A DNA stretch of 64,000 nt from Carpediemonas membranifera BICM (lineage: Eukaryota; Protista; Fornicata), in NCBI GenBank assembly GCA_019828565.1, contig JAHDYR010000025.1, forward strand, positions 186,001-250,000, read 5' to 3'. Each line of letters starts with the position of its first letter. Position 1 is the stretch's first letter. A program made the translations under genes and the position numbers. Below are positions 1 to 64,000 of this stretch, piece after piece. Under the pieces are notes generated by a model, which was not told where the DNA came from, did no database searches, and saw nothing but the letters and a program-made list of their open reading frames with translations.

Positions 1-1
1 C

Positions 2-178
2 GATGGACGAGTGAGCAACGGACCTGTGGCAGACGATGTCAAGCTCGAGAAGGACGTCGACGAGAAGGTGCGCGGCTGCTTGGAGCAGATGCTGGCCACC
101 ACGAGAGAGCTGCAGGCGGTGCTCCGCGGCGACAGCAAGGCGATCGGGCAGATCCTGGCGACACAGGACAGTAGATAG
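2..178 (+). CDS. 3' end of an upstream gene (partial, unknown protein)
   Basis: Open frame from the window edge (DGRVSNGPVADDVKLEKD...QDSR*) with host-like codon usage, ending TAG at 176-178. Confidence 0.55.
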   Translation, partial: DGRVSNGPVADDVKLEKDVDEKVRGCLEQMLATTRELQAVLRGDSKAIGQILATQDSR

Positions 179-292
179 GCTTACTAAAGGACTGAGAGGG
201 CAAGTGTGGGTCCCGGGCTGCAGGGCATGATTTATTGGTCGAATCGATCTCAAAATTTTCGGTTAAACTGCACCGAAACGGAATTCTCAACA

Positions 293-700
293 ATGACGAC
301 TGAGCCAGCAATAGCTTCAAACCCTGCAGCGGGAAACACAGGAAACACGAATACTGAGCGGCCTATGACTGCTGAAAGCACTACAGGCAGCTGCAAAGCC
401 GCTGATATGAACACAGCTTCTCGCCCGAGCACCGTTAACCCCAACGGCGCTGCGAGGACCACAAATGGGAAGAGAAATCTCCCTGAGCGTTTCCGGGATC
501 CCTCCAAATTCAAGAGCTTCGCGAAGAAGCAGCACCCGCTCTATACCACGACCTCCAGCCAGATCGGCGCCCGCGTCCCGTCCGCCCACGAGCTGCCGAC
601 CTCGTTCTATGGCAAGAGTGGCCGTTTCACCACAGGTCTGGCCGGTTTGTTCTACCGAAACAACGGACTGAACACCTCTGCCGACAAGCCCAAGGTCTAG
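293..700 (+). CDS. PIERCE1/C9orf116-like axonemal microtubule inner protein
   Basis: C-terminal HPLYTTTSSQIG...PTSFYGKSGRFT...YRNNGLNTS matches the Pierce1/2 family. ATG at 293 follows a TTAAACTGCACCG motif. Confidence 0.75.
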   Translation: MTTEPAIASNPAAGNTGNTNTERPMTAESTTGSCKAADMNTASRPSTVNPNGAARTTNGKRNLPERFRDPSKFKSFAKKQHPLYTTTSSQIGARVPSAHELPTSFYGKSGRFTTGLAGLFYRNNGLNTSADKPKV

Positions 701-922
701 AGGCGCGTGTATCAAAGCAAGTAAACATTCTATCGGACTGTCCCATCGGTATCGTTTTGTGCTCCATGGACGATAAGCTGGGTCCGAGGTGGGACTGGGT
801 CTCACCCACCCCGATACTGCCACGTCGGGGGAATCGGGCATGGCAGGCTATGCCTCGGGCGGGTCCTAGATATTCTCGGGCCGAATCAGATCTTCTCTGG
901 CTAACCCCGTGGAACTCCGTCG

Positions 923-2740
923 ATGCCAGCCTCGTCGCGACTTATTGGCATCGTTAGCCTTCTAAGACAGCTCACTGAGCTCTCAAATGACAAGTATTCT
1001 GCAACAGCGGGCCTGATCCCCGCACATTTGACATCCACACTGCGCCTTCTCGAGCAATCGCTCTCACGGCCGCCGTCTCCCGTACAACTTGATGCCGACG
1101 ATAACCTGGATATCCTTGCGGAGATTGAGCACCTCCTTGTGGCTCTTGAGCAGCTCCCCCAGTTTGAGCAACGAGCGGCTTGCCTCGGCCTCCTGAAGCA
1201 CGCTGTCCTCTACATCCGCAAGCCCCCACGCACAATCAACCTGGATGTACCCCTAGACAAGCTACCCGACGCGATCTTCACTCTGGCGTCCCCTATTCTC
1301 TCCGCCGTCATCATCACGGCGAACGCAGGCCCGGACGTCTGGTTCCTGTGCCAGAAGTTCGCCCTCATGAAGGTACAGTTCGAGAATGGACGCAGACGCA
1401 TCTTCCGCGATGGTCTTGAGACTATCGCCTTCGCTGGCCGCGTCTACTGCAAGGGTGTCAACGTCAACGGGCAGGTCGGCATCGGCAGCGACGTGCCCTT
1501 CATTCCTGAGCTAACCCGGGTGCGGCGGGTCCCGCCCCTCATCGACGTCTTCTACGGCGACACGTGCGTCTTCGGCATCACCGCCACCCACAAGCTTTGG
1601 GCATGGGGCGCCAACTCCTATGGCCAGCTGGGAGTCGGGTCGACCGAGGGCCGCATCAGCAGTCCCATGCGCGTGAGGCTGCCGGCCGACTGCAAGCCCT
1701 ACCTGACCCGCTCAACCCGCCACTCGACGTTTATCGCGACCAACAAGGGCTGGTTCGCCACTGGCCGCAACATGCTGGAGCAGCTGGGACTAGGGCACCG
1801 CCAGTTCGTCCGCACGCCCCAACGCATCAACTTCGGGTCCCACTTGGTGTCAGACATCTACAGCAACTACGACAGCACGTTCGCCTGGACAACGAGCGGC
1901 GAGGTCCTCAGCTGCGGATGGAACGAGTACGGGCAGGCCGGGACGGGCGGGGCCGAACGGACAATCCGGTGGCGTCCCGTGGTCCTGCCGTCGGTCGACC
2001 CCGAGGACGCCGCCGCCCCCCGGTTCTTCCCGGAGCACATCTACGTCTCACGGTGCAGCGCCTTCTTCTACGCCGCCCACCAGGTGCTGTGCTGCGGCTG
2101 GAACACCGTGTCCCAGCTCCCGTTCCAGCCCTCGGCCGAGCAGACCGTCGCCGTGCCGACACCCATCCCCCGCTCCATCGACAACCTCGTGTGCAACGCG
2201 GGGTCGACTGTGTTCCTGTCCGACGGCGAGCTGTGGGGCGTGGGGGACAACGAGTGCGGCCAGCTCTTCCCCAACGGGCCCTACCGCATCTACAACCCCC
2301 GCAAGCTGGCCCTGCCCTTCCCCGTAGCCCGTCTCCTGCTCTGTTCGTCCCAGCTGATGGGTGAGGTCAAGGGCACGATGTTCGTGCTGTCCCGGGCGGG
2401 CGAGTGGTGGGCCCAGGGGTACAACAACAGCGGGCTGTGCGCTGTGGGGTCCGCCGACTACCAGATCCCCCTCACCAGGGTCCGGGCCCCACACGGGACA
2501 CGCGATATCGTCTCGTGCACCCACGCCACGTTTATATTCACCGACAACGGCTTGTTCGCTTGCGGCGACAACGACGGCAACCGGCTGGGCGTGGAGCGTC
2601 GTGGCAACGTGCTTGACCCGATGCCCGTAGTCGAGCTGACCCAGGAGCTGCCGACCGCGTTCAACTGGGCCGTCCGGGACTCGCAGGTGCTGGAGATGGA
2701 TGTCGGGGAGACCGTGCCGCTGCTCGACGAGAGGCTTTGA
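923..2740 (+). CDS. RCC1-repeat beta-propeller protein
   Basis: Repeated WG.N.YGQLG / CGWN..GQ / GDN..GQL motifs. Confidence 0.9.
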   Translation: MPASSRLIGIVSLLRQLTELSNDKYSATAGLIPAHLTSTLRLLEQSLSRPPSPVQLDADDNLDILAEIEHLLVALEQLPQFEQRAACLGLLKHAVLYIRKPPRTINLDVPLDKLPDAIFTLASPILSAVIITANAGPDVWFLCQKFALMKVQFENGRRRIFRDGLETIAFAGRVYCKGVNVNGQVGIGSDVPFIPELTRVRRVPPLIDVFYGDTCVFGITATHKLWAWGANSYGQLGVGSTEGRISSPMRVRLPADCKPYLTRSTRHSTFIATNKGWFATGRNMLEQLGLGHRQFVRTPQRINFGSHLVSDIYSNYDSTFAWTTSGEVLSCGWNEYGQAGTGGAERTIRWRPVVLPSVDPEDAAAPRFFPEHIYVSRCSAFFYAAHQVLCCGWNTVSQLPFQPSAEQTVAVPTPIPRSIDNLVCNAGSTVFLSDGELWGVGDNECGQLFPNGPYRIYNPRKLALPFPVARLLLCSSQLMGEVKGTMFVLSRAGEWWAQGYNNSGLCAVGSADYQIPLTRVRAPHGTRDIVSCTHATFIFTDNGLFACGDNDGNRLGVERRGNVLDPMPVVELTQELPTAFNWAVRDSQVLEMDVGETVPLLDERL

Positions 2741-2851
2741 AGTTTAGTGCTTTCCATGTTATTACTGTTATAAACCACCAGTGCTGTCGCTGTGGCTGGG
2801 GCGGTCGACTGTGGCGGGTTTGCCCGGATGACGGACGGAGATCCTATTTGA

Positions 2852-4312
2852 ATGAGCGATGACGGCCAAACATGCCCAGCATGCCAGAATAAGCTTGAGA
2901 AACCAATGATACTGACTTGCGGACATGTATTCTGCAAGCGATGTCTCCGCGCGGCAATGCGTCGTGTTTCGGGTGATTCCTCCGTCGCCAAATGCCCTCT
3001 GTGTAGGACACCCATCACAATCAAGCCCATTCCCATCGGCGGCTTCTTAGACAAGGTTCTAGCTGCCGCTGTGCCGCCCAAGCCCGAGCCCGAGCCTGAG
3101 GCTCGCTCGAGAACGGCTTCCCTGGATGTGATCGAGCTAGACCTCGAGGAGGACCTTCTCAGGACACCACCGCCAGTCCGCCCGAAGAAGTCCAAGCATC
3201 GTGTGCCCGAGAAGCACATTGGCGCGGTGGGCGGCACGCTCGACACGATGACGGCATGGAAGGCGCGGCTTGACCGGCATGGAATCAAGATGAGCTGGAT
3301 CACACCAACGGGCAAGGACGCTGCCCAGCGGGCCCAGGTACGTGCGTTCTTCGGGCACTACCGAGACCTGCACAACGCGGAGATCGACGCGTGTGAACAC
3401 GCGGCCAGGACACCTATTCGGACGCTCGTGCGGCAGGCATGGTCGAAGACGGTCAACGGGGGCCGCCAGACGACGTGGAAGTCGAACCCCCAGTCCCCCG
3501 AGGCCGCTACGTCTGCAGCAGCGTCTGCCGCGGTCACACCCGCACAGCCTGCACGCCACGACATGGCACTGAGCGAGGGCACAGCGCCCCTGACCGCGGA
3601 TGACCTGGGGGCGTACGGCCGGCTCGCCCGCCGTGCACTGCGGCGCCAGACCGAAGCAAGGATCCGATCCGAGATGCGGACCGGATTTGACCGACTCCTC
3701 GCAAGTCAGGCGGATGCCGGCATGTGTGCCGCATGTGTCAGCCGTCTGCGGGATCTGGTGTCGAACGGCGGGATCCTCGACCGCGCGGTGAATGCGGCCA
3801 CAGCCGTTGGTGACTTCGCCCAGCACGAGGCGAGCCAGCGGGCTGACGAAGAGACTCGGGACAGGGCAGTCGACGCGACGGTGGCCATGACCGACGCCCA
3901 GGTTGAGACGACCGTGGCCGAGGGCGTCGCCGTGCTGCCCGCCGCCCCACCGGCCCGATACAGCCGGGCCGTGCAGACGACGGTCCTGCTCCAGGGCGCG
4001 TTGGGCCGGACGAAGACCAGCCTGACCCCCAACCGGACGCCCATGAAGCCCGGGGCCCGCCGTCCGGCCCGGGACCCCGAGCCGATGGCCGATCCTGGGC
4101 CGGTGCCCGCTGGGATCCACGTTTATTATTCAGACCTGCTCGGACGGCATATATACGTCAACGAGGAGACCGGCGTGGCTACATTGAAGAGGCAGTCCAC
4201 GGAGCATAACCGGACGGTGCGTGAGGCGGACACCCTCGACCACATCGCCGGGGTCGACTACAGGTCGAGGCCACAGGCGGAGACGGCGGTGGAGGATATT
4301 GAAATCGACTGA
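2852..4312 (+). CDS. C3HC4 RING-finger protein (putative E3 ligase) with a degenerate WW-like C-terminal motif
   Basis: N-terminal CPAC...CGHVFCKRC...CPLC; near the C-terminus PVPAGIHVYYSDLLGRHIYVNEETG. Confidence 0.8.
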   Translation: MSDDGQTCPACQNKLEKPMILTCGHVFCKRCLRAAMRRVSGDSSVAKCPLCRTPITIKPIPIGGFLDKVLAAAVPPKPEPEPEARSRTASLDVIELDLEEDLLRTPPPVRPKKSKHRVPEKHIGAVGGTLDTMTAWKARLDRHGIKMSWITPTGKDAAQRAQVRAFFGHYRDLHNAEIDACEHAARTPIRTLVRQAWSKTVNGGRQTTWKSNPQSPEAATSAAASAAVTPAQPARHDMALSEGTAPLTADDLGAYGRLARRALRRQTEARIRSEMRTGFDRLLASQADAGMCAACVSRLRDLVSNGGILDRAVNAATAVGDFAQHEASQRADEETRDRAVDATVAMTDAQVETTVAEGVAVLPAAPPARYSRAVQTTVLLQGALGRTKTSLTPNRTPMKPGARRPARDPEPMADPGPVPAGIHVYYSDLLGRHIYVNEETGVATLKRQSTEHNRTVREADTLDHIAGVDYRSRPQAETAVEDIEID

Positions 4313-4667
4313 GCCAGCTGCGTCGTCTGCTGGACGCCTGTCCTTGTCGTCCTGGTCCTGCAAGGCGGCACCGTTGTTTCTGTATGTGGTCCGCCGCATG
4401 AAGAATACTATTATTAAATTACCAGCCGCCTCTGGGACGGCGTGTGGCTGTCCGGCGTCTACTGCCTTGCTGGACGTCCGTTGACTTGGCCGACCTGCGT
4501 ATTCTGGTGAGCAAACCTGCCGACAATCTGAAGAATATCTAAAGGGCATGGCTGGCGGTTGGGCATCATATGTAGCCGCAACCATCACAATGAAGCTTCG
4601 GGCTCTCCGATTGTATGTCACTGGCAAGGATTCGCTTGATCCAAACGGCAACAGAAAGAATGGCCGA

Positions 4668-6608
4668 ATGCTCCTGGTATTGGTCGCCATTCTGCTCATA
4701 CTTGTACTTGGTGCTGTTTCTGCAGCATATATCTTCAATTCACGGGGTTCCTCATCATCCAGCCTTCACTCGCCCATCTCCCTGCGCCCCCAGCTGCCAG
4801 ATGAACCCCACGACATAGCCGCGTATCCTGTCGCGCCGCTACCCCCCACAAGGCCCATCAAGCGTTCCAAGGAGGGTGTGGAGCGGCTCATCATCGTCTG
4901 GTCCGAGATGGAGACCCAGGCGGACGCCGCCCGCCTGCTGATCTCCCTGCACGATTGCATGGCGTTCTCGAAGGACATACCGCCGATAGCCCTCATCAGC
5001 GACGGGTCAGACGAGGAGTTTGACACCCGCATGGCGGCCCTGGGCGACGTGACGGTGCGGCATCGGTCCGACGAGACGATTGCACACGACGTAGGCACCC
5101 TGTTGAAAGCTCACTCGAAGGTGCAGCAGGTGTTCTTACTAGCACCGGGCGTTGTGTTCCGGTCCGGTCTGCAGCCCGAGGCGTACAGCGACAACGGCCT
5201 GCACCTGCACCCTGACACTGACGGCGTGGCGGTCGTCACGGGGCGGCTGGCCATCAACCAGGTGCAGCGGGCCATGATGGCGGGGGAGACTCCGTATGAC
5301 GCGATCGCCCAGTGCCGGGAGAACAAGGAGACGGTGGTCCGCAAGCTCATCGACCAGGACGTCACCGTGCTGGCCCCGAACACCGAGATCAGCAAGGTCA
5401 AGCCCGAGCACGCGCTCTTCTCCCACCGCCGGACGATGATGTTCGTCCCCGACGGCGAGCGGCTCCCGGCGCTCACGGGCAAGATGCACCTGGCCCACCC
5501 GACCCAGGTCAAGCCGCGTCACCAGTATATGACGACCATCTACCGCTTCCTGGACGACAGATATGCCGCGGCAGACTGGATGGAGCCACGCAGGCCGCTG
5601 GACCCGGCTACAGACGCCTATGTGTTCTGGCTGACCGGCGCCGACCACGCCTACTGCCTCAACACGCTGAGCTCCATCTTCGGACTCCGGCAGCACACGA
5701 CCGCACGGATCATCCTGGCGACACAGGCCAAGCTGGACAAGTTCTCGGACTTCATCGCGGGGCTGGATGAGCTCGGCGCTGAGCACGTCTACGTCAACCA
5801 GAAGCTCCCGGTAGAGGTCAGCTCGAAGTTCAAGATCGATGAGCCCCGGTACAAGCTGGCCGTTGAGAGCATCCAGATCATGAACCTCAACCGGTTCCTC
5901 AGGAAGCCCGTCCGCAGGGCTATCCTGCTCGACCCCGACGTGACGGTGCTTCGGTGCCCCGACCACCTGTTCAGCCACCCTAGCGACATGGTGATGAGCA
6001 CGGAGCACATCCTGTTCGCGAACTCTGGTCTCGTCAAATGGGACCTGGAGAACGTCGACGCCAAGGGCCTGTTCTCCGCAGTTTTAGAGTTCATGCGGGA
6101 GCCCAGCAACGTATGCCAGTTCCCGGGCCACTTCTGGATGCTGGCAGATCAGGAGATCCTCTTCTGCTTCGCCAACAACTACCTCCACAACATGCCGCAG
6201 TTCGGGTCAAACGTCAACTGCCTCGACTCGACCCTCGACGAGACGCTCGGCCCCTTCCTATCGAGGTACAACGACACCGTCGTCCACCACTTCACGGGGT
6301 CCTTCAACCCCCAGGGCAAGCAGTGGAGCGTCCCCGTCGGCGGCACGTCCATGTCATACTCACTGTACTGGGACCAGGTCGAGTGTCTCACGGGCACCCC
6401 GCTCCAGTGCACAGACAAGGCCGCGGTGTCGACGTTCAAGCCAGGCGTGTGCAGCAGGTGCTACTGCCGACACGACCCGAGGCCCGGTGCTGTAGACGTC
6501 TCCCTCAGGGCCTGGGTCCGGCGGCACAGCAGGGAGAGCTGGTGGGGGACCGGGGCGCCGGCGTGCGGGCCGGAGACGCCCTACACGCACCCCGCGCTTA
6601 GTCTGTAG
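4668..6608 (+). CDS. Type II membrane glycosyltransferase, GT8-like
   Basis: N-terminal TM anchor (MLLVLVAILLILVLG) and motifs LLDPDVTVL..PDHLF, NSG, DQEIL, HFTG..KQW. Start is uncertain (4548/4590/4668). Confidence 0.7.
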   Translation: MLLVLVAILLILVLGAVSAAYIFNSRGSSSSSLHSPISLRPQLPDEPHDIAAYPVAPLPPTRPIKRSKEGVERLIIVWSEMETQADAARLLISLHDCMAFSKDIPPIALISDGSDEEFDTRMAALGDVTVRHRSDETIAHDVGTLLKAHSKVQQVFLLAPGVVFRSGLQPEAYSDNGLHLHPDTDGVAVVTGRLAINQVQRAMMAGETPYDAIAQCRENKETVVRKLIDQDVTVLAPNTEISKVKPEHALFSHRRTMMFVPDGERLPALTGKMHLAHPTQVKPRHQYMTTIYRFLDDRYAAADWMEPRRPLDPATDAYVFWLTGADHAYCLNTLSSIFGLRQHTTARIILATQAKLDKFSDFIAGLDELGAEHVYVNQKLPVEVSSKFKIDEPRYKLAVESIQIMNLNRFLRKPVRRAILLDPDVTVLRCPDHLFSHPSDMVMSTEHILFANSGLVKWDLENVDAKGLFSAVLEFMREPSNVCQFPGHFWMLADQEILFCFANNYLHNMPQFGSNVNCLDSTLDETLGPFLSRYNDTVVHHFTGSFNPQGKQWSVPVGGTSMSYSLYWDQVECLTGTPLQCTDKAAVSTFKPGVCSRCYCRHDPRPGAVDVSLRAWVRRHSRESWWGTGAPACGPETPYTHPALSL

Positions 6609-6990
6609 ATAGCATCTTATTGGGCTGTAAAATGACTGCCTTGCTCGTTGGATGGCATTATTGAGGAATATTTTGATTGGTATTTGATATGTCTCGCGTT
6701 TCTGTTGTTGACACAGTCGACAGTGACAAAACCCGCCACCAGAATTCACTCCAAATGGACTTTTCCCTTGTTATACCTTCTCTGGGCGCCTATGTCGCTG
6801 CTCAACTCGAACAGTACCCTATCAGCAGTATCACTGCAAACGAAAACGTTTCTATACTCCTCAACATCAAGTTACGTAGACATACGACAACAGAACCACC
6901 GACAGTCGCCAAAACAACAACGAAAACGACAAAAAAAGGTCTAATGCGATCCGTAACCAGGTGAGCAGGTCCAAAAAAGGCAAGACTGTC

Positions 6991-7917
6991 ATGGCAGAAG
7001 TTGTCAATACGATGATCGAGAATCACCCCCAGCTGGCCGAATGCCCCTTTGGAAAGACCAAATGGTCGCAGCTGATCGCTCTTGCACTTTCATACACTAG
7101 TGTGATCGACAAGAGCGGTCAGCTGTGCCATTTGCTGTCTATCCTCGACACCCTACGGGATTCGTCGTTTGTTCGGGCCGATGCCGAATTCCAAAAACAG
7201 TATCACGCCACAGTGAAGTTCTTTGAGCAGCCTGTCTGTTCAGAGAAGATCACATCACCTCTATTGCAGTTCATCGAACAGCATTATGCTGAGGCTTCAC
7301 TCGGTTTCGACGACCGGTCGAGCAAGCCTCGCAAGTACTCCGACCAGCGCACCAACTTCCGCCTCTGGGTTGCTGAAGCCATTGCCGCGTACGCTGTGTG
7401 TATCCACACGGGCCAACAGTTCGAGTCCTTCTTCAAGAAGAACACCAAGCGCGGCAGCCCCTTCACCTTTAACGTTGAAGGAGCACAGGCCACGAAGCAG
7501 CTCTTTAGTCTCGTGAATAACGCCCCGCTGCCCGCCAGGGTCTCTTCATTCGATGCCCCGCCGCAGGGCACGTTCCCCGGTGCCCGGGACTGTGACTCAC
7601 CTGACTCTATCTGCCTGTCACCCGATGCTGGTCCCCATATGGCCCCGATGCTGCAGGACCTCGCGTTCAGCACACCTTTCCTCGCCAACACTGAATGCCG
7701 CCCTTGTCTCACACCCACGAACGTCCCACTCGACATCCCGCCCCCTGCCGGGTCTGGCGTCGACCATGTTCCCCCCGTGCATGTCGCCCCCCACGCCGAC
7801 ACGCCACCGGGCAGTGCCATGCTCTCGTGTGGCAGTCCCAACATGGACCTCCCCTCCCTGGACCTCAACCTCGACTTCTACTCAGACAACCCGTACTCGT
7901 TCAACCTGATGATCTAG
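6991..7917 (+). CDS. Hypothetical protein with Pro-rich C-terminus
   Basis: ORF of about 310 aa with host codon bias and no recognised domain. Confidence 0.6.
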   Translation: MAEVVNTMIENHPQLAECPFGKTKWSQLIALALSYTSVIDKSGQLCHLLSILDTLRDSSFVRADAEFQKQYHATVKFFEQPVCSEKITSPLLQFIEQHYAEASLGFDDRSSKPRKYSDQRTNFRLWVAEAIAAYAVCIHTGQQFESFFKKNTKRGSPFTFNVEGAQATKQLFSLVNNAPLPARVSSFDAPPQGTFPGARDCDSPDSICLSPDAGPHMAPMLQDLAFSTPFLANTECRPCLTPTNVPLDIPPPAGSGVDHVPPVHVAPHADTPPGSAMLSCGSPNMDLPSLDLNLDFYSDNPYSFNLMI

Positions 7918-8242
7918 ATAAAGCTCTTGTGGTGAGACAGCTGTCTGTCTCATGAGACTGCTGCGGGCGGAGGATTGATCAGGGCGTGACTTGGAAATGT
8001 GGTCTGTGGGATGCTCCTCTGAGCTGTGCTGCCTTCTTCTTGGCCCCGTCCTCCGGATAAATCCAGCGCTCAAATTCTACTTTGGGTGTTGATGAGTGCT
8101 TTAACATTTTATCACGACTCTGCCAGCGGTTCTCGCGAAGGATACGATCATCAGGCAGCTTCTGCCGCCGCTTGCACATCCAAAGTGGGCTCAAGCAGCT
8201 GTGCATTTTTGTGCGTCATTCATGTAGCGTTAAGACTCAAGT

Positions 8243-8263
8243 ATTCTAATCCTGCGCGGCACA
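8243..8263 (+). repeat. 21-bp motif ATTCTAATCCTGCGCGGCACA, left flank of the Fanzor locus
   Basis: Exact copy at 62841-62861, copy with a 1-nt deletion at 10693-10712, partial copy at 55146-55158. Confidence 0.9.
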
Positions 8264-8592
8264 CTACCTCCACTCACCCACTTCAGCCCTCGTCTGTACC
8301 ATCGGGCTTTCGTGCTTTCAGTCGTCGGTCTGCACGAAAAGATGCGTCGTCCATCGTCTGTGTCGAACGCTGCTGTCTTCTTTCGCGTCTGTGCTCGTCT
8401 GTTACGCGCTCATCTGTCGTCCATTGCCGGCGTCTGAAGCTAATGTCGTCGTCGTCTTCGTCATCTTTGTCTGTTGTGAGAGACACTAGTGGTGGAAAGC
8501 GGTTGTAGCTGGTAGTAAAGACGCTTTGTGTTGTATGATGCTGGTTTCTTGTGTTTTGAGGGATGCTGTCAGCTGATGAACCCTGAAAAGAA

Positions 8593-10489
8593 ATGATCAA
8601 TGCAGGCAGCTCAATATACTCCGATGCCTTCCAAGATATATTGAGATTAACGGCGGAGGCGATAACAACGCGCCGCGGCGAGGAAGAGGAAATCTTGAAC
8701 CCGGCATGTGTTCTTTTTCACGCAGGCTAAGTACACATTCACTTGCCTGCTTGCGTGCGTCTCTGCATCTGCGCACGCGTTGACCCCACCGAGGACGGTC
8801 AACCTGTTTGACCAGGAGGTCCTCAAGCAGATCGTCAGCATTGCCAAGGGAAGAGAGTGCAAGGCAAAGGCAGCGGATCGGTGCAGGTGGATTGGCGACC
8901 TGGCGATGTGGAGGGACCCTGACATAACCCCACTCGTCCGGGACTTCAAGGAAGCCTACGTTGGAATTGCAGCGCCATTTCAGAGCTGGTTGGGCGAGTA
9001 CTCCACAGCCACCCGGTCTGGCTCTCGCGCGCGTCACCCGGGTACCTGACCCGTCTTCGTGCTGGATTAGACCGGGTGCGTTCGCTCCTCCATGATCGGC
9101 CGGGTGTTCGACAGGATTTTCTCGACACCCAAGGCGAGCTCGACACTGAGGTTGCCGCCATAGCCGCCGATCATGGCAGGTATCATCCTCAAATGCATGC
9201 ATCGCCCGAGGGGCAACGGGTGGGTCGCACTGGTACCGTGGCCGAGGCCCTCGTCGGCGTGCTGTCGTGCGTCACGCGCATGAGTGCTGCAGTGACCAAG
9301 CTGGTCACACTCACTCGTGCCGTGAACCTCGAGCTCAGTCAGGCCCTGCCAGAGCCGAAGCTCGTCCCGTTCGTGCCGATGGCACCGGTCAGGCCTGGGT
9401 TCATGACCATCGAGCGCGGAGTGACAGTGCTCACCCCAGCCATGAAGCTGTGCCCGCGAGCACGTGAATTGGTCAGCAACTAAGAATTTGACCGACGAGC
9501 AGGTTGATAGATACGAGCGTGATCACGGCGACATCACCAAACTCCGCAGAGTGCTCTCTGTGAAGACAGACGGGTCTCTGTTGCTGTGACGGTTTGGGTG
9601 GGTCGCGAGAAATACAGTGGCGGTCGGGTGGCTGACCGGCCCACGTACAAAAAGGGTAGCAGCAACAAGCGGGCTCGGCTCGGTCAGGATGACGCCGAGG
9701 CTACTCCTGCCCCGGACATTCAAGCTCTCATGGGCTTCGACCCTGGTGCTCGGTCGCTGGGCGGCTACACGATCCGCCGCCCAGACGGGCAGAGTGTATC
9801 TGGCGTACTCGCTAAGTGTGGCTACACTGCCACCCCCTCTTTCCGCGTGAATATGAGCGCAGCATCGTTCAAAACGACAAGTCTAGAGGCTCTCAAACAG
9901 TCGATTAGGTTTGTCCATGAGAACATCGTTCAGATCATCAACGAGGGGACGAGAAAAGTGTTTCCGCCGTGCGACTTTTGCCAATCACTGTCTGCGCCAG
10001 AAGCACTTCGCCCGGGCTGGACGTCAACTCATGGATGATCTCGGCGGGCGCCCCTCGGAGCCCATTCACCTCGAAGTCGCGTATGGGGCTGCACTGTTCG
10101 GTTCTGCCGGCACTCCCTCCTGTGCTCCGTACCGCCACTTTGCTCGAGCACTTCCTGGCATAATGCTCCGGCACAACGTCGTCGTGACTGTCACGATGGT
10201 CTCCGAATTCCGCACTTCCATCGTGTGCCCATACTGCAAAGCACACTTCAGACGTGTGGTGCACACACACCGCACCATGCTCTGCCAGAATCCCGCGTGC
10301 GAGGGAGCTCCATGGCGCGTTGAACGGCTACGTCGGCATCCCGAGCAGAGAGACATACTTCTCAATCTCTCTCACCGAGATAAGAGCGCCAGCGAGAACA
10401 TCCATTGGTGCACCTTCGATGCAACTTCAGATCAGATAGAGCAATCTCCTTTCCACTCCCAGAGAGGTGCTCTTCCTCGCTATCATTAA
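8593..10489 (+). mobile_element. Fanzor (Fanzor1-like, TnpB-derived RuvC nuclease), ORF interrupted by about 5 frame changes
   Basis: Motifs in order across frames: KTDG(V)SVAV (9563-9588), RuvC-I MGFDPG (D 9739), FRRATFANHCLRQK, VAYGAALFG...AP, RuvC-II VSEFRTS (E 10205), Zn finger CPYC...CQNPAC, RuvC-III HRDKSASENI (D 10379). About 630 codons in total; the 5' boundary is uncertain. Confidence 0.85.
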
Positions 10490-10692
10490 CTTGCGAAGTT
10501 GAGCAAGCACGCGCTGCAGCGCGCGTGATATGCTGCGCACGGTTGATAGAGTATGATGAACCACACTGCGATCCTGATGCTGCTTGGATCACTGTGTGTT
10601 TTGGACTCAACAATTCTACTCGGCCGTTGACTACTAAGCACCCCACCCTACCCGCGCCTTACCCTTTACGTGAGTTGGCTCATAAATGGATG
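10490..10692 (+). ncRNA. Candidate Fanzor omegaRNA scaffold
   Basis: Immediately downstream of the Fanzor stop, with four stem-loops: 10508-10527, 10562-10598, 10607-10630, 10665-10686. Confidence 0.45.
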
Positions 10693-10712
10693 ATTCTAAT
10701 CCTGCGGGCACA
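10693..10712 (+). promoter_or_regulatory. Second copy of the ATTCTAATCCTGCG(C)GGCACA motif, right flank of the Fanzor and 11 nt upstream of the TMEM120 ATG
   Basis: Direct sequence match to 8243-8263 and 62841-62861. Regulatory role is inferred. Confidence 0.6.
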
Positions 10713-10723
10713 ATTCAGTGATA

Positions 10724-11737
10724 ATGAGCGACGACGGCGCTGCGGCAATCGAGAGTCTTCAGACAACTCATGCCGAACTAATAACCAAATTCAAGTCATA
10801 CGTGGAGCAGGAGAAGCAACTGACCTCGGCACGTGGGGCGTTGGAGAAGGAAGCAAAGAGCTTTTCGAAAATCCATCGTGAAGTGGTTAAAATGGCCAAG
10901 ACAATGACACCCGAGGAGCAAGACAAGCTCTCAGACATGGCGCGCACAGTGAAGCCCATTCGTGGCCGCATGCCCGTCCGCGGCGGTTTCCCGCTCAGCC
11001 CCATCATCGGATCCGTCAACGTCCGCCTCTCTCCATCTGAGCGTATCGCATTCAAGCAGGCATATGAGCAGTGGAAGTTCAAGGCCGCAATGTTCCTCAT
11101 CGCGGCTCTGCTCGTCACACTTGTCGTTCCTGTGCTCGACATTCTCTCGACGACGCTGCTCTTCGCCTTTTACATCATTATCACTCTCCGCGAGTCTATA
11201 CTCACCCGCAACGGGTCTCGTATCCGATTCTGGTGGCGTGCGCACCACTACCTGTCGTCCTTTGCGGCCTTCATCCTCGTCACCTGGTGCTCCGTAGACT
11301 GCGCGGTCTGGCGCGACATTCGCTGCCCCGTGCTGTCGTTCATGATCTACGTCTTCATCGTCCAGATCCTGCAGACCCGGTACCAGTTATCGCGGTTGTA
11401 TACCCTCACCGCCCTCGACCGGGCGCATGTCATGGACACCACGAACGCAGAGACCATCCAGTACCGCCGGGGTGTCTCCATGCCCATCCTCCTGCCCTTC
11501 CTGTGGATCGCACACGGCTGGCAGTTCCTCATCGGATACCGGTGCGCCATCGCCTGGGGCAGCAGGATGCTGCTGGCCTTCAATGACCCGTACGTCTCTG
11601 CCCCCCAGTGGCAGGGCGTCATTATCGCTGGGTCATTCATGCTGCTAGCGATCGGCAACATCTACACGACGCTGCACACCGTCGTTCGTAGGGTGAAGAG
11701 CGTCGTCCGGCAGAGGCGCGAGAGGAAGGCGGAGTAG
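10724..11737 (+). CDS. TMEM120: TMEM120/TMPIT family membrane protein
   Basis: N-terminal coiled coil, FKQAYEQWK, LRESIL..NGSRIRFWWRAHHYLS, multiple TM helices. Confidence 0.9.
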   Translation: MSDDGAAAIESLQTTHAELITKFKSYVEQEKQLTSARGALEKEAKSFSKIHREVVKMAKTMTPEEQDKLSDMARTVKPIRGRMPVRGGFPLSPIIGSVNVRLSPSERIAFKQAYEQWKFKAAMFLIAALLVTLVVPVLDILSTTLLFAFYIIITLRESILTRNGSRIRFWWRAHHYLSSFAAFILVTWCSVDCAVWRDIRCPVLSFMIYVFIVQILQTRYQLSRLYTLTALDRAHVMDTTNAETIQYRRGVSMPILLPFLWIAHGWQFLIGYRCAIAWGSRMLLAFNDPYVSAPQWQGVIIAGSFMLLAIGNIYTTLHTVVRRVKSVVRQRRERKAE

Positions 11738-11881
11738 GATATGATGATGATGCTTATAAACCTGTATATATGGTAGTACTGGTGCTATGGGCTATCGAGG
11801 GGTTGTCGCCCAGATCGGGGATTTTGTCAGCTTTGACACAAGAACGACAGAGCCAGCCGTCCAGCTGATTCAGCAGCACTA

Positions 11882-12856
11882 ATGGGACATACAGCAGAAA
11901 AATGGACATCATACGCGGATACGCGCACAGGAATCAACCCCTTCCTTCACGACATGAGCCAGAAGCCCCGGAATGCGTTGGACAAGATGATTCAGTACTC
12001 TCTGATGCTCTCGATCCTACCCGCTCGCCTCATGGTTCGCTGGTCGTTCTTCATGTACAAGAAGCAGAGCACGTTCTTCTCGAAGCTTCTCCCCGCACGT
12101 GCTTCCCGCCCCATCCTCTGGGCGCTGCACACGCTCGTCCTCCGGGTCTATCTCGCCCTATTCGGCTTCTACTACATCGATGCCCGCAGTGTGGGTAAGC
12201 CCAAAGCCTCCATCGTCGACCGGATTGCCCCCGACGTCGAGCCTGGCGACCTCATCATCGCCAACCGGATCTCGTGGACCCAGATCCTCTATCTGACCTT
12301 CCGGTTCAACCCCATCTACGCATTTCCCGCTACGGACTACACTGAGGTGCCGGCCACTGTCCCCGTGAAGGCTGTGGACTTCTCGGAGGCCGTGAAGCTG
12401 ATGTCAAACAACAGTCCGATCGAAACGAAGCACTGCAAGCCACTGTCCGACGTGATTTACCAGTCCAGACAAAAGGGCCGGTGCGTCGTGTTGTTCCCAG
12501 AGGGCTGCTCCACCAACGGCAAGGGCCTGCTGAAGTTCTTGCCCGTCCTCGACTCGAACATCACCGCCGTGACCCCTAAGCGCGTCCTCACGATGGCCTT
12601 CAAGATCAAGGACACCAAGGGTCTCGCATGGATCAACACAGGCTTCGAAAAACGCAGCCTGGGTGACCGCATGACGGCTGAGTCAGTCGCCGTGCAGTCT
12701 ATGACAGTCAAGGCGATCGAGACCCTTCCCGTGCTTACTGTCGACGGGCAGTGGTGGGCCGACACCCGGAAGGTCCTTGCCCAAAGCATCCAGGTGCCCT
12801 GCATGGATTTGACCGTTCTTGACCGGAAGGAATTTTTCAAGGCTTACCACAGTTAA
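11882..12856 (+). CDS. Lysophospholipid acyltransferase-like protein (Vps66/Loa1 type)
   Basis: EKW..YADTRTGINPF N-terminus and VLFPEGCSTNGKGLLKF. Motif I is degenerate (ANRISWTQ). Confidence 0.75.
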   Translation: MGHTAEKWTSYADTRTGINPFLHDMSQKPRNALDKMIQYSLMLSILPARLMVRWSFFMYKKQSTFFSKLLPARASRPILWALHTLVLRVYLALFGFYYIDARSVGKPKASIVDRIAPDVEPGDLIIANRISWTQILYLTFRFNPIYAFPATDYTEVPATVPVKAVDFSEAVKLMSNNSPIETKHCKPLSDVIYQSRQKGRCVVLFPEGCSTNGKGLLKFLPVLDSNITAVTPKRVLTMAFKIKDTKGLAWINTGFEKRSLGDRMTAESVAVQSMTVKAIETLPVLTVDGQWWADTRKVLAQSIQVPCMDLTVLDRKEFFKAYHS

Positions 12857-12984
12857 GCAAGAAGCCATTGGTGTAAATACGAGAGTGTCTAGGGTAGCAT
12901 GGGCTCGGCTGACTTGAGAGGGCCTCAAATATTCGAGATTCGAGATCGCAAAGTCCAGAATTGGAGACAGAGTTGTCAGTTCGA

Positions 12985-14151
12985 ATGAGCGATGATGGGG
13001 ATGACACCCGCTCGTCTTACAGTAGCAGTGGACGTGCAATGGCTGATGCCACCGGCATGGGCGAAAATAGCGATCCGTACGCGAATCATTTCCGCTCCAC
13101 ACCTTATGATCGAAGTAGGACGCCAAGCGAGCACTCGCAGGCATCATCAGCACCGCCACCACATCTTAGGCACTATCCATACCTCTCAGAGTTCCCACAA
13201 CCGACACGGCCCGGCGGCATGGCACTGCCCGTTTGGGAGGACCGGCAACCATCCAACATTTCCACGATAACCCCGCCGCCACAGGACATCGACGACGGAA
13301 GAGAAACCGAGAGGATGGGCCTGACCAAGGGCGACCTCCCCGCGGAGTTGAAGCTCATGATTGGCCGCGGCGAGGAGCTAACAAAAGCTCGGGCTCTGGA
13401 GAGGATGGGCGTCCTCACCGCGTTATTCACCCTCCTGCAGGGGCTCACGTCGGCGTACATCCTTGCGTGGACGTTCATATTCGCTGACATCCCGTTGAGC
13501 TGGCTCAGCGCCATTGCGGGCATCATCATTTCACTCATATTTGGCCTCATCGGCGGGATCCCCATTGCCATAGTTACGGTGCTCGGCCTCGTGATCAAGC
13601 ACACCTGGGGCCTGCCCCGCGTCGTCCTCGTGACGGCGCTCTACCTCCTCTACGGCTGGTTTCCCTCGGCCGTGTTCGCATTCCTCGCGGTAGGGGTCGT
13701 TGCGTTGATTGGGGGGCCGTGGGATCCGAGGGCAGTCTTCATCGTGGCCTCGCTGACCCACGGCATCTCCTGGGTGGTCGTGTCAGTCGTCTCGCTAGCC
13801 AGCTGGTTCATTCGAAACAGGTTGTTCGCCGCAAACCCAGTGCTCGCTGCGAAGGCGAGGGGGAGTGTTGGCCTCGTCGTAGCCATCTTCGCCATGTCGA
13901 TGATTGGGATGACCCTATCGACGATGGGGACGCTCCTGCTGACCAACGTATTCCTCATTGCCCTGTCCCTTCTCGGGGCGGGCGGGGTCGTGGTGACGAG
14001 GATGGCAACGCCCGTTGTTGTGGCGATCACGTTCATCGGGATATGTGCAGCGTTCTCAATACTGAGCGCTGTCCAGTTCACTCGGAGCCGGCGGAGGCGG
14101 CTCGTGGAGCAGGCGACGCGGGCACAGATCCAGTCGATGGACCTCATTTGA
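12985..14151 (+). CDS. Multi-pass membrane protein of unknown function
   Basis: Disordered N-terminus followed by about 6-8 hydrophobic segments. Confidence 0.7.
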   Translation: MSDDGDDTRSSYSSSGRAMADATGMGENSDPYANHFRSTPYDRSRTPSEHSQASSAPPPHLRHYPYLSEFPQPTRPGGMALPVWEDRQPSNISTITPPPQDIDDGRETERMGLTKGDLPAELKLMIGRGEELTKARALERMGVLTALFTLLQGLTSAYILAWTFIFADIPLSWLSAIAGIIISLIFGLIGGIPIAIVTVLGLVIKHTWGLPRVVLVTALYLLYGWFPSAVFAFLAVGVVALIGGPWDPRAVFIVASLTHGISWVVVSVVSLASWFIRNRLFAANPVLAAKARGSVGLVVAIFAMSMIGMTLSTMGTLLLTNVFLIALSLLGAGGVVVTRMATPVVVAITFIGICAAFSILSAVQFTRSRRRRLVEQATRAQIQSMDLI

Positions 14152-14442
14152 ATAGAATAGGCCGACACACCTGCCTATCAGTATTAGTATTAAACAACGC
14201 AGCTGGCGGTCTGGTGGAGGGAGCAGGCGCCGTCTGATGGCGGGTTGTGTAGTCTTACTGAAGTATCATAGAGTGCACTCATCCACCGTCTGCCTTACCT
14301 TACCGTCCAGCTCTGTGGAAGTGCTTTTGACGCAAGATGTGGTTCGTCAGGCGCACTCTGCGGAAGCTCTTGACCATCCCAGCCAAGTCTAGTCTTGCCC
14401 ACGTCGCAGGATAAGACACGAGAATCCGCGAGTCCCTACAGG

Positions 14443-15532
14443 ATGCAGGACAACACTACGAGGTTCACGCATAATCACAAGGACAACTTCTATGTTGATA
14501 TATCACTCCAGTGCAGCATCCCATCCAGTATGTCGTATTTGGCAAAGTTATTCAGTTCCATTCCCTCCAAAGCTTTTCAAGGACGCAGTAATAGACACAA
14601 AGTCATATCTCCTCCCTACAGTAGGAACACTTGAAAGCCGCATTGTTGATCCTCTGATTTGCCCGACGAATTGGGGTATTTCGGCCGAGGAGGCGTCCAT
14701 CCCTGAGGACCAGCCCAACGAGGACGGCACGTACTTCATAGACGCTAGAGACGCAGAGCTGCTCGTATACACCGAGGCAGTGCTGTCGAAATGCGCCCCG
14801 AAGAAGACCAAGTGGTTCTCGAAGCTCGAGCACGCCCGCCACCGCGAGCAGCACGAGCAGCGCATTAGCGTTTCCCAGCGCAAGGTCGAGAGGACCAAGG
14901 CATATGTTCCACATGACAAGGATTCCCGTCGGGAGGCTATTGAGGCTTCGTTCGACGTCGTCATGAGGGATCGGGACACCACCGCCCACCGCAGGTCCGC
15001 CGCAGAGAAACGGGCCGCGGATATGCTTGAGAGACACTATCCCAAGCAGAAGGACTTCTTCGACGGCGCCAAGATCACGGTCGAGCCCTTCCTGCCGGCC
15101 CTGACGCCCGGCCTTGACACCCAGCTGCCGGAAAACCCTATGATCTGGGACACCGCACTCGTGACGATGCCCGCAGACATCCAGCCGACGCCAGGCAGCT
15201 TCATCGTCGGTTTGGACAACGACGAGTGCGTCGTCCTCAACCGGACGAAGGAGGGCTACGCAGCCGCCGGCCGCACGGGCTTCAAGAGCCGCCCTGCCAC
15301 GGACCCGGTCATCTTCTGGGAGGACACCGTCAACGGGCTGCCCGTTGTCCGGTACGTCGCCCGGGCTCCGAACATGGACATGCAGCGTCTGCCCGTGACC
15401 GGGGCGACTCTCGCCACACGGTTCGAGGTCGTCGGGCGGGACCTGACCGAGGAGGAGCAGGCGCAGATCAAGCAGAACGCGGACATCATCGGGGAGCGGG
15501 GCCACGCGGTGGGGGTCAGTCAGGACCTGTAG
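14443..15532 (+). CDS. PAF1: RNA polymerase II-associated factor Paf1; 2 exons, intron 14528-14555
   Basis: Splicing the 28-nt GTATGT...TTATTCAG intron gives CSIPSIPFPPKLF. Downstream DARDAELL, WFSKLE, AIEASFD and HYPK..VEPFLP match Paf1. Confidence 0.75.
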
Positions 15533-15604
15533 ACGCACGGCCGCTGGGTGTAAATATCGGGCCATGGGCTGGGGTGGGACATTGGTGCGGAGGGTCATCA
15601 GACG

Positions 15605-17506
15605 ATGGCACTGATGGACGAGAAGCTGCTGAACCCTCAGGCGGAGAAGGTGAAGCAGGAGCTGCTCGCCGAGGAAGAATCTCTCATAGATGTGTTCGTA
15701 GAGCAGCAAGAAACCGCGGAGAGTGTTGTCGTTGAGCTCCGCGAATGCGATGAGGTCCTAGACAAAATGGAGAAGTCCTTCGGCTCTTTCCAGCAGAGTA
15801 TCACGGCCCTATACCGCGACATTCGCCACCTGCAGGACGAATCCTCTCTTCTCCGCGTCCAGCTGTCGAATCGACAAGCCGTGGCCGGCGAGATCGCTGA
15901 GTATGTCTCCAAGTGCGAGCTCAGCACGGGCACTATCAAGCTCCTGCTCGAGGGAAGCATCAACAGACAGTACCACGAGGCGCTGGGCGAGCTGTCCGAC
16001 CGCCTCACGTTCCTTTCCTCCCTCGACGCCGTCCGAGCCCACCCCGGCGCCCTCAAAGCGTACAGCGACCAGATCGACGTGCTCTCCATAGCTGTAGCAA
16101 AGCGCCTGCAATCCTTCCTGAGTCGGCTGATCGTCTCCCTTCGCAGGGCTGAGGGCCGTGCGGACCGGGGCACCGACATCGCCCCGCATGCCCCGGTCCT
16201 CTCGTTTCTGCACCTCCATTGCGCCCCAGTGGCGACGCTGATCACCTCACTGTACGAGGACGTCATGTCCAAGGTCTACCTCTCATCGTTCACGTCATAC
16301 CTCAAGAGCATCAACCCGGACGCCGACCCCGTCGGTCTCATCGGCGACACGGGCACCATCTGGAAGCGGGGGCGGGTGGGGCTCTCTAACATAGCGGAGT
16401 CACTCTCCCTCGACGGCCGGCGCAGCATCCTCACCACGGCCAGCACGCGGGCCTCCATCGCACCCGCCCCGACCCTCACGGTCGAGAGGGCTGCCATCTC
16501 AGTGGTACAGCTGCTGGGCGAGGTCGCGTTGACCGAGTCCGCGTTCGACTGGGACTTCTTCTCCGGCAGGGAACCCGCCATGGCTGGTAAGATCCTCGCC
16601 AAGCCGATTGACGCCGTTGTCGAGACGGTGGGCCGCTGGATGGACAAGACGACGGACGCCGTCGGTCTCATGGCCGCCTTGGTCGCTGTACACGCCGTCC
16701 GGTCCCGCATGGAGCGGCATGGCGTCGGCGTCCTCACATCGGCGATGCAGCGACTCGACATGCTCGGCATCCCGCATTTTATGGCACTTATCGACCGTCA
16801 CATCGCATCGCTGCCAGAGAGGCTCGACGCCGATGGTGGCATCAACCAGGTGACCCACCGCTTCGGCAAGCTTCTGGCCTCGATCCTCGCGGTCAACGTC
16901 GTCTACCCGGAACTCTGCCCCCACGCCCCCAGGAAGCTGAGCGACGCCTTCAACCGCTGTATCATGGCGACGCAGGTGAAGGGCAAGCCCGAGGGCCGCC
17001 TGGCCTTCCTCGCCTCGAGCTACTACCACATCCTCGGGGAGCTGCGGCACGTCGACGGCGGTGACGTCAAGGCCAGCTATGCGAACCAGCTTCGGTCCTG
17101 TGTCGAGGCATACGGGCAGCTGGCGGCCAATGCCTTGTGCCCCGCGGTGTTCTCGTTCGTTGCCTCCGTCGACGCCGTCGTGGGTCACGACGGTTCGTAC
17201 TCTGAGTTCGTCAAGGAGAGCGAGGAGGCGCCCGGCAACATCAGCATCGCCCTTGAGAAGGCGGTGCGGGCTTTCGCCGCGCAGTGGGAGGCCGGTGTCC
17301 AGACGATGGCAACGCAGGTCGCGGGCCAGCTGTGCGGTGGGGCAGAGGGCCTGGCGTTTAAGGCGGCGTTCTCGTCGTTGAACAGGCTCAATGCGAGGCT
17401 GGGGTCGCTCGTACAGGGGTCGCCGCAGAATCTCATCAGGTTGACTGTGCCGGCATCGAAGTTAAGCGCCGCAAAGGATGATATCCTGGCAAAGCGGGGC
17501 TGGTGA
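15605..17506 (+). CDS. VPS52: GARP/EARP complex subunit Vps52
   Basis: N-terminal ELRECDEVLDKME..FQ..I..L..DI..LQ.ES..L.V.L.NR coiled coil typical of Vps52. Confidence 0.85.
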   Translation: MALMDEKLLNPQAEKVKQELLAEEESLIDVFVEQQETAESVVVELRECDEVLDKMEKSFGSFQQSITALYRDIRHLQDESSLLRVQLSNRQAVAGEIAEYVSKCELSTGTIKLLLEGSINRQYHEALGELSDRLTFLSSLDAVRAHPGALKAYSDQIDVLSIAVAKRLQSFLSRLIVSLRRAEGRADRGTDIAPHAPVLSFLHLHCAPVATLITSLYEDVMSKVYLSSFTSYLKSINPDADPVGLIGDTGTIWKRGRVGLSNIAESLSLDGRRSILTTASTRASIAPAPTLTVERAAISVVQLLGEVALTESAFDWDFFSGREPAMAGKILAKPIDAVVETVGRWMDKTTDAVGLMAALVAVHAVRSRMERHGVGVLTSAMQRLDMLGIPHFMALIDRHIASLPERLDADGGINQVTHRFGKLLASILAVNVVYPELCPHAPRKLSDAFNRCIMATQVKGKPEGRLAFLASSYYHILGELRHVDGGDVKASYANQLRSCVEAYGQLAANALCPAVFSFVASVDAVVGHDGSYSEFVKESEEAPGNISIALEKAVRAFAAQWEAGVQTMATQVAGQLCGGAEGLAFKAAFSSLNRLNARLGSLVQGSPQNLIRLTVPASKLSAAKDDILAKRGW

Positions 17507-17702
17507 GCAGACTGGTAGTTGAATTATTGTCTGACGTTAAACTGCGCTTAACTTTGCTTTGTCCGGAGAGCAGGAATTGGAGTTCTGAGTCATGCAGGGG
17601 CGCGTTAGTGCTGGATTAACGAGAAATGTGGCTAAAACGTCTGGAAAGAAGCAGAAGCTTCCCGATGGGCCAAAAGCTATCCGGTTTCACCGTATTCGGA
17701 CT

Positions 17703-18413
17703 ATGAAGAATGAAGCAACGTTCACAGTGATGCAGAAAGACGATATATCCGTTGAGATGCTGATGGAACTGCTCAAGCTTGATCGCCAGCACTGTATTGA
17801 TGTTATTCTGTCCAAATCCGACAACCGGCCCGTTCCGGCCTTCGTCCAGCTCCTGTTCCAGCCCCGCTTCAAGCCACACGACGCCACTGCGCCCATATAC
17901 CCAAGATCCAACGTCTCCGACACCCTCCCCGGGATGTTCTTCCTCGTCACACCCTTTGCACCAGTGTGCACCTTTGTGCTGAACACAACCGACATGCAGA
18001 CCCTGGTGCAGAACCACGCGCTTCAGATTCACCCAGACGTCCCGTTACAGGCCACCAAACGTGTACGGCCAGGCCGTCTGACGACTCTGGTGAGCATACT
18101 CGATGCCTGTGACGTCACGTCGCAGTTTACCCTCGAAACGAAGCCGGTCGACCACCACACTGTCACTCCAGACACCGCCATCACCACATGGGACCTCCGC
18201 ATCCAACTTCTTCAGACCCAGGTCGCCGTCGTCCTGGGGGAGCTGGCCGGCCCATCGATGGAGGCTGTCGGGACTGCCGAGCCGGAGACCCACAGCGGCG
18301 GGCCGGGGTTCCTGGTGACGCTGGGGGCGAGGGGGACGCATGCATTCCTCAACGGGGACGAGATGGCTGAGCTCGTCGGCAAGGGGGCGGTGGCAGCCAT
18401 AAGGTGTCAGTAG
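17703..18413 (+). CDS. Hypothetical protein
   Basis: ORF with host codon bias followed by a GTAAAT 3' signal. Start is uncertain (17592 or 17703). Confidence 0.55.
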   Translation: MKNEATFTVMQKDDISVEMLMELLKLDRQHCIDVILSKSDNRPVPAFVQLLFQPRFKPHDATAPIYPRSNVSDTLPGMFFLVTPFAPVCTFVLNTTDMQTLVQNHALQIHPDVPLQATKRVRPGRLTTLVSILDACDVTSQFTLETKPVDHHTVTPDTAITTWDLRIQLLQTQVAVVLGELAGPSMEAVGTAEPETHSGGPGFLVTLGARGTHAFLNGDEMAELVGKGAVAAIRCQ

Positions 18414-18568
18414 TGGTAAATATTTAGCGGAATTTAAGGGAGGAGGGTCAGGTATCATGTGTCATACGGCAGGGAGGGTTGGATAGCCATGGTTTGTGCT
18501 GGTGGGGTTGGCATCTCCGTGACAGGCAGCTTTGGGATCACCTGACTGAAGGCAAACAAAGTCGAAGA

Positions 18569-21500
18569 ATGGGCCTTCGTTCAATCGTCAGGCGTATCAA
18601 GAAGAAAGAGAATGAGCTAAGAATCCTAGTTATTGGCCTTGATGGCGCAGGCAAGTCTACGATCATCCGTGCGCTGAAGGGCGGCAATTTAGACGACATT
18701 CCGCCCACTTTCGGCTTCACAATCGATACATTGCAGTACAAACACACCGATGAAGCTGGTTCTTCGCACCAGTTCACCCTCAACTTTTACGACATCGGAG
18801 GGCAGACGACGCTGCGTCCTTTTTGGAGGAACTACTTCGAGAAGACAGACGGTGTCATCTGGGTGGTGGACTCCACTGACGCAGACAGGCTTAACGTGTG
18901 CAGGGACAGCCTTCATGATATCCTCAACGCTGAGAAGCTGAGCGCAGCGTCCCTTCTTGTCATGGCCAACAAACGAGACCTCGACGGAGCCCTGTCGGTC
19001 GACAGCATCTCGAATGGACTCCGGCTGGGTAATATAGAGGGCCGTCGCTGGCATATCCAGCCCTGTTCCGCCGTCAGCGGCGAGGGCCTGACCGACGGGC
19101 TCGACTGGCTCATGAGCGACGTCGCGCTGGCCCCGGTGGGAGCAGCAGACCTCGAGCGGGAGGACGATGAGATGGAGGCCGCGGACGTGGACGCTAAGGC
19201 CGCTGAGGACGCAGCCCGTGAGCTCCAGGCCCGCATCCTCGGCCTGGCCGAGGGCGGGGACGCGTACTGCGCCGCCGTGGATGAGCTGCTCGAGTGGATG
19301 GACGCCAAGTGCAAGGACATCTTCGAGCAGGCGGAGGCGTACATCGACCCCCGCCTCCCCGACCTCGTCGGCCCCCTCGCTGCCATCGCACACGCCGCCT
19401 TGCTCCAGGGCGACGACTGGCCCGCAAGAGCCGAGCACGTGCTGCGCCTGCTGTTCCGGTTCGTCGGCCTGCGGTCTCCCGCAGACGTGCTGCGGCCCTT
19501 CCCCCATGAGGTCGGACTGCTGCACGCCCTGCTCGATGCATGCCTCAATGAGGGGAGAAACGGCGCTTTCGAGACCCCCGACGCCCTCGCCGTGGCGTTA
19601 TACTGGCTGGGCTACGTGCTCGAGCAGCCGTTCGGCCTAGGCGCGATGAACGTCTCGCCTGCGGCCGTCACGGGACTGGCTCTGCGCCGTCTCATCGCCA
19701 CGTCGACCAGGGTACAGCGGGCAGCGGCCTCGGTCGCCTCGTCGGTCATGCGGCGCCGTACGGACGTCGACCCGGGCGTGGAGGTGGCCTTCCAGTCGTT
19801 CTGGTCGGACGCCGTCACTGCGCTCTCGACCACATTCAAGGACGCCACAGACGCGGAGGTAGAGGCTGTGCTGGGCTCCTTCGGCGTCACTACCACTGCC
19901 CAGCTGACCCTCCGCGGGGAGGCCTTATTCTGCGGGCTCCTCACGGCCCTCTGCGACATCCTCAAGCGAACCGACCGCGACCTTCTCCTGACGAGGGTCG
20001 GCACCGGTCTTGACGTCGGCCTCATGGAGACTGCCGTCCTCGAGCACCATGCCGTGTCGTCAGGCCGCATGACCGCCCTGTTCATGCGGTTTGTGTCGCG
20101 TGTAGGGACCATATTCGCCGAGGACCGCGTGCCCCGCTGGCAGTATAGGGTCACCGCGGACGCCACAGGCCCTGATGATGACTCCATCCCCTTCGACGTC
20201 CCCCCGCAGTTCGACTTCTGTTTCGACGCGCTGCTCGAAGGCCTCAAGAACCCCAGCTCCATTGCCCGTTGGGCCGCGGCCAAGGGCCTCTCGGTGCTGA
20301 CCCGCCGCCTGTGCCGGGACTTCGCCTGTGATGTCGTCACCGCCGTCCTTGCCCTGGTACGTGACTCCGACCCGACGCCCTACAGCACGCACGGGGCGTG
20401 TCTGTGCCTGGGGGAGCTGGCGCGGCACGGGCTGCTTGTCGGGCAGGACATCACTGAGGTGGTCACCAAGGTCGTCGGTGTGCTGCGCCACACCGACCGC
20501 GCTGTCCGAGACGCCGCGTGCTACGTCTGCTGGGCCCTGCCCCGCTGCTACGTGCCGTCCGAGTTCGCTGAGACGGTCCAGCTGATGTCCTCGGCCCTCC
20601 TCTGCGTATCATGCTTCGACCAGGAGGCCTCGTGCCGCCGGGCCGCGTGCTCCGCCTTCCATGAGCTCGTCGGCCGTCTGGGTCACCGCGACGACGTTGC
20701 CACTGTCGCCCACGGTCTGAGCCTACTCACGGTAGTCCAGTACTTCTCCGTCGGCCTCATGCACGTCTCCTTCACCGAGGTCGCCCCCCGTGTCGCCGAG
20801 TTTTCCGAGGCCTACCGCTCGGCCCTCCTCCGCTGGCTGATCGCCCAGTGCGCCCTCACGTCGGATTCTAAGACAGGCCGGACCCGGACCCTGGCTGCTG
20901 AGGCCATCCCGCTGCTCTCAGGCGGCGGGGGCGTCGCCATCCTCGAGTCAGCCGGGCTCGAGCAGATGGTCAACGCCGCGCTGGTCCCCCGGACGGAGTT
21001 GGAGAGCTGGCCGTACCTCCGGGCCGGCGCCCTGTCTGCGCTGGCGTCGTTTGTCGGCGTGTGCGGGCCGTCCTTCTCCTACGGGGGGGCAGCTCTCACC
21101 GCCCTGCCCGCCACCCTCCTCGACGGCGGTTTGGTCGACCTCAAGGCGGACCCCGAGGAGCTGCTCAGCTCACTGGCTGTCTATTGCACCGCGTTGGCCA
21201 AGACAGGCTACGCAGACGAGACAACGAGCACGGTGGCACGGGCCCTGTTGAGGTCGACGTCGCTCGAGCTCCAGGACACTGCCGTGGTTCTCCTCGACAG
21301 CTGGAAGTCCCCCGCCGCTGAGGACATGCCCGCCTGGCTCCAAACCGCCATTGAATCGCTCAACGGTGTCGCTGAGGGTCGGGCCGACGTGATCACCCAG
21401 CGCCACACCATCCGGGGCATGGGCCTCGCCCTGCCCCGTCTGGTCCGCATCCTCGGCCGCGACCCGCTTGACAAGGCCGTCATAGATGCCGTGACCGGCG

Positions 21501-22969
21501 CGGGCAACCATCTAACACTCAAAGCTGGGGTTGTAGCGCCCATCGAGGTGACCGACGCCTGCCTGCACGCGGCTACATCACTGCTCATCGCTAGTGGCGC
21601 CATCCCCGACATCGACGTCACTCCCAGGCCCAAGCCCGCTGCTTCCGCCCCTGACCGGCTTCTCGCCACGGTCCTGGCGGGGACAGCGAACTACACGCTC
21701 GAACGGGTCAGGGGTGACGTCGGTGCGATGGTGCGGGCGGCTGCATGCCAGGCTCTGGCCGACCTGGCCGAGGCGCTGCCCCTGACGGCCGACGCCAAGG
21801 CCCTGTTCATCGACAGGGGCGGCTGTGCCCTGCTCAGGCTCGCCACAGAGCGTCTGGTGCCCGTCCGCGACGCCGCCATTGCCGCGCTCAAACGTCTGTG
21901 CGCCATGCCATCCATCGGCCCCTGTATGGCGTTCGTCCAGCCCTGCATGGCTTCTTTCGACGACAACGTCGCCGCCCTCGTCGACAAGGGCCTCCCTACG
22001 GTGACTGCGAGCAACTGCTGGGACTGGAAGCCGTTCAAGGACCCCGCCAACGCCAAGCTGTACGCCGTCGCAGGCCTCCTTTGCTGGAAGACCCTCCCGG
22101 ACGCTGTTGGCTCGGCTCTGATTCGCGGCCTTTCATCCACTCTCGCATCTGGAGATCCTGACCATATCTTAGATCGCCTGTATCTGTTTTCCACGATCGA
22201 GTGGGATGAGTATCCCGGGCTCGAGACGCCGGAAACCCGCCCGCCCCACATGATCTTGCCGGACGACGACGAAGACCGCATCAACGACTTCGACCTGACC
22301 ATCCGACTCCTGGGTAACCTGCGCGATTACTTCAAACCTACTGCCGGCAAGAACGCCAGAGTCGAGGATGCAGTTTTAGGCACAGTACGACTGCTGGCGA
22401 CACACGAGCTCGACGTGGTCCTGTCGATTGCAGAGGAGGATGAGGTGGCCGAGGTCGAGGCGATCATGGGCGAGATCGCCGTGCTCGCGGCCACCATCGT
22501 CAGCCGTCTGTGCGCCCGCGACAACCCCTCGTCGAACATGGTCACCCGCATCCGCAAGGCCGGCGAGTTGCTCAGAGACGCCTTCCGCACGGTTCCGGCC
22601 GACTCGAAGGCGACTGTGCTGACAGCAATCATTTCCGACGCCCTCGTGCAGCCTGCTATCCCCGTCATCCGGCGGCATGCGGCCCAGTGGCTCCGGTCCA
22701 TGGTCCCGCCGGCCGAAGTCACGCAGTTTAAGCTGGGTGACGCGGCCATCTGGCAGGAGGACGGCATGCAGGCCATTGAGGCCGGAGTCGGGCCCACCGT
22801 GATGGAGCAGCGGCATGAGCTTGCTACCGGTCTGGCTCAAGCGCTCGGGCTGGCGAGGATGCCCGAGCTCCGCGAGAATGTCGCCGCCCCTCGGGTGCTG
22901 AGCGCTCAGGACGAAATTAATGCCGAGTTCGCCGCCTTCCAGCGCCAGCACGACACGATGCGGGCGTGA
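18569..22969 (+). CDS. ARL2 GTPase fused in frame to tubulin-folding cofactor D (HEAT repeats)
   Basis: MGLRSIVRRIKKKENELRIL, GLDGAGKST, DIGGQTTLRPFWRNYFEKTDG and ANKRD are Arl2. FPHEV, RWAAAKG, HGACLCLGELA, VRDAACYVCWA, CFDQE.SCRRA..SAF.E.VGR and RGDVGA.VR are TBCD. Confidence 0.88.
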   Translation: MGLRSIVRRIKKKENELRILVIGLDGAGKSTIIRALKGGNLDDIPPTFGFTIDTLQYKHTDEAGSSHQFTLNFYDIGGQTTLRPFWRNYFEKTDGVIWVVDSTDADRLNVCRDSLHDILNAEKLSAASLLVMANKRDLDGALSVDSISNGLRLGNIEGRRWHIQPCSAVSGEGLTDGLDWLMSDVALAPVGAADLEREDDEMEAADVDAKAAEDAARELQARILGLAEGGDAYCAAVDELLEWMDAKCKDIFEQAEAYIDPRLPDLVGPLAAIAHAALLQGDDWPARAEHVLRLLFRFVGLRSPADVLRPFPHEVGLLHALLDACLNEGRNGAFETPDALAVALYWLGYVLEQPFGLGAMNVSPAAVTGLALRRLIATSTRVQRAAASVASSVMRRRTDVDPGVEVAFQSFWSDAVTALSTTFKDATDAEVEAVLGSFGVTTTAQLTLRGEALFCGLLTALCDILKRTDRDLLLTRVGTGLDVGLMETAVLEHHAVSSGRMTALFMRFVSRVGTIFAEDRVPRWQYRVTADATGPDDDSIPFDVPPQFDFCFDALLEGLKNPSSIARWAAAKGLSVLTRRLCRDFACDVVTAVLALVRDSDPTPYSTHGACLCLGELARHGLLVGQDITEVVTKVVGVLRHTDRAVRDAACYVCWALPRCYVPSEFAETVQLMSSALLCVSCFDQEASCRRAACSAFHELVGRLGHRDDVATVAHGLSLLTVVQYFSVGLMHVSFTEVAPRVAEFSEAYRSALLRWLIAQCALTSDSKTGRTRTLAAEAIPLLSGGGGVAILESAGLEQMVNAALVPRTELESWPYLRAGALSALASFVGVCGPSFSYGGAALTALPATLLDGGLVDLKADPEELLSSLAVYCTALAKTGYADETTSTVARALLRSTSLELQDTAVVLLDSWKSPAAEDMPAWLQTAIESLNGVAEGRADVITQRHTIRGMGLALPRLVRILGRDPLDKAVIDAVTGAGNHLTLKAGVVAPIEVTDACLHAATSLLIASGAIPDIDVTPRPKPAASAPDRLLATVLAGTANYTLERVRGDVGAMVRAAACQALADLAEALPLTADAKALFIDRGGCALLRLATERLVPVRDAAIAALKRLCAMPSIGPCMAFVQPCMASFDDNVAALVDKGLPTVTASNCWDWKPFKDPANAKLYAVAGLLCWKTLPDAVGSALIRGLSSTLASGDPDHILDRLYLFSTIEWDEYPGLETPETRPPHMILPDDDEDRINDFDLTIRLLGNLRDYFKPTAGKNARVEDAVLGTVRLLATHELDVVLSIAEEDEVAEVEAIMGEIAVLAATIVSRLCARDNPSSNMVTRIRKAGELLRDAFRTVPADSKATVLTAIISDALVQPAIPVIRRHAAQWLRSMVPPAEVTQFKLGDAAIWQEDGMQAIEAGVGPTVMEQRHELATGLAQALGLARMPELRENVAAPRVLSAQDEINAEFAAFQRQHDTMRA

Positions 22970-23022
22970 GTCGAGTAAACAGCAGCGTCGACGGAGGCCG
23001 GTTAACCTGCACTTTTAGCGAA

Positions 23023-25083
23023 ATGGAGGACGCCGAACCGACGATTCTAGACCTGCACGACCTTCAGAGGTTCGCCAAGCAGGATCCTGACGGGTATAAG
23101 GAGGAGTTCCTTGCGCAGAAGTCCCATTTTGAGGCGCGTGTGGAGCTGTTCAAGGCAAATGATCAGCACACCTCGTCAGACCTCATCAACCTCGTCCGCT
23201 TCATCGCTCAGATGGCTACGGTGTACAAGGAGTATACTCGCGAGATCTATGACGCGTTGTTGTCCCTCTCGACTGAACGCAGCCAGACGATGCACCCCGA
23301 CGTGCGTCTAGCCATCGTCCAGTCCCTCGGCCTCATCCACAACCGCGAGTGCATGACCCAGGACGATTTTCTGACGCTGATGCCCCACTTCTTCGACCTC
23401 TACGCCATCGAGGACAAGGGCCTCCGCCAGGCGACCTACAACTTCATTCTTCGCCGCATCCAGCGCAAGTACAGCAACTCCACGGCGGTTCTGACTCATG
23501 TAATCCATAGCGTTAACCGGGACGAGCTCAGCATCGCCCGCACGTCGATCCGCCTCCTCATTGACCTCTACAAGAAGAAGGTGTACGAGGGCAACCGCCT
23601 CGCCAACCTGGTCAACGCCATCGCCGAGGCCTGCTTCCATCGCGAGGAGGTGATGGTGAGGGAGGCGCTGGCCTTCTTCAGCGACCAGGACAAGCTCGCC
23701 GAAGAGAAGGACACGCTCGACATCGAGCGGGGCATCACTGGCCTCGCCCACCAGATCCAGCGCGAGCTGCTGACCATCCAGAAGGCTACGAAGAACAAGA
23801 AGAAGCGCGAGAGGAAGATTGAGGCGATGCAGGCCCAGCTCGAGCGGAAGAAGCGGACGGCCAACCCCCAGGAGACGGACGAGACCATCCGCCACACAAA
23901 CAACGCCATCGCCCTCCTACGGGACAGCGAGTCCTTCGCCGAGCGTCTCGTCACGGTCACCCTGGCCAGGAGCAAGTTGAAGCTGAAGACGCGGCTGGCA
24001 ACACTGCGTCTGCTGTCGCTGGTGATAGCCCAGGACGGCCTGTTCATCGAGGAGTTCTTCGTGTACATCGAGAGGTACGTCAAGGCCCGTCAGAGCGAGG
24101 TGACGATGGTCATGGCCGTCCTGTCGCAGGCCGTGAACCCCGAGGCCCCCGCCGCCCTGCAGCCGATCGTGCGGAAGATCGCCAACGAGTTCATCCAGGA
24201 GGGCATGCGGACGGAGTTCCCGACCATCGGGCTGAACACCATCCGGGAGATTGCCAGCAGGCAGCCGCTGGTGTTCGATGAGGACAACAAGGAGCTGCTG
24301 CAGGAGCTCGTGGAGTACCGCAGACACAAGGACAAGGGTGTGTCGTCCGCGGCGGGCGGGCTGCTCTCGTTCTATCGCATGGTTAACCCCGCGATCCTGC
24401 CCGGCAACATGCGCGGCAGACAGGCCGCATTCGAGGAGCGCCATGGCATGATCGAGGGCGTGCAGTTCGGTCGCATGGCTAAGCCCGCAACCAACCTCGA
24501 GGGCGCAGACATGCTTGACCCCGAGAAGCCCGAGGAGGCCGGCGAGGGGGCCGGCTGGGGCGTGTACTCTGACTCCGACTCCGACTCCGACGTCTGGGTC
24601 GAGGAGGCGCCCGACGAGGAGGACGTCAAGGCCTACGAGGCCGAGCAGGAGGCCGCACGGCAGAGGGGCGAGGCCGAGGAGACCGGGCCCCGAGCTGATA
24701 CGGTCAGAATCTTGACCGACGACGACTTCCGGCGTCTGGACGAGATCAAGGCGCAGCGGACGGTGATGGAGCTCGGCAAGTCCGTCGGCGTGGAGGTCGA
24801 TCCCGAGCGGCTGCTGGCGAACGCCAAGCACGTCCGTATGAGCAAGGAAGAGATGGTGGCCCACAGCAAGGACAACCTGCCTACTGAGCACGGGAGCTCT
24901 CGGGGCAAGAACAAGGGCGGTGGGTCGTCTAACCAGGCCAAGATCAAGAACAAGAACCAGGTGATGATCGCACACAGCGAGCGGGTTAAGAACAAGCAGT
25001 TCAGGTCGGCCCGGGTGAAGCGGCTTGTGGCAGACAAGCACGCCGACTGGCAGCGGCGGAAGTACAAGCCCAAGACAAGATAG
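23023..25083 (+). CDS. SDA1: SDA1 ribosome biogenesis protein
   Basis: LQRFAKQDPDGYKEEFLAQ, IANEFI...IGLNTIREI..RQP, RILTDDDF, GGSSNQAK.KNK. Confidence 0.9.
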   Translation: MEDAEPTILDLHDLQRFAKQDPDGYKEEFLAQKSHFEARVELFKANDQHTSSDLINLVRFIAQMATVYKEYTREIYDALLSLSTERSQTMHPDVRLAIVQSLGLIHNRECMTQDDFLTLMPHFFDLYAIEDKGLRQATYNFILRRIQRKYSNSTAVLTHVIHSVNRDELSIARTSIRLLIDLYKKKVYEGNRLANLVNAIAEACFHREEVMVREALAFFSDQDKLAEEKDTLDIERGITGLAHQIQRELLTIQKATKNKKKRERKIEAMQAQLERKKRTANPQETDETIRHTNNAIALLRDSESFAERLVTVTLARSKLKLKTRLATLRLLSLVIAQDGLFIEEFFVYIERYVKARQSEVTMVMAVLSQAVNPEAPAALQPIVRKIANEFIQEGMRTEFPTIGLNTIREIASRQPLVFDEDNKELLQELVEYRRHKDKGVSSAAGGLLSFYRMVNPAILPGNMRGRQAAFEERHGMIEGVQFGRMAKPATNLEGADMLDPEKPEEAGEGAGWGVYSDSDSDSDVWVEEAPDEEDVKAYEAEQEAARQRGEAEETGPRADTVRILTDDDFRRLDEIKAQRTVMELGKSVGVEVDPERLLANAKHVRMSKEEMVAHSKDNLPTEHGSSRGKNKGGGSSNQAKIKNKNQVMIAHSERVKNKQFRSARVKRLVADKHADWQRRKYKPKTR

Positions 25084-25139
25084 TCAGTTTATAAATGCGG
25101 ATCAGAGCAGACCCTGAGCGAGCATGCCGGGAAACAGCT

Positions 25140-26120
25140 TTACATTTCAGCAGCCTTCTGGACGGCCTCACTGAGCGGTATCTTGCCCTTGAGGTACTCC
25201 CTGTAAACGTACTTGCGGCGGGCGGGGTAGTCCAGCATCGGGGCGGCGAGGTCGTCGGCCATCGCCGCGCGAACCCTCTCTGCGAAAGCTTCGGCGGTCT
25301 CACCTTCCTCCATGGACATGACGGGCAGATACGTGACCTCCGCCTTGTTGACGAACTGGGTTAGGATGCGGAAGAAGTTCTCCTTCCAGTCGGCCGACGC
25401 GAGGGTGACGTTGTAGCAACGGTGACCGTACTTGATCGTCATCGGCTGCACAGGCACACCGCACTTGCCTGCCACAGCGAACACCGTTGCCTTGAATGGG
25501 AGCACGCAGCTTCCGTTCGTCGTTGTGCCCTCGGGCCACACCGTCAGCCCGGCCCCTCTGGTGTCCCGCACGACGTCGTTGATCGTCTGGACGGCGTTCC
25601 TCCTGCTCTCGGCAGAGGTGCGGTCAACGTATACGGTGCCGACGAGCTTGGCGTTCTGCCCAATCACGGGTATCTTCTCGACAGCATCCTTGGCAATGAA
25701 GCCAAAGCATCCGCTGGCGGCGGTAATAGGAATATCGACCCAGCTCTGGTGGTTCACAACCACGGGAACGTGCACGCCGTCGACCATGCGAACGCGCTTT
25801 CCCTTGCGGCGGATCCAGAGGTAGCCGCCAATGAAGAGAGCTACACGCATGACGAAAGCGCCATACAAGTCAATCATCCTCCGCTGCATGGCGGTAAGCT
25901 CGGCACGAGAAGGCGCCTTGGTGCGTGTGATCAGCCTGAAGACGGGGGCAACCGACATGACGATGAGGACGCCGACAATGAAACGCAGGGGAGCAATCGG
26001 CCCCAGCAGGAGCATCTTAAAGTGTTCATAACGACCAATGGCAGGCTGATCGTCGATAAACGGGGAGAATGCGCTGCGCTCCTCCTCGCTGAATGTCCTT
26101 GTCTTCAGCATCGTGCTCAT
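25140..26120 (-). CDS. Lysophospholipid acyltransferase (LPCAT/PlsC family)
   Basis: NHQSWVD motif I, YVDR, WPEGTTTNG, PVQP. Confidence 0.88.
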   Translation of the reverse strand: MSTMLKTRTFSEEERSAFSPFIDDQPAIGRYEHFKMLLLGPIAPLRFIVGVLIVMSVAPVFRLITRTKAPSRAELTAMQRRMIDLYGAFVMRVALFIGGYLWIRRKGKRVRMVDGVHVPVVVNHQSWVDIPITAASGCFGFIAKDAVEKIPVIGQNAKLVGTVYVDRTSAESRRNAVQTINDVVRDTRGAGLTVWPEGTTTNGSCVLPFKATVFAVAGKCGVPVQPMTIKYGHRCYNVTLASADWKENFFRILTQFVNKAEVTYLPVMSMEEGETAEAFAERVRAAMADDLAAPMLDYPARRKYVYREYLKGKIPLSEAVQKAAEM

Positions 26121-26909
26121 ATTTCGACTCAATCGCGACCCGCGGTAACAATGAGCTTGTATCACCAAGCAACATGACGATGGCAGACCACCGAGATGAG
26201 GGGAGAGACGGCGTGGGGCGGTCGGGATGCACTGACAACATCCCTTGTCCTGTGACCTTGGAGAAGTGATTGCGTCCACGTGGAGACTCGCAAAACCCGC
26301 ATGTCCACTGCGGCAGTAGTTTATTCTCCATTGCATGCACTGCGATCAGCAGACTGTCGCCGGCTCTGGGATAAGAGGGGCAATGGGATCGGCCCCTGCC
26401 GCAACATCAGATCCGCTCGAATTGGGATGACGCGGGGGTAGTCGTGGTTGGCATCGGCTGGCTGTTGAGTCATAAGGACAACGACAACGATAACAAAAAC
26501 TCCACAGCCAAGGCATCAATCATCCAGATACTTTCCGTCTCAGCTCTGCGATAAACGGGGAGCTCATATCAACGCCCCATTCCGTCTCCCAGTCCTTGTT
26601 GCCGTCACACGCCTCGCCTGAGGGATTCTTAATGGACACTTTGCCTGTGTGAAATGATTACGGGAAAGCAAACGGTAACTGATGTCTGGAAGCATATCAT
26701 CAACGAAACACTGGTCTTCCTTCATGCTCATGACTGGAATAATGCTTTTCTCGCAAGTGAAGATTTTAAACTGCACCGTTGCTCTTTCTGCCCTGCGTGC
26801 TGGGAGCGGCAGCATAGTCATCTCGATCACCCAATTCTCCTCGGCACCTTCACGAGCATTAACGAGCATTTTAAGGCAACCGGTGTCGTGGAGGTTTGTT
26901 TGTATGCTT

Positions 26910-27722
26910 ATGAGCGAGAGCAAATCTGATGTACACACGGAGAAGCGTGCTGCTCTACCAAAGCAGCGGGTGTACACCAATATTGACAGTCTTCTCCGCG
27001 AAGTGTCAGAAGAACTCGATAAGATTCCTGTTCTGAAGCCTCCTCCGCAGTCTGAGCTCGAAGATCTCGCTGAAATAGTAGATGAAGTGAAGATGGAAGC
27101 GTGTGTGCGGTTGAATGCCGCTGGAACAGTGCTTCAGGGTATTACACACGACATCCTTCCCGCATTCGAGGCAAAGCTCAAGGAACAGATAGCCTCTGTG
27201 GAAGAGAGCATATATAAGCTAACGCTACAGATGGAGCGCCAGATTAAGACAACGCACAGGCTGCTGACGTGGCAGGACGAGGTGGCGGATGTCGTCATTC
27301 GGGAACAGACCAGACTAGCAGACGCCGTCGAGATCCTCGAACACGGGTCCGATAAGAGCGTCGAGGAGGCACTTCCGGCGCTACAGGCTGAAGTTGAGGC
27401 GGCCAAGAAGGCTGTGGCGGACCTCAGCCCCGACCCGGCCCTCGCCATCCCACAGGACATGGCTGATGCGCTCGTGGGCAACGACGAGGACATCACACGG
27501 CTCACATCGGTGATCAAGACACTCAACAGCACGTTCGGGGTCGACTGGATTGATGACAGGAGTCGCATGCGCGGCCAGGGACAAAGCAGGCTGACGCCGC
27601 GAATCGGCCTGACTCCGGCGACACCGCAGCAGGGCACAGCTACTCCCTATGCTAGACAGCTGCCGGTGGGGTCGTTGCGGCTGACTTCGACGAACCTATC
27701 GAGGGTCCACACCCGCAGGTGA
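26910..27722 (+). CDS. Coiled-coil hypothetical protein
   Basis: Heptad-rich ORF (MSESKSD...HTRR*) followed by AATAAAT. Start is uncertain. Confidence 0.6.
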   Translation: MSESKSDVHTEKRAALPKQRVYTNIDSLLREVSEELDKIPVLKPPPQSELEDLAEIVDEVKMEACVRLNAAGTVLQGITHDILPAFEAKLKEQIASVEESIYKLTLQMERQIKTTHRLLTWQDEVADVVIREQTRLADAVEILEHGSDKSVEEALPALQAEVEAAKKAVADLSPDPALAIPQDMADALVGNDEDITRLTSVIKTLNSTFGVDWIDDRSRMRGQGQSRLTPRIGLTPATPQQGTATPYARQLPVGSLRLTSTNLSRVHTRR

Positions 27723-27843
27723 GTCCGCGGAGACGAATAAATCAACGCGCCGGGTCAATCGAGGCTATTTATCTCCGTTGTGCTCTGAGCGAGACCGACT
27801 CTGGCAAAGTGTACGCAGTTTAAGCGAATCGCTCCACTCCTCC

Positions 27844-30375
27844 ATGCCCGCTCCTCGGATCGTGCTGGAAGATGGTCTGGTCCCTATTGATGGAGAGGAA
27901 ACGATTGATGGCGCCGATATTATCCTATTTAACCCGGACGACATCACATCCCTTCCCTTGACGGCCAATGAAGACGGCATATATCGAGTAAGCGACTTTC
28001 CGTCAATGGAGGCGCTCAGACAGAAGCGCCACTACGAGGACTATGCTTCTGACTGCTCAGAGGCGTCCTCCGCCTCCTCTACGTTCTTCGAGACGGTGCC
28101 CTGTGTTCCACTCTACCAAGTCCAACTGCCCGAGGCCAAGGACCAGCACGAGGTCGACGGGCTAGTTGACTTGGACAGGGAGCTCCACAAGCGCCACAGC
28201 GACCGCAATTCCCGCCGTCTTTCCGAGACTGTGAGCGCCCTCGAGCCCCGCAAGCCCTTGCTCATCCCAGGCGGAAAGAAGCCCCGCATCTCCCGCAAGA
28301 AGAGCGATGACACAGAGACGAAGGATGAGATCGCTGTGGCATGCCCAGGCCGACCCACCAAGCACCGGCCGGTGGCTAAGAAGCTCCTCATCGGCCTCCC
28401 CCCCTCCCTCCCCTCATACGGCGCCTTCACCGAGTGCAACGAGGACACTACGACAGACTACGATTACATGCGAGACCTGCACCACTTCAAGCTGCCCCGG
28501 CGCCGCTGTTACGGGGACAATGGACCGGACGTCTCACCCGAAGACTCCGAGGAGGACTCCAACGAGGCTGACGAGTCCAGCGATGACGAGCTCATTCTCG
28601 AGCACGTGCAGCGGAGGCTTGAGAAGTCTGGGGCGCGCACGGCGTCCGAGATCGAGGCGGTAGAGCTGGAGGCCTGCGCCGAGCTCGCGGTTCACGGGCA
28701 GTTTACGGCACAGTCAATCGTGAACAGGCTCGCTGAGCTGAAGCAGGAGCATACGAGCCTCGCCGTGTCATCCGTGACGAACCAGATGACGGCGTACTGC
28801 CCCGTGTGCCACGCGTTCATATGCCACCGTCACCCGTGGCGTAACCACACCGTGGATGGCGCAGTACCGCGGTACTCGAACTCCAAGCCGACGTGGGACA
28901 GGAGGCACGGGTACGGCGTCTGCAAGGACGTGATGACCCACATGACAGACCAGCTGGGGCCGCACCACGCGCTCAGCCTCGACGACATCTACCCCGCCCG
29001 CATCAAGGACTACCTCGCCTCTCTCGACCTCCCCACCGAGGAGGAGGGCGTCGTGGCGCCATGGAACCCGGCGGATGAAGAGTTCCTGCGGTGGGGGCTC
29101 GCCGTCACGAACAACAACACGCCCCTGCTCGCCGTCATGCTCGGCAGCAACCGCACCGTCCGCGAGGTCACCGGCTACATCGCCTTCGTCGACATCCCCG
29201 ACTCTGACATCCCCGGGGGCGACTTCGACTTCTCCCTGTCCCGACCCATGGTCCTGGGGCACTGGCTTGACCCCTGCTACGGCTTCCCCGAGTGGACTAG
29301 CACCGCCTGGCGCGACATATGCGCTGGGCACGGCCGCCGCAAGGCTGTGGAGACGATCAGGGAGGCCGTGACCGACTGCGAGACGCTCTGCTTCGACAAG
29401 TACCACGACGACCCTGCCCGGCAGTACATGCCGCAGTGGGCCTTCACCCTCAAGCACCGGCCGGTGTACTTCCTACCCCCGTCCACGAGGCTTGTCCACG
29501 AGGTCCCCGATGACCCCGAGGTCGCCCGCAGACTCGCAGGGACCATCAGCAACATCGCCCTGTCGATGCTCAGCCGGGTGCGTGGCTACTGCTACCACCC
29601 CGGCCTGCCCTGCTCGCTGCCGTACTGCCAGTGCATGCAGTTGTCCTGCGGCTGCGGCAAGTTCTGCTCCTGCTTCGGCCCCAAGTCGTGGTGCAAGGCC
29701 ATCGACCTCTTCTGCAACTGCAACAACGGCAATTCGCGGTGCGTTGTCCACAAGGCCAACAAGGTCCAGGGGACGTGCTCATGTGCGAAGGCCCAGGTCT
29801 GCTGTGATCCCGACCTGTGCATGTGCAGCGCCGTCATCGTCACCAACAAGATGACGTCCGCAGAGGCGACGGCGGAGATGCGCCGTCTGCACCTGTCGCC
29901 CGAGAAGCCCCACCTGTACTGCGCGATGGAGTATCAACAGTCGCCCAAGGTCACAGTCATCGGCAAGAGCGGCGTCCACGGCTTCGGGCTGTTTGCCGGC
30001 GAGGACATCCCGCCGCACTCACACATCATCCAGTACTCCGGCGAGCTGCTGGACGAGCGAACGGCCGACTTCAGAGGCCGGCATTACAGCCACGTGGGGT
30101 CCTCGTATCTGTTCAGACTGACGAGCGGCGTCATTGGCCAGAGCCTCGACGCCAACTGGATCGGGAACAAGAGCAGGTTCGCCAATCACCAGCAGGCGGG
30201 TAAGACGGTGTTCAGCCGCGTGATTGTCGGCAACGACGGCCTTAGGAAGGTCGTCTTCGTCAGTGGAGCACAGACCATCCCCGCGGGCACGGAGCTGCTG
30301 TTCGACTACGGGTACAGCGCAGAGGACAAGCAGACGTTCTTCACGAAGAAGATCGGGCAGAAGAGCAATGTTTAA
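27844..30375 (+). CDS. Enhancer-of-zeste-like SET histone methyltransferase (PRC2 catalytic subunit)
   Basis: YCPVCHAFICHRH Cys/His motif, SANT-like W.P.DE segment, Cys-rich CXC region, and SET motifs SGVHGFGLFA, ADFRGR.Y...SSYLF, GNKSRFANH, ELLFDYGY. Confidence 0.85.
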   Translation: MPAPRIVLEDGLVPIDGEETIDGADIILFNPDDITSLPLTANEDGIYRVSDFPSMEALRQKRHYEDYASDCSEASSASSTFFETVPCVPLYQVQLPEAKDQHEVDGLVDLDRELHKRHSDRNSRRLSETVSALEPRKPLLIPGGKKPRISRKKSDDTETKDEIAVACPGRPTKHRPVAKKLLIGLPPSLPSYGAFTECNEDTTTDYDYMRDLHHFKLPRRRCYGDNGPDVSPEDSEEDSNEADESSDDELILEHVQRRLEKSGARTASEIEAVELEACAELAVHGQFTAQSIVNRLAELKQEHTSLAVSSVTNQMTAYCPVCHAFICHRHPWRNHTVDGAVPRYSNSKPTWDRRHGYGVCKDVMTHMTDQLGPHHALSLDDIYPARIKDYLASLDLPTEEEGVVAPWNPADEEFLRWGLAVTNNNTPLLAVMLGSNRTVREVTGYIAFVDIPDSDIPGGDFDFSLSRPMVLGHWLDPCYGFPEWTSTAWRDICAGHGRRKAVETIREAVTDCETLCFDKYHDDPARQYMPQWAFTLKHRPVYFLPPSTRLVHEVPDDPEVARRLAGTISNIALSMLSRVRGYCYHPGLPCSLPYCQCMQLSCGCGKFCSCFGPKSWCKAIDLFCNCNNGNSRCVVHKANKVQGTCSCAKAQVCCDPDLCMCSAVIVTNKMTSAEATAEMRRLHLSPEKPHLYCAMEYQQSPKVTVIGKSGVHGFGLFAGEDIPPHSHIIQYSGELLDERTADFRGRHYSHVGSSYLFRLTSGVIGQSLDANWIGNKSRFANHQQAGKTVFSRVIVGNDGLRKVVFVSGAQTIPAGTELLFDYGYSAEDKQTFFTKKIGQKSNV

Positions 30376-30454
30376 GTGGTGCGAAGTGTTTAAATGGTAT
30401 TATTTGTTCGTCTGGTCGTGGCGACTGATGGGTCGGCGAGTCGGCTGACAGAAT

Positions 30455-31324
30455 TTGGCAGCTTTGTGCTCGAAGTCAAGTGGCGCTAGGGCGCAGCTGG
30501 CAGGTTCCGACTCGGGTCGGAAGCAACCGACCACCATTTATCTTGACTCTCGGCTCTCGACACAGCGCGAAGTCGGCAAGAAGTCATTCCAGATCCTCTA
30601 CGAGATCCGCAATCACGCTGGCAAGAACACCTTCGCGGGCAACTCTGTAACCCCCTGGTCCCTAGACCAACTCATCGTTGACCTCGCTGCGGGCCTAGCC
30701 TGGGGCAACTTCAGTGTTTATCAAGAGGCAAGCGGCGAACCCCTCGCTGCAGCAACTGCCTAACTAACCTCGCAGCCGCCTTGCTCACCGAGGGCAGCAG
30801 CAAGAGCTACTGGCAGGCCTTATGTAAACAAAGTCGACACATTGGTGTCGAATTTGCGCCTCACGTGTCAGACAAACTGAGCGCTGAAACCAAGCTGCTC
30901 TTTGCCGGTGATGTTACAGAGTCGCTTGCTGGGTCGGGCCTGCTGCCTGGGTACCGTAAGGGCAACCGCTGCCTCACAGCCACCCCGCTCCTGTTTTCAG
31001 AGAGAGTCAAAGGGTTCTACTGTGACTCTACAACGGTCATATGGGTCACCGAGGGCCGCACTCATCTATATGATGGCAACCACCAGCACTCTATGCCATT
31101 TGAGGCGACGGCATGCCACACATTGCAGCCCCCTTGACTTGAACACCATGCCCTTTGTCACAGAGGACTCTGCCAGTGATGTCCACTCATTCTGTGACCC
31201 CACCGGCCAGTGGTTTGAGGTGAAGACTGTTCCAGGATGGGAAGCAAAGCTGGTCAAGCGTGAGGCACCTGCCTGTCATTGGGAGATCATCACCGTCGAC
31301 GTCGACCCAGCCGAACAATCATAA
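30455..31324 (+). pseudogene. Fragmented ORFs, possibly a decayed member of an expanded (RCC1-associated?) family
   Basis: Three short co-oriented ORFs in shifting frames with protein-like composition and no intact domain. Confidence 0.35.
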
Positions 31325-31532
31325 ACTACTTGTACACCCGACCTGGCGGCGGCCATGAATGCGCCATCCGGTCAGCGGCATTGTGGTCTGGCGCCGTTGG
31401 TGGTCCTTCCAGCTGGGTGAGAATGCAAACGGACGTCAGGACAACGGTGCCTTCCATGGGACGTGGCACAGCCAAGGCTGTCAACGGGTCATGGCGACCG
31501 GAGCGTGCCATTGTAATCTGCACATCGCAAGC

Positions 31533-33750
31533 ATGTCCGATGAGGAGCTTCAGGAGGAAATACTGCCCCATCGAGACGATAGCATGGACGATGGAGGAGA
31601 TTTCATCCGGAGGAACCACGATATGATCGACACGCTCCTCATTCAGATCGACAGCAACCTCAGGAGGCGGTAACCTCGACGTAGACGCCGAAGACGTCCA
31701 ATTTTCGATCAACGAGGAGCAAGAAGAGGATGAGTTCGAGGCTGAGCTGAACAAGGAGGCCCGCAGCCTCCACCTCCCCCGCCGTCGGACGCGGAGCCAG
31801 GTCCGCTCGCTGGGGGAGATGCGGCTCCCCGCCGCAGTCACGGACCTCCTCGGCCGCGCCAACATCGCCTTCATCAACCAGAACCGTGTGGAGACCGTCC
31901 GGCTGTGCATGGATGCCATCTGCCTCGCGCCCCAGGCACCCGAGCCATACCGGCTGATCGGCCTCTCCCTCGAGGATACAGGCAGCGAGCGGGTAGCGCT
32001 GGACTTCTTCTTCGTGGCCACCCACCTGTCGCGGAGGGCCAAGGAGCCGTGGAAGATCTGCGCCGACATTGCCCAGCGGACAGGCCACGAGCAGTATTAC
32101 CTCTACTGCCTCAGGAAGATGACCCCGTTCATTGAGGACGAGGACGACCTCGGGGCCCATCTCATCGAGACACACAGTGCATACCGCGTCGTCGGCGACA
32201 TGCGCGGGGCCGGCCGCTGTCTTGAGGCCCTCTACCACGTCCGCCCGGACCCCGCGGTGCTGCAGCTGTGCGTGGAGTACTACCTCGAGACGACAATGGA
32301 CCCACGCTCTCGCCGCCATAGAGCGGTTCGCCCCGCCCATCGATGACTTCGCGGACCTCTACTTCGAGCTTGGCCGCACGTGTGTCTCGGCGTCCGACCA
32401 GGCGGTATATGCCCAGGGGTTGCGGCTGCTGGCAGTGACGGAGGCCGTGCCGAGCATGGCGATGGCCGTCAACCTCATCCTCGCTGACTCTCTGCTGCAG
32501 CGGCTCGCCAAGCTCGACCACGCGGGCCGGAGTGAGCTCTTGACAAGGTACTCTCGCGTGCTTGCGGTCGACTCGACTGCCCCGACCGTTCTCAAGGCCG
32601 CCAACGCGTGTGGCAGGCTCGGCCTGAAGGACACATGCCTCTGGCTCCTGGGCTTTATTGAGCCGAACGCCGCGGTGACCTCGGGCCCGCTGGGGAAGCT
32701 GATCGGGCCGTACCAGTGCCCATTCCCCGCGGACAGGCCCACCGACGCCCTGCGGCACTTCCTCGGCTGGGTTCACGGCTGGGTCGGCGACGGGGCGCAG
32801 GCCATCGTCGACGTCTGCCGCGGGGTGCGGGCCGAGACTGTCGCCAGCCGCTCGGATACGTCGTTCCGGTCGTCAGCATTCTCCCGCACGACTGCGCTGT
32901 TGCTGAACGAGTTCATCCCGACCGTGCTGACCCAGGACCGCTTCTACACCGTCGCCATCCGGGTCACCCTCGAGCTGGTGCGGGAGAACAGGCCTGCAGA
33001 CGCCTCGAAGCTCATCAACGCGGCCGTGGCGTCCCGCATGCTCGACATCTGGGGCGGGCAACGTCGGGTCGACCTGTACGACAACCTGCGGCTCCTCACG
33101 GTGCTCATCGGGGCCCAGTGCACGTCGTCCCACAGCCAGCTCGACGTGGCGCTGCTCGAACAGCACCCGGACTCGCAGCGGCTGTGGGAGAGCTTCCTGC
33201 TGCAGGAGACGAGGTAGGTCGCCAGGAAGACGTACAAGCCCGCCATATTCAAGAAGAACACGTATGGCACGCTGTTCAGGGCTTCGACGGCCTTCTGGCA
33301 CGGCTCGTACGAGCAGACCGTGCCCATGTTCGAGGAGGTCGCGGCCAAGTGCCCAGGCGACCCCCTGCCCACTTCATGCTCGGCCTCAGCCTCCTCTTCA
33401 CGTCCCAGCGGCGTAGGGCCAACCGGAACACGAACAAGAACGACCAGGTCGTCCAGGCTGTCGAGCGGATGGCGCGATACAGCGAGCTTCGGGGTGACCC
33501 AGCGGAGGCGGCGTACAACACGGCCCGGATGCTGCAGTACTGCCGCATGGTCCATTTATGTTCCCCTATGTATATGAGTATACTACAGGGCCGGCCATCC
33601 GAATACAACTCCGGCCCGACCCAGCCCGTGTCGTCGTGGCAGCTGGAGCAGGCCCAGCGTCCGGCAGCGGTGAACATGGCGCGTCTGCTGGCGGATTCAG
33701 GGAATAGGCGGGAGGCCGCACGGGTGCTGAAGCAGTTTATGACTATATGA
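31533..33750 (+). CDS. TFC4: TFIIIC TPR subunit Tfc4/GTF3C3, broken by frameshifts and one in-frame TAG (likely assembly errors, or a pseudogene)
   Basis: LP.AV..LLGRANIAF...CMDAI..AP.A.EPY..IG...ED.G...ALDF..VATHL, and C-terminal EAAYN.AR......HL....Y...AAVNMA.L...SGN..EA. Confidence 0.8.
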
Positions 33751-33778
33751 GTGTGCCCATCATGTTATTCCATGGTGG

Positions 33779-34498
33779 TCAGGCGATCAGTTTATAAAGC
33801 TGGACGACGACCTCCGTGGGCAAACGGACAGCCTGGCCCTCCGACGTCATGCCATCATGAAGGACGCCTCCACAAATACTGCGTCGGTGCAGCGATACGA
33901 GGTGGAGCGAGGCCTGTCTGGCCATCCGCTTGACCTGATGGTGCTTCCCCTCCATCAGCGTCACCTCGATGTCGTATGTACACACGTAGTCGTGCCGCCG
34001 CTCCCGCAGGCCCGGCTCGGCGCGGGTTCCCGTGACACTGACTCCCACGGGGGCGGACGTCTGCGACTGCTGGCGGTTCCGGCTAAACTGCAGCGGCGCG
34101 CTCATCCGCTCCACGACATCCGCCTCACTGACGCCCTTGTAGTTGCGGCAGACGAGCTGGTACGTCTTCGTCTTCAGGGCCGAGCTCCACCCATCCTTGG
34201 GGGGCTGGCGGATGGCCAGGTCGAGGTGATGGTCGCTGGTGAGTAGGATCATTCCAGTCGTGTCGACGTCGAGACGTCCAACGCAGCCTATGCGCTCGAC
34301 ACCGTGCTGTTGGCGGACTAGATCGAACACTGTGGGTCTGGGAACCTCGATAGTGCTTCTAGGATCTGTTGCCGCTGTATCTACCGTGCTAGTGATGCAA
34401 TTACGCGGCTTATGCAGCAGTATGTAGTCGTTTTGCTCAATGTGATATCGAATGTCGTCTTCCTCCAATTGTATACATTCCTGTGTCTGATATTCCAT
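33779..34498 (-). CDS. RsuA/RluB-family pseudouridine synthase
   Basis: LLHKP..CITS, VGRLDVDTTG.ILLTSD (catalytic Asp), KTY, EGKHHQVKRM, LVSLHR. Confidence 0.88.
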   Translation of the reverse strand: MEYQTQECIQLEEDDIRYHIEQNDYILLHKPRNCITSTVDTAATDPRSTIEVPRPTVFDLVRQQHGVERIGCVGRLDVDTTGMILLTSDHHLDLAIRQPPKDGWSSALKTKTYQLVCRNYKGVSEADVVERMSAPLQFSRNRQQSQTSAPVGVSVTGTRAEPGLRERRHDYVCTYDIEVTLMEGKHHQVKRMARQASLHLVSLHRRSICGGVLHDGMTSEGQAVRLPTEVVVQLYKLIA

Positions 34499-34715
34499 GT
34501 GATGAGACAAAATGCATCGATTTCTATGGATATATTGAACGGGGAAAGGCTAGAAAGCACACAAAGGAACTATCGTTCTGACCATAAAATGCAATTGTCG
34601 GTTTTGACCAGGAACAATGGAATTGGGCCTTCGGCTGGCCGCAAGCCTCGCAAATGTCGCTGTGGCAAAGCCATCTCAGACATCGAAGCGACACCTTTAT
34701 AAAATCGCACGCCGT

Positions 34716-36608
34716 TCAAGTGAGAAATTCGTAGCCGTCCTCGATGAGCAGCCCGCCCTTCCCCGCCGCGGCAGTCATCGATACATCCTGCTCCTTCTTC
34801 GTCATATACGCCTCCACAGCAGCAGCCGTGTTGTCGCCGCTGAGGGCCTCGTCGACGGCAGCGAGTGCATCCGCCCTCTCGACGGCCTTGCGGCGCATAG
34901 CCTCCGCCTCCGCCTCTCCGTCGATCCCGGCGAAGTCGTCGAGCTGCCCCGGCTCCATCCCACTGGGGATGGTAAAGTTGAGCTGGCCGGTCTCCTCGAA
35001 GTCGTCGGGGAACTCGTCCACCTCTGGCGGTGTCTCGGGCTCGGCGACAAGCTCCTCGGTGGGGTTGGCGGGCTCAATCGCGGTGACCTCTGCTGCAGTA
35101 GCCTCGCTCTCGACAATACCGGCATCGGCCTCCTCGGCGCTCGTCTCCTCGTCCTGCTCGACCAGCCCAATCTCGTCGAAGTCATCGCTCGTCTCGAGCC
35201 CGGGGTCACCATCATCCCCGGACCGCGGAGGCGTCGTGGGGATTGTGCTTGGGCCGAGGCTGTCGTCCTCGGAGGCCTGGCCCGGGATGGCGGTGAAGTC
35301 GTCGTCTGACTCCATCGCCAGGTCGAAGCCGGCCTCCTCGTCAGATGCCCCGGCTGCGAACTCAGCCTCGTACGCGGCGACAGAGTCAGCGACGGCCTCG
35401 ACCGCGGGCCTGTCGCCGTACTTCTCCCTCGCCCGCGCCAGGACGTGCTGGGCATTCCTCAGCAGCCGGGCAGACGTTCCCGGTCGGGCAACAGGGGCCC
35501 TGGGCGGCGCTGGTGCCTCTACCGGGGTGGGGGGCGCCTGTGTCCGCTGGGGTGGCCTGGGAGATGGCGACGACCGGGGGCTCCGCATCCTCCGCTCGAC
35601 GGCCGGGGTCTGGGAGTTGGGGGGCGCGGACTCGACCCGTTGCCGCTCCCGGTCGACGAGCAGGGCCTGCAGCTCGGACATCTGCGCGAGCATCTTGCCA
35701 ATGACCTCCGTCTGCGCGGCCTCCTGACGCTTTGCCTCCTGTTGCTGCATGGCCATCATCGTCTTCATCATCATCGCCATGAGCTCGTTGCCTCCCTCGC
35801 CCTCGCCCCGGCCGCTCGCCCGGTGCCGTCTTGGCCTGTGCTCCACAAAGTCGCTGGACTCGCTGGTCTCGAGCTCATCGTCCCGCTGCCCCTTAAGACG
35901 GTACTTGCGGGCCCCGTGGGTCCGGGCGGGCCGAGGGATCTCCGTGCTCGCCGGGGGGTCCTTGTGGGCGCCACGCGCGCTGGGGAAGTCGGACTGCGGT
36001 CTGGCAGCCATCCTTGACTCCTGGGGTAGGGGTGACGGCGCCCCCACCGGCTCCGTCGCGGTGTCGGGGGACATCGGCCTCCTGCGGTCCCTCTGGGCGT
36101 CATCCCGCCTCTTCTGCTCGGCCTCCTCCTCTATCTGGCGCTGGATCCGCCTCTCCTCCCTCGCCTCCTCCTCAAGCCTCAGTCGCTTCTCCTCTTGCTG
36201 AACCCGCTTCTTCTCGGCCATCTGCTCTTCCAGGATGCGTCGCTGGGCCAGGATCTTGGCTCGGCGAACTTCCTGGTCCTCTGGCTGCGGGAGTGGCGAG
36301 TATTCCGGTACGGGTTTGGCAGCAGGCGCCTGGGGCGTCAGTTGGCGTTCGGGGGAATACGAAAACTGCCCCGTGGCAGGGGGCATGCCGTACTTCACCC
36401 TAGGGTCCTCGGTGAACACCGCATAGTCCTCGTCGCCTCCTTGAAACTGTGCGCTGCGTGTTGGGGAGGAACGCATGTCGGATCCGCTGTAGGGGCTCGG
36501 GGAGGCGAATGAACTGTGGCCGCGGGAATTCTGCAGCTGTAGATCGTTTCTTTGTCTTTCCCGTTGTTGTTCCCGCTCGAGCCTCCTCCGTTCTCGAGCA
36601 TTCATCAT
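34716..36608 (-). CDS. Low-complexity coiled-coil protein (CCDC66/CSPP1-like segment, acidic tail)
   Basis: QRRILEEQMAEKKRVQQEEKRLRLEEEAREERRI segment and GC3-biased codons. Confidence 0.65.
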   Translation of the reverse strand: MMNARERRRLEREQQRERQRNDLQLQNSRGHSSFASPSPYSGSDMRSSPTRSAQFQGGDEDYAVFTEDPRVKYGMPPATGQFSYSPERQLTPQAPAAKPVPEYSPLPQPEDQEVRRAKILAQRRILEEQMAEKKRVQQEEKRLRLEEEAREERRIQRQIEEEAEQKRRDDAQRDRRRPMSPDTATEPVGAPSPLPQESRMAARPQSDFPSARGAHKDPPASTEIPRPARTHGARKYRLKGQRDDELETSESSDFVEHRPRRHRASGRGEGEGGNELMAMMMKTMMAMQQQEAKRQEAAQTEVIGKMLAQMSELQALLVDRERQRVESAPPNSQTPAVERRMRSPRSSPSPRPPQRTQAPPTPVEAPAPPRAPVARPGTSARLLRNAQHVLARAREKYGDRPAVEAVADSVAAYEAEFAAGASDEEAGFDLAMESDDDFTAIPGQASEDDSLGPSTIPTTPPRSGDDGDPGLETSDDFDEIGLVEQDEETSAEEADAGIVESEATAAEVTAIEPANPTEELVAEPETPPEVDEFPDDFEETGQLNFTIPSGMEPGQLDDFAGIDGEAEAEAMRRKAVERADALAAVDEALSGDNTAAAVEAYMTKKEQDVSMTAAAGKGGLLIEDGYEFLT

Positions 36609-37032
36609 TTTGGATCGTCTTGAGGAAATATACGTGATGGTATTTATGGTTCACGTGAGCGGTTCCTGTGCCCATCAAGCAAGGATGGGGCGCGTGCAGG
36701 GGCGGCGCAGCAGCTGGCAGAGAGTGATTCCGAGGGCTGCCCACGCGCCTGGGGATGTCAAGACGAAGGCAGCTGCCGAGGTGGGTGACAGATGCCACAC
36801 AACTCGCCTTTGTCCGGCTGTGGACGACTAAGCCGCAGCCTCCACTTGTCCTTGAATCTCGGGCGCCAGAATTTGGCAAGAATTTGGAAGTCTATTCTTA
36901 TCGGCATCGGCGATGACACAATCAGAATGTTCTGCTGCAAGACGGGGGCTTTTGACGCGGCGGGCTGCCCCTCTTCCGCGCCTGGACCGCCCCGGGTGGT
37001 GTGCGTTTTTCGCGAAGTTCGGCCAAGCCAGT

Positions 37033-37992
37033 ATGTTCTGTTGCGCTGGTAAGCGGAAATCGAAGTACGATCCCGCGACTATAGCGTTCTTTGGGTTAGA
37101 TGGGGCAGGCAAGTCCACATTCCTTGCCTCGATTCTTGGTAACTCCTGCAAGGACGTCATGCCCACAATGGGCTTCGTGAACGAAAGAATCACTCTTCAG
37201 CAACTTGATTTGACTATATACGACCTTGGCGGCGGTGAGAGGATCCGCGGGTATTGGGACAACTACATGGCCAACCTTTTCGGTGGAGTTTTCTTCGTCG
37301 ACTCGAGTTCCGCCCAGGAACGCGAGGAGGAGCTGCTAGCTGCCTTCCAATCAGTCATTGACGCCAAATTCATGCGGGGAAAGCCCATTTTGATCGTTGC
37401 AAACAAGCAGGACGAGCCGGCGTGCCTCAGCGGGGGGCAAGTTTTTGCCCTCCTCGGCGCGGACAAACGCGATGACGCCATCATCGGCATCAAGGAGCAG
37501 ATATCCCTCTCCTCTGACGACGAGGGCCCTTCCATCCCCCATATGAACACGCTCGACTGGCTCATGGACGAGATCAGACGAAACTACGCCGAGCTCGACG
37601 CCAGGGTTGAGGTGGAGCTTGCTGAATACGAAGAGATGCTCAGACAGAAGAAGCTGGAGAAGATTGAGCGGGTTCGTCGCCTCAAGGAGGAGGACGCGCT
37701 CAGGGCCGAGGCTGTTGAACCCCAGGCAGACTCGGCAGAAGGCGAAGAGGAAGAGGTCAAGGAGTACGCCAAGCCCGAGCCCCTGGCGGCGGTGGTCATG
37801 GAGCCCATCGTCGAGGAGGACCGCGTCCCCCGGCCCCTCACCCAACCCATCCCGCCGTCCCTGCCGCAGATGGCCACACCCGCCCCGCGGCTCAGCATGC
37901 TCAGCGGGGTTGTTGACCGGACCCCCGGGGCGGGGGCGCCCGATGAGGTCGAGGAGACGCCTGCTTTCAACGTGCCTAACGCACTTCTTTAG
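37033..37992 (+). CDS. ARL13: ARL13-like ciliary GTPase
   Basis: N-terminal CC (palmitoylation), GLDGAGKST, Arl13-type DLGGG..IRG.W.NY, ANKQD, then a coiled coil. Confidence 0.85.
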   Translation: MFCCAGKRKSKYDPATIAFFGLDGAGKSTFLASILGNSCKDVMPTMGFVNERITLQQLDLTIYDLGGGERIRGYWDNYMANLFGGVFFVDSSSAQEREEELLAAFQSVIDAKFMRGKPILIVANKQDEPACLSGGQVFALLGADKRDDAIIGIKEQISLSSDDEGPSIPHMNTLDWLMDEIRRNYAELDARVEVELAEYEEMLRQKKLEKIERVRRLKEEDALRAEAVEPQADSAEGEEEEVKEYAKPEPLAAVVMEPIVEEDRVPRPLTQPIPPSLPQMATPAPRLSMLSGVVDRTPGAGAPDEVEETPAFNVPNALL

Positions 37993-38059
37993 CCATTTTA
38001 TAATATTATTCTTAGGGCTGCGTGGGGCGGTGTGCGGCCAGTGTACTGTTGCAACGTAA

Positions 38060-40618
38060 ATGGGCACGACTCTGCCAAAACTGCGACGTGGCTTGATGCC
38101 GGATGGTCCTGTTGGTGCTCCCGCCGATGGGGATAATACGGTCATAGAAAGCTGCATTATGGAAGAAGAGCTGGATGTTGATGAGACACAGCAGGAAGAA
38201 ACTGTGGAACAGCCGCACAATGAGCTGGAAGACATGGAAGCGATTAATGCGGCGTCTGAGCTGCACACAATGGAATTACCGACTCTTACAGACGCACCTA
38301 TCACTCTTCCGTGTTCCCTAGAGCTCCCAGCCACAGCAGAACCGTTTCCAACCCCGACGTGGCTCTCCCTTGCTCGGTTCTACCCCAAAGCGCAGTCCAT
38401 AGCACCACCGAACCCCGCAAGAGTGCACTACTTTCCATGGGCGCCGATACCCGCGCCGATACCGCTCACCGAGCCCGCCTTCTTCGACGACGAGGACATC
38501 CTCGTCCCCACCGCCCCCAGCGCCTACATCCAGGCGAAACAGGCCGGGGAGCAGCTCAGCCTGACCTTCAACATCCCTGCCACGCTCCCTCGCACAGCCC
38601 CGCGCCCCGCCTGTCCCTGCCCCGGCCCCCCGTACGGCCTCCCAGCCCGTGTATTCAGTACCCTGACCCACGACCAGCCGCTCTACCCGTGGCAGACGGA
38701 GTGTCTCAAGGCAGCGATGGAGACGATGGACAACTTCCTCTACACCTCCCCCACCGGGTCGGGCAAGTCTCTAGTGGCCGACACACTCGCCCTGCATGCC
38801 CTGGCCCAGGGCGTGTGCGTCATTTACATCGCACCGTTCGTCTCTCTCGTCCAGGAGCGGGCGGACACTGTGAGGCCCGCCTGTGCGGCCATGGATGTAC
38901 CCGCCGAGCCGTTGTTCGGGCCGAAGGTCATCAAGTCCGCCCCACGGAGCCCGACGCTCATCGTGTGCACCCCGGAGAAGGCTGTGGCGGTGCTCGACTC
39001 GTGGCCCCGCGGTGCTCCGACCATTGGCCTCGTCGTCGTCGATGAGGTGCACGTGGTCGGTGACGGCCGCCGCGGGGCACTGCTCGAGACGATCATGGCC
39101 AAGATCGTCTACTCCCAGACGCGGGGCGCGGGTATGCGGCTCATAGCGACGACGGCGACCCTCCCCAACCCCGAGGAGTTCGCCACATGGCTCCGGGCGG
39201 GGTGCTACGTCAACACCCTCCGCCCCATCGCTCTCAGCACGTTCATAGTGACCCCGACCCGCATCCTGGACGCGGAGGGCACCGTCCTACACACCCTGCC
39301 CCCGAGCCGAGTCCCGAGCGAGACGGCCGCCGTGGTCGAGACCGTGAACGACAGGGGCAATGTCCTCGTCTTCGTCTCATCCCGAGCCCGGTGCAGCTCG
39401 CTCGCCTCCTCCATCGCGGCCCACCTCGCCCCGCCCGACCCGACTATCGCCCCGCTGAGGGCCGCGTTAGTCCGGGAACTGGCACAGAACGTCACCGTGT
39501 CGGCCGCCCGGTCGCTGGAGATCATGGCTGGGGTCGGGTTCCACCACGCGGGGCTGCTGCAGGCCGAGAAGTCCATCATGGAGCGGGCGTTCCGGGAGCG
39601 CGTGCTCTCCGTGCTCGTGTGCACCACCACACTCGCCGCCGGGGTCAACCTCCCCGCCCGCCGCGTCGTCATCTCGGGCATCAAGGTCGGCCGCGAACCC
39701 CTCGACTCCACCCGCTTCCACCAGGCGGCGGGGCGGGCCGGCAGACCCGGGTTCGACTCTGAGGGGGTCAGCATCATCACCGTGTCCGACGACGACGCCG
39801 AGAAGGCAGCCGCACTGGCCTCGTCCAGCCCGAGCCCCGCTGAGTCCTGCCTCGTCCCCATGGAGGCTGTCGTCTCGGCAGCGTGCGCGGGGCTCACCTC
39901 CACCGTCCAGGAGTCGGTCGACTTCTTAGCGTGCACTTTAAGGCATATCCAGCGGCCGTTCGACGCCGAGGAGATAGAAACTGCCGCCCGCGAGCTGGTG
40001 GACATGAAGGCCGTTCAGGTCTCTCAGCAGAGGCTCAGCCCCGCGATGAACTTCAAGGCTGGCCACCTAGTCGGCCTTTCCTTCGCCGCGGTCACTAATC
40101 TCCAGCCCCTCCTGGACGTCGCCAAGGCCTTCGACACCCGCAGCGATCTCCTTGTCCTTGCCGTGGGCGTCGGGTCGGACGGCCTCGCCCTCTACAGCAA
40201 CAGCGACGTCCACCGCGTCATCAGCCGGGCCGACACCGCGGGCGGGTCGTCCGTGAGCCGGACCGCGGCGTTCCTGGCCGTCGACGTCGGTAGCCTCCTC
40301 GCACACCGCACGGGACAGATCCCAGAGGCCAGCAGGGATGCCGTCCGCTGTCTCGTGTCCGCGCTGTGCCTGGCGGAGGTCATTAGTCAGGGCTTCTTCC
40401 CAAGACTTTACCACAAAGTCGGTTCGCAGTTTAACGTCGGGCCTGGAGCGGTCGAGGCGCTTGTCGAGAGCACGCTGTCGTCGCTGTCGACGGTGGGGCG
40501 GTTCAGCGACGCCATGGGCTACCCGCTGCTCGGGTCCATCTTCCGGGGCGTGGCCAGGCGGCTTCGGACGGCGACGACCCCGCCCGAGCACGAATACTTC
40601 ATCGGCGATGACTATTGA
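38060..40618 (+). CDS. Ski2-like DNA helicase, HELQ/POLQ-helicase type
   Basis: LYPWQ.ECL, PTGSGKSLVA, DEVH.VGD..RGA.LE, HHAGL, TTTLAAGVNLPARRV, QAAGRAGRPGFD. No polymerase domain. Confidence 0.88.
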   Translation: MGTTLPKLRRGLMPDGPVGAPADGDNTVIESCIMEEELDVDETQQEETVEQPHNELEDMEAINAASELHTMELPTLTDAPITLPCSLELPATAEPFPTPTWLSLARFYPKAQSIAPPNPARVHYFPWAPIPAPIPLTEPAFFDDEDILVPTAPSAYIQAKQAGEQLSLTFNIPATLPRTAPRPACPCPGPPYGLPARVFSTLTHDQPLYPWQTECLKAAMETMDNFLYTSPTGSGKSLVADTLALHALAQGVCVIYIAPFVSLVQERADTVRPACAAMDVPAEPLFGPKVIKSAPRSPTLIVCTPEKAVAVLDSWPRGAPTIGLVVVDEVHVVGDGRRGALLETIMAKIVYSQTRGAGMRLIATTATLPNPEEFATWLRAGCYVNTLRPIALSTFIVTPTRILDAEGTVLHTLPPSRVPSETAAVVETVNDRGNVLVFVSSRARCSSLASSIAAHLAPPDPTIAPLRAALVRELAQNVTVSAARSLEIMAGVGFHHAGLLQAEKSIMERAFRERVLSVLVCTTTLAAGVNLPARRVVISGIKVGREPLDSTRFHQAAGRAGRPGFDSEGVSIITVSDDDAEKAAALASSSPSPAESCLVPMEAVVSAACAGLTSTVQESVDFLACTLRHIQRPFDAEEIETAARELVDMKAVQVSQQRLSPAMNFKAGHLVGLSFAAVTNLQPLLDVAKAFDTRSDLLVLAVGVGSDGLALYSNSDVHRVISRADTAGGSSVSRTAAFLAVDVGSLLAHRTGQIPEASRDAVRCLVSALCLAEVISQGFFPRLYHKVGSQFNVGPGAVEALVESTLSSLSTVGRFSDAMGYPLLGSIFRGVARRLRTATTPPEHEYFIGDDY

Positions 40619-40795
40619 GGTTTCCGCAGTGATCAGTTGATATTATTAAGCTATTTAGTGTAAACGCATTCCGCTTGAGCTTGCTTTGGGCTTCTGCCAA
40701 GAATGGTGGGCCGACACATTTCCTGCCTCTGGGATCTGCCCCCGGGCAGTAGCGTTCGATCGGCACGTGTTTATCATGAACCGTGGCATGCCCCA

Positions 40796-41517
40796 TCAGG
40801 CCAGTCTCTCCACCAGCCCGAGCGCGGCCTTGCCCTGCTTCACCCAGTGCTGCAACCCCGCCCCGAGCTCCGCCACACGGCCAGCTTGAGTGCCATCAAG
40901 CTCGACCCTGCTCTGGGGCTGCTGTCCTGTGAGCTCAGTGCGGTGCGCCAGGGCGGCGTCCGCGAGACGGGAGGCTATCCGAAGCTCGGACGCCAGATCC
41001 CTCCGGAAGTTCGAGGCGACTGTCGGCGGGTCTGCCGCTGACATGTCCACCCTGAGGCCCTTTGTCAGGTGTGCGGTCTCCCTCTTAAGCTTGTCGAGGT
41101 CCTCGGGTTGGGGCAACGGCGGTGCGCCGTCATGGGGGACCGACGCCACCTTTGACGCCTTGATCGTGTTGCGCAGGTTCGTGGCGATGGTTATGGTATC
41201 AGCCACAATGTTCTCCGTGCCCTCTGAGGCAAGGTCTTTGGCGGCGGAAGCTAGTGAGCACAAGGCGCTAATCGCCGTCATCGGAATGATATCTGCTGAG
41301 TTTGCCGATATTTCGATGCCAAGTTCCCGGATTGTCCCCTTCAGACTCTCAATGTCCTTCTCGTCGCCATCCACGGACTCGTCGTAAGGATTGACGCTGA
41401 ATAAGACAGGGCAAGGGAAACAAACGTCCGTATGAGAAATCTAACGGCTGCTATCTTGTTATCCACGCTGTCTAATGGCCGGTGGAAGCCGAGTTCTGAG
41501 AGTTCTATTGTGATCAT
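40796..41517 (-). CDS. Two-exon protein, possibly HAUS7/FAM98-like; intron 41397-41425
   Basis: A 29-nt GTTTGT...TTATTCAG intron joins MITIELSELGFH...VRFLIRT to VNPYDES...IRELGI. The family resemblance is weak. Confidence 0.5.
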
Positions 41518-41683
41518 CTTGGATACTTTGCGAAATACGTATTGCGTTCATCACACCCAGTACTCGGTGACGCACGCGCGGACGGCGCCTGATTTCCACC
41601 CCCGGGCGTATAGGCAGTATGACAGCATCCCCAGGCTTCCACACCGCACACAGGCCACGCCATTCATCCTCCGTCTGCCCTCC

Positions 41684-42952
41684 ATGTCTCATCCGGCCAG
41701 GCACCCATCCGCAGAGACGCAGCAGAGATGGCACCTCGCCAATGGCGACTGCGGCAGAGTCGTGACAAGCTCGATCGAATTGATGAAAACGGATGAGGCT
41801 CTCAGAGAGCTTAGATCCGAGAAGGCGTTAGCTTCGGTTCTATTCGCACATGAGATCTTCAATGAGCTCGCTCGATTCGACCCAATATCGGCGACGGAGC
41901 TGGAACTGTTCCTCCTCGACGTACCGTCCCCCAACGAGCACTGGGCGTGCCGCCGCTTCGTTGTCCGGACAATCAATGCCTTCCTTGTCTCTCGCCAGCC
42001 TCTATTCCTCCCCGATGACCTGTTCGGCGAGCTTGTCCGCGATTGTTGTATCGAGCACCTCGCGGACGAGACGCCTTTCGACGAGGACGACGATACGATC
42101 ACCTGGAGCTCGATCTCACCGATCCAACGGCTGAACACGGTCCACCTCCTGCTCGGCTTCGCGGCACCGTTCATCCTGACCGAGTACGCTGAGCGCGGGG
42201 ACCCACCCGACGAGTCGGACCTGCAGGCGGGCACAAACCCGCTCGCAGAAAGCGGGGAGTGGCGCCTCTTCTTCTTCTTCGACCACCACTGCCGTGTCTT
42301 CCGCGAGGGGCCCGCCCAAGCTCCTCCCAAGGGTTCCGTCGCGGCAGCCTGGCCCTCGTACGGGCTGAGTGAGAGCCGGGCAGGGTGGGCCACACTCACC
42401 CTGGGGTCGCGGGGGGAGGTCGAGGCGTTGCTGGAGGCGTGCAGGGGCAGCACAGACCCGCTGGACCAAGAGTTCTACGACGCCAAGGATGCGCTGCTCG
42501 GGCACTTCGACTATCTGGTCCAGGAGGAGCTGGGCAAGGTCAAGGCCGAGCAGGAGCGGAAGGCCGAGGAGCGTAGACGCTGTATAGAGGCCGAGCAGCA
42601 GGCCCTCGAGCTGGAGAGGTCGACCCGGCAGTCGGCCCGCATCATGTCGCGGCAGACACGGCAGGCCGCCCGCCAAGAGGAGCAACTTCGTCAGGCCGGG
42701 TCTGTTCGAGCCCTGCGTGCCCGGCAACGGGAGGAGCGCCTCGTCGAGCGGGAGATAGAGTTACAGCGGGCCCAGAGGCAGGCGGAGATCAACAGGGCGC
42801 GGCTGGAGGCAAGGGAGCGGAACAAGGCGCTCGGGATTACCCCTAAGCCTAAGCGGAAGCCGCGGACCCCGCCTGTGATGGCTCTGAGGGAGCGGCCCAA
42901 GCGGGACCGGAAGTTCCTGTTCAGCGACGACTTCGTGGACTACTCGGACTGA
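41684..42952 (+). CDS. Putative DDT/WHIM-like chromatin protein with charged C-terminus
   Basis: ISATELELFLL, W.SISPIQRL..VH.L and RVFRE resemble DDT-WHIM proteins. The tail is basic and NLS-like. Confidence 0.5.
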   Translation: MSHPARHPSAETQQRWHLANGDCGRVVTSSIELMKTDEALRELRSEKALASVLFAHEIFNELARFDPISATELELFLLDVPSPNEHWACRRFVVRTINAFLVSRQPLFLPDDLFGELVRDCCIEHLADETPFDEDDDTITWSSISPIQRLNTVHLLLGFAAPFILTEYAERGDPPDESDLQAGTNPLAESGEWRLFFFFDHHCRVFREGPAQAPPKGSVAAAWPSYGLSESRAGWATLTLGSRGEVEALLEACRGSTDPLDQEFYDAKDALLGHFDYLVQEELGKVKAEQERKAEERRRCIEAEQQALELERSTRQSARIMSRQTRQAARQEEQLRQAGSVRALRARQREERLVEREIELQRAQRQAEINRARLEARERNKALGITPKPKRKPRTPPVMALRERPKRDRKFLFSDDFVDYSD

Positions 42953-43064
42953 CGGCGGGGAGGTGTTTATAAATGCAGCTTCCGGTGGCTTGGTGAGGGG
43001 CGGTGGGTTGAGAATTTTGTCGATTTCGGCGGCTTGGCCAAAGAAGCAAAAGAAGAAGGCATTA

Positions 43065-43745
43065 ATGTTTGGGAGACTAGTACAGGCTCCAGCGCATCTC
43101 TCTGACGTTCATATCGACGAAGAGCTTGCTGCATGGTCCGTCTTCGTCACGCACTTCACGGCCGGCAATTTCCTGATGGCCCGGGAGATTCTCGTGGCAA
43201 ACAACCTTCAGCTTGCAGACATACCCCCTCGTTTCGGCAATCTCCTGTGTATTAGCATTCGCCAGGGCAGCGCAGAAGCTGTTGCTCTCCTGCTCGAATT
43301 CTCCGCGAACCCCAACGAGCCCGAGGCGACGCTCTCCCACTACACCCCGCTGCACTATGCCGCCAAGGACGGCCGCATCGATATTGTCCGCCTCCTCCTC
43401 GGTAGCGGGGCCGTGCCCGACATGCAGGATATCAACGGTCAGACAGCCCTGCACCTGGCCTGCTACCATGGTCACAAGGCCATTGTGGAGTCGCTAATGG
43501 CACAGGGAGCAGACCCGAACCTACTTGATAAGTACGGCAAGCCGCCCAGGGCGTGGAGTGACGAGTGGGGGTTCACGGAGATTAGCGCGCTCCTGCCTGA
43601 GTTCAAGTATAACTGGATGAAGATCGAGGACGACCGGCTGAAGGCGCTGGCCGGGCTAAAGAAGGCCGGGAAGAAGGGGAAGAAAAAGAAGGGAAAGAAG
43701 GGAAAGAAAGGAAAGAAGGGCAAGAAGGGCAAGAAGAAGAAGTGA
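43065..43745 (+). CDS. Ankyrin-repeat protein with a (KKG)n tail
   Basis: TPLHYAA..G...IV.LLL..GA and GQTALHLAC..GH ankyrin repeats. C-terminus KKGKKGKKGKKKK. Confidence 0.85.
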   Translation: MFGRLVQAPAHLSDVHIDEELAAWSVFVTHFTAGNFLMAREILVANNLQLADIPPRFGNLLCISIRQGSAEAVALLLEFSANPNEPEATLSHYTPLHYAAKDGRIDIVRLLLGSGAVPDMQDINGQTALHLACYHGHKAIVESLMAQGADPNLLDKYGKPPRAWSDEWGFTEISALLPEFKYNWMKIEDDRLKALAGLKKAGKKGKKKKGKKGKKGKKGKKGKKKK

Positions 43746-43967
43746 GGATCTCGACACGGCATACCTCCCCTTGCAAGTCAAGCCCCGCCTCGCACCTCAT
43801 GATAAATATGGCAGCACCGAATCTACAGTGGTTGGGCGACGATGACAGGCCCAACACGTATGGCCATGCAGTAGCGGGGACATGGCCGGCCGTGCTTCAC
43901 ACTGGACCCATACTTGGATCGGCATTCGCAGCGGTGCATCTTATGCCAAGACAAATCAAAAAGGACG

Positions 43968-46680
43968 ATGCGGGGCCTCAGGCATTACATTAGCGACATC
44001 AGAGACTGTTTGTACCGTCAATTCAAGTTACATAGCGAAGACTACCGAGGCTGAGAAGGCCAGAGTGATGAAGGAACTCGCACACATCAGAAAGAAGTTC
44101 TCCCGTGAGCAAGAAAGCAAGCTGACGAAATATGACCGCCGCAAGTACGTCGCCAAGCTAATCTACACCTATGTTCTTGGTTATGATATCGATTTCGGCG
44201 TCTACCAAGCCGTGAACCTCCTTGCCTCGAACGACCTCGAGGAGAAGATCATCGGTTACATGTACGCGGGCATCATCATCGACGAGAACAACGAGCAGTC
44301 CATGCTCATCACCAACACCGTCCTCTCCGACCTCCAATCATCCGGCCAGCAGTGCGCCCTTGCCCTCAACTGCCTGTCCAATATCGGGGGTCAGTCGATG
44401 GCCGAGGCCGTCGCTCCCGTCGTCCAGCAGCAGCTCCTCGCCCCTGCTAGCACTGTGCGCACTATCCTGCGGAAGAAGGCGTCGCTGTGTCTCCTCCGCA
44501 TGTACCGTTCCTGTCCGGACGTGCTCGATCTCGCCACCATCGCCAAGTCCATGCCGAACCTCCTGGAGGTCCGCAACGTCGGCTTCCTGACCTCTCTCCT
44601 GTCTCTGTTGCAGGAGATGTCTTCGAGACAGCCCGAGCTCTTCGTACCGACCGCCAGCAGGGTCGTGCACCTCTTGGTTAAGATCGTCATCAAGAAGGAG
44701 GTGGCAGGCGAGCACGTCTACTACGGCATCCCATGCCCATGGTTGCTCGTGAAGCTCATGCGCTATCTGTCATCCATCCCGCTCACCGAGGAGGACGACT
44801 ACTGGCGGGACACAGTCGCCGTCATCGACCGCGTCCTTGCCACCACGGATCCCGCCCGGAACTCGAATCGGACGAACATCATGTACGCCGTGTTCAACGA
44901 TGCCGTTCGCCTCGCCATCCACATCGGCCATCCCAACCTCTTCGACGCCGCAACCAACGTCAACAGCATCCTCGAGAAGGCATTGGAGTCGACCGACGCT
45001 AATCTGCGCTACTGCGGGCTCCGTGTGCTGTTGAACCTCTCTGCGGCCCCCCGATACATCCCCGGGATCACCCAGCACGTCGAGCCCGTCCTCAAGGCCC
45101 TGGGCGATGCCGACGTAGAGGTTGCCCGCCGGGCCGTCGACGTTGCGTTCTCACTCTGCACCCAGGAGACGGTGGACACGTTCATCGAGGCCCTGATGCG
45201 ACACCTCGACCATCCCGTGCTCAGGCCCGTCCTCGTCCCCCGCATCGCCGTGCTGGCCGAGAACTTCATGCCGAACACAGAGTGGTTCGTCGATATCAAC
45301 ATCCGTCTGCTCAAGGAGGCCGGCGACGACGCTCCCATCGCCGTCTGGCACCGTCTCGCCTACCTCATCACTAACAACCCCGCCTCGCAGTCGTACGCGC
45401 TGCAGTCCGTCCTTGCCGCCACGAGCACGGCCTTCCACACGCCGATCGCCAAGGCCGCGGCCTTCATCATCGGTGAGTTCGGGATGCATGGCGATGCCGA
45501 CACCTGCGCCGCCCGCCTCCTCGAGATCGCCAGCACGTGCCACGACGCCCTCGCCGTCTGTATCACCGCCGCGGGCAAGCTCATCGTCCGTGGGGGGCTC
45601 AGCGACTCGTCTGAGCGCCGTCTCCGCGGGCTCGGTGCGGATCAGACGGATTCCCTCATCCTCGACATCCAGCAGCGGGCCGTGGAACAGGCGGCCCTCC
45701 TCCAGGCGGGCGAGCTCTTCTCCGACATCTTCATCCCTCTTCCTGCCTTCCCTGAGCGGGAGTCCGCCCTGGTCGACCAGATCAACGGGGCAAAGCGGGA
45801 GGCACACGAGGAGGAGTCCGATGATGAGGTGTCCGACGACGAGGAGTCCCACGAGGCGATGCTCATCGATACCGGAGCACCCAGTGCTGGCCCCGAGGAC
45901 GTCCTCTCCCCCGGAGCCGTGCTGGCTGACCTCATCGGCCTGAGCGACAAGCCTGCTGAGGCCGCCGCTCCCCAGGGCCCCAAGCTCGAGTTCGTCGGCA
46001 CGAAGCTGGTCGGCGTAATCCGTCCCGAGAACGGCAAGACGCTGGCCGTGATGGCGAGCTTCTCACGGACCCAGGAGGCGGCCTCGCTCGACCTCGCCCT
46101 CAAGAACGTCGGCACCGGCCCCCTATCGGACTTCCAGATCCAGTTCAACCGCAACTTCTTCGGTCTCCGCCCCGTCGCCATGGACTTGCTGCCTGGAGTC
46201 ACCCTCGGCCCGGGCGATGTCCGCCGCGCATCCGTGCCGTTCTCGTCGGCCATCCCCTCCGCCGACGTGCCCGCGGACCGGCTCCAGGTGGCGATCAAGT
46301 GCAGTGAGGGGCTGTCGTTCTTCAGCACAGGTCTTCCCGCGCTGATGCTAACCGATATCGCCCCCGCCGCCCCGGCCATCGATGAATTCATCGCCCAGTG
46401 GAAGGCCCTCCCCACGATCAGCACGGCGTCTTCGCCCATGACCGACCCCGCTGCTGTCAACGCCAAGCTCGAGACACAGGGCATGACCCTCTTCGGGCAC
46501 AGGTCTGCCGGTGGGCGGGCCGACATGTTCGCCGAGCCCGTGGTGAGCCGTATGGACGGCCCCGTGAAGGCTTTCGTCCACGTGTCGGTCGCCGACAGCA
46601 CGGCGGTGGAGGTCCGCTCGAAGGACGAGGGCTTCGCTAAGATGGTCGCCGAGGACTTCGGCAGAGTTCTGGAGCTCTAA
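43968..46680 (+). CDS. AP2A: AP-2 complex alpha-adaptin; intron 44008-44035; beta-type appendage domain
   Basis: Splicing the 28-nt GTTTGT...TTACATAG intron yields MRGLRHYISDIRDSKTTEAEKARVMKELAHIRKKF. Also KYVAKLIY...LGYDIDFG and YYGIPCPWL.VKL. Confidence 0.9.
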
Positions 46681-46983
46681 ACATATTAAATAACACTTTC
46701 AACTCGTAGCGTGCCAGCTTCTCGCGAGTAGTTCGTTCGACAGCTCGAATATCAGGCCTGGTGAGCGATGGGCCGTGAGCTGCGATGAATGGGGTGGTCG
46801 GCCGAATGATGATCTCCACGGAATTGGGCTCAAAGGGCGGTGTACTGATCCCAGCGTGGGTTGAGACGCCTCTTTCGAGGGTTGATTCGGTGATATTTGG
46901 GCGGATACGGTGGGGATCCAGCATTTTGGCTGCAATTCTGTGCGGACAGAACAACCGTGCCAAGCAAGTTTCGCCAGCTATCG

Positions 46984-49887
46984 ATGAATCCGGGCGTTAC
47001 CAAGCGCATCCACCGAGTTCACGATCGATCGTTTGAAGCACCGACGCTGAGCTCCCGTTGTTCCAGTTTTTGTCTTGCTTATTGTCTCATCGCAATAGTC
47101 GCTCTTTCCCATGGGGCAAACGCGGCTACTCAAGTGTCACTTGTCGCACCAGGCGATACCATCACGTCCTACACGCTACAGTCGCTCGCCGACGACTTCA
47201 ACGCCGCTCAAAGTGACGTCGCCGTTTCCGTGACCATTCTGCCCTCGAACGCGGACTACTACTCGATAATCAAGGGCTCCCTCGCACTAGGGGACCTCAC
47301 CTACGACGCCATTGCCCTTGCTCAGGTGTACCTGCTCGACATCCTCCTCTCTGGCGTCAGCTCCGCTTCGGACACCGACCAGTGGAAGCTTGAGCCCCTC
47401 ACAGACCGGGTTGCCCAGTCTGAGCTGATTGATTGGAACGACGTTTCCCTCTTCTCGCGCACAGTCGGCTCTAGTTTCAATAAGGACGTCTACGCCGTCC
47501 CGTTTGACGGAGATTTCCACTACCTCTTCTATCGGGCGGACGTCCTCCAGGCGTACGGCCAGGAGGTCCCTGACACCGTAGAGGAGCTCGTAGCCCTTGG
47601 CGAGCACCTTATGACGAGCACTGGCATGACTGCAGATCCCGGCATGCCCGATGTCGCCTTCTGCGTCACCAACATGGACGCCTCGAGGTTGTACAGGTTC
47701 GTGGCCGACTTCGCGATGCCGTATCTGCAGTATTCGGGCACAGATCAGGGTGGCTTCTTCTCAACAGACGACATGCGCAACTTCTTCGACACGGACGCAT
47801 TCAAGAAGGGCATCGAGCTTTTCAAGAAAACACTTGAGTTCGGGTTTGGCCCCAACGTTGCTGTGACCCTCGACGAGTCCCGCGCAGCATTCCTGAACGG
47901 GACGTGCGCCATGACCGTCGACTGGGGAGACATATTCTTCCTTGCGCCCCAGTCGACCGTTCCTGCTGTGACCACTAGCACAGGCTCAGCGGTGTTCCCT
48001 GGGGCTACGAGCGTGTATGATCGCAGCGCCGGTTCCATGAAGGAGTGCACGGCCGCGCTGTGCCCCTTCGCCACGGAGGAGACGGCCGTGGGGAAGCTCG
48101 TCAACAGGGCACCGCTCGCTGCCAGCGGGGGGCAGTCTATCGCCATCCCGGCCACCTCATCCAACAAGGACGCCGTGTTCCGCCTCCTCGAGTGGGCGGC
48201 CTCCCCCCGAGTTATCAACCCCGTAACTCTCGCCGGGTCGGGCCTCGAGCCGTTTAGGGCATCCATCGGCGACGATGACGCGATATGGGCGGATAAGGGG
48301 CTGACCGCAGCCAAGGCCTGGATCCTCCCGGCAATCGACGCCATGATGTCGCACGGCAACGTCGTCCTCGACATGCGACTGCCGGGGCTGACGGAGTATG
48401 TCGACGCCATGAATGCACACTTCACCGCGTATCTATACGACGGTGCAGACCTCGACGGGACGATGTCTGACCTCAGTGCGGCCGTAGAGGCCATTACTGA
48501 CGACCACGACCGGGACATGCAGCTGCTCTACTACCGCATGAACCTTGGCGTCGACCCGCTGACCCAGCTCACACTCGACGACATCTTCCTCGCCGTCGGC
48601 ATCGGGGCGTGCGTCGCGGCGTTCATCTCCATCGTTCTCACCACAGCACTCACAGTCCTCCTCGGCTACATCATCCGCGACAGCAACTTCAAGTTCGCCA
48701 CCCCCAGCTTCCTCATCGCTGGGAACGTCGGATGGATGCTCGCGACCCTCGGCGTCGCCATGTTCGTGGTGTCCTTCGCCTGGAGCACCACCGGCCTGTG
48801 CATAGGCATGCTCCTCTGCATCGGCCTGGGCGTAACCATTGCCCTCGGCTCCCTCTTCGCCAAGCAGGCCCGTATTTACTGGATACTCAGGGCGACCCGG
48901 AGCCATAAGAAGCGGTTCACGGTCCCCAGCGACCTCCACCTGCTGCCCCTGGTCGTCGTCGGCATCCCTCTGCCTGTTACTCTCATCGTCGTGTGGACCA
49001 TCGTCGATACCTTCAAGATGACCGACCACCCTCTCGACGATTACACCCAATGCACCGTGTGCCGCTCCGCCCACGCCGCCCTCTGGGCGATCTCCTGCCT
49101 TGCCCTGGCCATCCTCTTCCTCGCCCCCAACGGCGTCCTCGTGTTCAAGACAAGGAAGCTACCCGTGTCCGAGACCCGCGCGCTGAGTCTCACAGTGCAG
49201 ATCTCGGCAGTGCTCGGCGGTGTGATTGCCCTTGTATACGCCATCGCCTCTGACCCCCTCGTCCACCCGAAGGTCGTGCCCCCCATCTTTGCCGCCGGTG
49301 TCATCCTCATTCAAGCGGTGACGTTCGCACCCAAGGTCTGGAAGGCCGCGCGTCGCCAGCCCTTGTCGAAGCGGGACTACCACCTCCTGACGGGAAAGGG
49401 GGATGCCACCATCGACGGCTTCCTCCGCTGCCCGCACTGTCTTGCCTGCCACGCCGCCTTCGGCAACCAGATCTCGAAAACGGAGGCGATCAATGGGGGT
49501 TATAACCCCTCGTCTGGGTCGCCCGACGGCTCGCACCGTGCCCATTCCATCGTATCCGCGTTCTCTTCAAAGTCGAACCATCGCGACGCTAAACTGCCCG
49601 AGCCCAACTCCGCGATGAACAACGCCTTCGCCCTGGGCGGCGTTCAAGGGCACATGCTCATGGCCACTTTCAGCGACACCCTCAGCATGCCAGCCTCGCG
49701 AGTGGCCGCTGCGGGAATCTCCTGGATGAATGGTGCTCCCGTAGACATATTGGATGCCCCGAGCGTGTCGTCATCCGGCAGGGGGCGGTGTAGCCATGAT
49801 GAGGGTGAGCCTGGCGTCGAGGTTGAGTCTGAGACGCCGTACAGCTATTACTCTTATAACTCGGGGTCGAGTCGGGAGAATATCTAG
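46984..49887 (+). CDS. Receptor-like protein: extracellular solute-binding (family 1) domain plus class C GPCR-like 7TM
   Basis: Signal-peptide-like stretch; YAVPFDGD..YLFYR.D and LD.RLPG...Y (SBP); FATPSF, GSLFAK..RIY.I, VWTIVD, C.S and KTRK.P..ET (7tm_3). Confidence 0.75.
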   Translation: MNPGVTKRIHRVHDRSFEAPTLSSRCSSFCLAYCLIAIVALSHGANAATQVSLVAPGDTITSYTLQSLADDFNAAQSDVAVSVTILPSNADYYSIIKGSLALGDLTYDAIALAQVYLLDILLSGVSSASDTDQWKLEPLTDRVAQSELIDWNDVSLFSRTVGSSFNKDVYAVPFDGDFHYLFYRADVLQAYGQEVPDTVEELVALGEHLMTSTGMTADPGMPDVAFCVTNMDASRLYRFVADFAMPYLQYSGTDQGGFFSTDDMRNFFDTDAFKKGIELFKKTLEFGFGPNVAVTLDESRAAFLNGTCAMTVDWGDIFFLAPQSTVPAVTTSTGSAVFPGATSVYDRSAGSMKECTAALCPFATEETAVGKLVNRAPLAASGGQSIAIPATSSNKDAVFRLLEWAASPRVINPVTLAGSGLEPFRASIGDDDAIWADKGLTAAKAWILPAIDAMMSHGNVVLDMRLPGLTEYVDAMNAHFTAYLYDGADLDGTMSDLSAAVEAITDDHDRDMQLLYYRMNLGVDPLTQLTLDDIFLAVGIGACVAAFISIVLTTALTVLLGYIIRDSNFKFATPSFLIAGNVGWMLATLGVAMFVVSFAWSTTGLCIGMLLCIGLGVTIALGSLFAKQARIYWILRATRSHKKRFTVPSDLHLLPLVVVGIPLPVTLIVVWTIVDTFKMTDHPLDDYTQCTVCRSAHAALWAISCLALAILFLAPNGVLVFKTRKLPVSETRALSLTVQISAVLGGVIALVYAIASDPLVHPKVVPPIFAAGVILIQAVTFAPKVWKAARRQPLSKRDYHLLTGKGDATIDGFLRCPHCLACHAAFGNQISKTEAINGGYNPSSGSPDGSHRAHSIVSAFSSKSNHRDAKLPEPNSAMNNAFALGGVQGHMLMATFSDTLSMPASRVAAAGISWMNGAPVDILDAPSVSSSGRGRCSHDEGEPGVEVESETPYSYYSYNSGSSRENI

Positions 49888-50747
49888 TATACATATGTTA
49901 TGATTACACTGTGTAAATACAACTTCAAATGCTATTTCAAGAGCACTAACGCGCGGGTAGGATCGTTGTGTGGTTGACATGTCAGGCGGTAATCCGGAGC
50001 GGCGTCTTACCGGACGTGAGAAGACCGCAGCTCTGCACGATGTTGTTCTCTTCAACGAGTGTCCTGATCTCCGCATATGAGTACGCCTGTTGGGGGGCGA
50101 AGAAGACTGTCATGCTCTGGCTGGGGTCGAGTCGAGCATGCTGACTTTGCTGATCCTCGTAAACACGGTCTTGACAGCCTGGTGGTCGTGGTGGTGACCG
50201 TGGCTGTGCCGAACAATGGTTGCAGCGCCTTGTGTGCGACGGGGCTGGGCATGGCCCCTTGCAGTCAGCTGGGATCTCGGACAACAATGAACACAGCCCA
50301 CCAGCTGATAGGCCCCTGGTCGACCCCCACGGGAGAGACCAAAAGGAAAGGATGTAATTGGCGCCATGTTCTCATAGTTTCTGAAAGAAAGAAGACAAAA
50401 ATAAATTTACTGTGCTTGGTATCTGACCCCGGTTACTTTGGGCTGCTTTCCCATTCATAGTTTCTGAGGGAGGTTGAATTAATCAAACATCCCCAGAGAG
50501 CCCTGCGGGTTTGGCAGCCGTAGTCGCCTGCCCGGGGAAATGAGCCTCCTCGGCTGGCGCACGGGTTCGCTCTGACGCCGGACCGCTGATGCCCGAGGGG
50601 AGAATCGTATGGGCAAATGGGAAGCCAACTCGGCCGGCCTCGAGCAACATAATCACCACCAGCCCGAGAATGACCCCCACCCCAAGGCGAGGTACTGCCA
50701 ACTGCCAAACCACAACCAAAGTCACCCCGCATCCCGTATCATTTACA

Positions 50748-53700
50748 TCACCTGCGGCCCCCTCGCCGCCCCCTGGCTGGACGTCTGCCCGGCGGCGACC
50801 GAGGCCTCTCATCCCTGTCGCCCCGACCCCATCGGGCATCCCGGTCACGCCCGTCACGACTGTCTCGGTTGTCACGACCATCATGGGTGTCCCGCGTGTC
50901 TCGTGATCCCCGACCGTCATGATCTCTCGGGTCGTCTCGCCTCGAATCCCGGCCGTGGTCGTCGCGGGGCCGGGGCTGTGGCGGGATGCGGCTCCAGTCG
51001 CTGTTCTGGCGGGAACCGCGGTCTCTATCACTGTCGCGGCGGTCCCTATCGCCGTCCTTCCGGTCGCCCCACCGCGTCTCCTGGTCCCGCCGGGTGTCCT
51101 CGATCTCCCGGACTGGCTGCTTCCGTTTTCCAGTATCATGAGCGGGCTCGCGGGGGCCGCCGCGCCTGCCTCCCTTGCGGGGCGGCTCCCTCGATGGCAC
51201 GGGGGCGGGCTCCCGGGGGCGGGTGTCCATGTCGACGTCATCATCGTCGTCGGGCACGGCGAGCGGCTCCTCCGGCTGGGTTGCGACGACAGCCTTGGCC
51301 TTCTCCTTCTCGGGGGCAGGCTGTGGGGGCTTGATCCCGAGGGCGGCCATGAGCGCCTTCGCCTGGGCCATCAGAGCCTTCTTGAGTTCCCCATCGGCCG
51401 CCTGGGCGATTGCGGCAATCAGCCGGTTGATGATATCACCGACAAACTGCAGCGCAACGTCGTCAGAGGGCTCGGGGAACGCCTTGGCGTCTGCCAGTGC
51501 TCCGATGAGTGCCAGCACGTTGGACTGGACGTGCGCCAGGACCAGCATGGGACTGTTGACCGAGCAGACCTGCGCCATGCACTGTCGCAGCAGCTTGGGG
51601 AGCTGGAGATCCTCCCTCTGCTTGCAGACGTCGAGCAGCTCGGCGAGGAATGTAGCGATGCACTTGGTGTCGTCGGGGGACGCGGTGAGGAGGCGGAACA
51701 GCAGGTTCTTCACTGCCAACCCGACCAGAACGCCCGCCTCCTCGAGCTCGATGAGCCCCAACAGCTCGGCCAGAACGCGGGCCGCCCCGATGGCGTCCTC
51801 GGGCGACCAGAAGACACGTGTGTGCACCGCGCCGACGAGGCTGAGCCTGTCGTCGTCTGTGAGTCCGCCCTCCTCAAACTCCTCCAGGGCCTTCTTCAGA
51901 CGTGCCCTGGCATCCCCGACGCCGTGCCGGACGTCCTGGTGGCGCCTCGCCTGCTCGGCCTTGACTCTAATGATGAGCTCCTCGACGTGGGACCGCTGTT
52001 GCCTGTTCTGCAGCCTGACCTCTGCTGGCATCTCCGCGTCGTCCACCATGAGGTTCTGCTCAGTGGCCGACAGCCGTGACACGCGCTGCTCGTACAGGGA
52101 GGGCACCGTTCGCAGATCACGGGCGGGGACTGCCCATACGAGTAGCTCGAGGGCGCTGAACACGACAGTACGCTCCTGCAGCCGCCGGAAGAGGCTGTCA
52201 TCGATGGTTCGGGCGAGCATGAGGCCCTCCATCACCGTGAGCCCGGCCTGGTCGCTGAATACGTCTTCGAGCACCCGCTGGCCTTGGTCTGGCCGGTTCT
52301 CGTCGTTCTCGGCCGCTTGGACGACACGAATGGCGCGGACGAGCCAGCTGTGGGCGAGGTCGTATGCGGTCAGTGAGGCCTTGATGCCTGCCGTATGGGG
52401 CAGGGCGGTCTTGGCGTGCTCCTTGAACGCCCGCATCGCGTGTATGACCGCCACGCCGACCGTCTGGCCGGGCATGACGCTGCTCTCCTGCCTCAGCGCC
52501 TCGTAAATGCGGGCAGTGCCTGGCGTGACGGCTGTGGCCGGCTTGAACACGGTCTCGGCCATCACAGGGCCCTCCGCGGTCATGCGGGCGAGCTCCACGG
52601 TGAATGTCTGGGTTGTGTCGCCCGTCATCTCGCCGATGAGCTCGTTGATGATCGCCAGCTGGGCGTACTGGTGTTTCTCCCCGAACGCCGAGGTCAAGAG
52701 AAACCTGATCAGGGGTCCCAGCAGGTCCGCGTCTGTCGCCGGGTCCGCCGCACATACGGCGAGGGCCTTGGTCAGCAGAGTGGTCAACCCATGCAACCAC
52801 GGCTCGATGATCCCAGCGGGGGAGACGGCCAGTCGGGTCGCACGTGCGACGGCGAGGTGGTGGACGGTGTCCAGGACGAGGAGGGGGCCGTAGGAGGCGG
52901 GGAGGGCCGTCAAGAAGGGGGCGAAGACCTCCGCGTTCTCGTACGACTCGGCCTGTGTGAGCACGCGGCCGTGGAGGACGTGGGGGAAGCGGATACCCAC
53001 GGGGAGCAGGTCTCTCTTCAGCTGCTTCGCCTGCTCCAATGCCAACTCCGTGTCCGTGCTGTCGACGACTGTGACCCGCTTCAGAGTGCCCTGGACCAGA
53101 TATCTCCCTAGCCGGCCCAGGAACCCGGCGAACGTGTCCTTGCTGGCGAGCTCGGCGCCCATGCCGTAGTACAGGCGGGCCCGCATGGCGAAGGGGGTGG
53201 CTGCGACGGCGCCCAGGAGGGATGAGGAGGCCAGCAGGGCGCTGTGGGAGCAGGGGACGATGACCTGGGCGATTATGCACTCGAGGAGCTGCGGGTTGAC
53301 CAGCTCGTCGCGCTGGCGGCGCATGGAGGACAGCAGCACTGTCAGGATGGCGGTGAGACGGTCTATGACGGCCGGGCTGACGAGAACAGACTCCCGCTGG
53401 AGCTGCAGCAGACGGAGGAGTCTACGGAGGTGGATGTCCAGGGCGCGGGCCAGGGCATCGCTGCCGGTGGCGCTGGGGGCGGTCAGGCAGGGCAGGAGGG
53501 CGGCCGTCCGGTCGAGGATCTGACTGACGCGGCCGTTGATGGCGACGGCGAGCTCGCGGCACACGTGCATGTCGGCCATGACCCGCTGGGCCTTGGTGGC
53601 GACGTCGGTCTTGAAGCCCTCGGTGAAGGCGATGACGTCCTCGAGCTGGCCGAGGATGCGCTCGTCAGCGCCCTTCTGCTCCTGTGCAAACGCCACCTCG

Positions 53701-54920
53701 TAGTCGGCCGCCTGCTCGGCGTCGTCACCGTCCACGGGCGTGTACACGGTTGACTCCTCCTTGGACCGGACCGAGACCCACGCCGCCAGGAAGAGGGCGA
53801 CGCGGGAGTCTGGGCTGGCCGCGGCGCACACAAAGCGGGGCAGTGTCGCGAGGGTGTTGTGCACGGCCCGGTCGCGCTCGAGCCCGACCTCGTCTGACGC
53901 CGTGGAGAAGACGGCGCGGCGGACCTCCTGCTGTCTCGCGTCAACGTCGGCGCGGCACTCCTGGATGGTCTTGGACAGGGCGCTAGACTCCATGGCGTGA
54001 AGTAGGCCCTTGATCGTCAGCACTTTGGCGCACGCCATGTCGGCCATCAGCTTGTAGAGCCCCCGATCGGCCGTCTGTGCGGCGCTGACCCTCACAAACG
54101 CCTGGATCGACGTGTTCTCCTCTGAATCGAGTGATTTGAGCAGCCGGATGAGTCTAGCGCGCTTGATGCCCGAGTCGCTACCGCGGATCGTCAGGCTAGT
54201 GATGATGAGTGCCTCGAATAGCGGGATCACGGAGAGACGGAACCGGTCGACGGCAGCGAGCACGCGGTCTCGGAGCTCTGCGTCTGGCATGCGTATGTCG
54301 TTGACGGCGGCTTCCACGCTGTGAATGAACTCGCTGATGCCAGCCGGGGCGGTTTGCAGACTGGTGAAGAAACCGACAAACTTCTGGTCAGCATAGCTAC
54401 TCTGCTCGCGTTCCATAGTTTCTCTAGATGCGATGGGGCGCGGCTTCAGGTTTGGGCGCTTCTCGGTGGGCCAGAAGGCGTCGACGGGGTATTGCGAAAG
54501 AATCAAATGCGTGTCGGACAGATAGGTATGCATGGCCCTACGGAGGTCGGGGCAGCCTGTGTACAGCGCCTCTGTGACCACGAGCAGGTGCTGCACCTCG
54601 TCTGGCTGGCGGGCGCGGAACTGGGCACGAGGCTGGCTATACTTATTGTCTAGGATGCCGACTCGTTGCTTTGTGGGGATCTGGCTCATGCCATAGAACG
54701 TAGAGAGCGTCGCTAGTGCGATAGCTACGTTTTTCTTGTCCCATCTACCGGTTTTAAGGCCCTCTTGCACGGTAGCGACGCACGCTTTCACATTATCTGT
54801 GCCATTGTTGGTGCATGCATCAATGAGCATATCATGTAGCACTTCAGAAGTCGAAAGCTCCGTCATCGTTTCAGTATCGATGACGTGAGAGGAGACAGTG
54901 CTTCGACAAAGACTGTCCAT
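50748..54920 (-). CDS. THO2: THO complex subunit 2
   Basis: R.RLY..., LKRV, L.QAESYEN, PWL.GL, LAII.ELI.EM.G, RVFWSPEDA..AA, and an R/D-rich tail. Start is uncertain. Confidence 0.7.
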   Translation of the reverse strand: MDSLCRSTVSSHVIDTETMTELSTSEVLHDMLIDACTNNGTDNVKACVATVQEGLKTGRWDKKNVAIALATLSTFYGMSQIPTKQRVGILDNKYSQPRAQFRARQPDEVQHLLVVTEALYTGCPDLRRAMHTYLSDTHLILSQYPVDAFWPTEKRPNLKPRPIASRETMEREQSSYADQKFVGFFTSLQTAPAGISEFIHSVEAAVNDIRMPDAELRDRVLAAVDRFRLSVIPLFEALIITSLTIRGSDSGIKRARLIRLLKSLDSEENTSIQAFVRVSAAQTADRGLYKLMADMACAKVLTIKGLLHAMESSALSKTIQECRADVDARQQEVRRAVFSTASDEVGLERDRAVHNTLATLPRFVCAAASPDSRVALFLAAWVSVRSKEESTVYTPVDGDDAEQAADYEVAFAQEQKGADERILGQLEDVIAFTEGFKTDVATKAQRVMADMHVCRELAVAINGRVSQILDRTAALLPCLTAPSATGSDALARALDIHLRRLLRLLQLQRESVLVSPAVIDRLTAILTVLLSSMRRQRDELVNPQLLECIIAQVIVPCSHSALLASSSLLGAVAATPFAMRARLYYGMGAELASKDTFAGFLGRLGRYLVQGTLKRVTVVDSTDTELALEQAKQLKRDLLPVGIRFPHVLHGRVLTQAESYENAEVFAPFLTALPASYGPLLVLDTVHHLAVARATRLAVSPAGIIEPWLHGLTTLLTKALAVCAADPATDADLLGPLIRFLLTSAFGEKHQYAQLAIINELIGEMTGDTTQTFTVELARMTAEGPVMAETVFKPATAVTPGTARIYEALRQESSVMPGQTVGVAVIHAMRAFKEHAKTALPHTAGIKASLTAYDLAHSWLVRAIRVVQAAENDENRPDQGQRVLEDVFSDQAGLTVMEGLMLARTIDDSLFRRLQERTVVFSALELLVWAVPARDLRTVPSLYEQRVSRLSATEQNLMVDDAEMPAEVRLQNRQQRSHVEELIIRVKAEQARRHQDVRHGVGDARARLKKALEEFEEGGLTDDDRLSLVGAVHTRVFWSPEDAIGAARVLAELLGLIELEEAGVLVGLAVKNLLFRLLTASPDDTKCIATFLAELLDVCKQREDLQLPKLLRQCMAQVCSVNSPMLVLAHVQSNVLALIGALADAKAFPEPSDDVALQFVGDIINRLIAAIAQAADGELKKALMAQAKALMAALGIKPPQPAPEKEKAKAVVATQPEEPLAVPDDDDDVDMDTRPREPAPVPSREPPRKGGRRGGPREPAHDTGKRKQPVREIEDTRRDQETRWGDRKDGDRDRRDSDRDRGSRQNSDWSRIPPQPRPRDDHGRDSRRDDPRDHDGRGSRDTRDTHDGRDNRDSRDGRDRDARWGRGDRDERPRSPPGRRPARGRRGGRR

Positions 54921-55158
54921 GTAACAACGTAAATGGCCGACCTCATCACAAGTCATGCTCGTTCTCTGCATTCGATTGTACTCTGGGAGCCCCGTAGCAC
55001 CTTATGGGCCGGGTGGGGGGCCAATGAAGGGAAGCACGGACGACGGCGAGTAAACACTAGACGGCCTCCGCCACTGATAGAACGCCGAAAAGCCCCGATA
55101 CTGGCGATGATCAGCTGCGAAATGGCATCAACAGTGCATACCCTTATCCTGCGGCACA

Positions 55159-56375
55159 ATGGACGAGCTCGAACTCACATTTGATGGGATCCGGGATGCT
55201 GTGGATGACGACGACGATGATTACTTTCTCCAGGACGCTTTTGAAGACGACGAAGATGAAGATATCGAGCTAGACGACATCCCACGTCAGTATCACTTGT
55301 TCCTGCCACTCACACAGAAGCAGAGGTGGATGAAATCAGAAATCTCAGACATAGGAACCGCCACCATCGCCAGTCACAGCAGCGGCCCTCTGCCAAGCGA
55401 GCCACGCGGCTAACACCCCTCATGGACAGAGGCATCGCCGCCCTCGCCGAGGGCTACATCGCCCACCTGTGCGACGCGCTCACAGACACCCATGTGCGAC
55501 CGCACAGGGACCAGTTTCTGCTGCGGGCCGGCTCTCTTCGTGCGGTGCAAGTTATGCTCCGCATGGGCGACCTCGCCGCCGAGCCGCCCAAGCCGTTCGG
55601 CCAGGTCAGTTTTAGGGCGGATAACCAAACTGGCCGGCTAAGGCCGGACTCAGTCCTTTTCTCACCCTGCTTCCAGGATCTGAACCGTGCTGTCGAGATT
55701 GCCACGCAATGCCTCGCTCAGGGCCGCACAGCCACTCCAGACGAGCGGCTCAGCATTGAGAGTACACTCCGCAAGCTTCCTCATGCTGACGAGACCGAGC
55801 TCCTCGCACTGGCTGTCTCTATCCACGGTCGACGATGGAAGCTCATACAGGAGAGGTACTTTCCCGAGCGCACGCCCGCCTGGGTTGAGATTAATTGGAA
55901 GGAGAGGGTTCGTAATCCCACCCCGGATGCGTCGGCCGCCTTATTCGAGGGCGCCATCGCCTACCTCGAGGAGCTGGCCGCCTCGCCCTCCTTTGAGCGT
56001 GTGACCGTGAAACAGCTGCAGAGCCTGATTGAGAGCCACCTGAAGAAGGAGTTCACCCGACTCGTCCCGGACAAGGACGCCATGGCCCTGTTCGCACGCA
56101 GGGTCGCCCGGAACCTGACCAAGAAGCCCGCCTTCGCTGCGGTGTTCCAGCCCTACAAGGAGGTCCTCATCCGGGGGTGTCGGAGGGCCCCCCCGCCTCC
56201 GTCGCCCCCGGCCCCGGCTCGAGTGCCATTGCTGAGGGAACGCCGGGCCCCAGCCCCGGAGCCTGTCCCAGTGCCCCTGAGAGGGGGGCACTGGGAGCAG
56301 TCGATGAACCCGAGGTCAAGGAGGGACCGCAACAGGCATGTCCGGGGGCTGGAGACCGACATGGTGCGCATATGA
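55159..56375 (+). CDS. GON4L-like SANT/Myb protein; intron 55286-55317
   Basis: A 32-nt GTCAGT...CTCACACAG intron gives DDIPQAEVDEI after an acidic tract. SANT motif E.ELLALAV..HG.RW.LIQ..YFP.RT. Confidence 0.65.
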
Positions 56376-56488
56376 CGGGGCGTCGCACAGATCACAGTAT
56401 AGATACAATGGATCAAAGAGTGCAGATAGCGTTGGTCGACTAGGTACAAACCTAGAGCCATATTAACCACTAAATGCTGATAATTTAC

Positions 56489-58168
56489 CTATTCCGGTGG
56501 CGCGGCCCTCACGACGCTGTAGAGCTGGCCCTCCGCCGCATCCCTCGAGTCCCGCGCGCCCTTGTCCCGGCGCCGCTTTTTGATGGGCCTGGCGTTGACC
56601 CTGCCCTGCTGCACAGCCCTGAAGACCGAGCTCGTGGGCTTCTTCTTCGACCCGACGGTGGGGTAGGCCAGGGCGTTCTTCATGTTCTTCCGCAGCTTCC
56701 GCTCTTTGGGCTTGTCGTACTCAACGTTGTACTCGTCCTTGGTCCACCGCTCGGGCGCCACGGGCACGGGGATGGCGAGGTCAACCCGGTCGCCCGGGAC
56801 CGCGGCGGGTGCAGTAGGGTGTGGCACGTGGCCCTCGACGACGACCGCGGGGGACGGGGGTGCGTCCATGTCGACGTCCTCGACCTCGGCCTCCTTTTCC
56901 TCCTCTTCCTCGTGGGCAGCCTTGGCACGGTGCTGGAACCTAGAGCCCTTCACAGCCACACGGAGCTCAGCCTCAGCCGAGTCCCGCACGGGTACAGTCA
57001 CCCGGCGGCAGTAGACGAGCATGCACGCCCCGTTCATCGCCTGGACGTCGTTCACGCTAGGAATCTTACTGACGGCGCCGTCATCCAACTTCCACCACTG
57101 CTGCGAGTGTCGGGCCTGGCACCAATAGTGTCCACCCCCAGCCTTCTCGCGCCGCACCACGCTGACCAGGTCGTACGAGTAGGCTGTGCCAGCCCCCTCT
57201 CTGAGCTGCGGCGCCATGCACGCCGTCAGGGACAGCGATAGCGGCAGGGTGGGGGCTCTCCTCTTCTTGGCGTTCTTGGGGCCGTTATAGTCGAGGGGGA
57301 TGACCAGCACCTCCGGGGCCTGGGCGATGACGGCCTTGGAGACCGGAGCGCCCGTGGCCCGGCAATGGTCGCACTGCCGCTCCTCTCCAAGGGGCCTAGG
57401 GCTGGTCATAGCCTCCAGGGCCTGCTCCAGGGTCTCGTGACGCCGCTCCATGGCCACCGGGAGGGCTGTGGCGTATGAGCAGGAGTGGGCCTGGCAGGGG
57501 CACAGGGGACACGCCTCAGTCCGCACGACCCACTGCCCGAACATCTGGCCGAGCGCAGTGGTGTGCTCAACCTTGTCCGGCAGCTCTCGCGGGTCATTCC
57601 CCGAGCTCCTCAGGTCGGCCTCGTCCATCTTTGCGAGCAGCGTCTGCACGAAAGCACGGGTGTCGTGCTCCTGGTGAAGGGGGAACTCGCTGCTCAGGTG
57701 GCGCAGGTTCGTGCGTAGGCTCATCGGGTCGAGTGCACGGGGGCGTTGGCCATCCTTCCGGTCGTACAACACGTTGGCGGCGTACTTCTCCATCGTGCAG
57801 AAGGGGCACCACTCAAGAGGAGAGTGTGTCGTTGAGTGTGTCTTCTTCCTGAGGTACTGGGCGAACATGGGGATGGCCAGCAGGGCCTGGAGCCCGGCGT
57901 TCATATAGCTCGTGCTATCGACATTCACCAGGCCGTTGGCTCGGAGGCCATTGTCCCATTTAGCCAGCTTGAGCAAGGAATTGTGCGGATAGAGCATGTA
58001 GGACGGCGGAACGAAGTGCTGAACCGCCCGGACATGCTTGGGGGCCTTATTGAGCGTTGCATCACCGTTCGTGGTCTCTCCAAGAATAAATACTAGCGGC
58101 TTTGGCTTTTTGATGGTTGTGAGCGTATCAGCGTGGGGCTCACTGGCCTTCTTCTTGCCCTTGGCCAT
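56489..58168 (-). CDS. USP36/USP42-like ubiquitin-specific protease with catalytic Cys replaced by Ser
   Basis: Cys box GLVNVDSTSYMNAGLQAL, His box GHY...W...DD, C-terminal DEYNVEYDKPKERK as in USP36. Confidence 0.85.
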   Translation of the reverse strand: MAKGKKKASEPHADTLTTIKKPKPLVFILGETTNGDATLNKAPKHVRAVQHFVPPSYMLYPHNSLLKLAKWDNGLRANGLVNVDSTSYMNAGLQALLAIPMFAQYLRKKTHSTTHSPLEWCPFCTMEKYAANVLYDRKDGQRPRALDPMSLRTNLRHLSSEFPLHQEHDTRAFVQTLLAKMDEADLRSSGNDPRELPDKVEHTTALGQMFGQWVVRTEACPLCPCQAHSCSYATALPVAMERRHETLEQALEAMTSPRPLGEERQCDHCRATGAPVSKAVIAQAPEVLVIPLDYNGPKNAKKRRAPTLPLSLSLTACMAPQLREGAGTAYSYDLVSVVRREKAGGGHYWCQARHSQQWWKLDDGAVSKIPSVNDVQAMNGACMLVYCRRVTVPVRDSAEAELRVAVKGSRFQHRAKAAHEEEEEKEAEVEDVDMDAPPSPAVVVEGHVPHPTAPAAVPGDRVDLAIPVPVAPERWTKDEYNVEYDKPKERKLRKNMKNALAYPTVGSKKKPTSSVFRAVQQGRVNARPIKKRRRDKGARDSRDAAEGQLYSVVRAAPPE

Positions 58169-58796
58169 CTCAGATCAGTACGTGGAGTTGGCGAAACACC
58201 CTCGAGTCGCGACCGCCTATGAACCGTCAAGTCATGCATACCGCGGCGACTACCCGTATACCGCCCTATATGACCCTGGATGCGATGCCGTTATCACCCG
58301 CCAATCAACTCTTCCATTCCGCAACGTGCACTCTGCTAGATCGAATACAGGAGGCTGGCGGACTGGGAATCATCTACACACAGCAGCAATTACCGATAAC
58401 TCATTTGCCGAGTCTTCTGCGGCGAGATTCGGTGATCGCCACTGACCGATCACGCGAGATGCCCGGCAGCACAGCCGGGTTAACCGCTACATGCGATCAT
58501 AAGTACGTCTGGCATGCATGGTCCATCAACGATAAATCACGGATCAATTCTATTGATGTCCAGATGCTGGCCGGTCAACTGAGGTTGACTGAGAAAACAG
58601 ACGACCCGATGTGACTCAGCCATCAAACTCAGCGTGACAGTAGGAGCTCTTTTGTTCTTAATAATGAATGTTATCAGCAGTCATGCCACCTGCCGTAACC
58701 CTGCGTAATTGCGGGCGAGAAGTGACCTCGTCATTTTTTTTCGCCGAAAAAAGGGCCATCTCTTTTTTTTCGCTCGAAAGATAGAAAGGGGTGAAT

Positions 58797-60314
58797 ATGC
58801 AGGCTAACGGCACCGCGGTCTATGTTGCTGACCTCCACAGTGATGTTACTGAGCAGAACATTTGGGAGACCTTCCAGAGATGCGGCCCGATCCATTCCGT
58901 TCGTGTTTGCCGTGACTCCGCCACTCGCGTGAGCTTGGGTTACTGCTACGTCAACTTCATCAACGCTGCGGATGCCCAGAAGGCCATTGATGACCTGACG
59001 TTCACCGAGCTTAACGGTCAGGTCATCCGCGTCTGTGTTGCTGAGCGTGATCCTTCTCGCCGCCAGAACCAGAAGGGGAACATCTACATCGGCAACATCT
59101 CTCCCTCCGTTACCGCCCGCGACATCTTCACCACCTTCAGGCAGTTCGGTGTCATCATCTCCGCTCGTGTTTGCACTGGCAAGAACGCTACCCATGCCTT
59201 CATCCACTTCGCGGATGTTGAGGACGCCCAGCGCGCCGTCGAGGGCGCCAACGGCCAGGAGATCGAGGGTATGGCTATCACTGTCCAGCACTTCAAGACG
59301 CTCAACGAGCGTGGTGGTGCCAAGTTCACCAACGTGTACGCCAAGCAGTGGCCCGCTTCCTACACCAAGGAGCAGGTTGTTGCTCTTTTCTCCAAGTACG
59401 GCAAGATCAACTCTACTTTCCTCCCTGCCGTCTCCGACGAGGAGGGTGCTCCCCTCCGTGGCTTCGGTTGCTTTAACTTCCACGTCCACGAGGATGCCGT
59501 GAAGGCCATTCAGGAGCTCAACGGCAAGCAGATCGAGGAGGGTGCCACCCTTTTCGTCGCTAAGTGCCTTTCCCGCAAGGAGCGCGCCAAGGCCAAGCAG
59601 ACCCGCATGCACGAGAACTTCAACCGCCAGACCAACGTCTTCATCAAGAACATTGATGAGGAGGTCGACGACACTCGTCTCCACCAGCTCTTCGGTGAGT
59701 TCGGTGAGATCACCTCTGCCTCTGTCAAGCGCGACGAGAAGGGCGTCTCTAAGGGGTTCGGCTTCATCAATTACACTGAGGCTTCCATGGCCCAGCGCGC
59801 CATCCAGGAGATGATGGGCAAGATGATCGGCTCCAAGCCCCTCTACGTTGCTCTTCACCAGCCTAAGGAGATCCGCCGCGCCCAGCTTGCTCAGATGCAC
59901 CAGCAGCAGCAGGCTATGGCCGGCATGGACATGCGCTACCCCGGCTACCCCATGCAGCAGCCTGGCGTCATGATGCCCTATACCATGCACGTCGGCCGCC
60001 CCGCCCCCCTTTACCCCGCCACTGTCCCTCGCGCCCACATCGTTTCCGCCACTGCCGCCAACGTCCCCAGCTCCACCCTCCTCTCTTCCGAGCAGATCTC
60101 CCAGATCGGCAGCCTTGACGACCGTAAGCAGCAGTACGGTAACGGCATGTACCTCAAGGTCATGCCCATGACTGGCAACGATCAGGAGCTTTGCGGCCAG
60201 ATCGTCGCTGCTATCCTTGAGAACGAGGAGCCCGCCATCGTCGAGATCTACAACGACGACGCCAAGCTCGCTGCCAAGGTTGAGGAGCTTAAGGTTGAGC
60301 TCTCCAAGCAGTAA
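58797..60314 (+). CDS. PABP: Cytoplasmic poly(A)-binding protein
   Basis: Four RRMs (VCRDSATRVSLGYCYVNF; KFTNVY; SKGFGFINY; KPLYVAL), Q/P linker, MLLE-like end, and strong codon bias. Confidence 0.95.
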   Translation: MQANGTAVYVADLHSDVTEQNIWETFQRCGPIHSVRVCRDSATRVSLGYCYVNFINAADAQKAIDDLTFTELNGQVIRVCVAERDPSRRQNQKGNIYIGNISPSVTARDIFTTFRQFGVIISARVCTGKNATHAFIHFADVEDAQRAVEGANGQEIEGMAITVQHFKTLNERGGAKFTNVYAKQWPASYTKEQVVALFSKYGKINSTFLPAVSDEEGAPLRGFGCFNFHVHEDAVKAIQELNGKQIEEGATLFVAKCLSRKERAKAKQTRMHENFNRQTNVFIKNIDEEVDDTRLHQLFGEFGEITSASVKRDEKGVSKGFGFINYTEASMAQRAIQEMMGKMIGSKPLYVALHQPKEIRRAQLAQMHQQQQAMAGMDMRYPGYPMQQPGVMMPYTMHVGRPAPLYPATVPRAHIVSATAANVPSSTLLSSEQISQIGSLDDRKQQYGNGMYLKVMPMTGNDQELCGQIVAAILENEEPAIVEIYNDDAKLAAKVEELKVELSKQ

Positions 60315-60452
60315 GCAGTAAACGAAAATGTGGACGTCTGGGTGGCAGTTCAAGGGTGGCGGATCAGGCTGGGGCTTGGCTTCAGAGCCGTGGTTAAGGC
60401 TCGGACGACTTGGCGAGTCGCATGTTGGCGGAGATCGATCACGGAGAACGTG

Positions 60453-61238
60453 ATGACCAGGAAGGCTAAGAAGAAGAACACGTGTGTGATTTGCCAGAAA
60501 GAATGCACTACTGAAGCCAGTTTATTCGAACATCTCTCTAGCGCTCACAAGGAGGCATTCGTCCTTCCTGGGACGAAGGAAGAGGATCTCACGGAGGTCC
60601 AGCGGCATATTCTGCACTCATACTCACCGCAAATCACCCGCCAGTGCCCGTTTCCTGGTTGCTTCAAGCAGGACTCCTATCCGAGTGCCATATCCCGCCA
60701 CGTGTGGAAGTACCACTGGGACGTCGTCCAGGGCGTCATCATGAACGCGCCGGTGAACAACAGGGCCCCTGAGCCCACCATGCAGTGGATCAAGCAACGC
60801 GTGCTGACCAAGCCCGGCCACGTCGCCTTCCCGTGCGACCACGACGGTTGCAGAGAAGTGTTCAGAACCGAGTCGGACAAGAACAGCCACATGAAGCACG
60901 AGCACGGCAAGGAGAAGCCCCGTTTTCAGTGCCCACTGTGCACGGCCTCTTTTGCCCGAGACGCGGCTCTCCAACTGCACCTCATCAAGCACCGGCGGGC
61001 CGCCCAGGGGTTCGTGTGCAAGGAGTGCGGCAAGCAGTACACCACTAAGGCCAACCTGCGCATCCACGTCAAGGCGGCCCACGAGAATGTCCGCTACCAG
61101 TGCCCCCTGTGCTCGGGGTCCTGCAAGTACACACACAAGTTCCGGGAGCACATGGCTGCCCTGCACGGATGGGACCCAGCGCCCAAGAGCTGGCCGCCGT
61201 CCAAGTTTGCCGATTTTCGGGTGTGTGGGACAGACTGA
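60453..61238 (+). CDS. C2H2 zinc-finger protein (about 6 fingers)
   Basis: Repeated C-x2/4-C-x12-H-x3/4-H. Confidence 0.9.
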   Translation: MTRKAKKKNTCVICQKECTTEASLFEHLSSAHKEAFVLPGTKEEDLTEVQRHILHSYSPQITRQCPFPGCFKQDSYPSAISRHVWKYHWDVVQGVIMNAPVNNRAPEPTMQWIKQRVLTKPGHVAFPCDHDGCREVFRTESDKNSHMKHEHGKEKPRFQCPLCTASFARDAALQLHLIKHRRAAQGFVCKECGKQYTTKANLRIHVKAAHENVRYQCPLCSGSCKYTHKFREHMAALHGWDPAPKSWPPSKFADFRVCGTD

Positions 61239-61553
61239 TTGCTGGAGCGGAAGCATAGCTGGGATAGCCGGGCCAGACCCTTGTTTGATGGTCTAGTGCG
61301 CTGTATGGGCGTTACCAATGCCCTTCAGCAGCGACCGATAAATATTGAACACGGAACCTGACGTGACGAAATTCCGATCGGACAATTTTATGTGAGTAAC
61401 CCCGACGATCTAACAGGTAACTAATGATGGCCTATGCGCCGACTGGTCACCGTGGATATGATTTTTGTAGCATTCTTTCCTCGACTGCCGCAGGCAGCAA
61501 ACGAGCAAGTTTGAGAACAAGGCCCCTCGCCAGATAGCGACACCAAAGCAAAC

Positions 61554-62585
61554 ATGGTTAGATCTAAGTCCATCGAAGAAAGAAAGGCCGTCCAGAACGT
61601 CATGGCCACCATCAGAAACGCCGAGAAGGTTTTGCGTGAGCAGCACCCCATCCTGAATCACCAGAACGCAATCGCCGCCTCAATCCTGATTTTCAGCATG
61701 CTCGGCATGGTTGCTACCGGCATTGGCTACTATCTGGGCTTCCTGCCTGCACTCGCCGTCATTCCCATCAACTGCTTCCTCGCCTCCCTCACCCACGAGC
61801 TCGAGCACGACCTCATCCACAAGATGTACTTCAAGACCTCCAAGGCGCTGTACGCCGTCATGATGATGGGCGTCTGGATTGCCAGGCCCAACACTGTCAA
61901 CCCCTGGATGCGCCGCGACCTACACCTCCACCACCACTCCACCAGCGGCACCCCGTCCGACGTTGAGGAGCGCATCCTCGGCAACGGCATGTCCTGGTTT
62001 ACCCCTCTCCGCGCCCTCTGCACCCTCGACCCGACGATCTCTGCCGTCGTCCAGACGCTCTCCTTCCGTCGCATCAAGGGCAACAAGTTCACCACTGGCC
62101 GCCTCTTCGTCTCGGGCGCCCCCTTCCTCATGCTGCACGACGTCGTCGTCTACGGATGGGTCCTCCTGACCGTCCTCAAGGCCACCCAGGGCCTGCCCGA
62201 GGCCCTTGCCCAGACGTACGCCGTGATGAGCTTCCTGATGGTGACCTGGCTCGGCCCCAACATCATGCGCCACACGATCCTCTCCTTCGTCAGCTCCAAC
62301 ATCCACTACTACGCCAACGAAAAGAGCGGCGAGGCCATCGACTCCCGCGTCAAGCAGTGCCAGGTGCTCGACACCCCTCTCGTCTGGCCCCTCCACCTGT
62401 TCTGTGCGGCGTTCGGCCAGACCCACGGCATCCACCACTACGTGCCCAAGCAGGCGTGGTGGGTCAGGACTATGATCCGCAAGGAGGCCACGACCGCCAT
62501 GATCGAGGCCGGTGTCCGCCACAACGACCTCGGGACGTTCTTCCGGGCTAACCGCTGGCCTGGCAGTGCCAAGAAGGAAGAGTAA
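61554..62585 (+). CDS. Membrane fatty acid desaturase, bacterial type
   Basis: His boxes HELEH, HLHHH and HGIHH, plus context HELEHDLIH.MYF, ARP.TVNPW.RR and SSN.HYY. Confidence 0.9.
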   Translation: MVRSKSIEERKAVQNVMATIRNAEKVLREQHPILNHQNAIAASILIFSMLGMVATGIGYYLGFLPALAVIPINCFLASLTHELEHDLIHKMYFKTSKALYAVMMMGVWIARPNTVNPWMRRDLHLHHHSTSGTPSDVEERILGNGMSWFTPLRALCTLDPTISAVVQTLSFRRIKGNKFTTGRLFVSGAPFLMLHDVVVYGWVLLTVLKATQGLPEALAQTYAVMSFLMVTWLGPNIMRHTILSFVSSNIHYYANEKSGEAIDSRVKQCQVLDTPLVWPLHLFCAAFGQTHGIHHYVPKQAWWVRTMIRKEATTAMIEAGVRHNDLGTFFRANRWPGSAKKEE

Positions 62586-62840
62586 TGGCATCTTAGGGCC
62601 GTTTGGGCCGCCATTATGATATAAATATTGAAATTACCCGCCTCCAGGCCGCGTGTGACGGAGTTGGGGACACAGAAAGACCGTTAGTCCATCAATTGTT
62701 CGCGAAATACGTCATGAGGTCGAGTACAAGAGTTCCGCAGTTTATGTCATGAATCACGTGGTAGAGGTTTATGTGGAGGATTCATGTAAAGGTGACTTAA
62801 GCTGTCGACCCCCCTAGGATGAACTCCAGAGGACTGAACA

Positions 62841-62861
62841 ATTCTAATCCTGCGCGGCACA
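62841..62861 (+). promoter_or_regulatory. Third copy of ATTCTAATCCTGCGCGGCACA, 8 nt upstream of the PCC1 ATG
   Basis: Exact 21/21 match to 8243-8263. Confidence 0.6.
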
Positions 62862-62869
62862 AATCACCC

Positions 62870-63118
62870 ATGATGAATCACAGCTGTGAGCTAGAAATCC
62901 CATTCAACGATGCGACACACATCCAGTACATCATTAACTCATTTGCTGTCGACGGTGAGCGTAATGAGGAGTCTGCGAAAGAGTTTGAGATTGAAGGTAA
63001 CGTTTTGAAGATAAGAATCACCGCAAAGACCACTCGGATGCTCAGGATAGCGACATGGTCCTTTTTCGAGTTTCTTACTCTTGGCGTCGCTACAATTGAA
63101 CAATTTGGCGAGGTTTAG
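62870..63118 (+). CDS. PCC1: EKC/KEOPS subunit Pcc1/LAGE3
   Basis: LEIPF....A......VD.E......KEF..EGNVL.I.I.A...RMLR.A..SFFE.L.L. Confidence 0.85.
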   Translation: MMNHSCELEIPFNDATHIQYIINSFAVDGERNEESAKEFEIEGNVLKIRITAKTTRMLRIATWSFFEFLTLGVATIEQFGEV

Positions 63119-63387
63119 AGGTGCTGACCTTTCGAGGCTCCCGCGTATGAGCGAACGAGAACGACTGCGTCCCGACTTGACGACGTTATATGTCGCTCCC
63201 GATCCCGATGGTGGCGCCGGTGACAGTTGCCATCAAGCCCACCGTCTCTGCGAGATACTTCATGAGAGTGATTCAAGTGAGTCTCCCTGCCGACTTAAGA
63301 CGTGAGTAGGGGGATACAGGGCAGCATGTAGCACTTTACTGACCCTTCAACAGCTTGTGGCATAAACTGCACCGAGAAACACGTTCA

Positions 63388-64000
63388 ATGAATCCGCAGT
63401 CTTCTCACTTGAAGCAAAATGCTGCTAACAGGAAGGATATGTTGGCATTAGCATCAATGGTTGCCAAACTTTCATCAAATGAGGGCTGCAGCCACCTGAA
63501 GGACAAATATTACATGTACAAGAGCGAATCTGAGGCTGCAGGCAATAATCTGAGAAGCAATAGCGAGAATATGCGCCGCAGGATCAGGGAATGCATCAAC
63601 CTGCTCGGAAAAGTCTCCGAAGGCCGCTACGGTGCAGACGCCATTCGCCAGCAGCTTTCCTCGCTCAGTGCCCCCCTCGGCGCCCTCACGGACATCATAG
63701 CGCAGAATAAGGAAGAGTACGATCACCTCTCGGCTCGGTCGACCCAGCTCCGGCGCACGGCCTCAGTTCTGGACGAGCTTCCCTCCTTCCTGACTGCCGA
63801 GCCGCAGCACCGCACCCGGGGCGTCCCCGGGCCCGCCGTGAAGGTTTGGAGCGAGGAGGCAGAGAAAGAAATGAAGCACGAGGCTGCCCAGCGGTGGCGC
63901 AAGGGAGAAGAGCGGAGGAAGGCTGAGCATGCTGAGGCCATAGAGGCCGAGGCTGCGGCGAAGAAAATGGAGGAGGCTCGCAGAGTGAGAGACGAGCAGG
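63388..64000 (+). CDS. 5' part of a coiled-coil hypothetical protein (runs off the window)
   Basis: Open frame MNPQSSHLKQ...RVRDEQ to the window end, preceded by a TAAACTGCACCG motif. Confidence 0.6.
   Translation, partial: MNPQSSHLKQNAANRKDMLALASMVAKLSSNEGCSHLKDKYYMYKSESEAAGNNLRSNSENMRRRIRECINLLGKVSEGRYGADAIRQQLSSLSAPLGALTDIIAQNKEEYDHLSARSTQLRRTASVLDELPSFLTAEPQHRTRGVPGPAVKVWSEEAEKEMKHEAAQRWRKGEERRKAEHAEAIEAEAAAKKMEEARRVRDEQ

Follow-up and report, generated by a model that had tools for sequence, protein, structure and literature searches.

Introduction

Fanzors, the RNA-guided nucleases of eukaryotes, are recognized by the sequence DPG in RuvC-I and by a catalytic Glu lying six residues before the zinc finger, while the motif TDG is the hallmark of Fanzor1 (PMC10711439). 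In SpuFz1, a protein of 638 aa, the catalytic triad is D383/E541/D606 (PMC10432273). The 3′ RNA of Fanzor1 has three stems; the end of the element falls within this scaffold and the adjoining flank acts as the guide. Characterized Fanzors require a TAM, the known ones including TTA, TTTA and TTAAN. The described carriers of Fanzor1 are DNA transposons and Helitrons, and under the leading model for the role of Fanzors in eukaryotes the only beneficiaries are DNA transposons that excise. According to a 2026 review, nothing indicates that a Fanzor is encoded by any retrotransposon (PMC13565253). Tf1, for its part, inserts with a 5-bp target duplication.

The window discussed here is a stretch of 64 kb from the free-living metamonad Carpediemonas membranifera. 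In a preliminary description several short ORFs starting at position 8593 had been pieced together into a Fanzor, and six-frame translation of the window recovered every motif named there, in the same order. The gene is a Fanzor1-type pseudogene on the plus strand (8600-10489); position 8600, rather than 8593, is the start codon matching the intact copy described below, and the mobile unit, at 8223-10712, is larger than the gene. On this strand the TDG motif of the WED domain (9566-9574; residue 334 of the intact protein) is followed by the RuvC-I DPG with its catalytic Asp (9739-9747; D392), which is invariant in the family alignment, by the RuvC-II Glu, shifted so that it precedes the zinc finger by six residues (10205-10207; E547), by a CCCC zinc finger (CPYC ... 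CQNPAC; 10226-10300) and by the RuvC-III Asp in HRD (10379-10381; D605). The catalytic residues had been called intact, and the three codons (at 9739, 10205 and 10379) are indeed all kept, although the frame that should join them is broken six times.

Fanzor copies in the genome

The C-terminal piece of the gene matches 17 C. membranifera proteins (71-95% identity) on many contigs, and is therefore part of a repeat family. Further searches revealed dozens of copies in three families, which are about 40% identical to one another, so that the window copy is not unique. One gene is uninterrupted: P0066 (KAG9394109.1; locus L010), of 642 aa, with TDG at residue 334 and the residues D392, E547, C554, C557, C573, C578 and D605. 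The pieces of the broken window copy were searched separately, and this natural intact paralogue, not a repaired protein, served as the query; a profile search of 1.84 billion representatives returned 25 matches, and all of those that could be named come from Carpediemonas. Alignment reveals that the Fanzor fingerprints are kept in all three families, F-D392-P-G being present in each. The window copy would be missed by ORF callers, as had been predicted, but many of the others are annotated in GenBank as hypothetical proteins and one is a full ORF. Wrong names, cytosine deaminase and chromosome partition protein Smc, are given there to copies P0041 and P0023.

In chimeric genes (P0017, P0018, L004) a family-3 N-terminal half is joined near DPG to a family-1 RuvC half. 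In P0002 (L002) the RuvC-III Asp has become Asn, a change that is natural in GtFz1 and increases the activity of SpuFz1.

The window holds four remnants of Fanzor elements. At 14259-14390 (minus strand) a family-3 Fanzor fragment is joined via filler to a family-3 end; the joint is a GGTAAGGTAAGG-type filler, two similar 12-bp flanks enclose the fragment, and the whole looks like a repair-templated insert. Similar filler occurs in L002 at about 4240 and at a loose contig end. At 63282-63355 (minus strand) a degenerate family-2 left end lies beside a perfect promoter-like motif. A 105-bp solo or mini element of the same family as the pseudogene (62757-62861, plus strand) is flanked by the duplication AATCA and has a perfect promoter-like motif at a distance of 7 bp; it was formed by deletion at a short shared word, and an ATG follows 8 nt after it. 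Just to its left is a 343-aa ORF with the His-box motifs of fatty acid desaturases (61554-62585, plus strand).

Element architecture

Bounded by TG...CA, the element (8223-10712) is flanked by a target duplication of 5 bp (ATTCA) and carries a 30-bp direct repeat, here called S, at each end. Upstream, at 8203-8210 on the minus strand, the promoter-like motif (consensus TAA[AC]CTGC) is present in degenerate form and ends 7 bp before the left duplication (8218-8222). The left terminal repeat, TGT...CACA (8223-8263), consists of an 11-bp left-specific part and S (8234-8263), which contains the promoter-like AATCCTGC. Directly inside it is a minus-strand purine tract (8264-8287; 18/24 purines), which is either PPT-like or, read on the plus strand, a pyrimidine-rich leader; families 2 and 3 have such a tract at the same place (20/24 and 22/24 purines; background 2.4% to 0.07%). 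At the other end, the outer part of the right S (10693-10712) ends in CACA, with its promoter-like motif facing the host gene, and is followed by the right duplication ATTCA (10713-10717), where the flank guide would start under the canonical model, and by the ATG of TMEM120 at 10724. To the left of the element are an orphan 318-aa ORF (6961-7917, plus strand) and a short ORF (7979-8206, minus strand), neither with a Pfam match.

In the window copy only, the right repeat is split by a 70-bp insertion with duplicated ATTCTA (10623-10692). No source for it was found in the 263 kb of compared DNA, and the bin that contains it (10625-10741) is covered by public contigs. Within it a CA is followed by a run of pyrimidines, as on the inner side of left ends, and it may be derived from a fourth family.

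All three families share one plan: a left-specific part, the 30-bp S, the minus-strand purine tract, a leader, the gene, a structured 3′ region and S again. Measured from the duplications, the left end varies in length from 24 to about 280 bp. Terminal inversion amounts to 4-6 bp. The left and right repeats have 30 bp alone in common, which in the intact copy differ at 5/30 positions, and in ordinary copies no exchange is seen between the left-specific and the right-specific part. The difference is inherited; family-2 loci that lie apart have identical mismatches between left and right. The element carries no transposase, as had been noted before. It had further been called non-autonomous or domesticated; domestication is not supported, the window copy being one decayed member of a mobile family with many copies.

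Two other loci have unusual arrangements. In L007 about 640 bp of extra DNA, a captured flank, lies between the second and third repeat (10826-11492), inside one duplication. In L001 (7889-8542) a permuted copy has the short repeat on the left and a long left-type repeat on the right, with its duplication intact.

Insertion sites

Sixteen insertions with both ends, from twelve loci, were compared. The 5-bp duplication is perfect in 13/16, has a single mismatch in one and is mismatched in two, which are probably recombinants; beyond this set, a 24-bp solo also has a duplication. In 15/16 sites the sequence GCAG[GT]TTA (allowing two mismatches) stands 6-8 bp before the duplication, against a background of 1.5%, and in the sixteenth it is reversed, at 7 bp. 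Its reverse complement, TAA[AC]CTGC, is sevenfold enriched in the window (15 occurrences, 2.2 expected) and in many cases precedes an ATG by 10-25 nt; because of this enrichment and position we regard it as a candidate core promoter motif, possibly a bidirectional one. The duplications often include TCA, an initiator-like word. Each S likewise carries the promoter-like motif 6-10 bp from its end, near the spacing found at empty sites, and a host ATG often follows. Two insertions have an intact duplication but start at the second TG, 2 bp further inside, which would be expected of an integrase able to use either CA.

Movement of the element

We tentatively read the window copy as a dead member of a non-autonomous Fanzor1 element that relies on an integrase supplied in trans, uses S as a mini-promoter and takes its guide from the flank; as a whole we would give this reading slightly less than an even chance. 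It builds on the type and decayed state of the protein, on the ends with their 5-bp duplication, on the constant distance to the motif and on the presence of S at both ends. A retroviral-type integrase, most likely that of the resident Ty3/gypsy chromoviruses, would insert TG...CA units where transcription of host genes begins, with the factor that binds the motif as its tether. The left S would drive the Fanzor transcript, and the right S would give the downstream host gene a motif again at similar spacing, so that insertions would be tolerated. Support for insertion by an integrase-type enzyme is good; gypsy elements would be the likely helper, and a DNA route of movement is possible.

The genome does contain chromodomain Ty3/gypsy elements, with 84-87 bp LTRs that start with TG and, in L009, a 5-bp duplication. 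Two of them lie in one Fanzor gene (L009, 127-4801 and 5283-9802); these two readable gypsy insertions are thus inside a gene and not at the promoter-like motif, which counts against the helper. A third, in L010, adjoins an assembly gap and was excluded; in its pol region (230-5845) a near-perfect duplication of 1546 bp borders an N and is possibly an assembly artefact. In the first L009 element antisense ORFs precede the 3′ LTR, a stretch of which also occurs in the right repeat of family 2. The ends of gypsy and Fanzor elements are weakly alike (family 2 versus one LTR, p ~0.002 before correction for 32 tests). No helper with matching ends was found in the 263 kb of compared DNA, and a search for Carpediemonas gypsy integrases returned other organisms alone.

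Of the features of LTR retrotransposons, the TG...CA ends, the 5-bp duplication and the polypurine tract (minus strand, in three families) are present, but two co-terminal identical LTRs are not: 30 bp are shared, and the left and right versions are inherited separately. Because the normal LTR cycle makes both ends identical and would erase an inherited difference, the element falls outside the LTR class on this point, and the same difference speaks against the gypsy helper. The element has no tRNA-type primer site (TGG-type), nor have the resident gypsy elements; self-pairing may serve as primer.

Candidate omega-RNA and guide

Under the preferred reading the 3′ end of the transcript would fold into a scaffold with the three stems usual for Fanzor1, S being the last arm; about 15 bases of the flank that follows would serve as guide against the empty allele, and the element would copy itself into empty sites via break repair. 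Folding predicts such a scaffold at 10487-10622 (plus strand), with a pair of short hairpins and, at the end, a long stem in which the right repeat supplies the 3′ arm; in the window copy it is interrupted by the 70-bp insertion. In families 1 and 2 the predicted long stem closes two bases before the end of the element, and the three-stem shape is common to both despite little likeness of their DNA (z -1.7 to -4.7); for family 3 a terminal hairpin is predicted. Left repeats are predicted not to fold. The candidate has no match in Rfam. Against the preferred reading, no TAM consensus stands beside the duplication in the 16 sites, compensatory pair changes are absent among 10 near-identical copies, and empty alleles would be rare, since the strain is reported to be haploid (though probably sexual).

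The guide might instead be fixed, namely S itself, with TT[TG]A, found before S at left ends only, as the TAM. The nuclease would then cut solo repeats and the left repeats of other elements, and repair would paste in the gene cassette together with a second S; the integrase would merely seed small empty units at promoters, and an element whose left S differs from its right S would thereby be immune to itself. We consider this homing scheme doubtful, though a serious competitor. TTTA (family 1), TTGA (family 2) or TTTA-C (family 3) stands just 5′ of the left S and never of the right one, resembling known Fanzor TAMs, and the scheme would account for the inherited left/right asymmetry alongside intact duplications. 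Mismatches between left and right within the first 15 bases of S occur in the intact copy, the window copy and 3/3 full family-2 elements; a near-intact family-3 copy lacks bases 21 onward of its left S, and in many left repeats and solos either the TAM-like word or the initial half of S has been lost. Yet in all three families the predicted scaffold has S engaged in base pairing, and in L003, L007 and L010 the TAM-like word survives together with a perfect match to common right repeats. The word also sits some 30 bp upstream of the point where transcription presumably begins and could be TATA-like, the lesion pattern (4/5 versus 1/4) is not significant (p=0.21), and the promoter half of S would be kept by selection in any case. 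The fuller proposal, that Fanzors with a fixed guide against their own terminal repeat home into solo repeats planted at promoters by a retrotransposon integrase, seems to us rather unlikely; if true, it would amount to an RNA-guided homing cassette that parasitizes a retroelement and gives each struck gene a replacement promoter.

Repair in C. membranifera is reported to proceed without NHEJ. Error-prone repair of this kind would, on the preferred reading, leave many deletions, solos and chimeras between families; under either guide it fits the deletions, the fillers, the captured piece of about 640 bp in L007 and the family-3/family-1 chimeras. L009 includes a polymerase theta-like gene (12060-17831) with helicase, POLQ helical and polymerase A domains, which fits the microhomology and filler junctions.

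Quite improbable, in our judgement, is a cut-and-paste DNA transposon whose integrase-like transposase, of the Ginger or IS481 type, is encoded elsewhere, with the Fanzor restoring excised donor sites, like the Fanzors of other elements, and the direct repeats acting as promoters only. Movement as DNA would preserve unequal ends, and TG...CA ends with duplications of 4-6 bp are typical of the Ginger/IS481 group. The terminal inversion of only 4-6 bp tells against it, as does the failure to find such a transposase in the 263 kb of DNA or among the homologues; the purine tract would be left unexplained and the TAM problem would stay. Excision would, on the other hand, give the Fanzor a purpose (PMC13565253). 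Transib, Crypton, DIRS and Helitron elements were ruled out by end sequence and duplication.

Decay and identity of the window gene

Over 2373 nt the window copy is 96.0% identical to the intact ORF P0066, relative to which it has six frameshifts, after 8639 (-29), 8713 (+2), 9014 (-1), 9454 (-2), 9571 (-1) and 9953 (+1); the changes at 9014, 9571 and 9954 are absent from the family majority. That this is a functional or domesticated gene, whose breaks are Nanopore assembly errors or a micro-intron, is hardly credible and largely refuted. The assembly was built with R9.4 Nanopore reads, and 4/6 frameshifts are changes in homopolymer length that could be residual errors, but the other two are of another kind: a 29-bp deletion at codon 14, with stops directly after it, and a 2-bp deletion at 9454 accompanied by linked substitutions that are apparently common to another copy, P0019. 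Nor is the 70-bp insertion in the candidate RNA end a homopolymer error; pN/pS against the intact copy is 0.76, and a perfect duplication marks the element as an insertion. From the frameshifts, the stops after the 29-bp deletion, the 70-bp insertion and this pN/pS we conclude that the window copy is dead and not domesticated.

We are confident that the protein is of the Fanzor1 type, in agreement with the preliminary assignment: DPG, the shifted Glu, TDG, the CCCC finger and the triad spacing (392/547/605 in the 642 aa of the intact copy, SpuFz1-like) are all present. Feature ranking in the ESM Atlas places 600-800 aa Cas12f1-like/DUF8286 clusters first (score 0.98), and so does the structure comparison, with TM 0.59-0.64 to these TnpB-family clusters of giant viruses and eukaryotes as against 0.34-0.40 to prokaryotic TnpB; the two results were counted as one source. 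PDB and Pfam searches gave weak zinc-finger matches (E 0.016-1.5), among them PF07282 (E=0.073), and by sequence the PDB yielded Cas12f alone (E 0.3-1.5). Sequence and profile searches retrieved no homologue outside Carpediemonas, and the viral contigs searched held no relative. AlphaFold (AF2) models from two shallow alignments (pLDDT 36 and 31) were too poor to test the active site; with them Foldseek found no match, and the top Z in VIA, 4.1 for RuvC resolvase, was, like the 3.7 for TnpB, within noise.

That the protein is not a TnpB/Fanzor nuclease and its motifs are coincidental, as the missing matches outside Carpediemonas and the weak PDB and Pfam values would allow, is highly improbable given five ordered motifs conserved across diverged families, the SpuFz1-like spacing, the concordant Atlas results and a predicted structured 3′ RNA at the element end. 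The motifs are no product of chance, for the window copy is 96.0% identical to an uninterrupted ORF of 642 codons and two sister families keep the same motifs.

Significance

The freely accessible literature held no paper on a Fanzor in Carpediemonas or Metamonada, nor any description of a Fanzor on a promoter-targeting carrier with retrotransposon-like ends. The enzyme is a new, divergent member of the Fanzor family, and what is new beside it is the carrier; the unusual part of the locus, absent from the preliminary description, is its promoter targeting together with the ends of the element, their direct repeats and the duplicated target. Three old Fanzor families, their active sites kept, ride an integrase-type, promoter-targeting element that has retro-like marks and no readable TAM. 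With one intact gene, defined ends and two opposed predictions for the guide, the question is testable in vitro. The range of Fanzor1 is extended to Metamonada, a divergent compact nuclease becomes available for tool screens, and the family is a likely source of breaks and of promoter turnover in a genome without NHEJ. The window copy itself is a fossil; importance rests on the family and its carrier.

Comparison with known systems

In the homing of IS200/IS605 and IS607 by TnpB, an RNA-guided cut is followed by copying from the filled allele, a logic that is likely here as well; unlike those elements, the Carpediemonas element has no TnpA, and its TAM and empty allele cannot be read from the flanks. 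Ginger/IS481-type and Tn7-like elements resemble it in their TGT...ACA ends and 5-bp duplication, and Tn7 in oriented insertion at a fixed distance from a motif. They differ in that neither long inverted repeats nor a transposase were found in the element or the compared DNA, and there is no evidence that the RNA-guided protein selects the site of insertion.

Ty3/gypsy chromoviruses, Tf1, Ty3 and their non-autonomous TRIM-type derivatives are alike in TG...CA ends, 5-bp duplication (Tf1), promoter-proximal insertion, a purine tract beside the terminal repeat, solos and an antisense cargo gene. Unlike theirs, the Carpediemonas end repeats share only the outer-right 30 bp and stay unequal, and the element has no gag, RT or primer site.

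From Fanzor1 elements it is set apart by the lack of terminal inverted repeats, by its direct 30-bp repeats, by a random 5-bp duplication with no adjacent TAM, by promoter targeting at a fixed distance and by a Fanzor with no detectable sequence relative outside the species. It nevertheless agrees with Fanzor1 (SpuFz1 of Spizellomyces punctatus and SfAV Fanzor1; PMC10432273, PMC10711439) in protein length, DPG, shifted Glu, TDG, CCCC finger and triad spacing, in being a transposase-free, multi-copy element with gene-less derivatives, and in a three-stem 3′ RNA, predicted here, whose last stem includes the end of the element.
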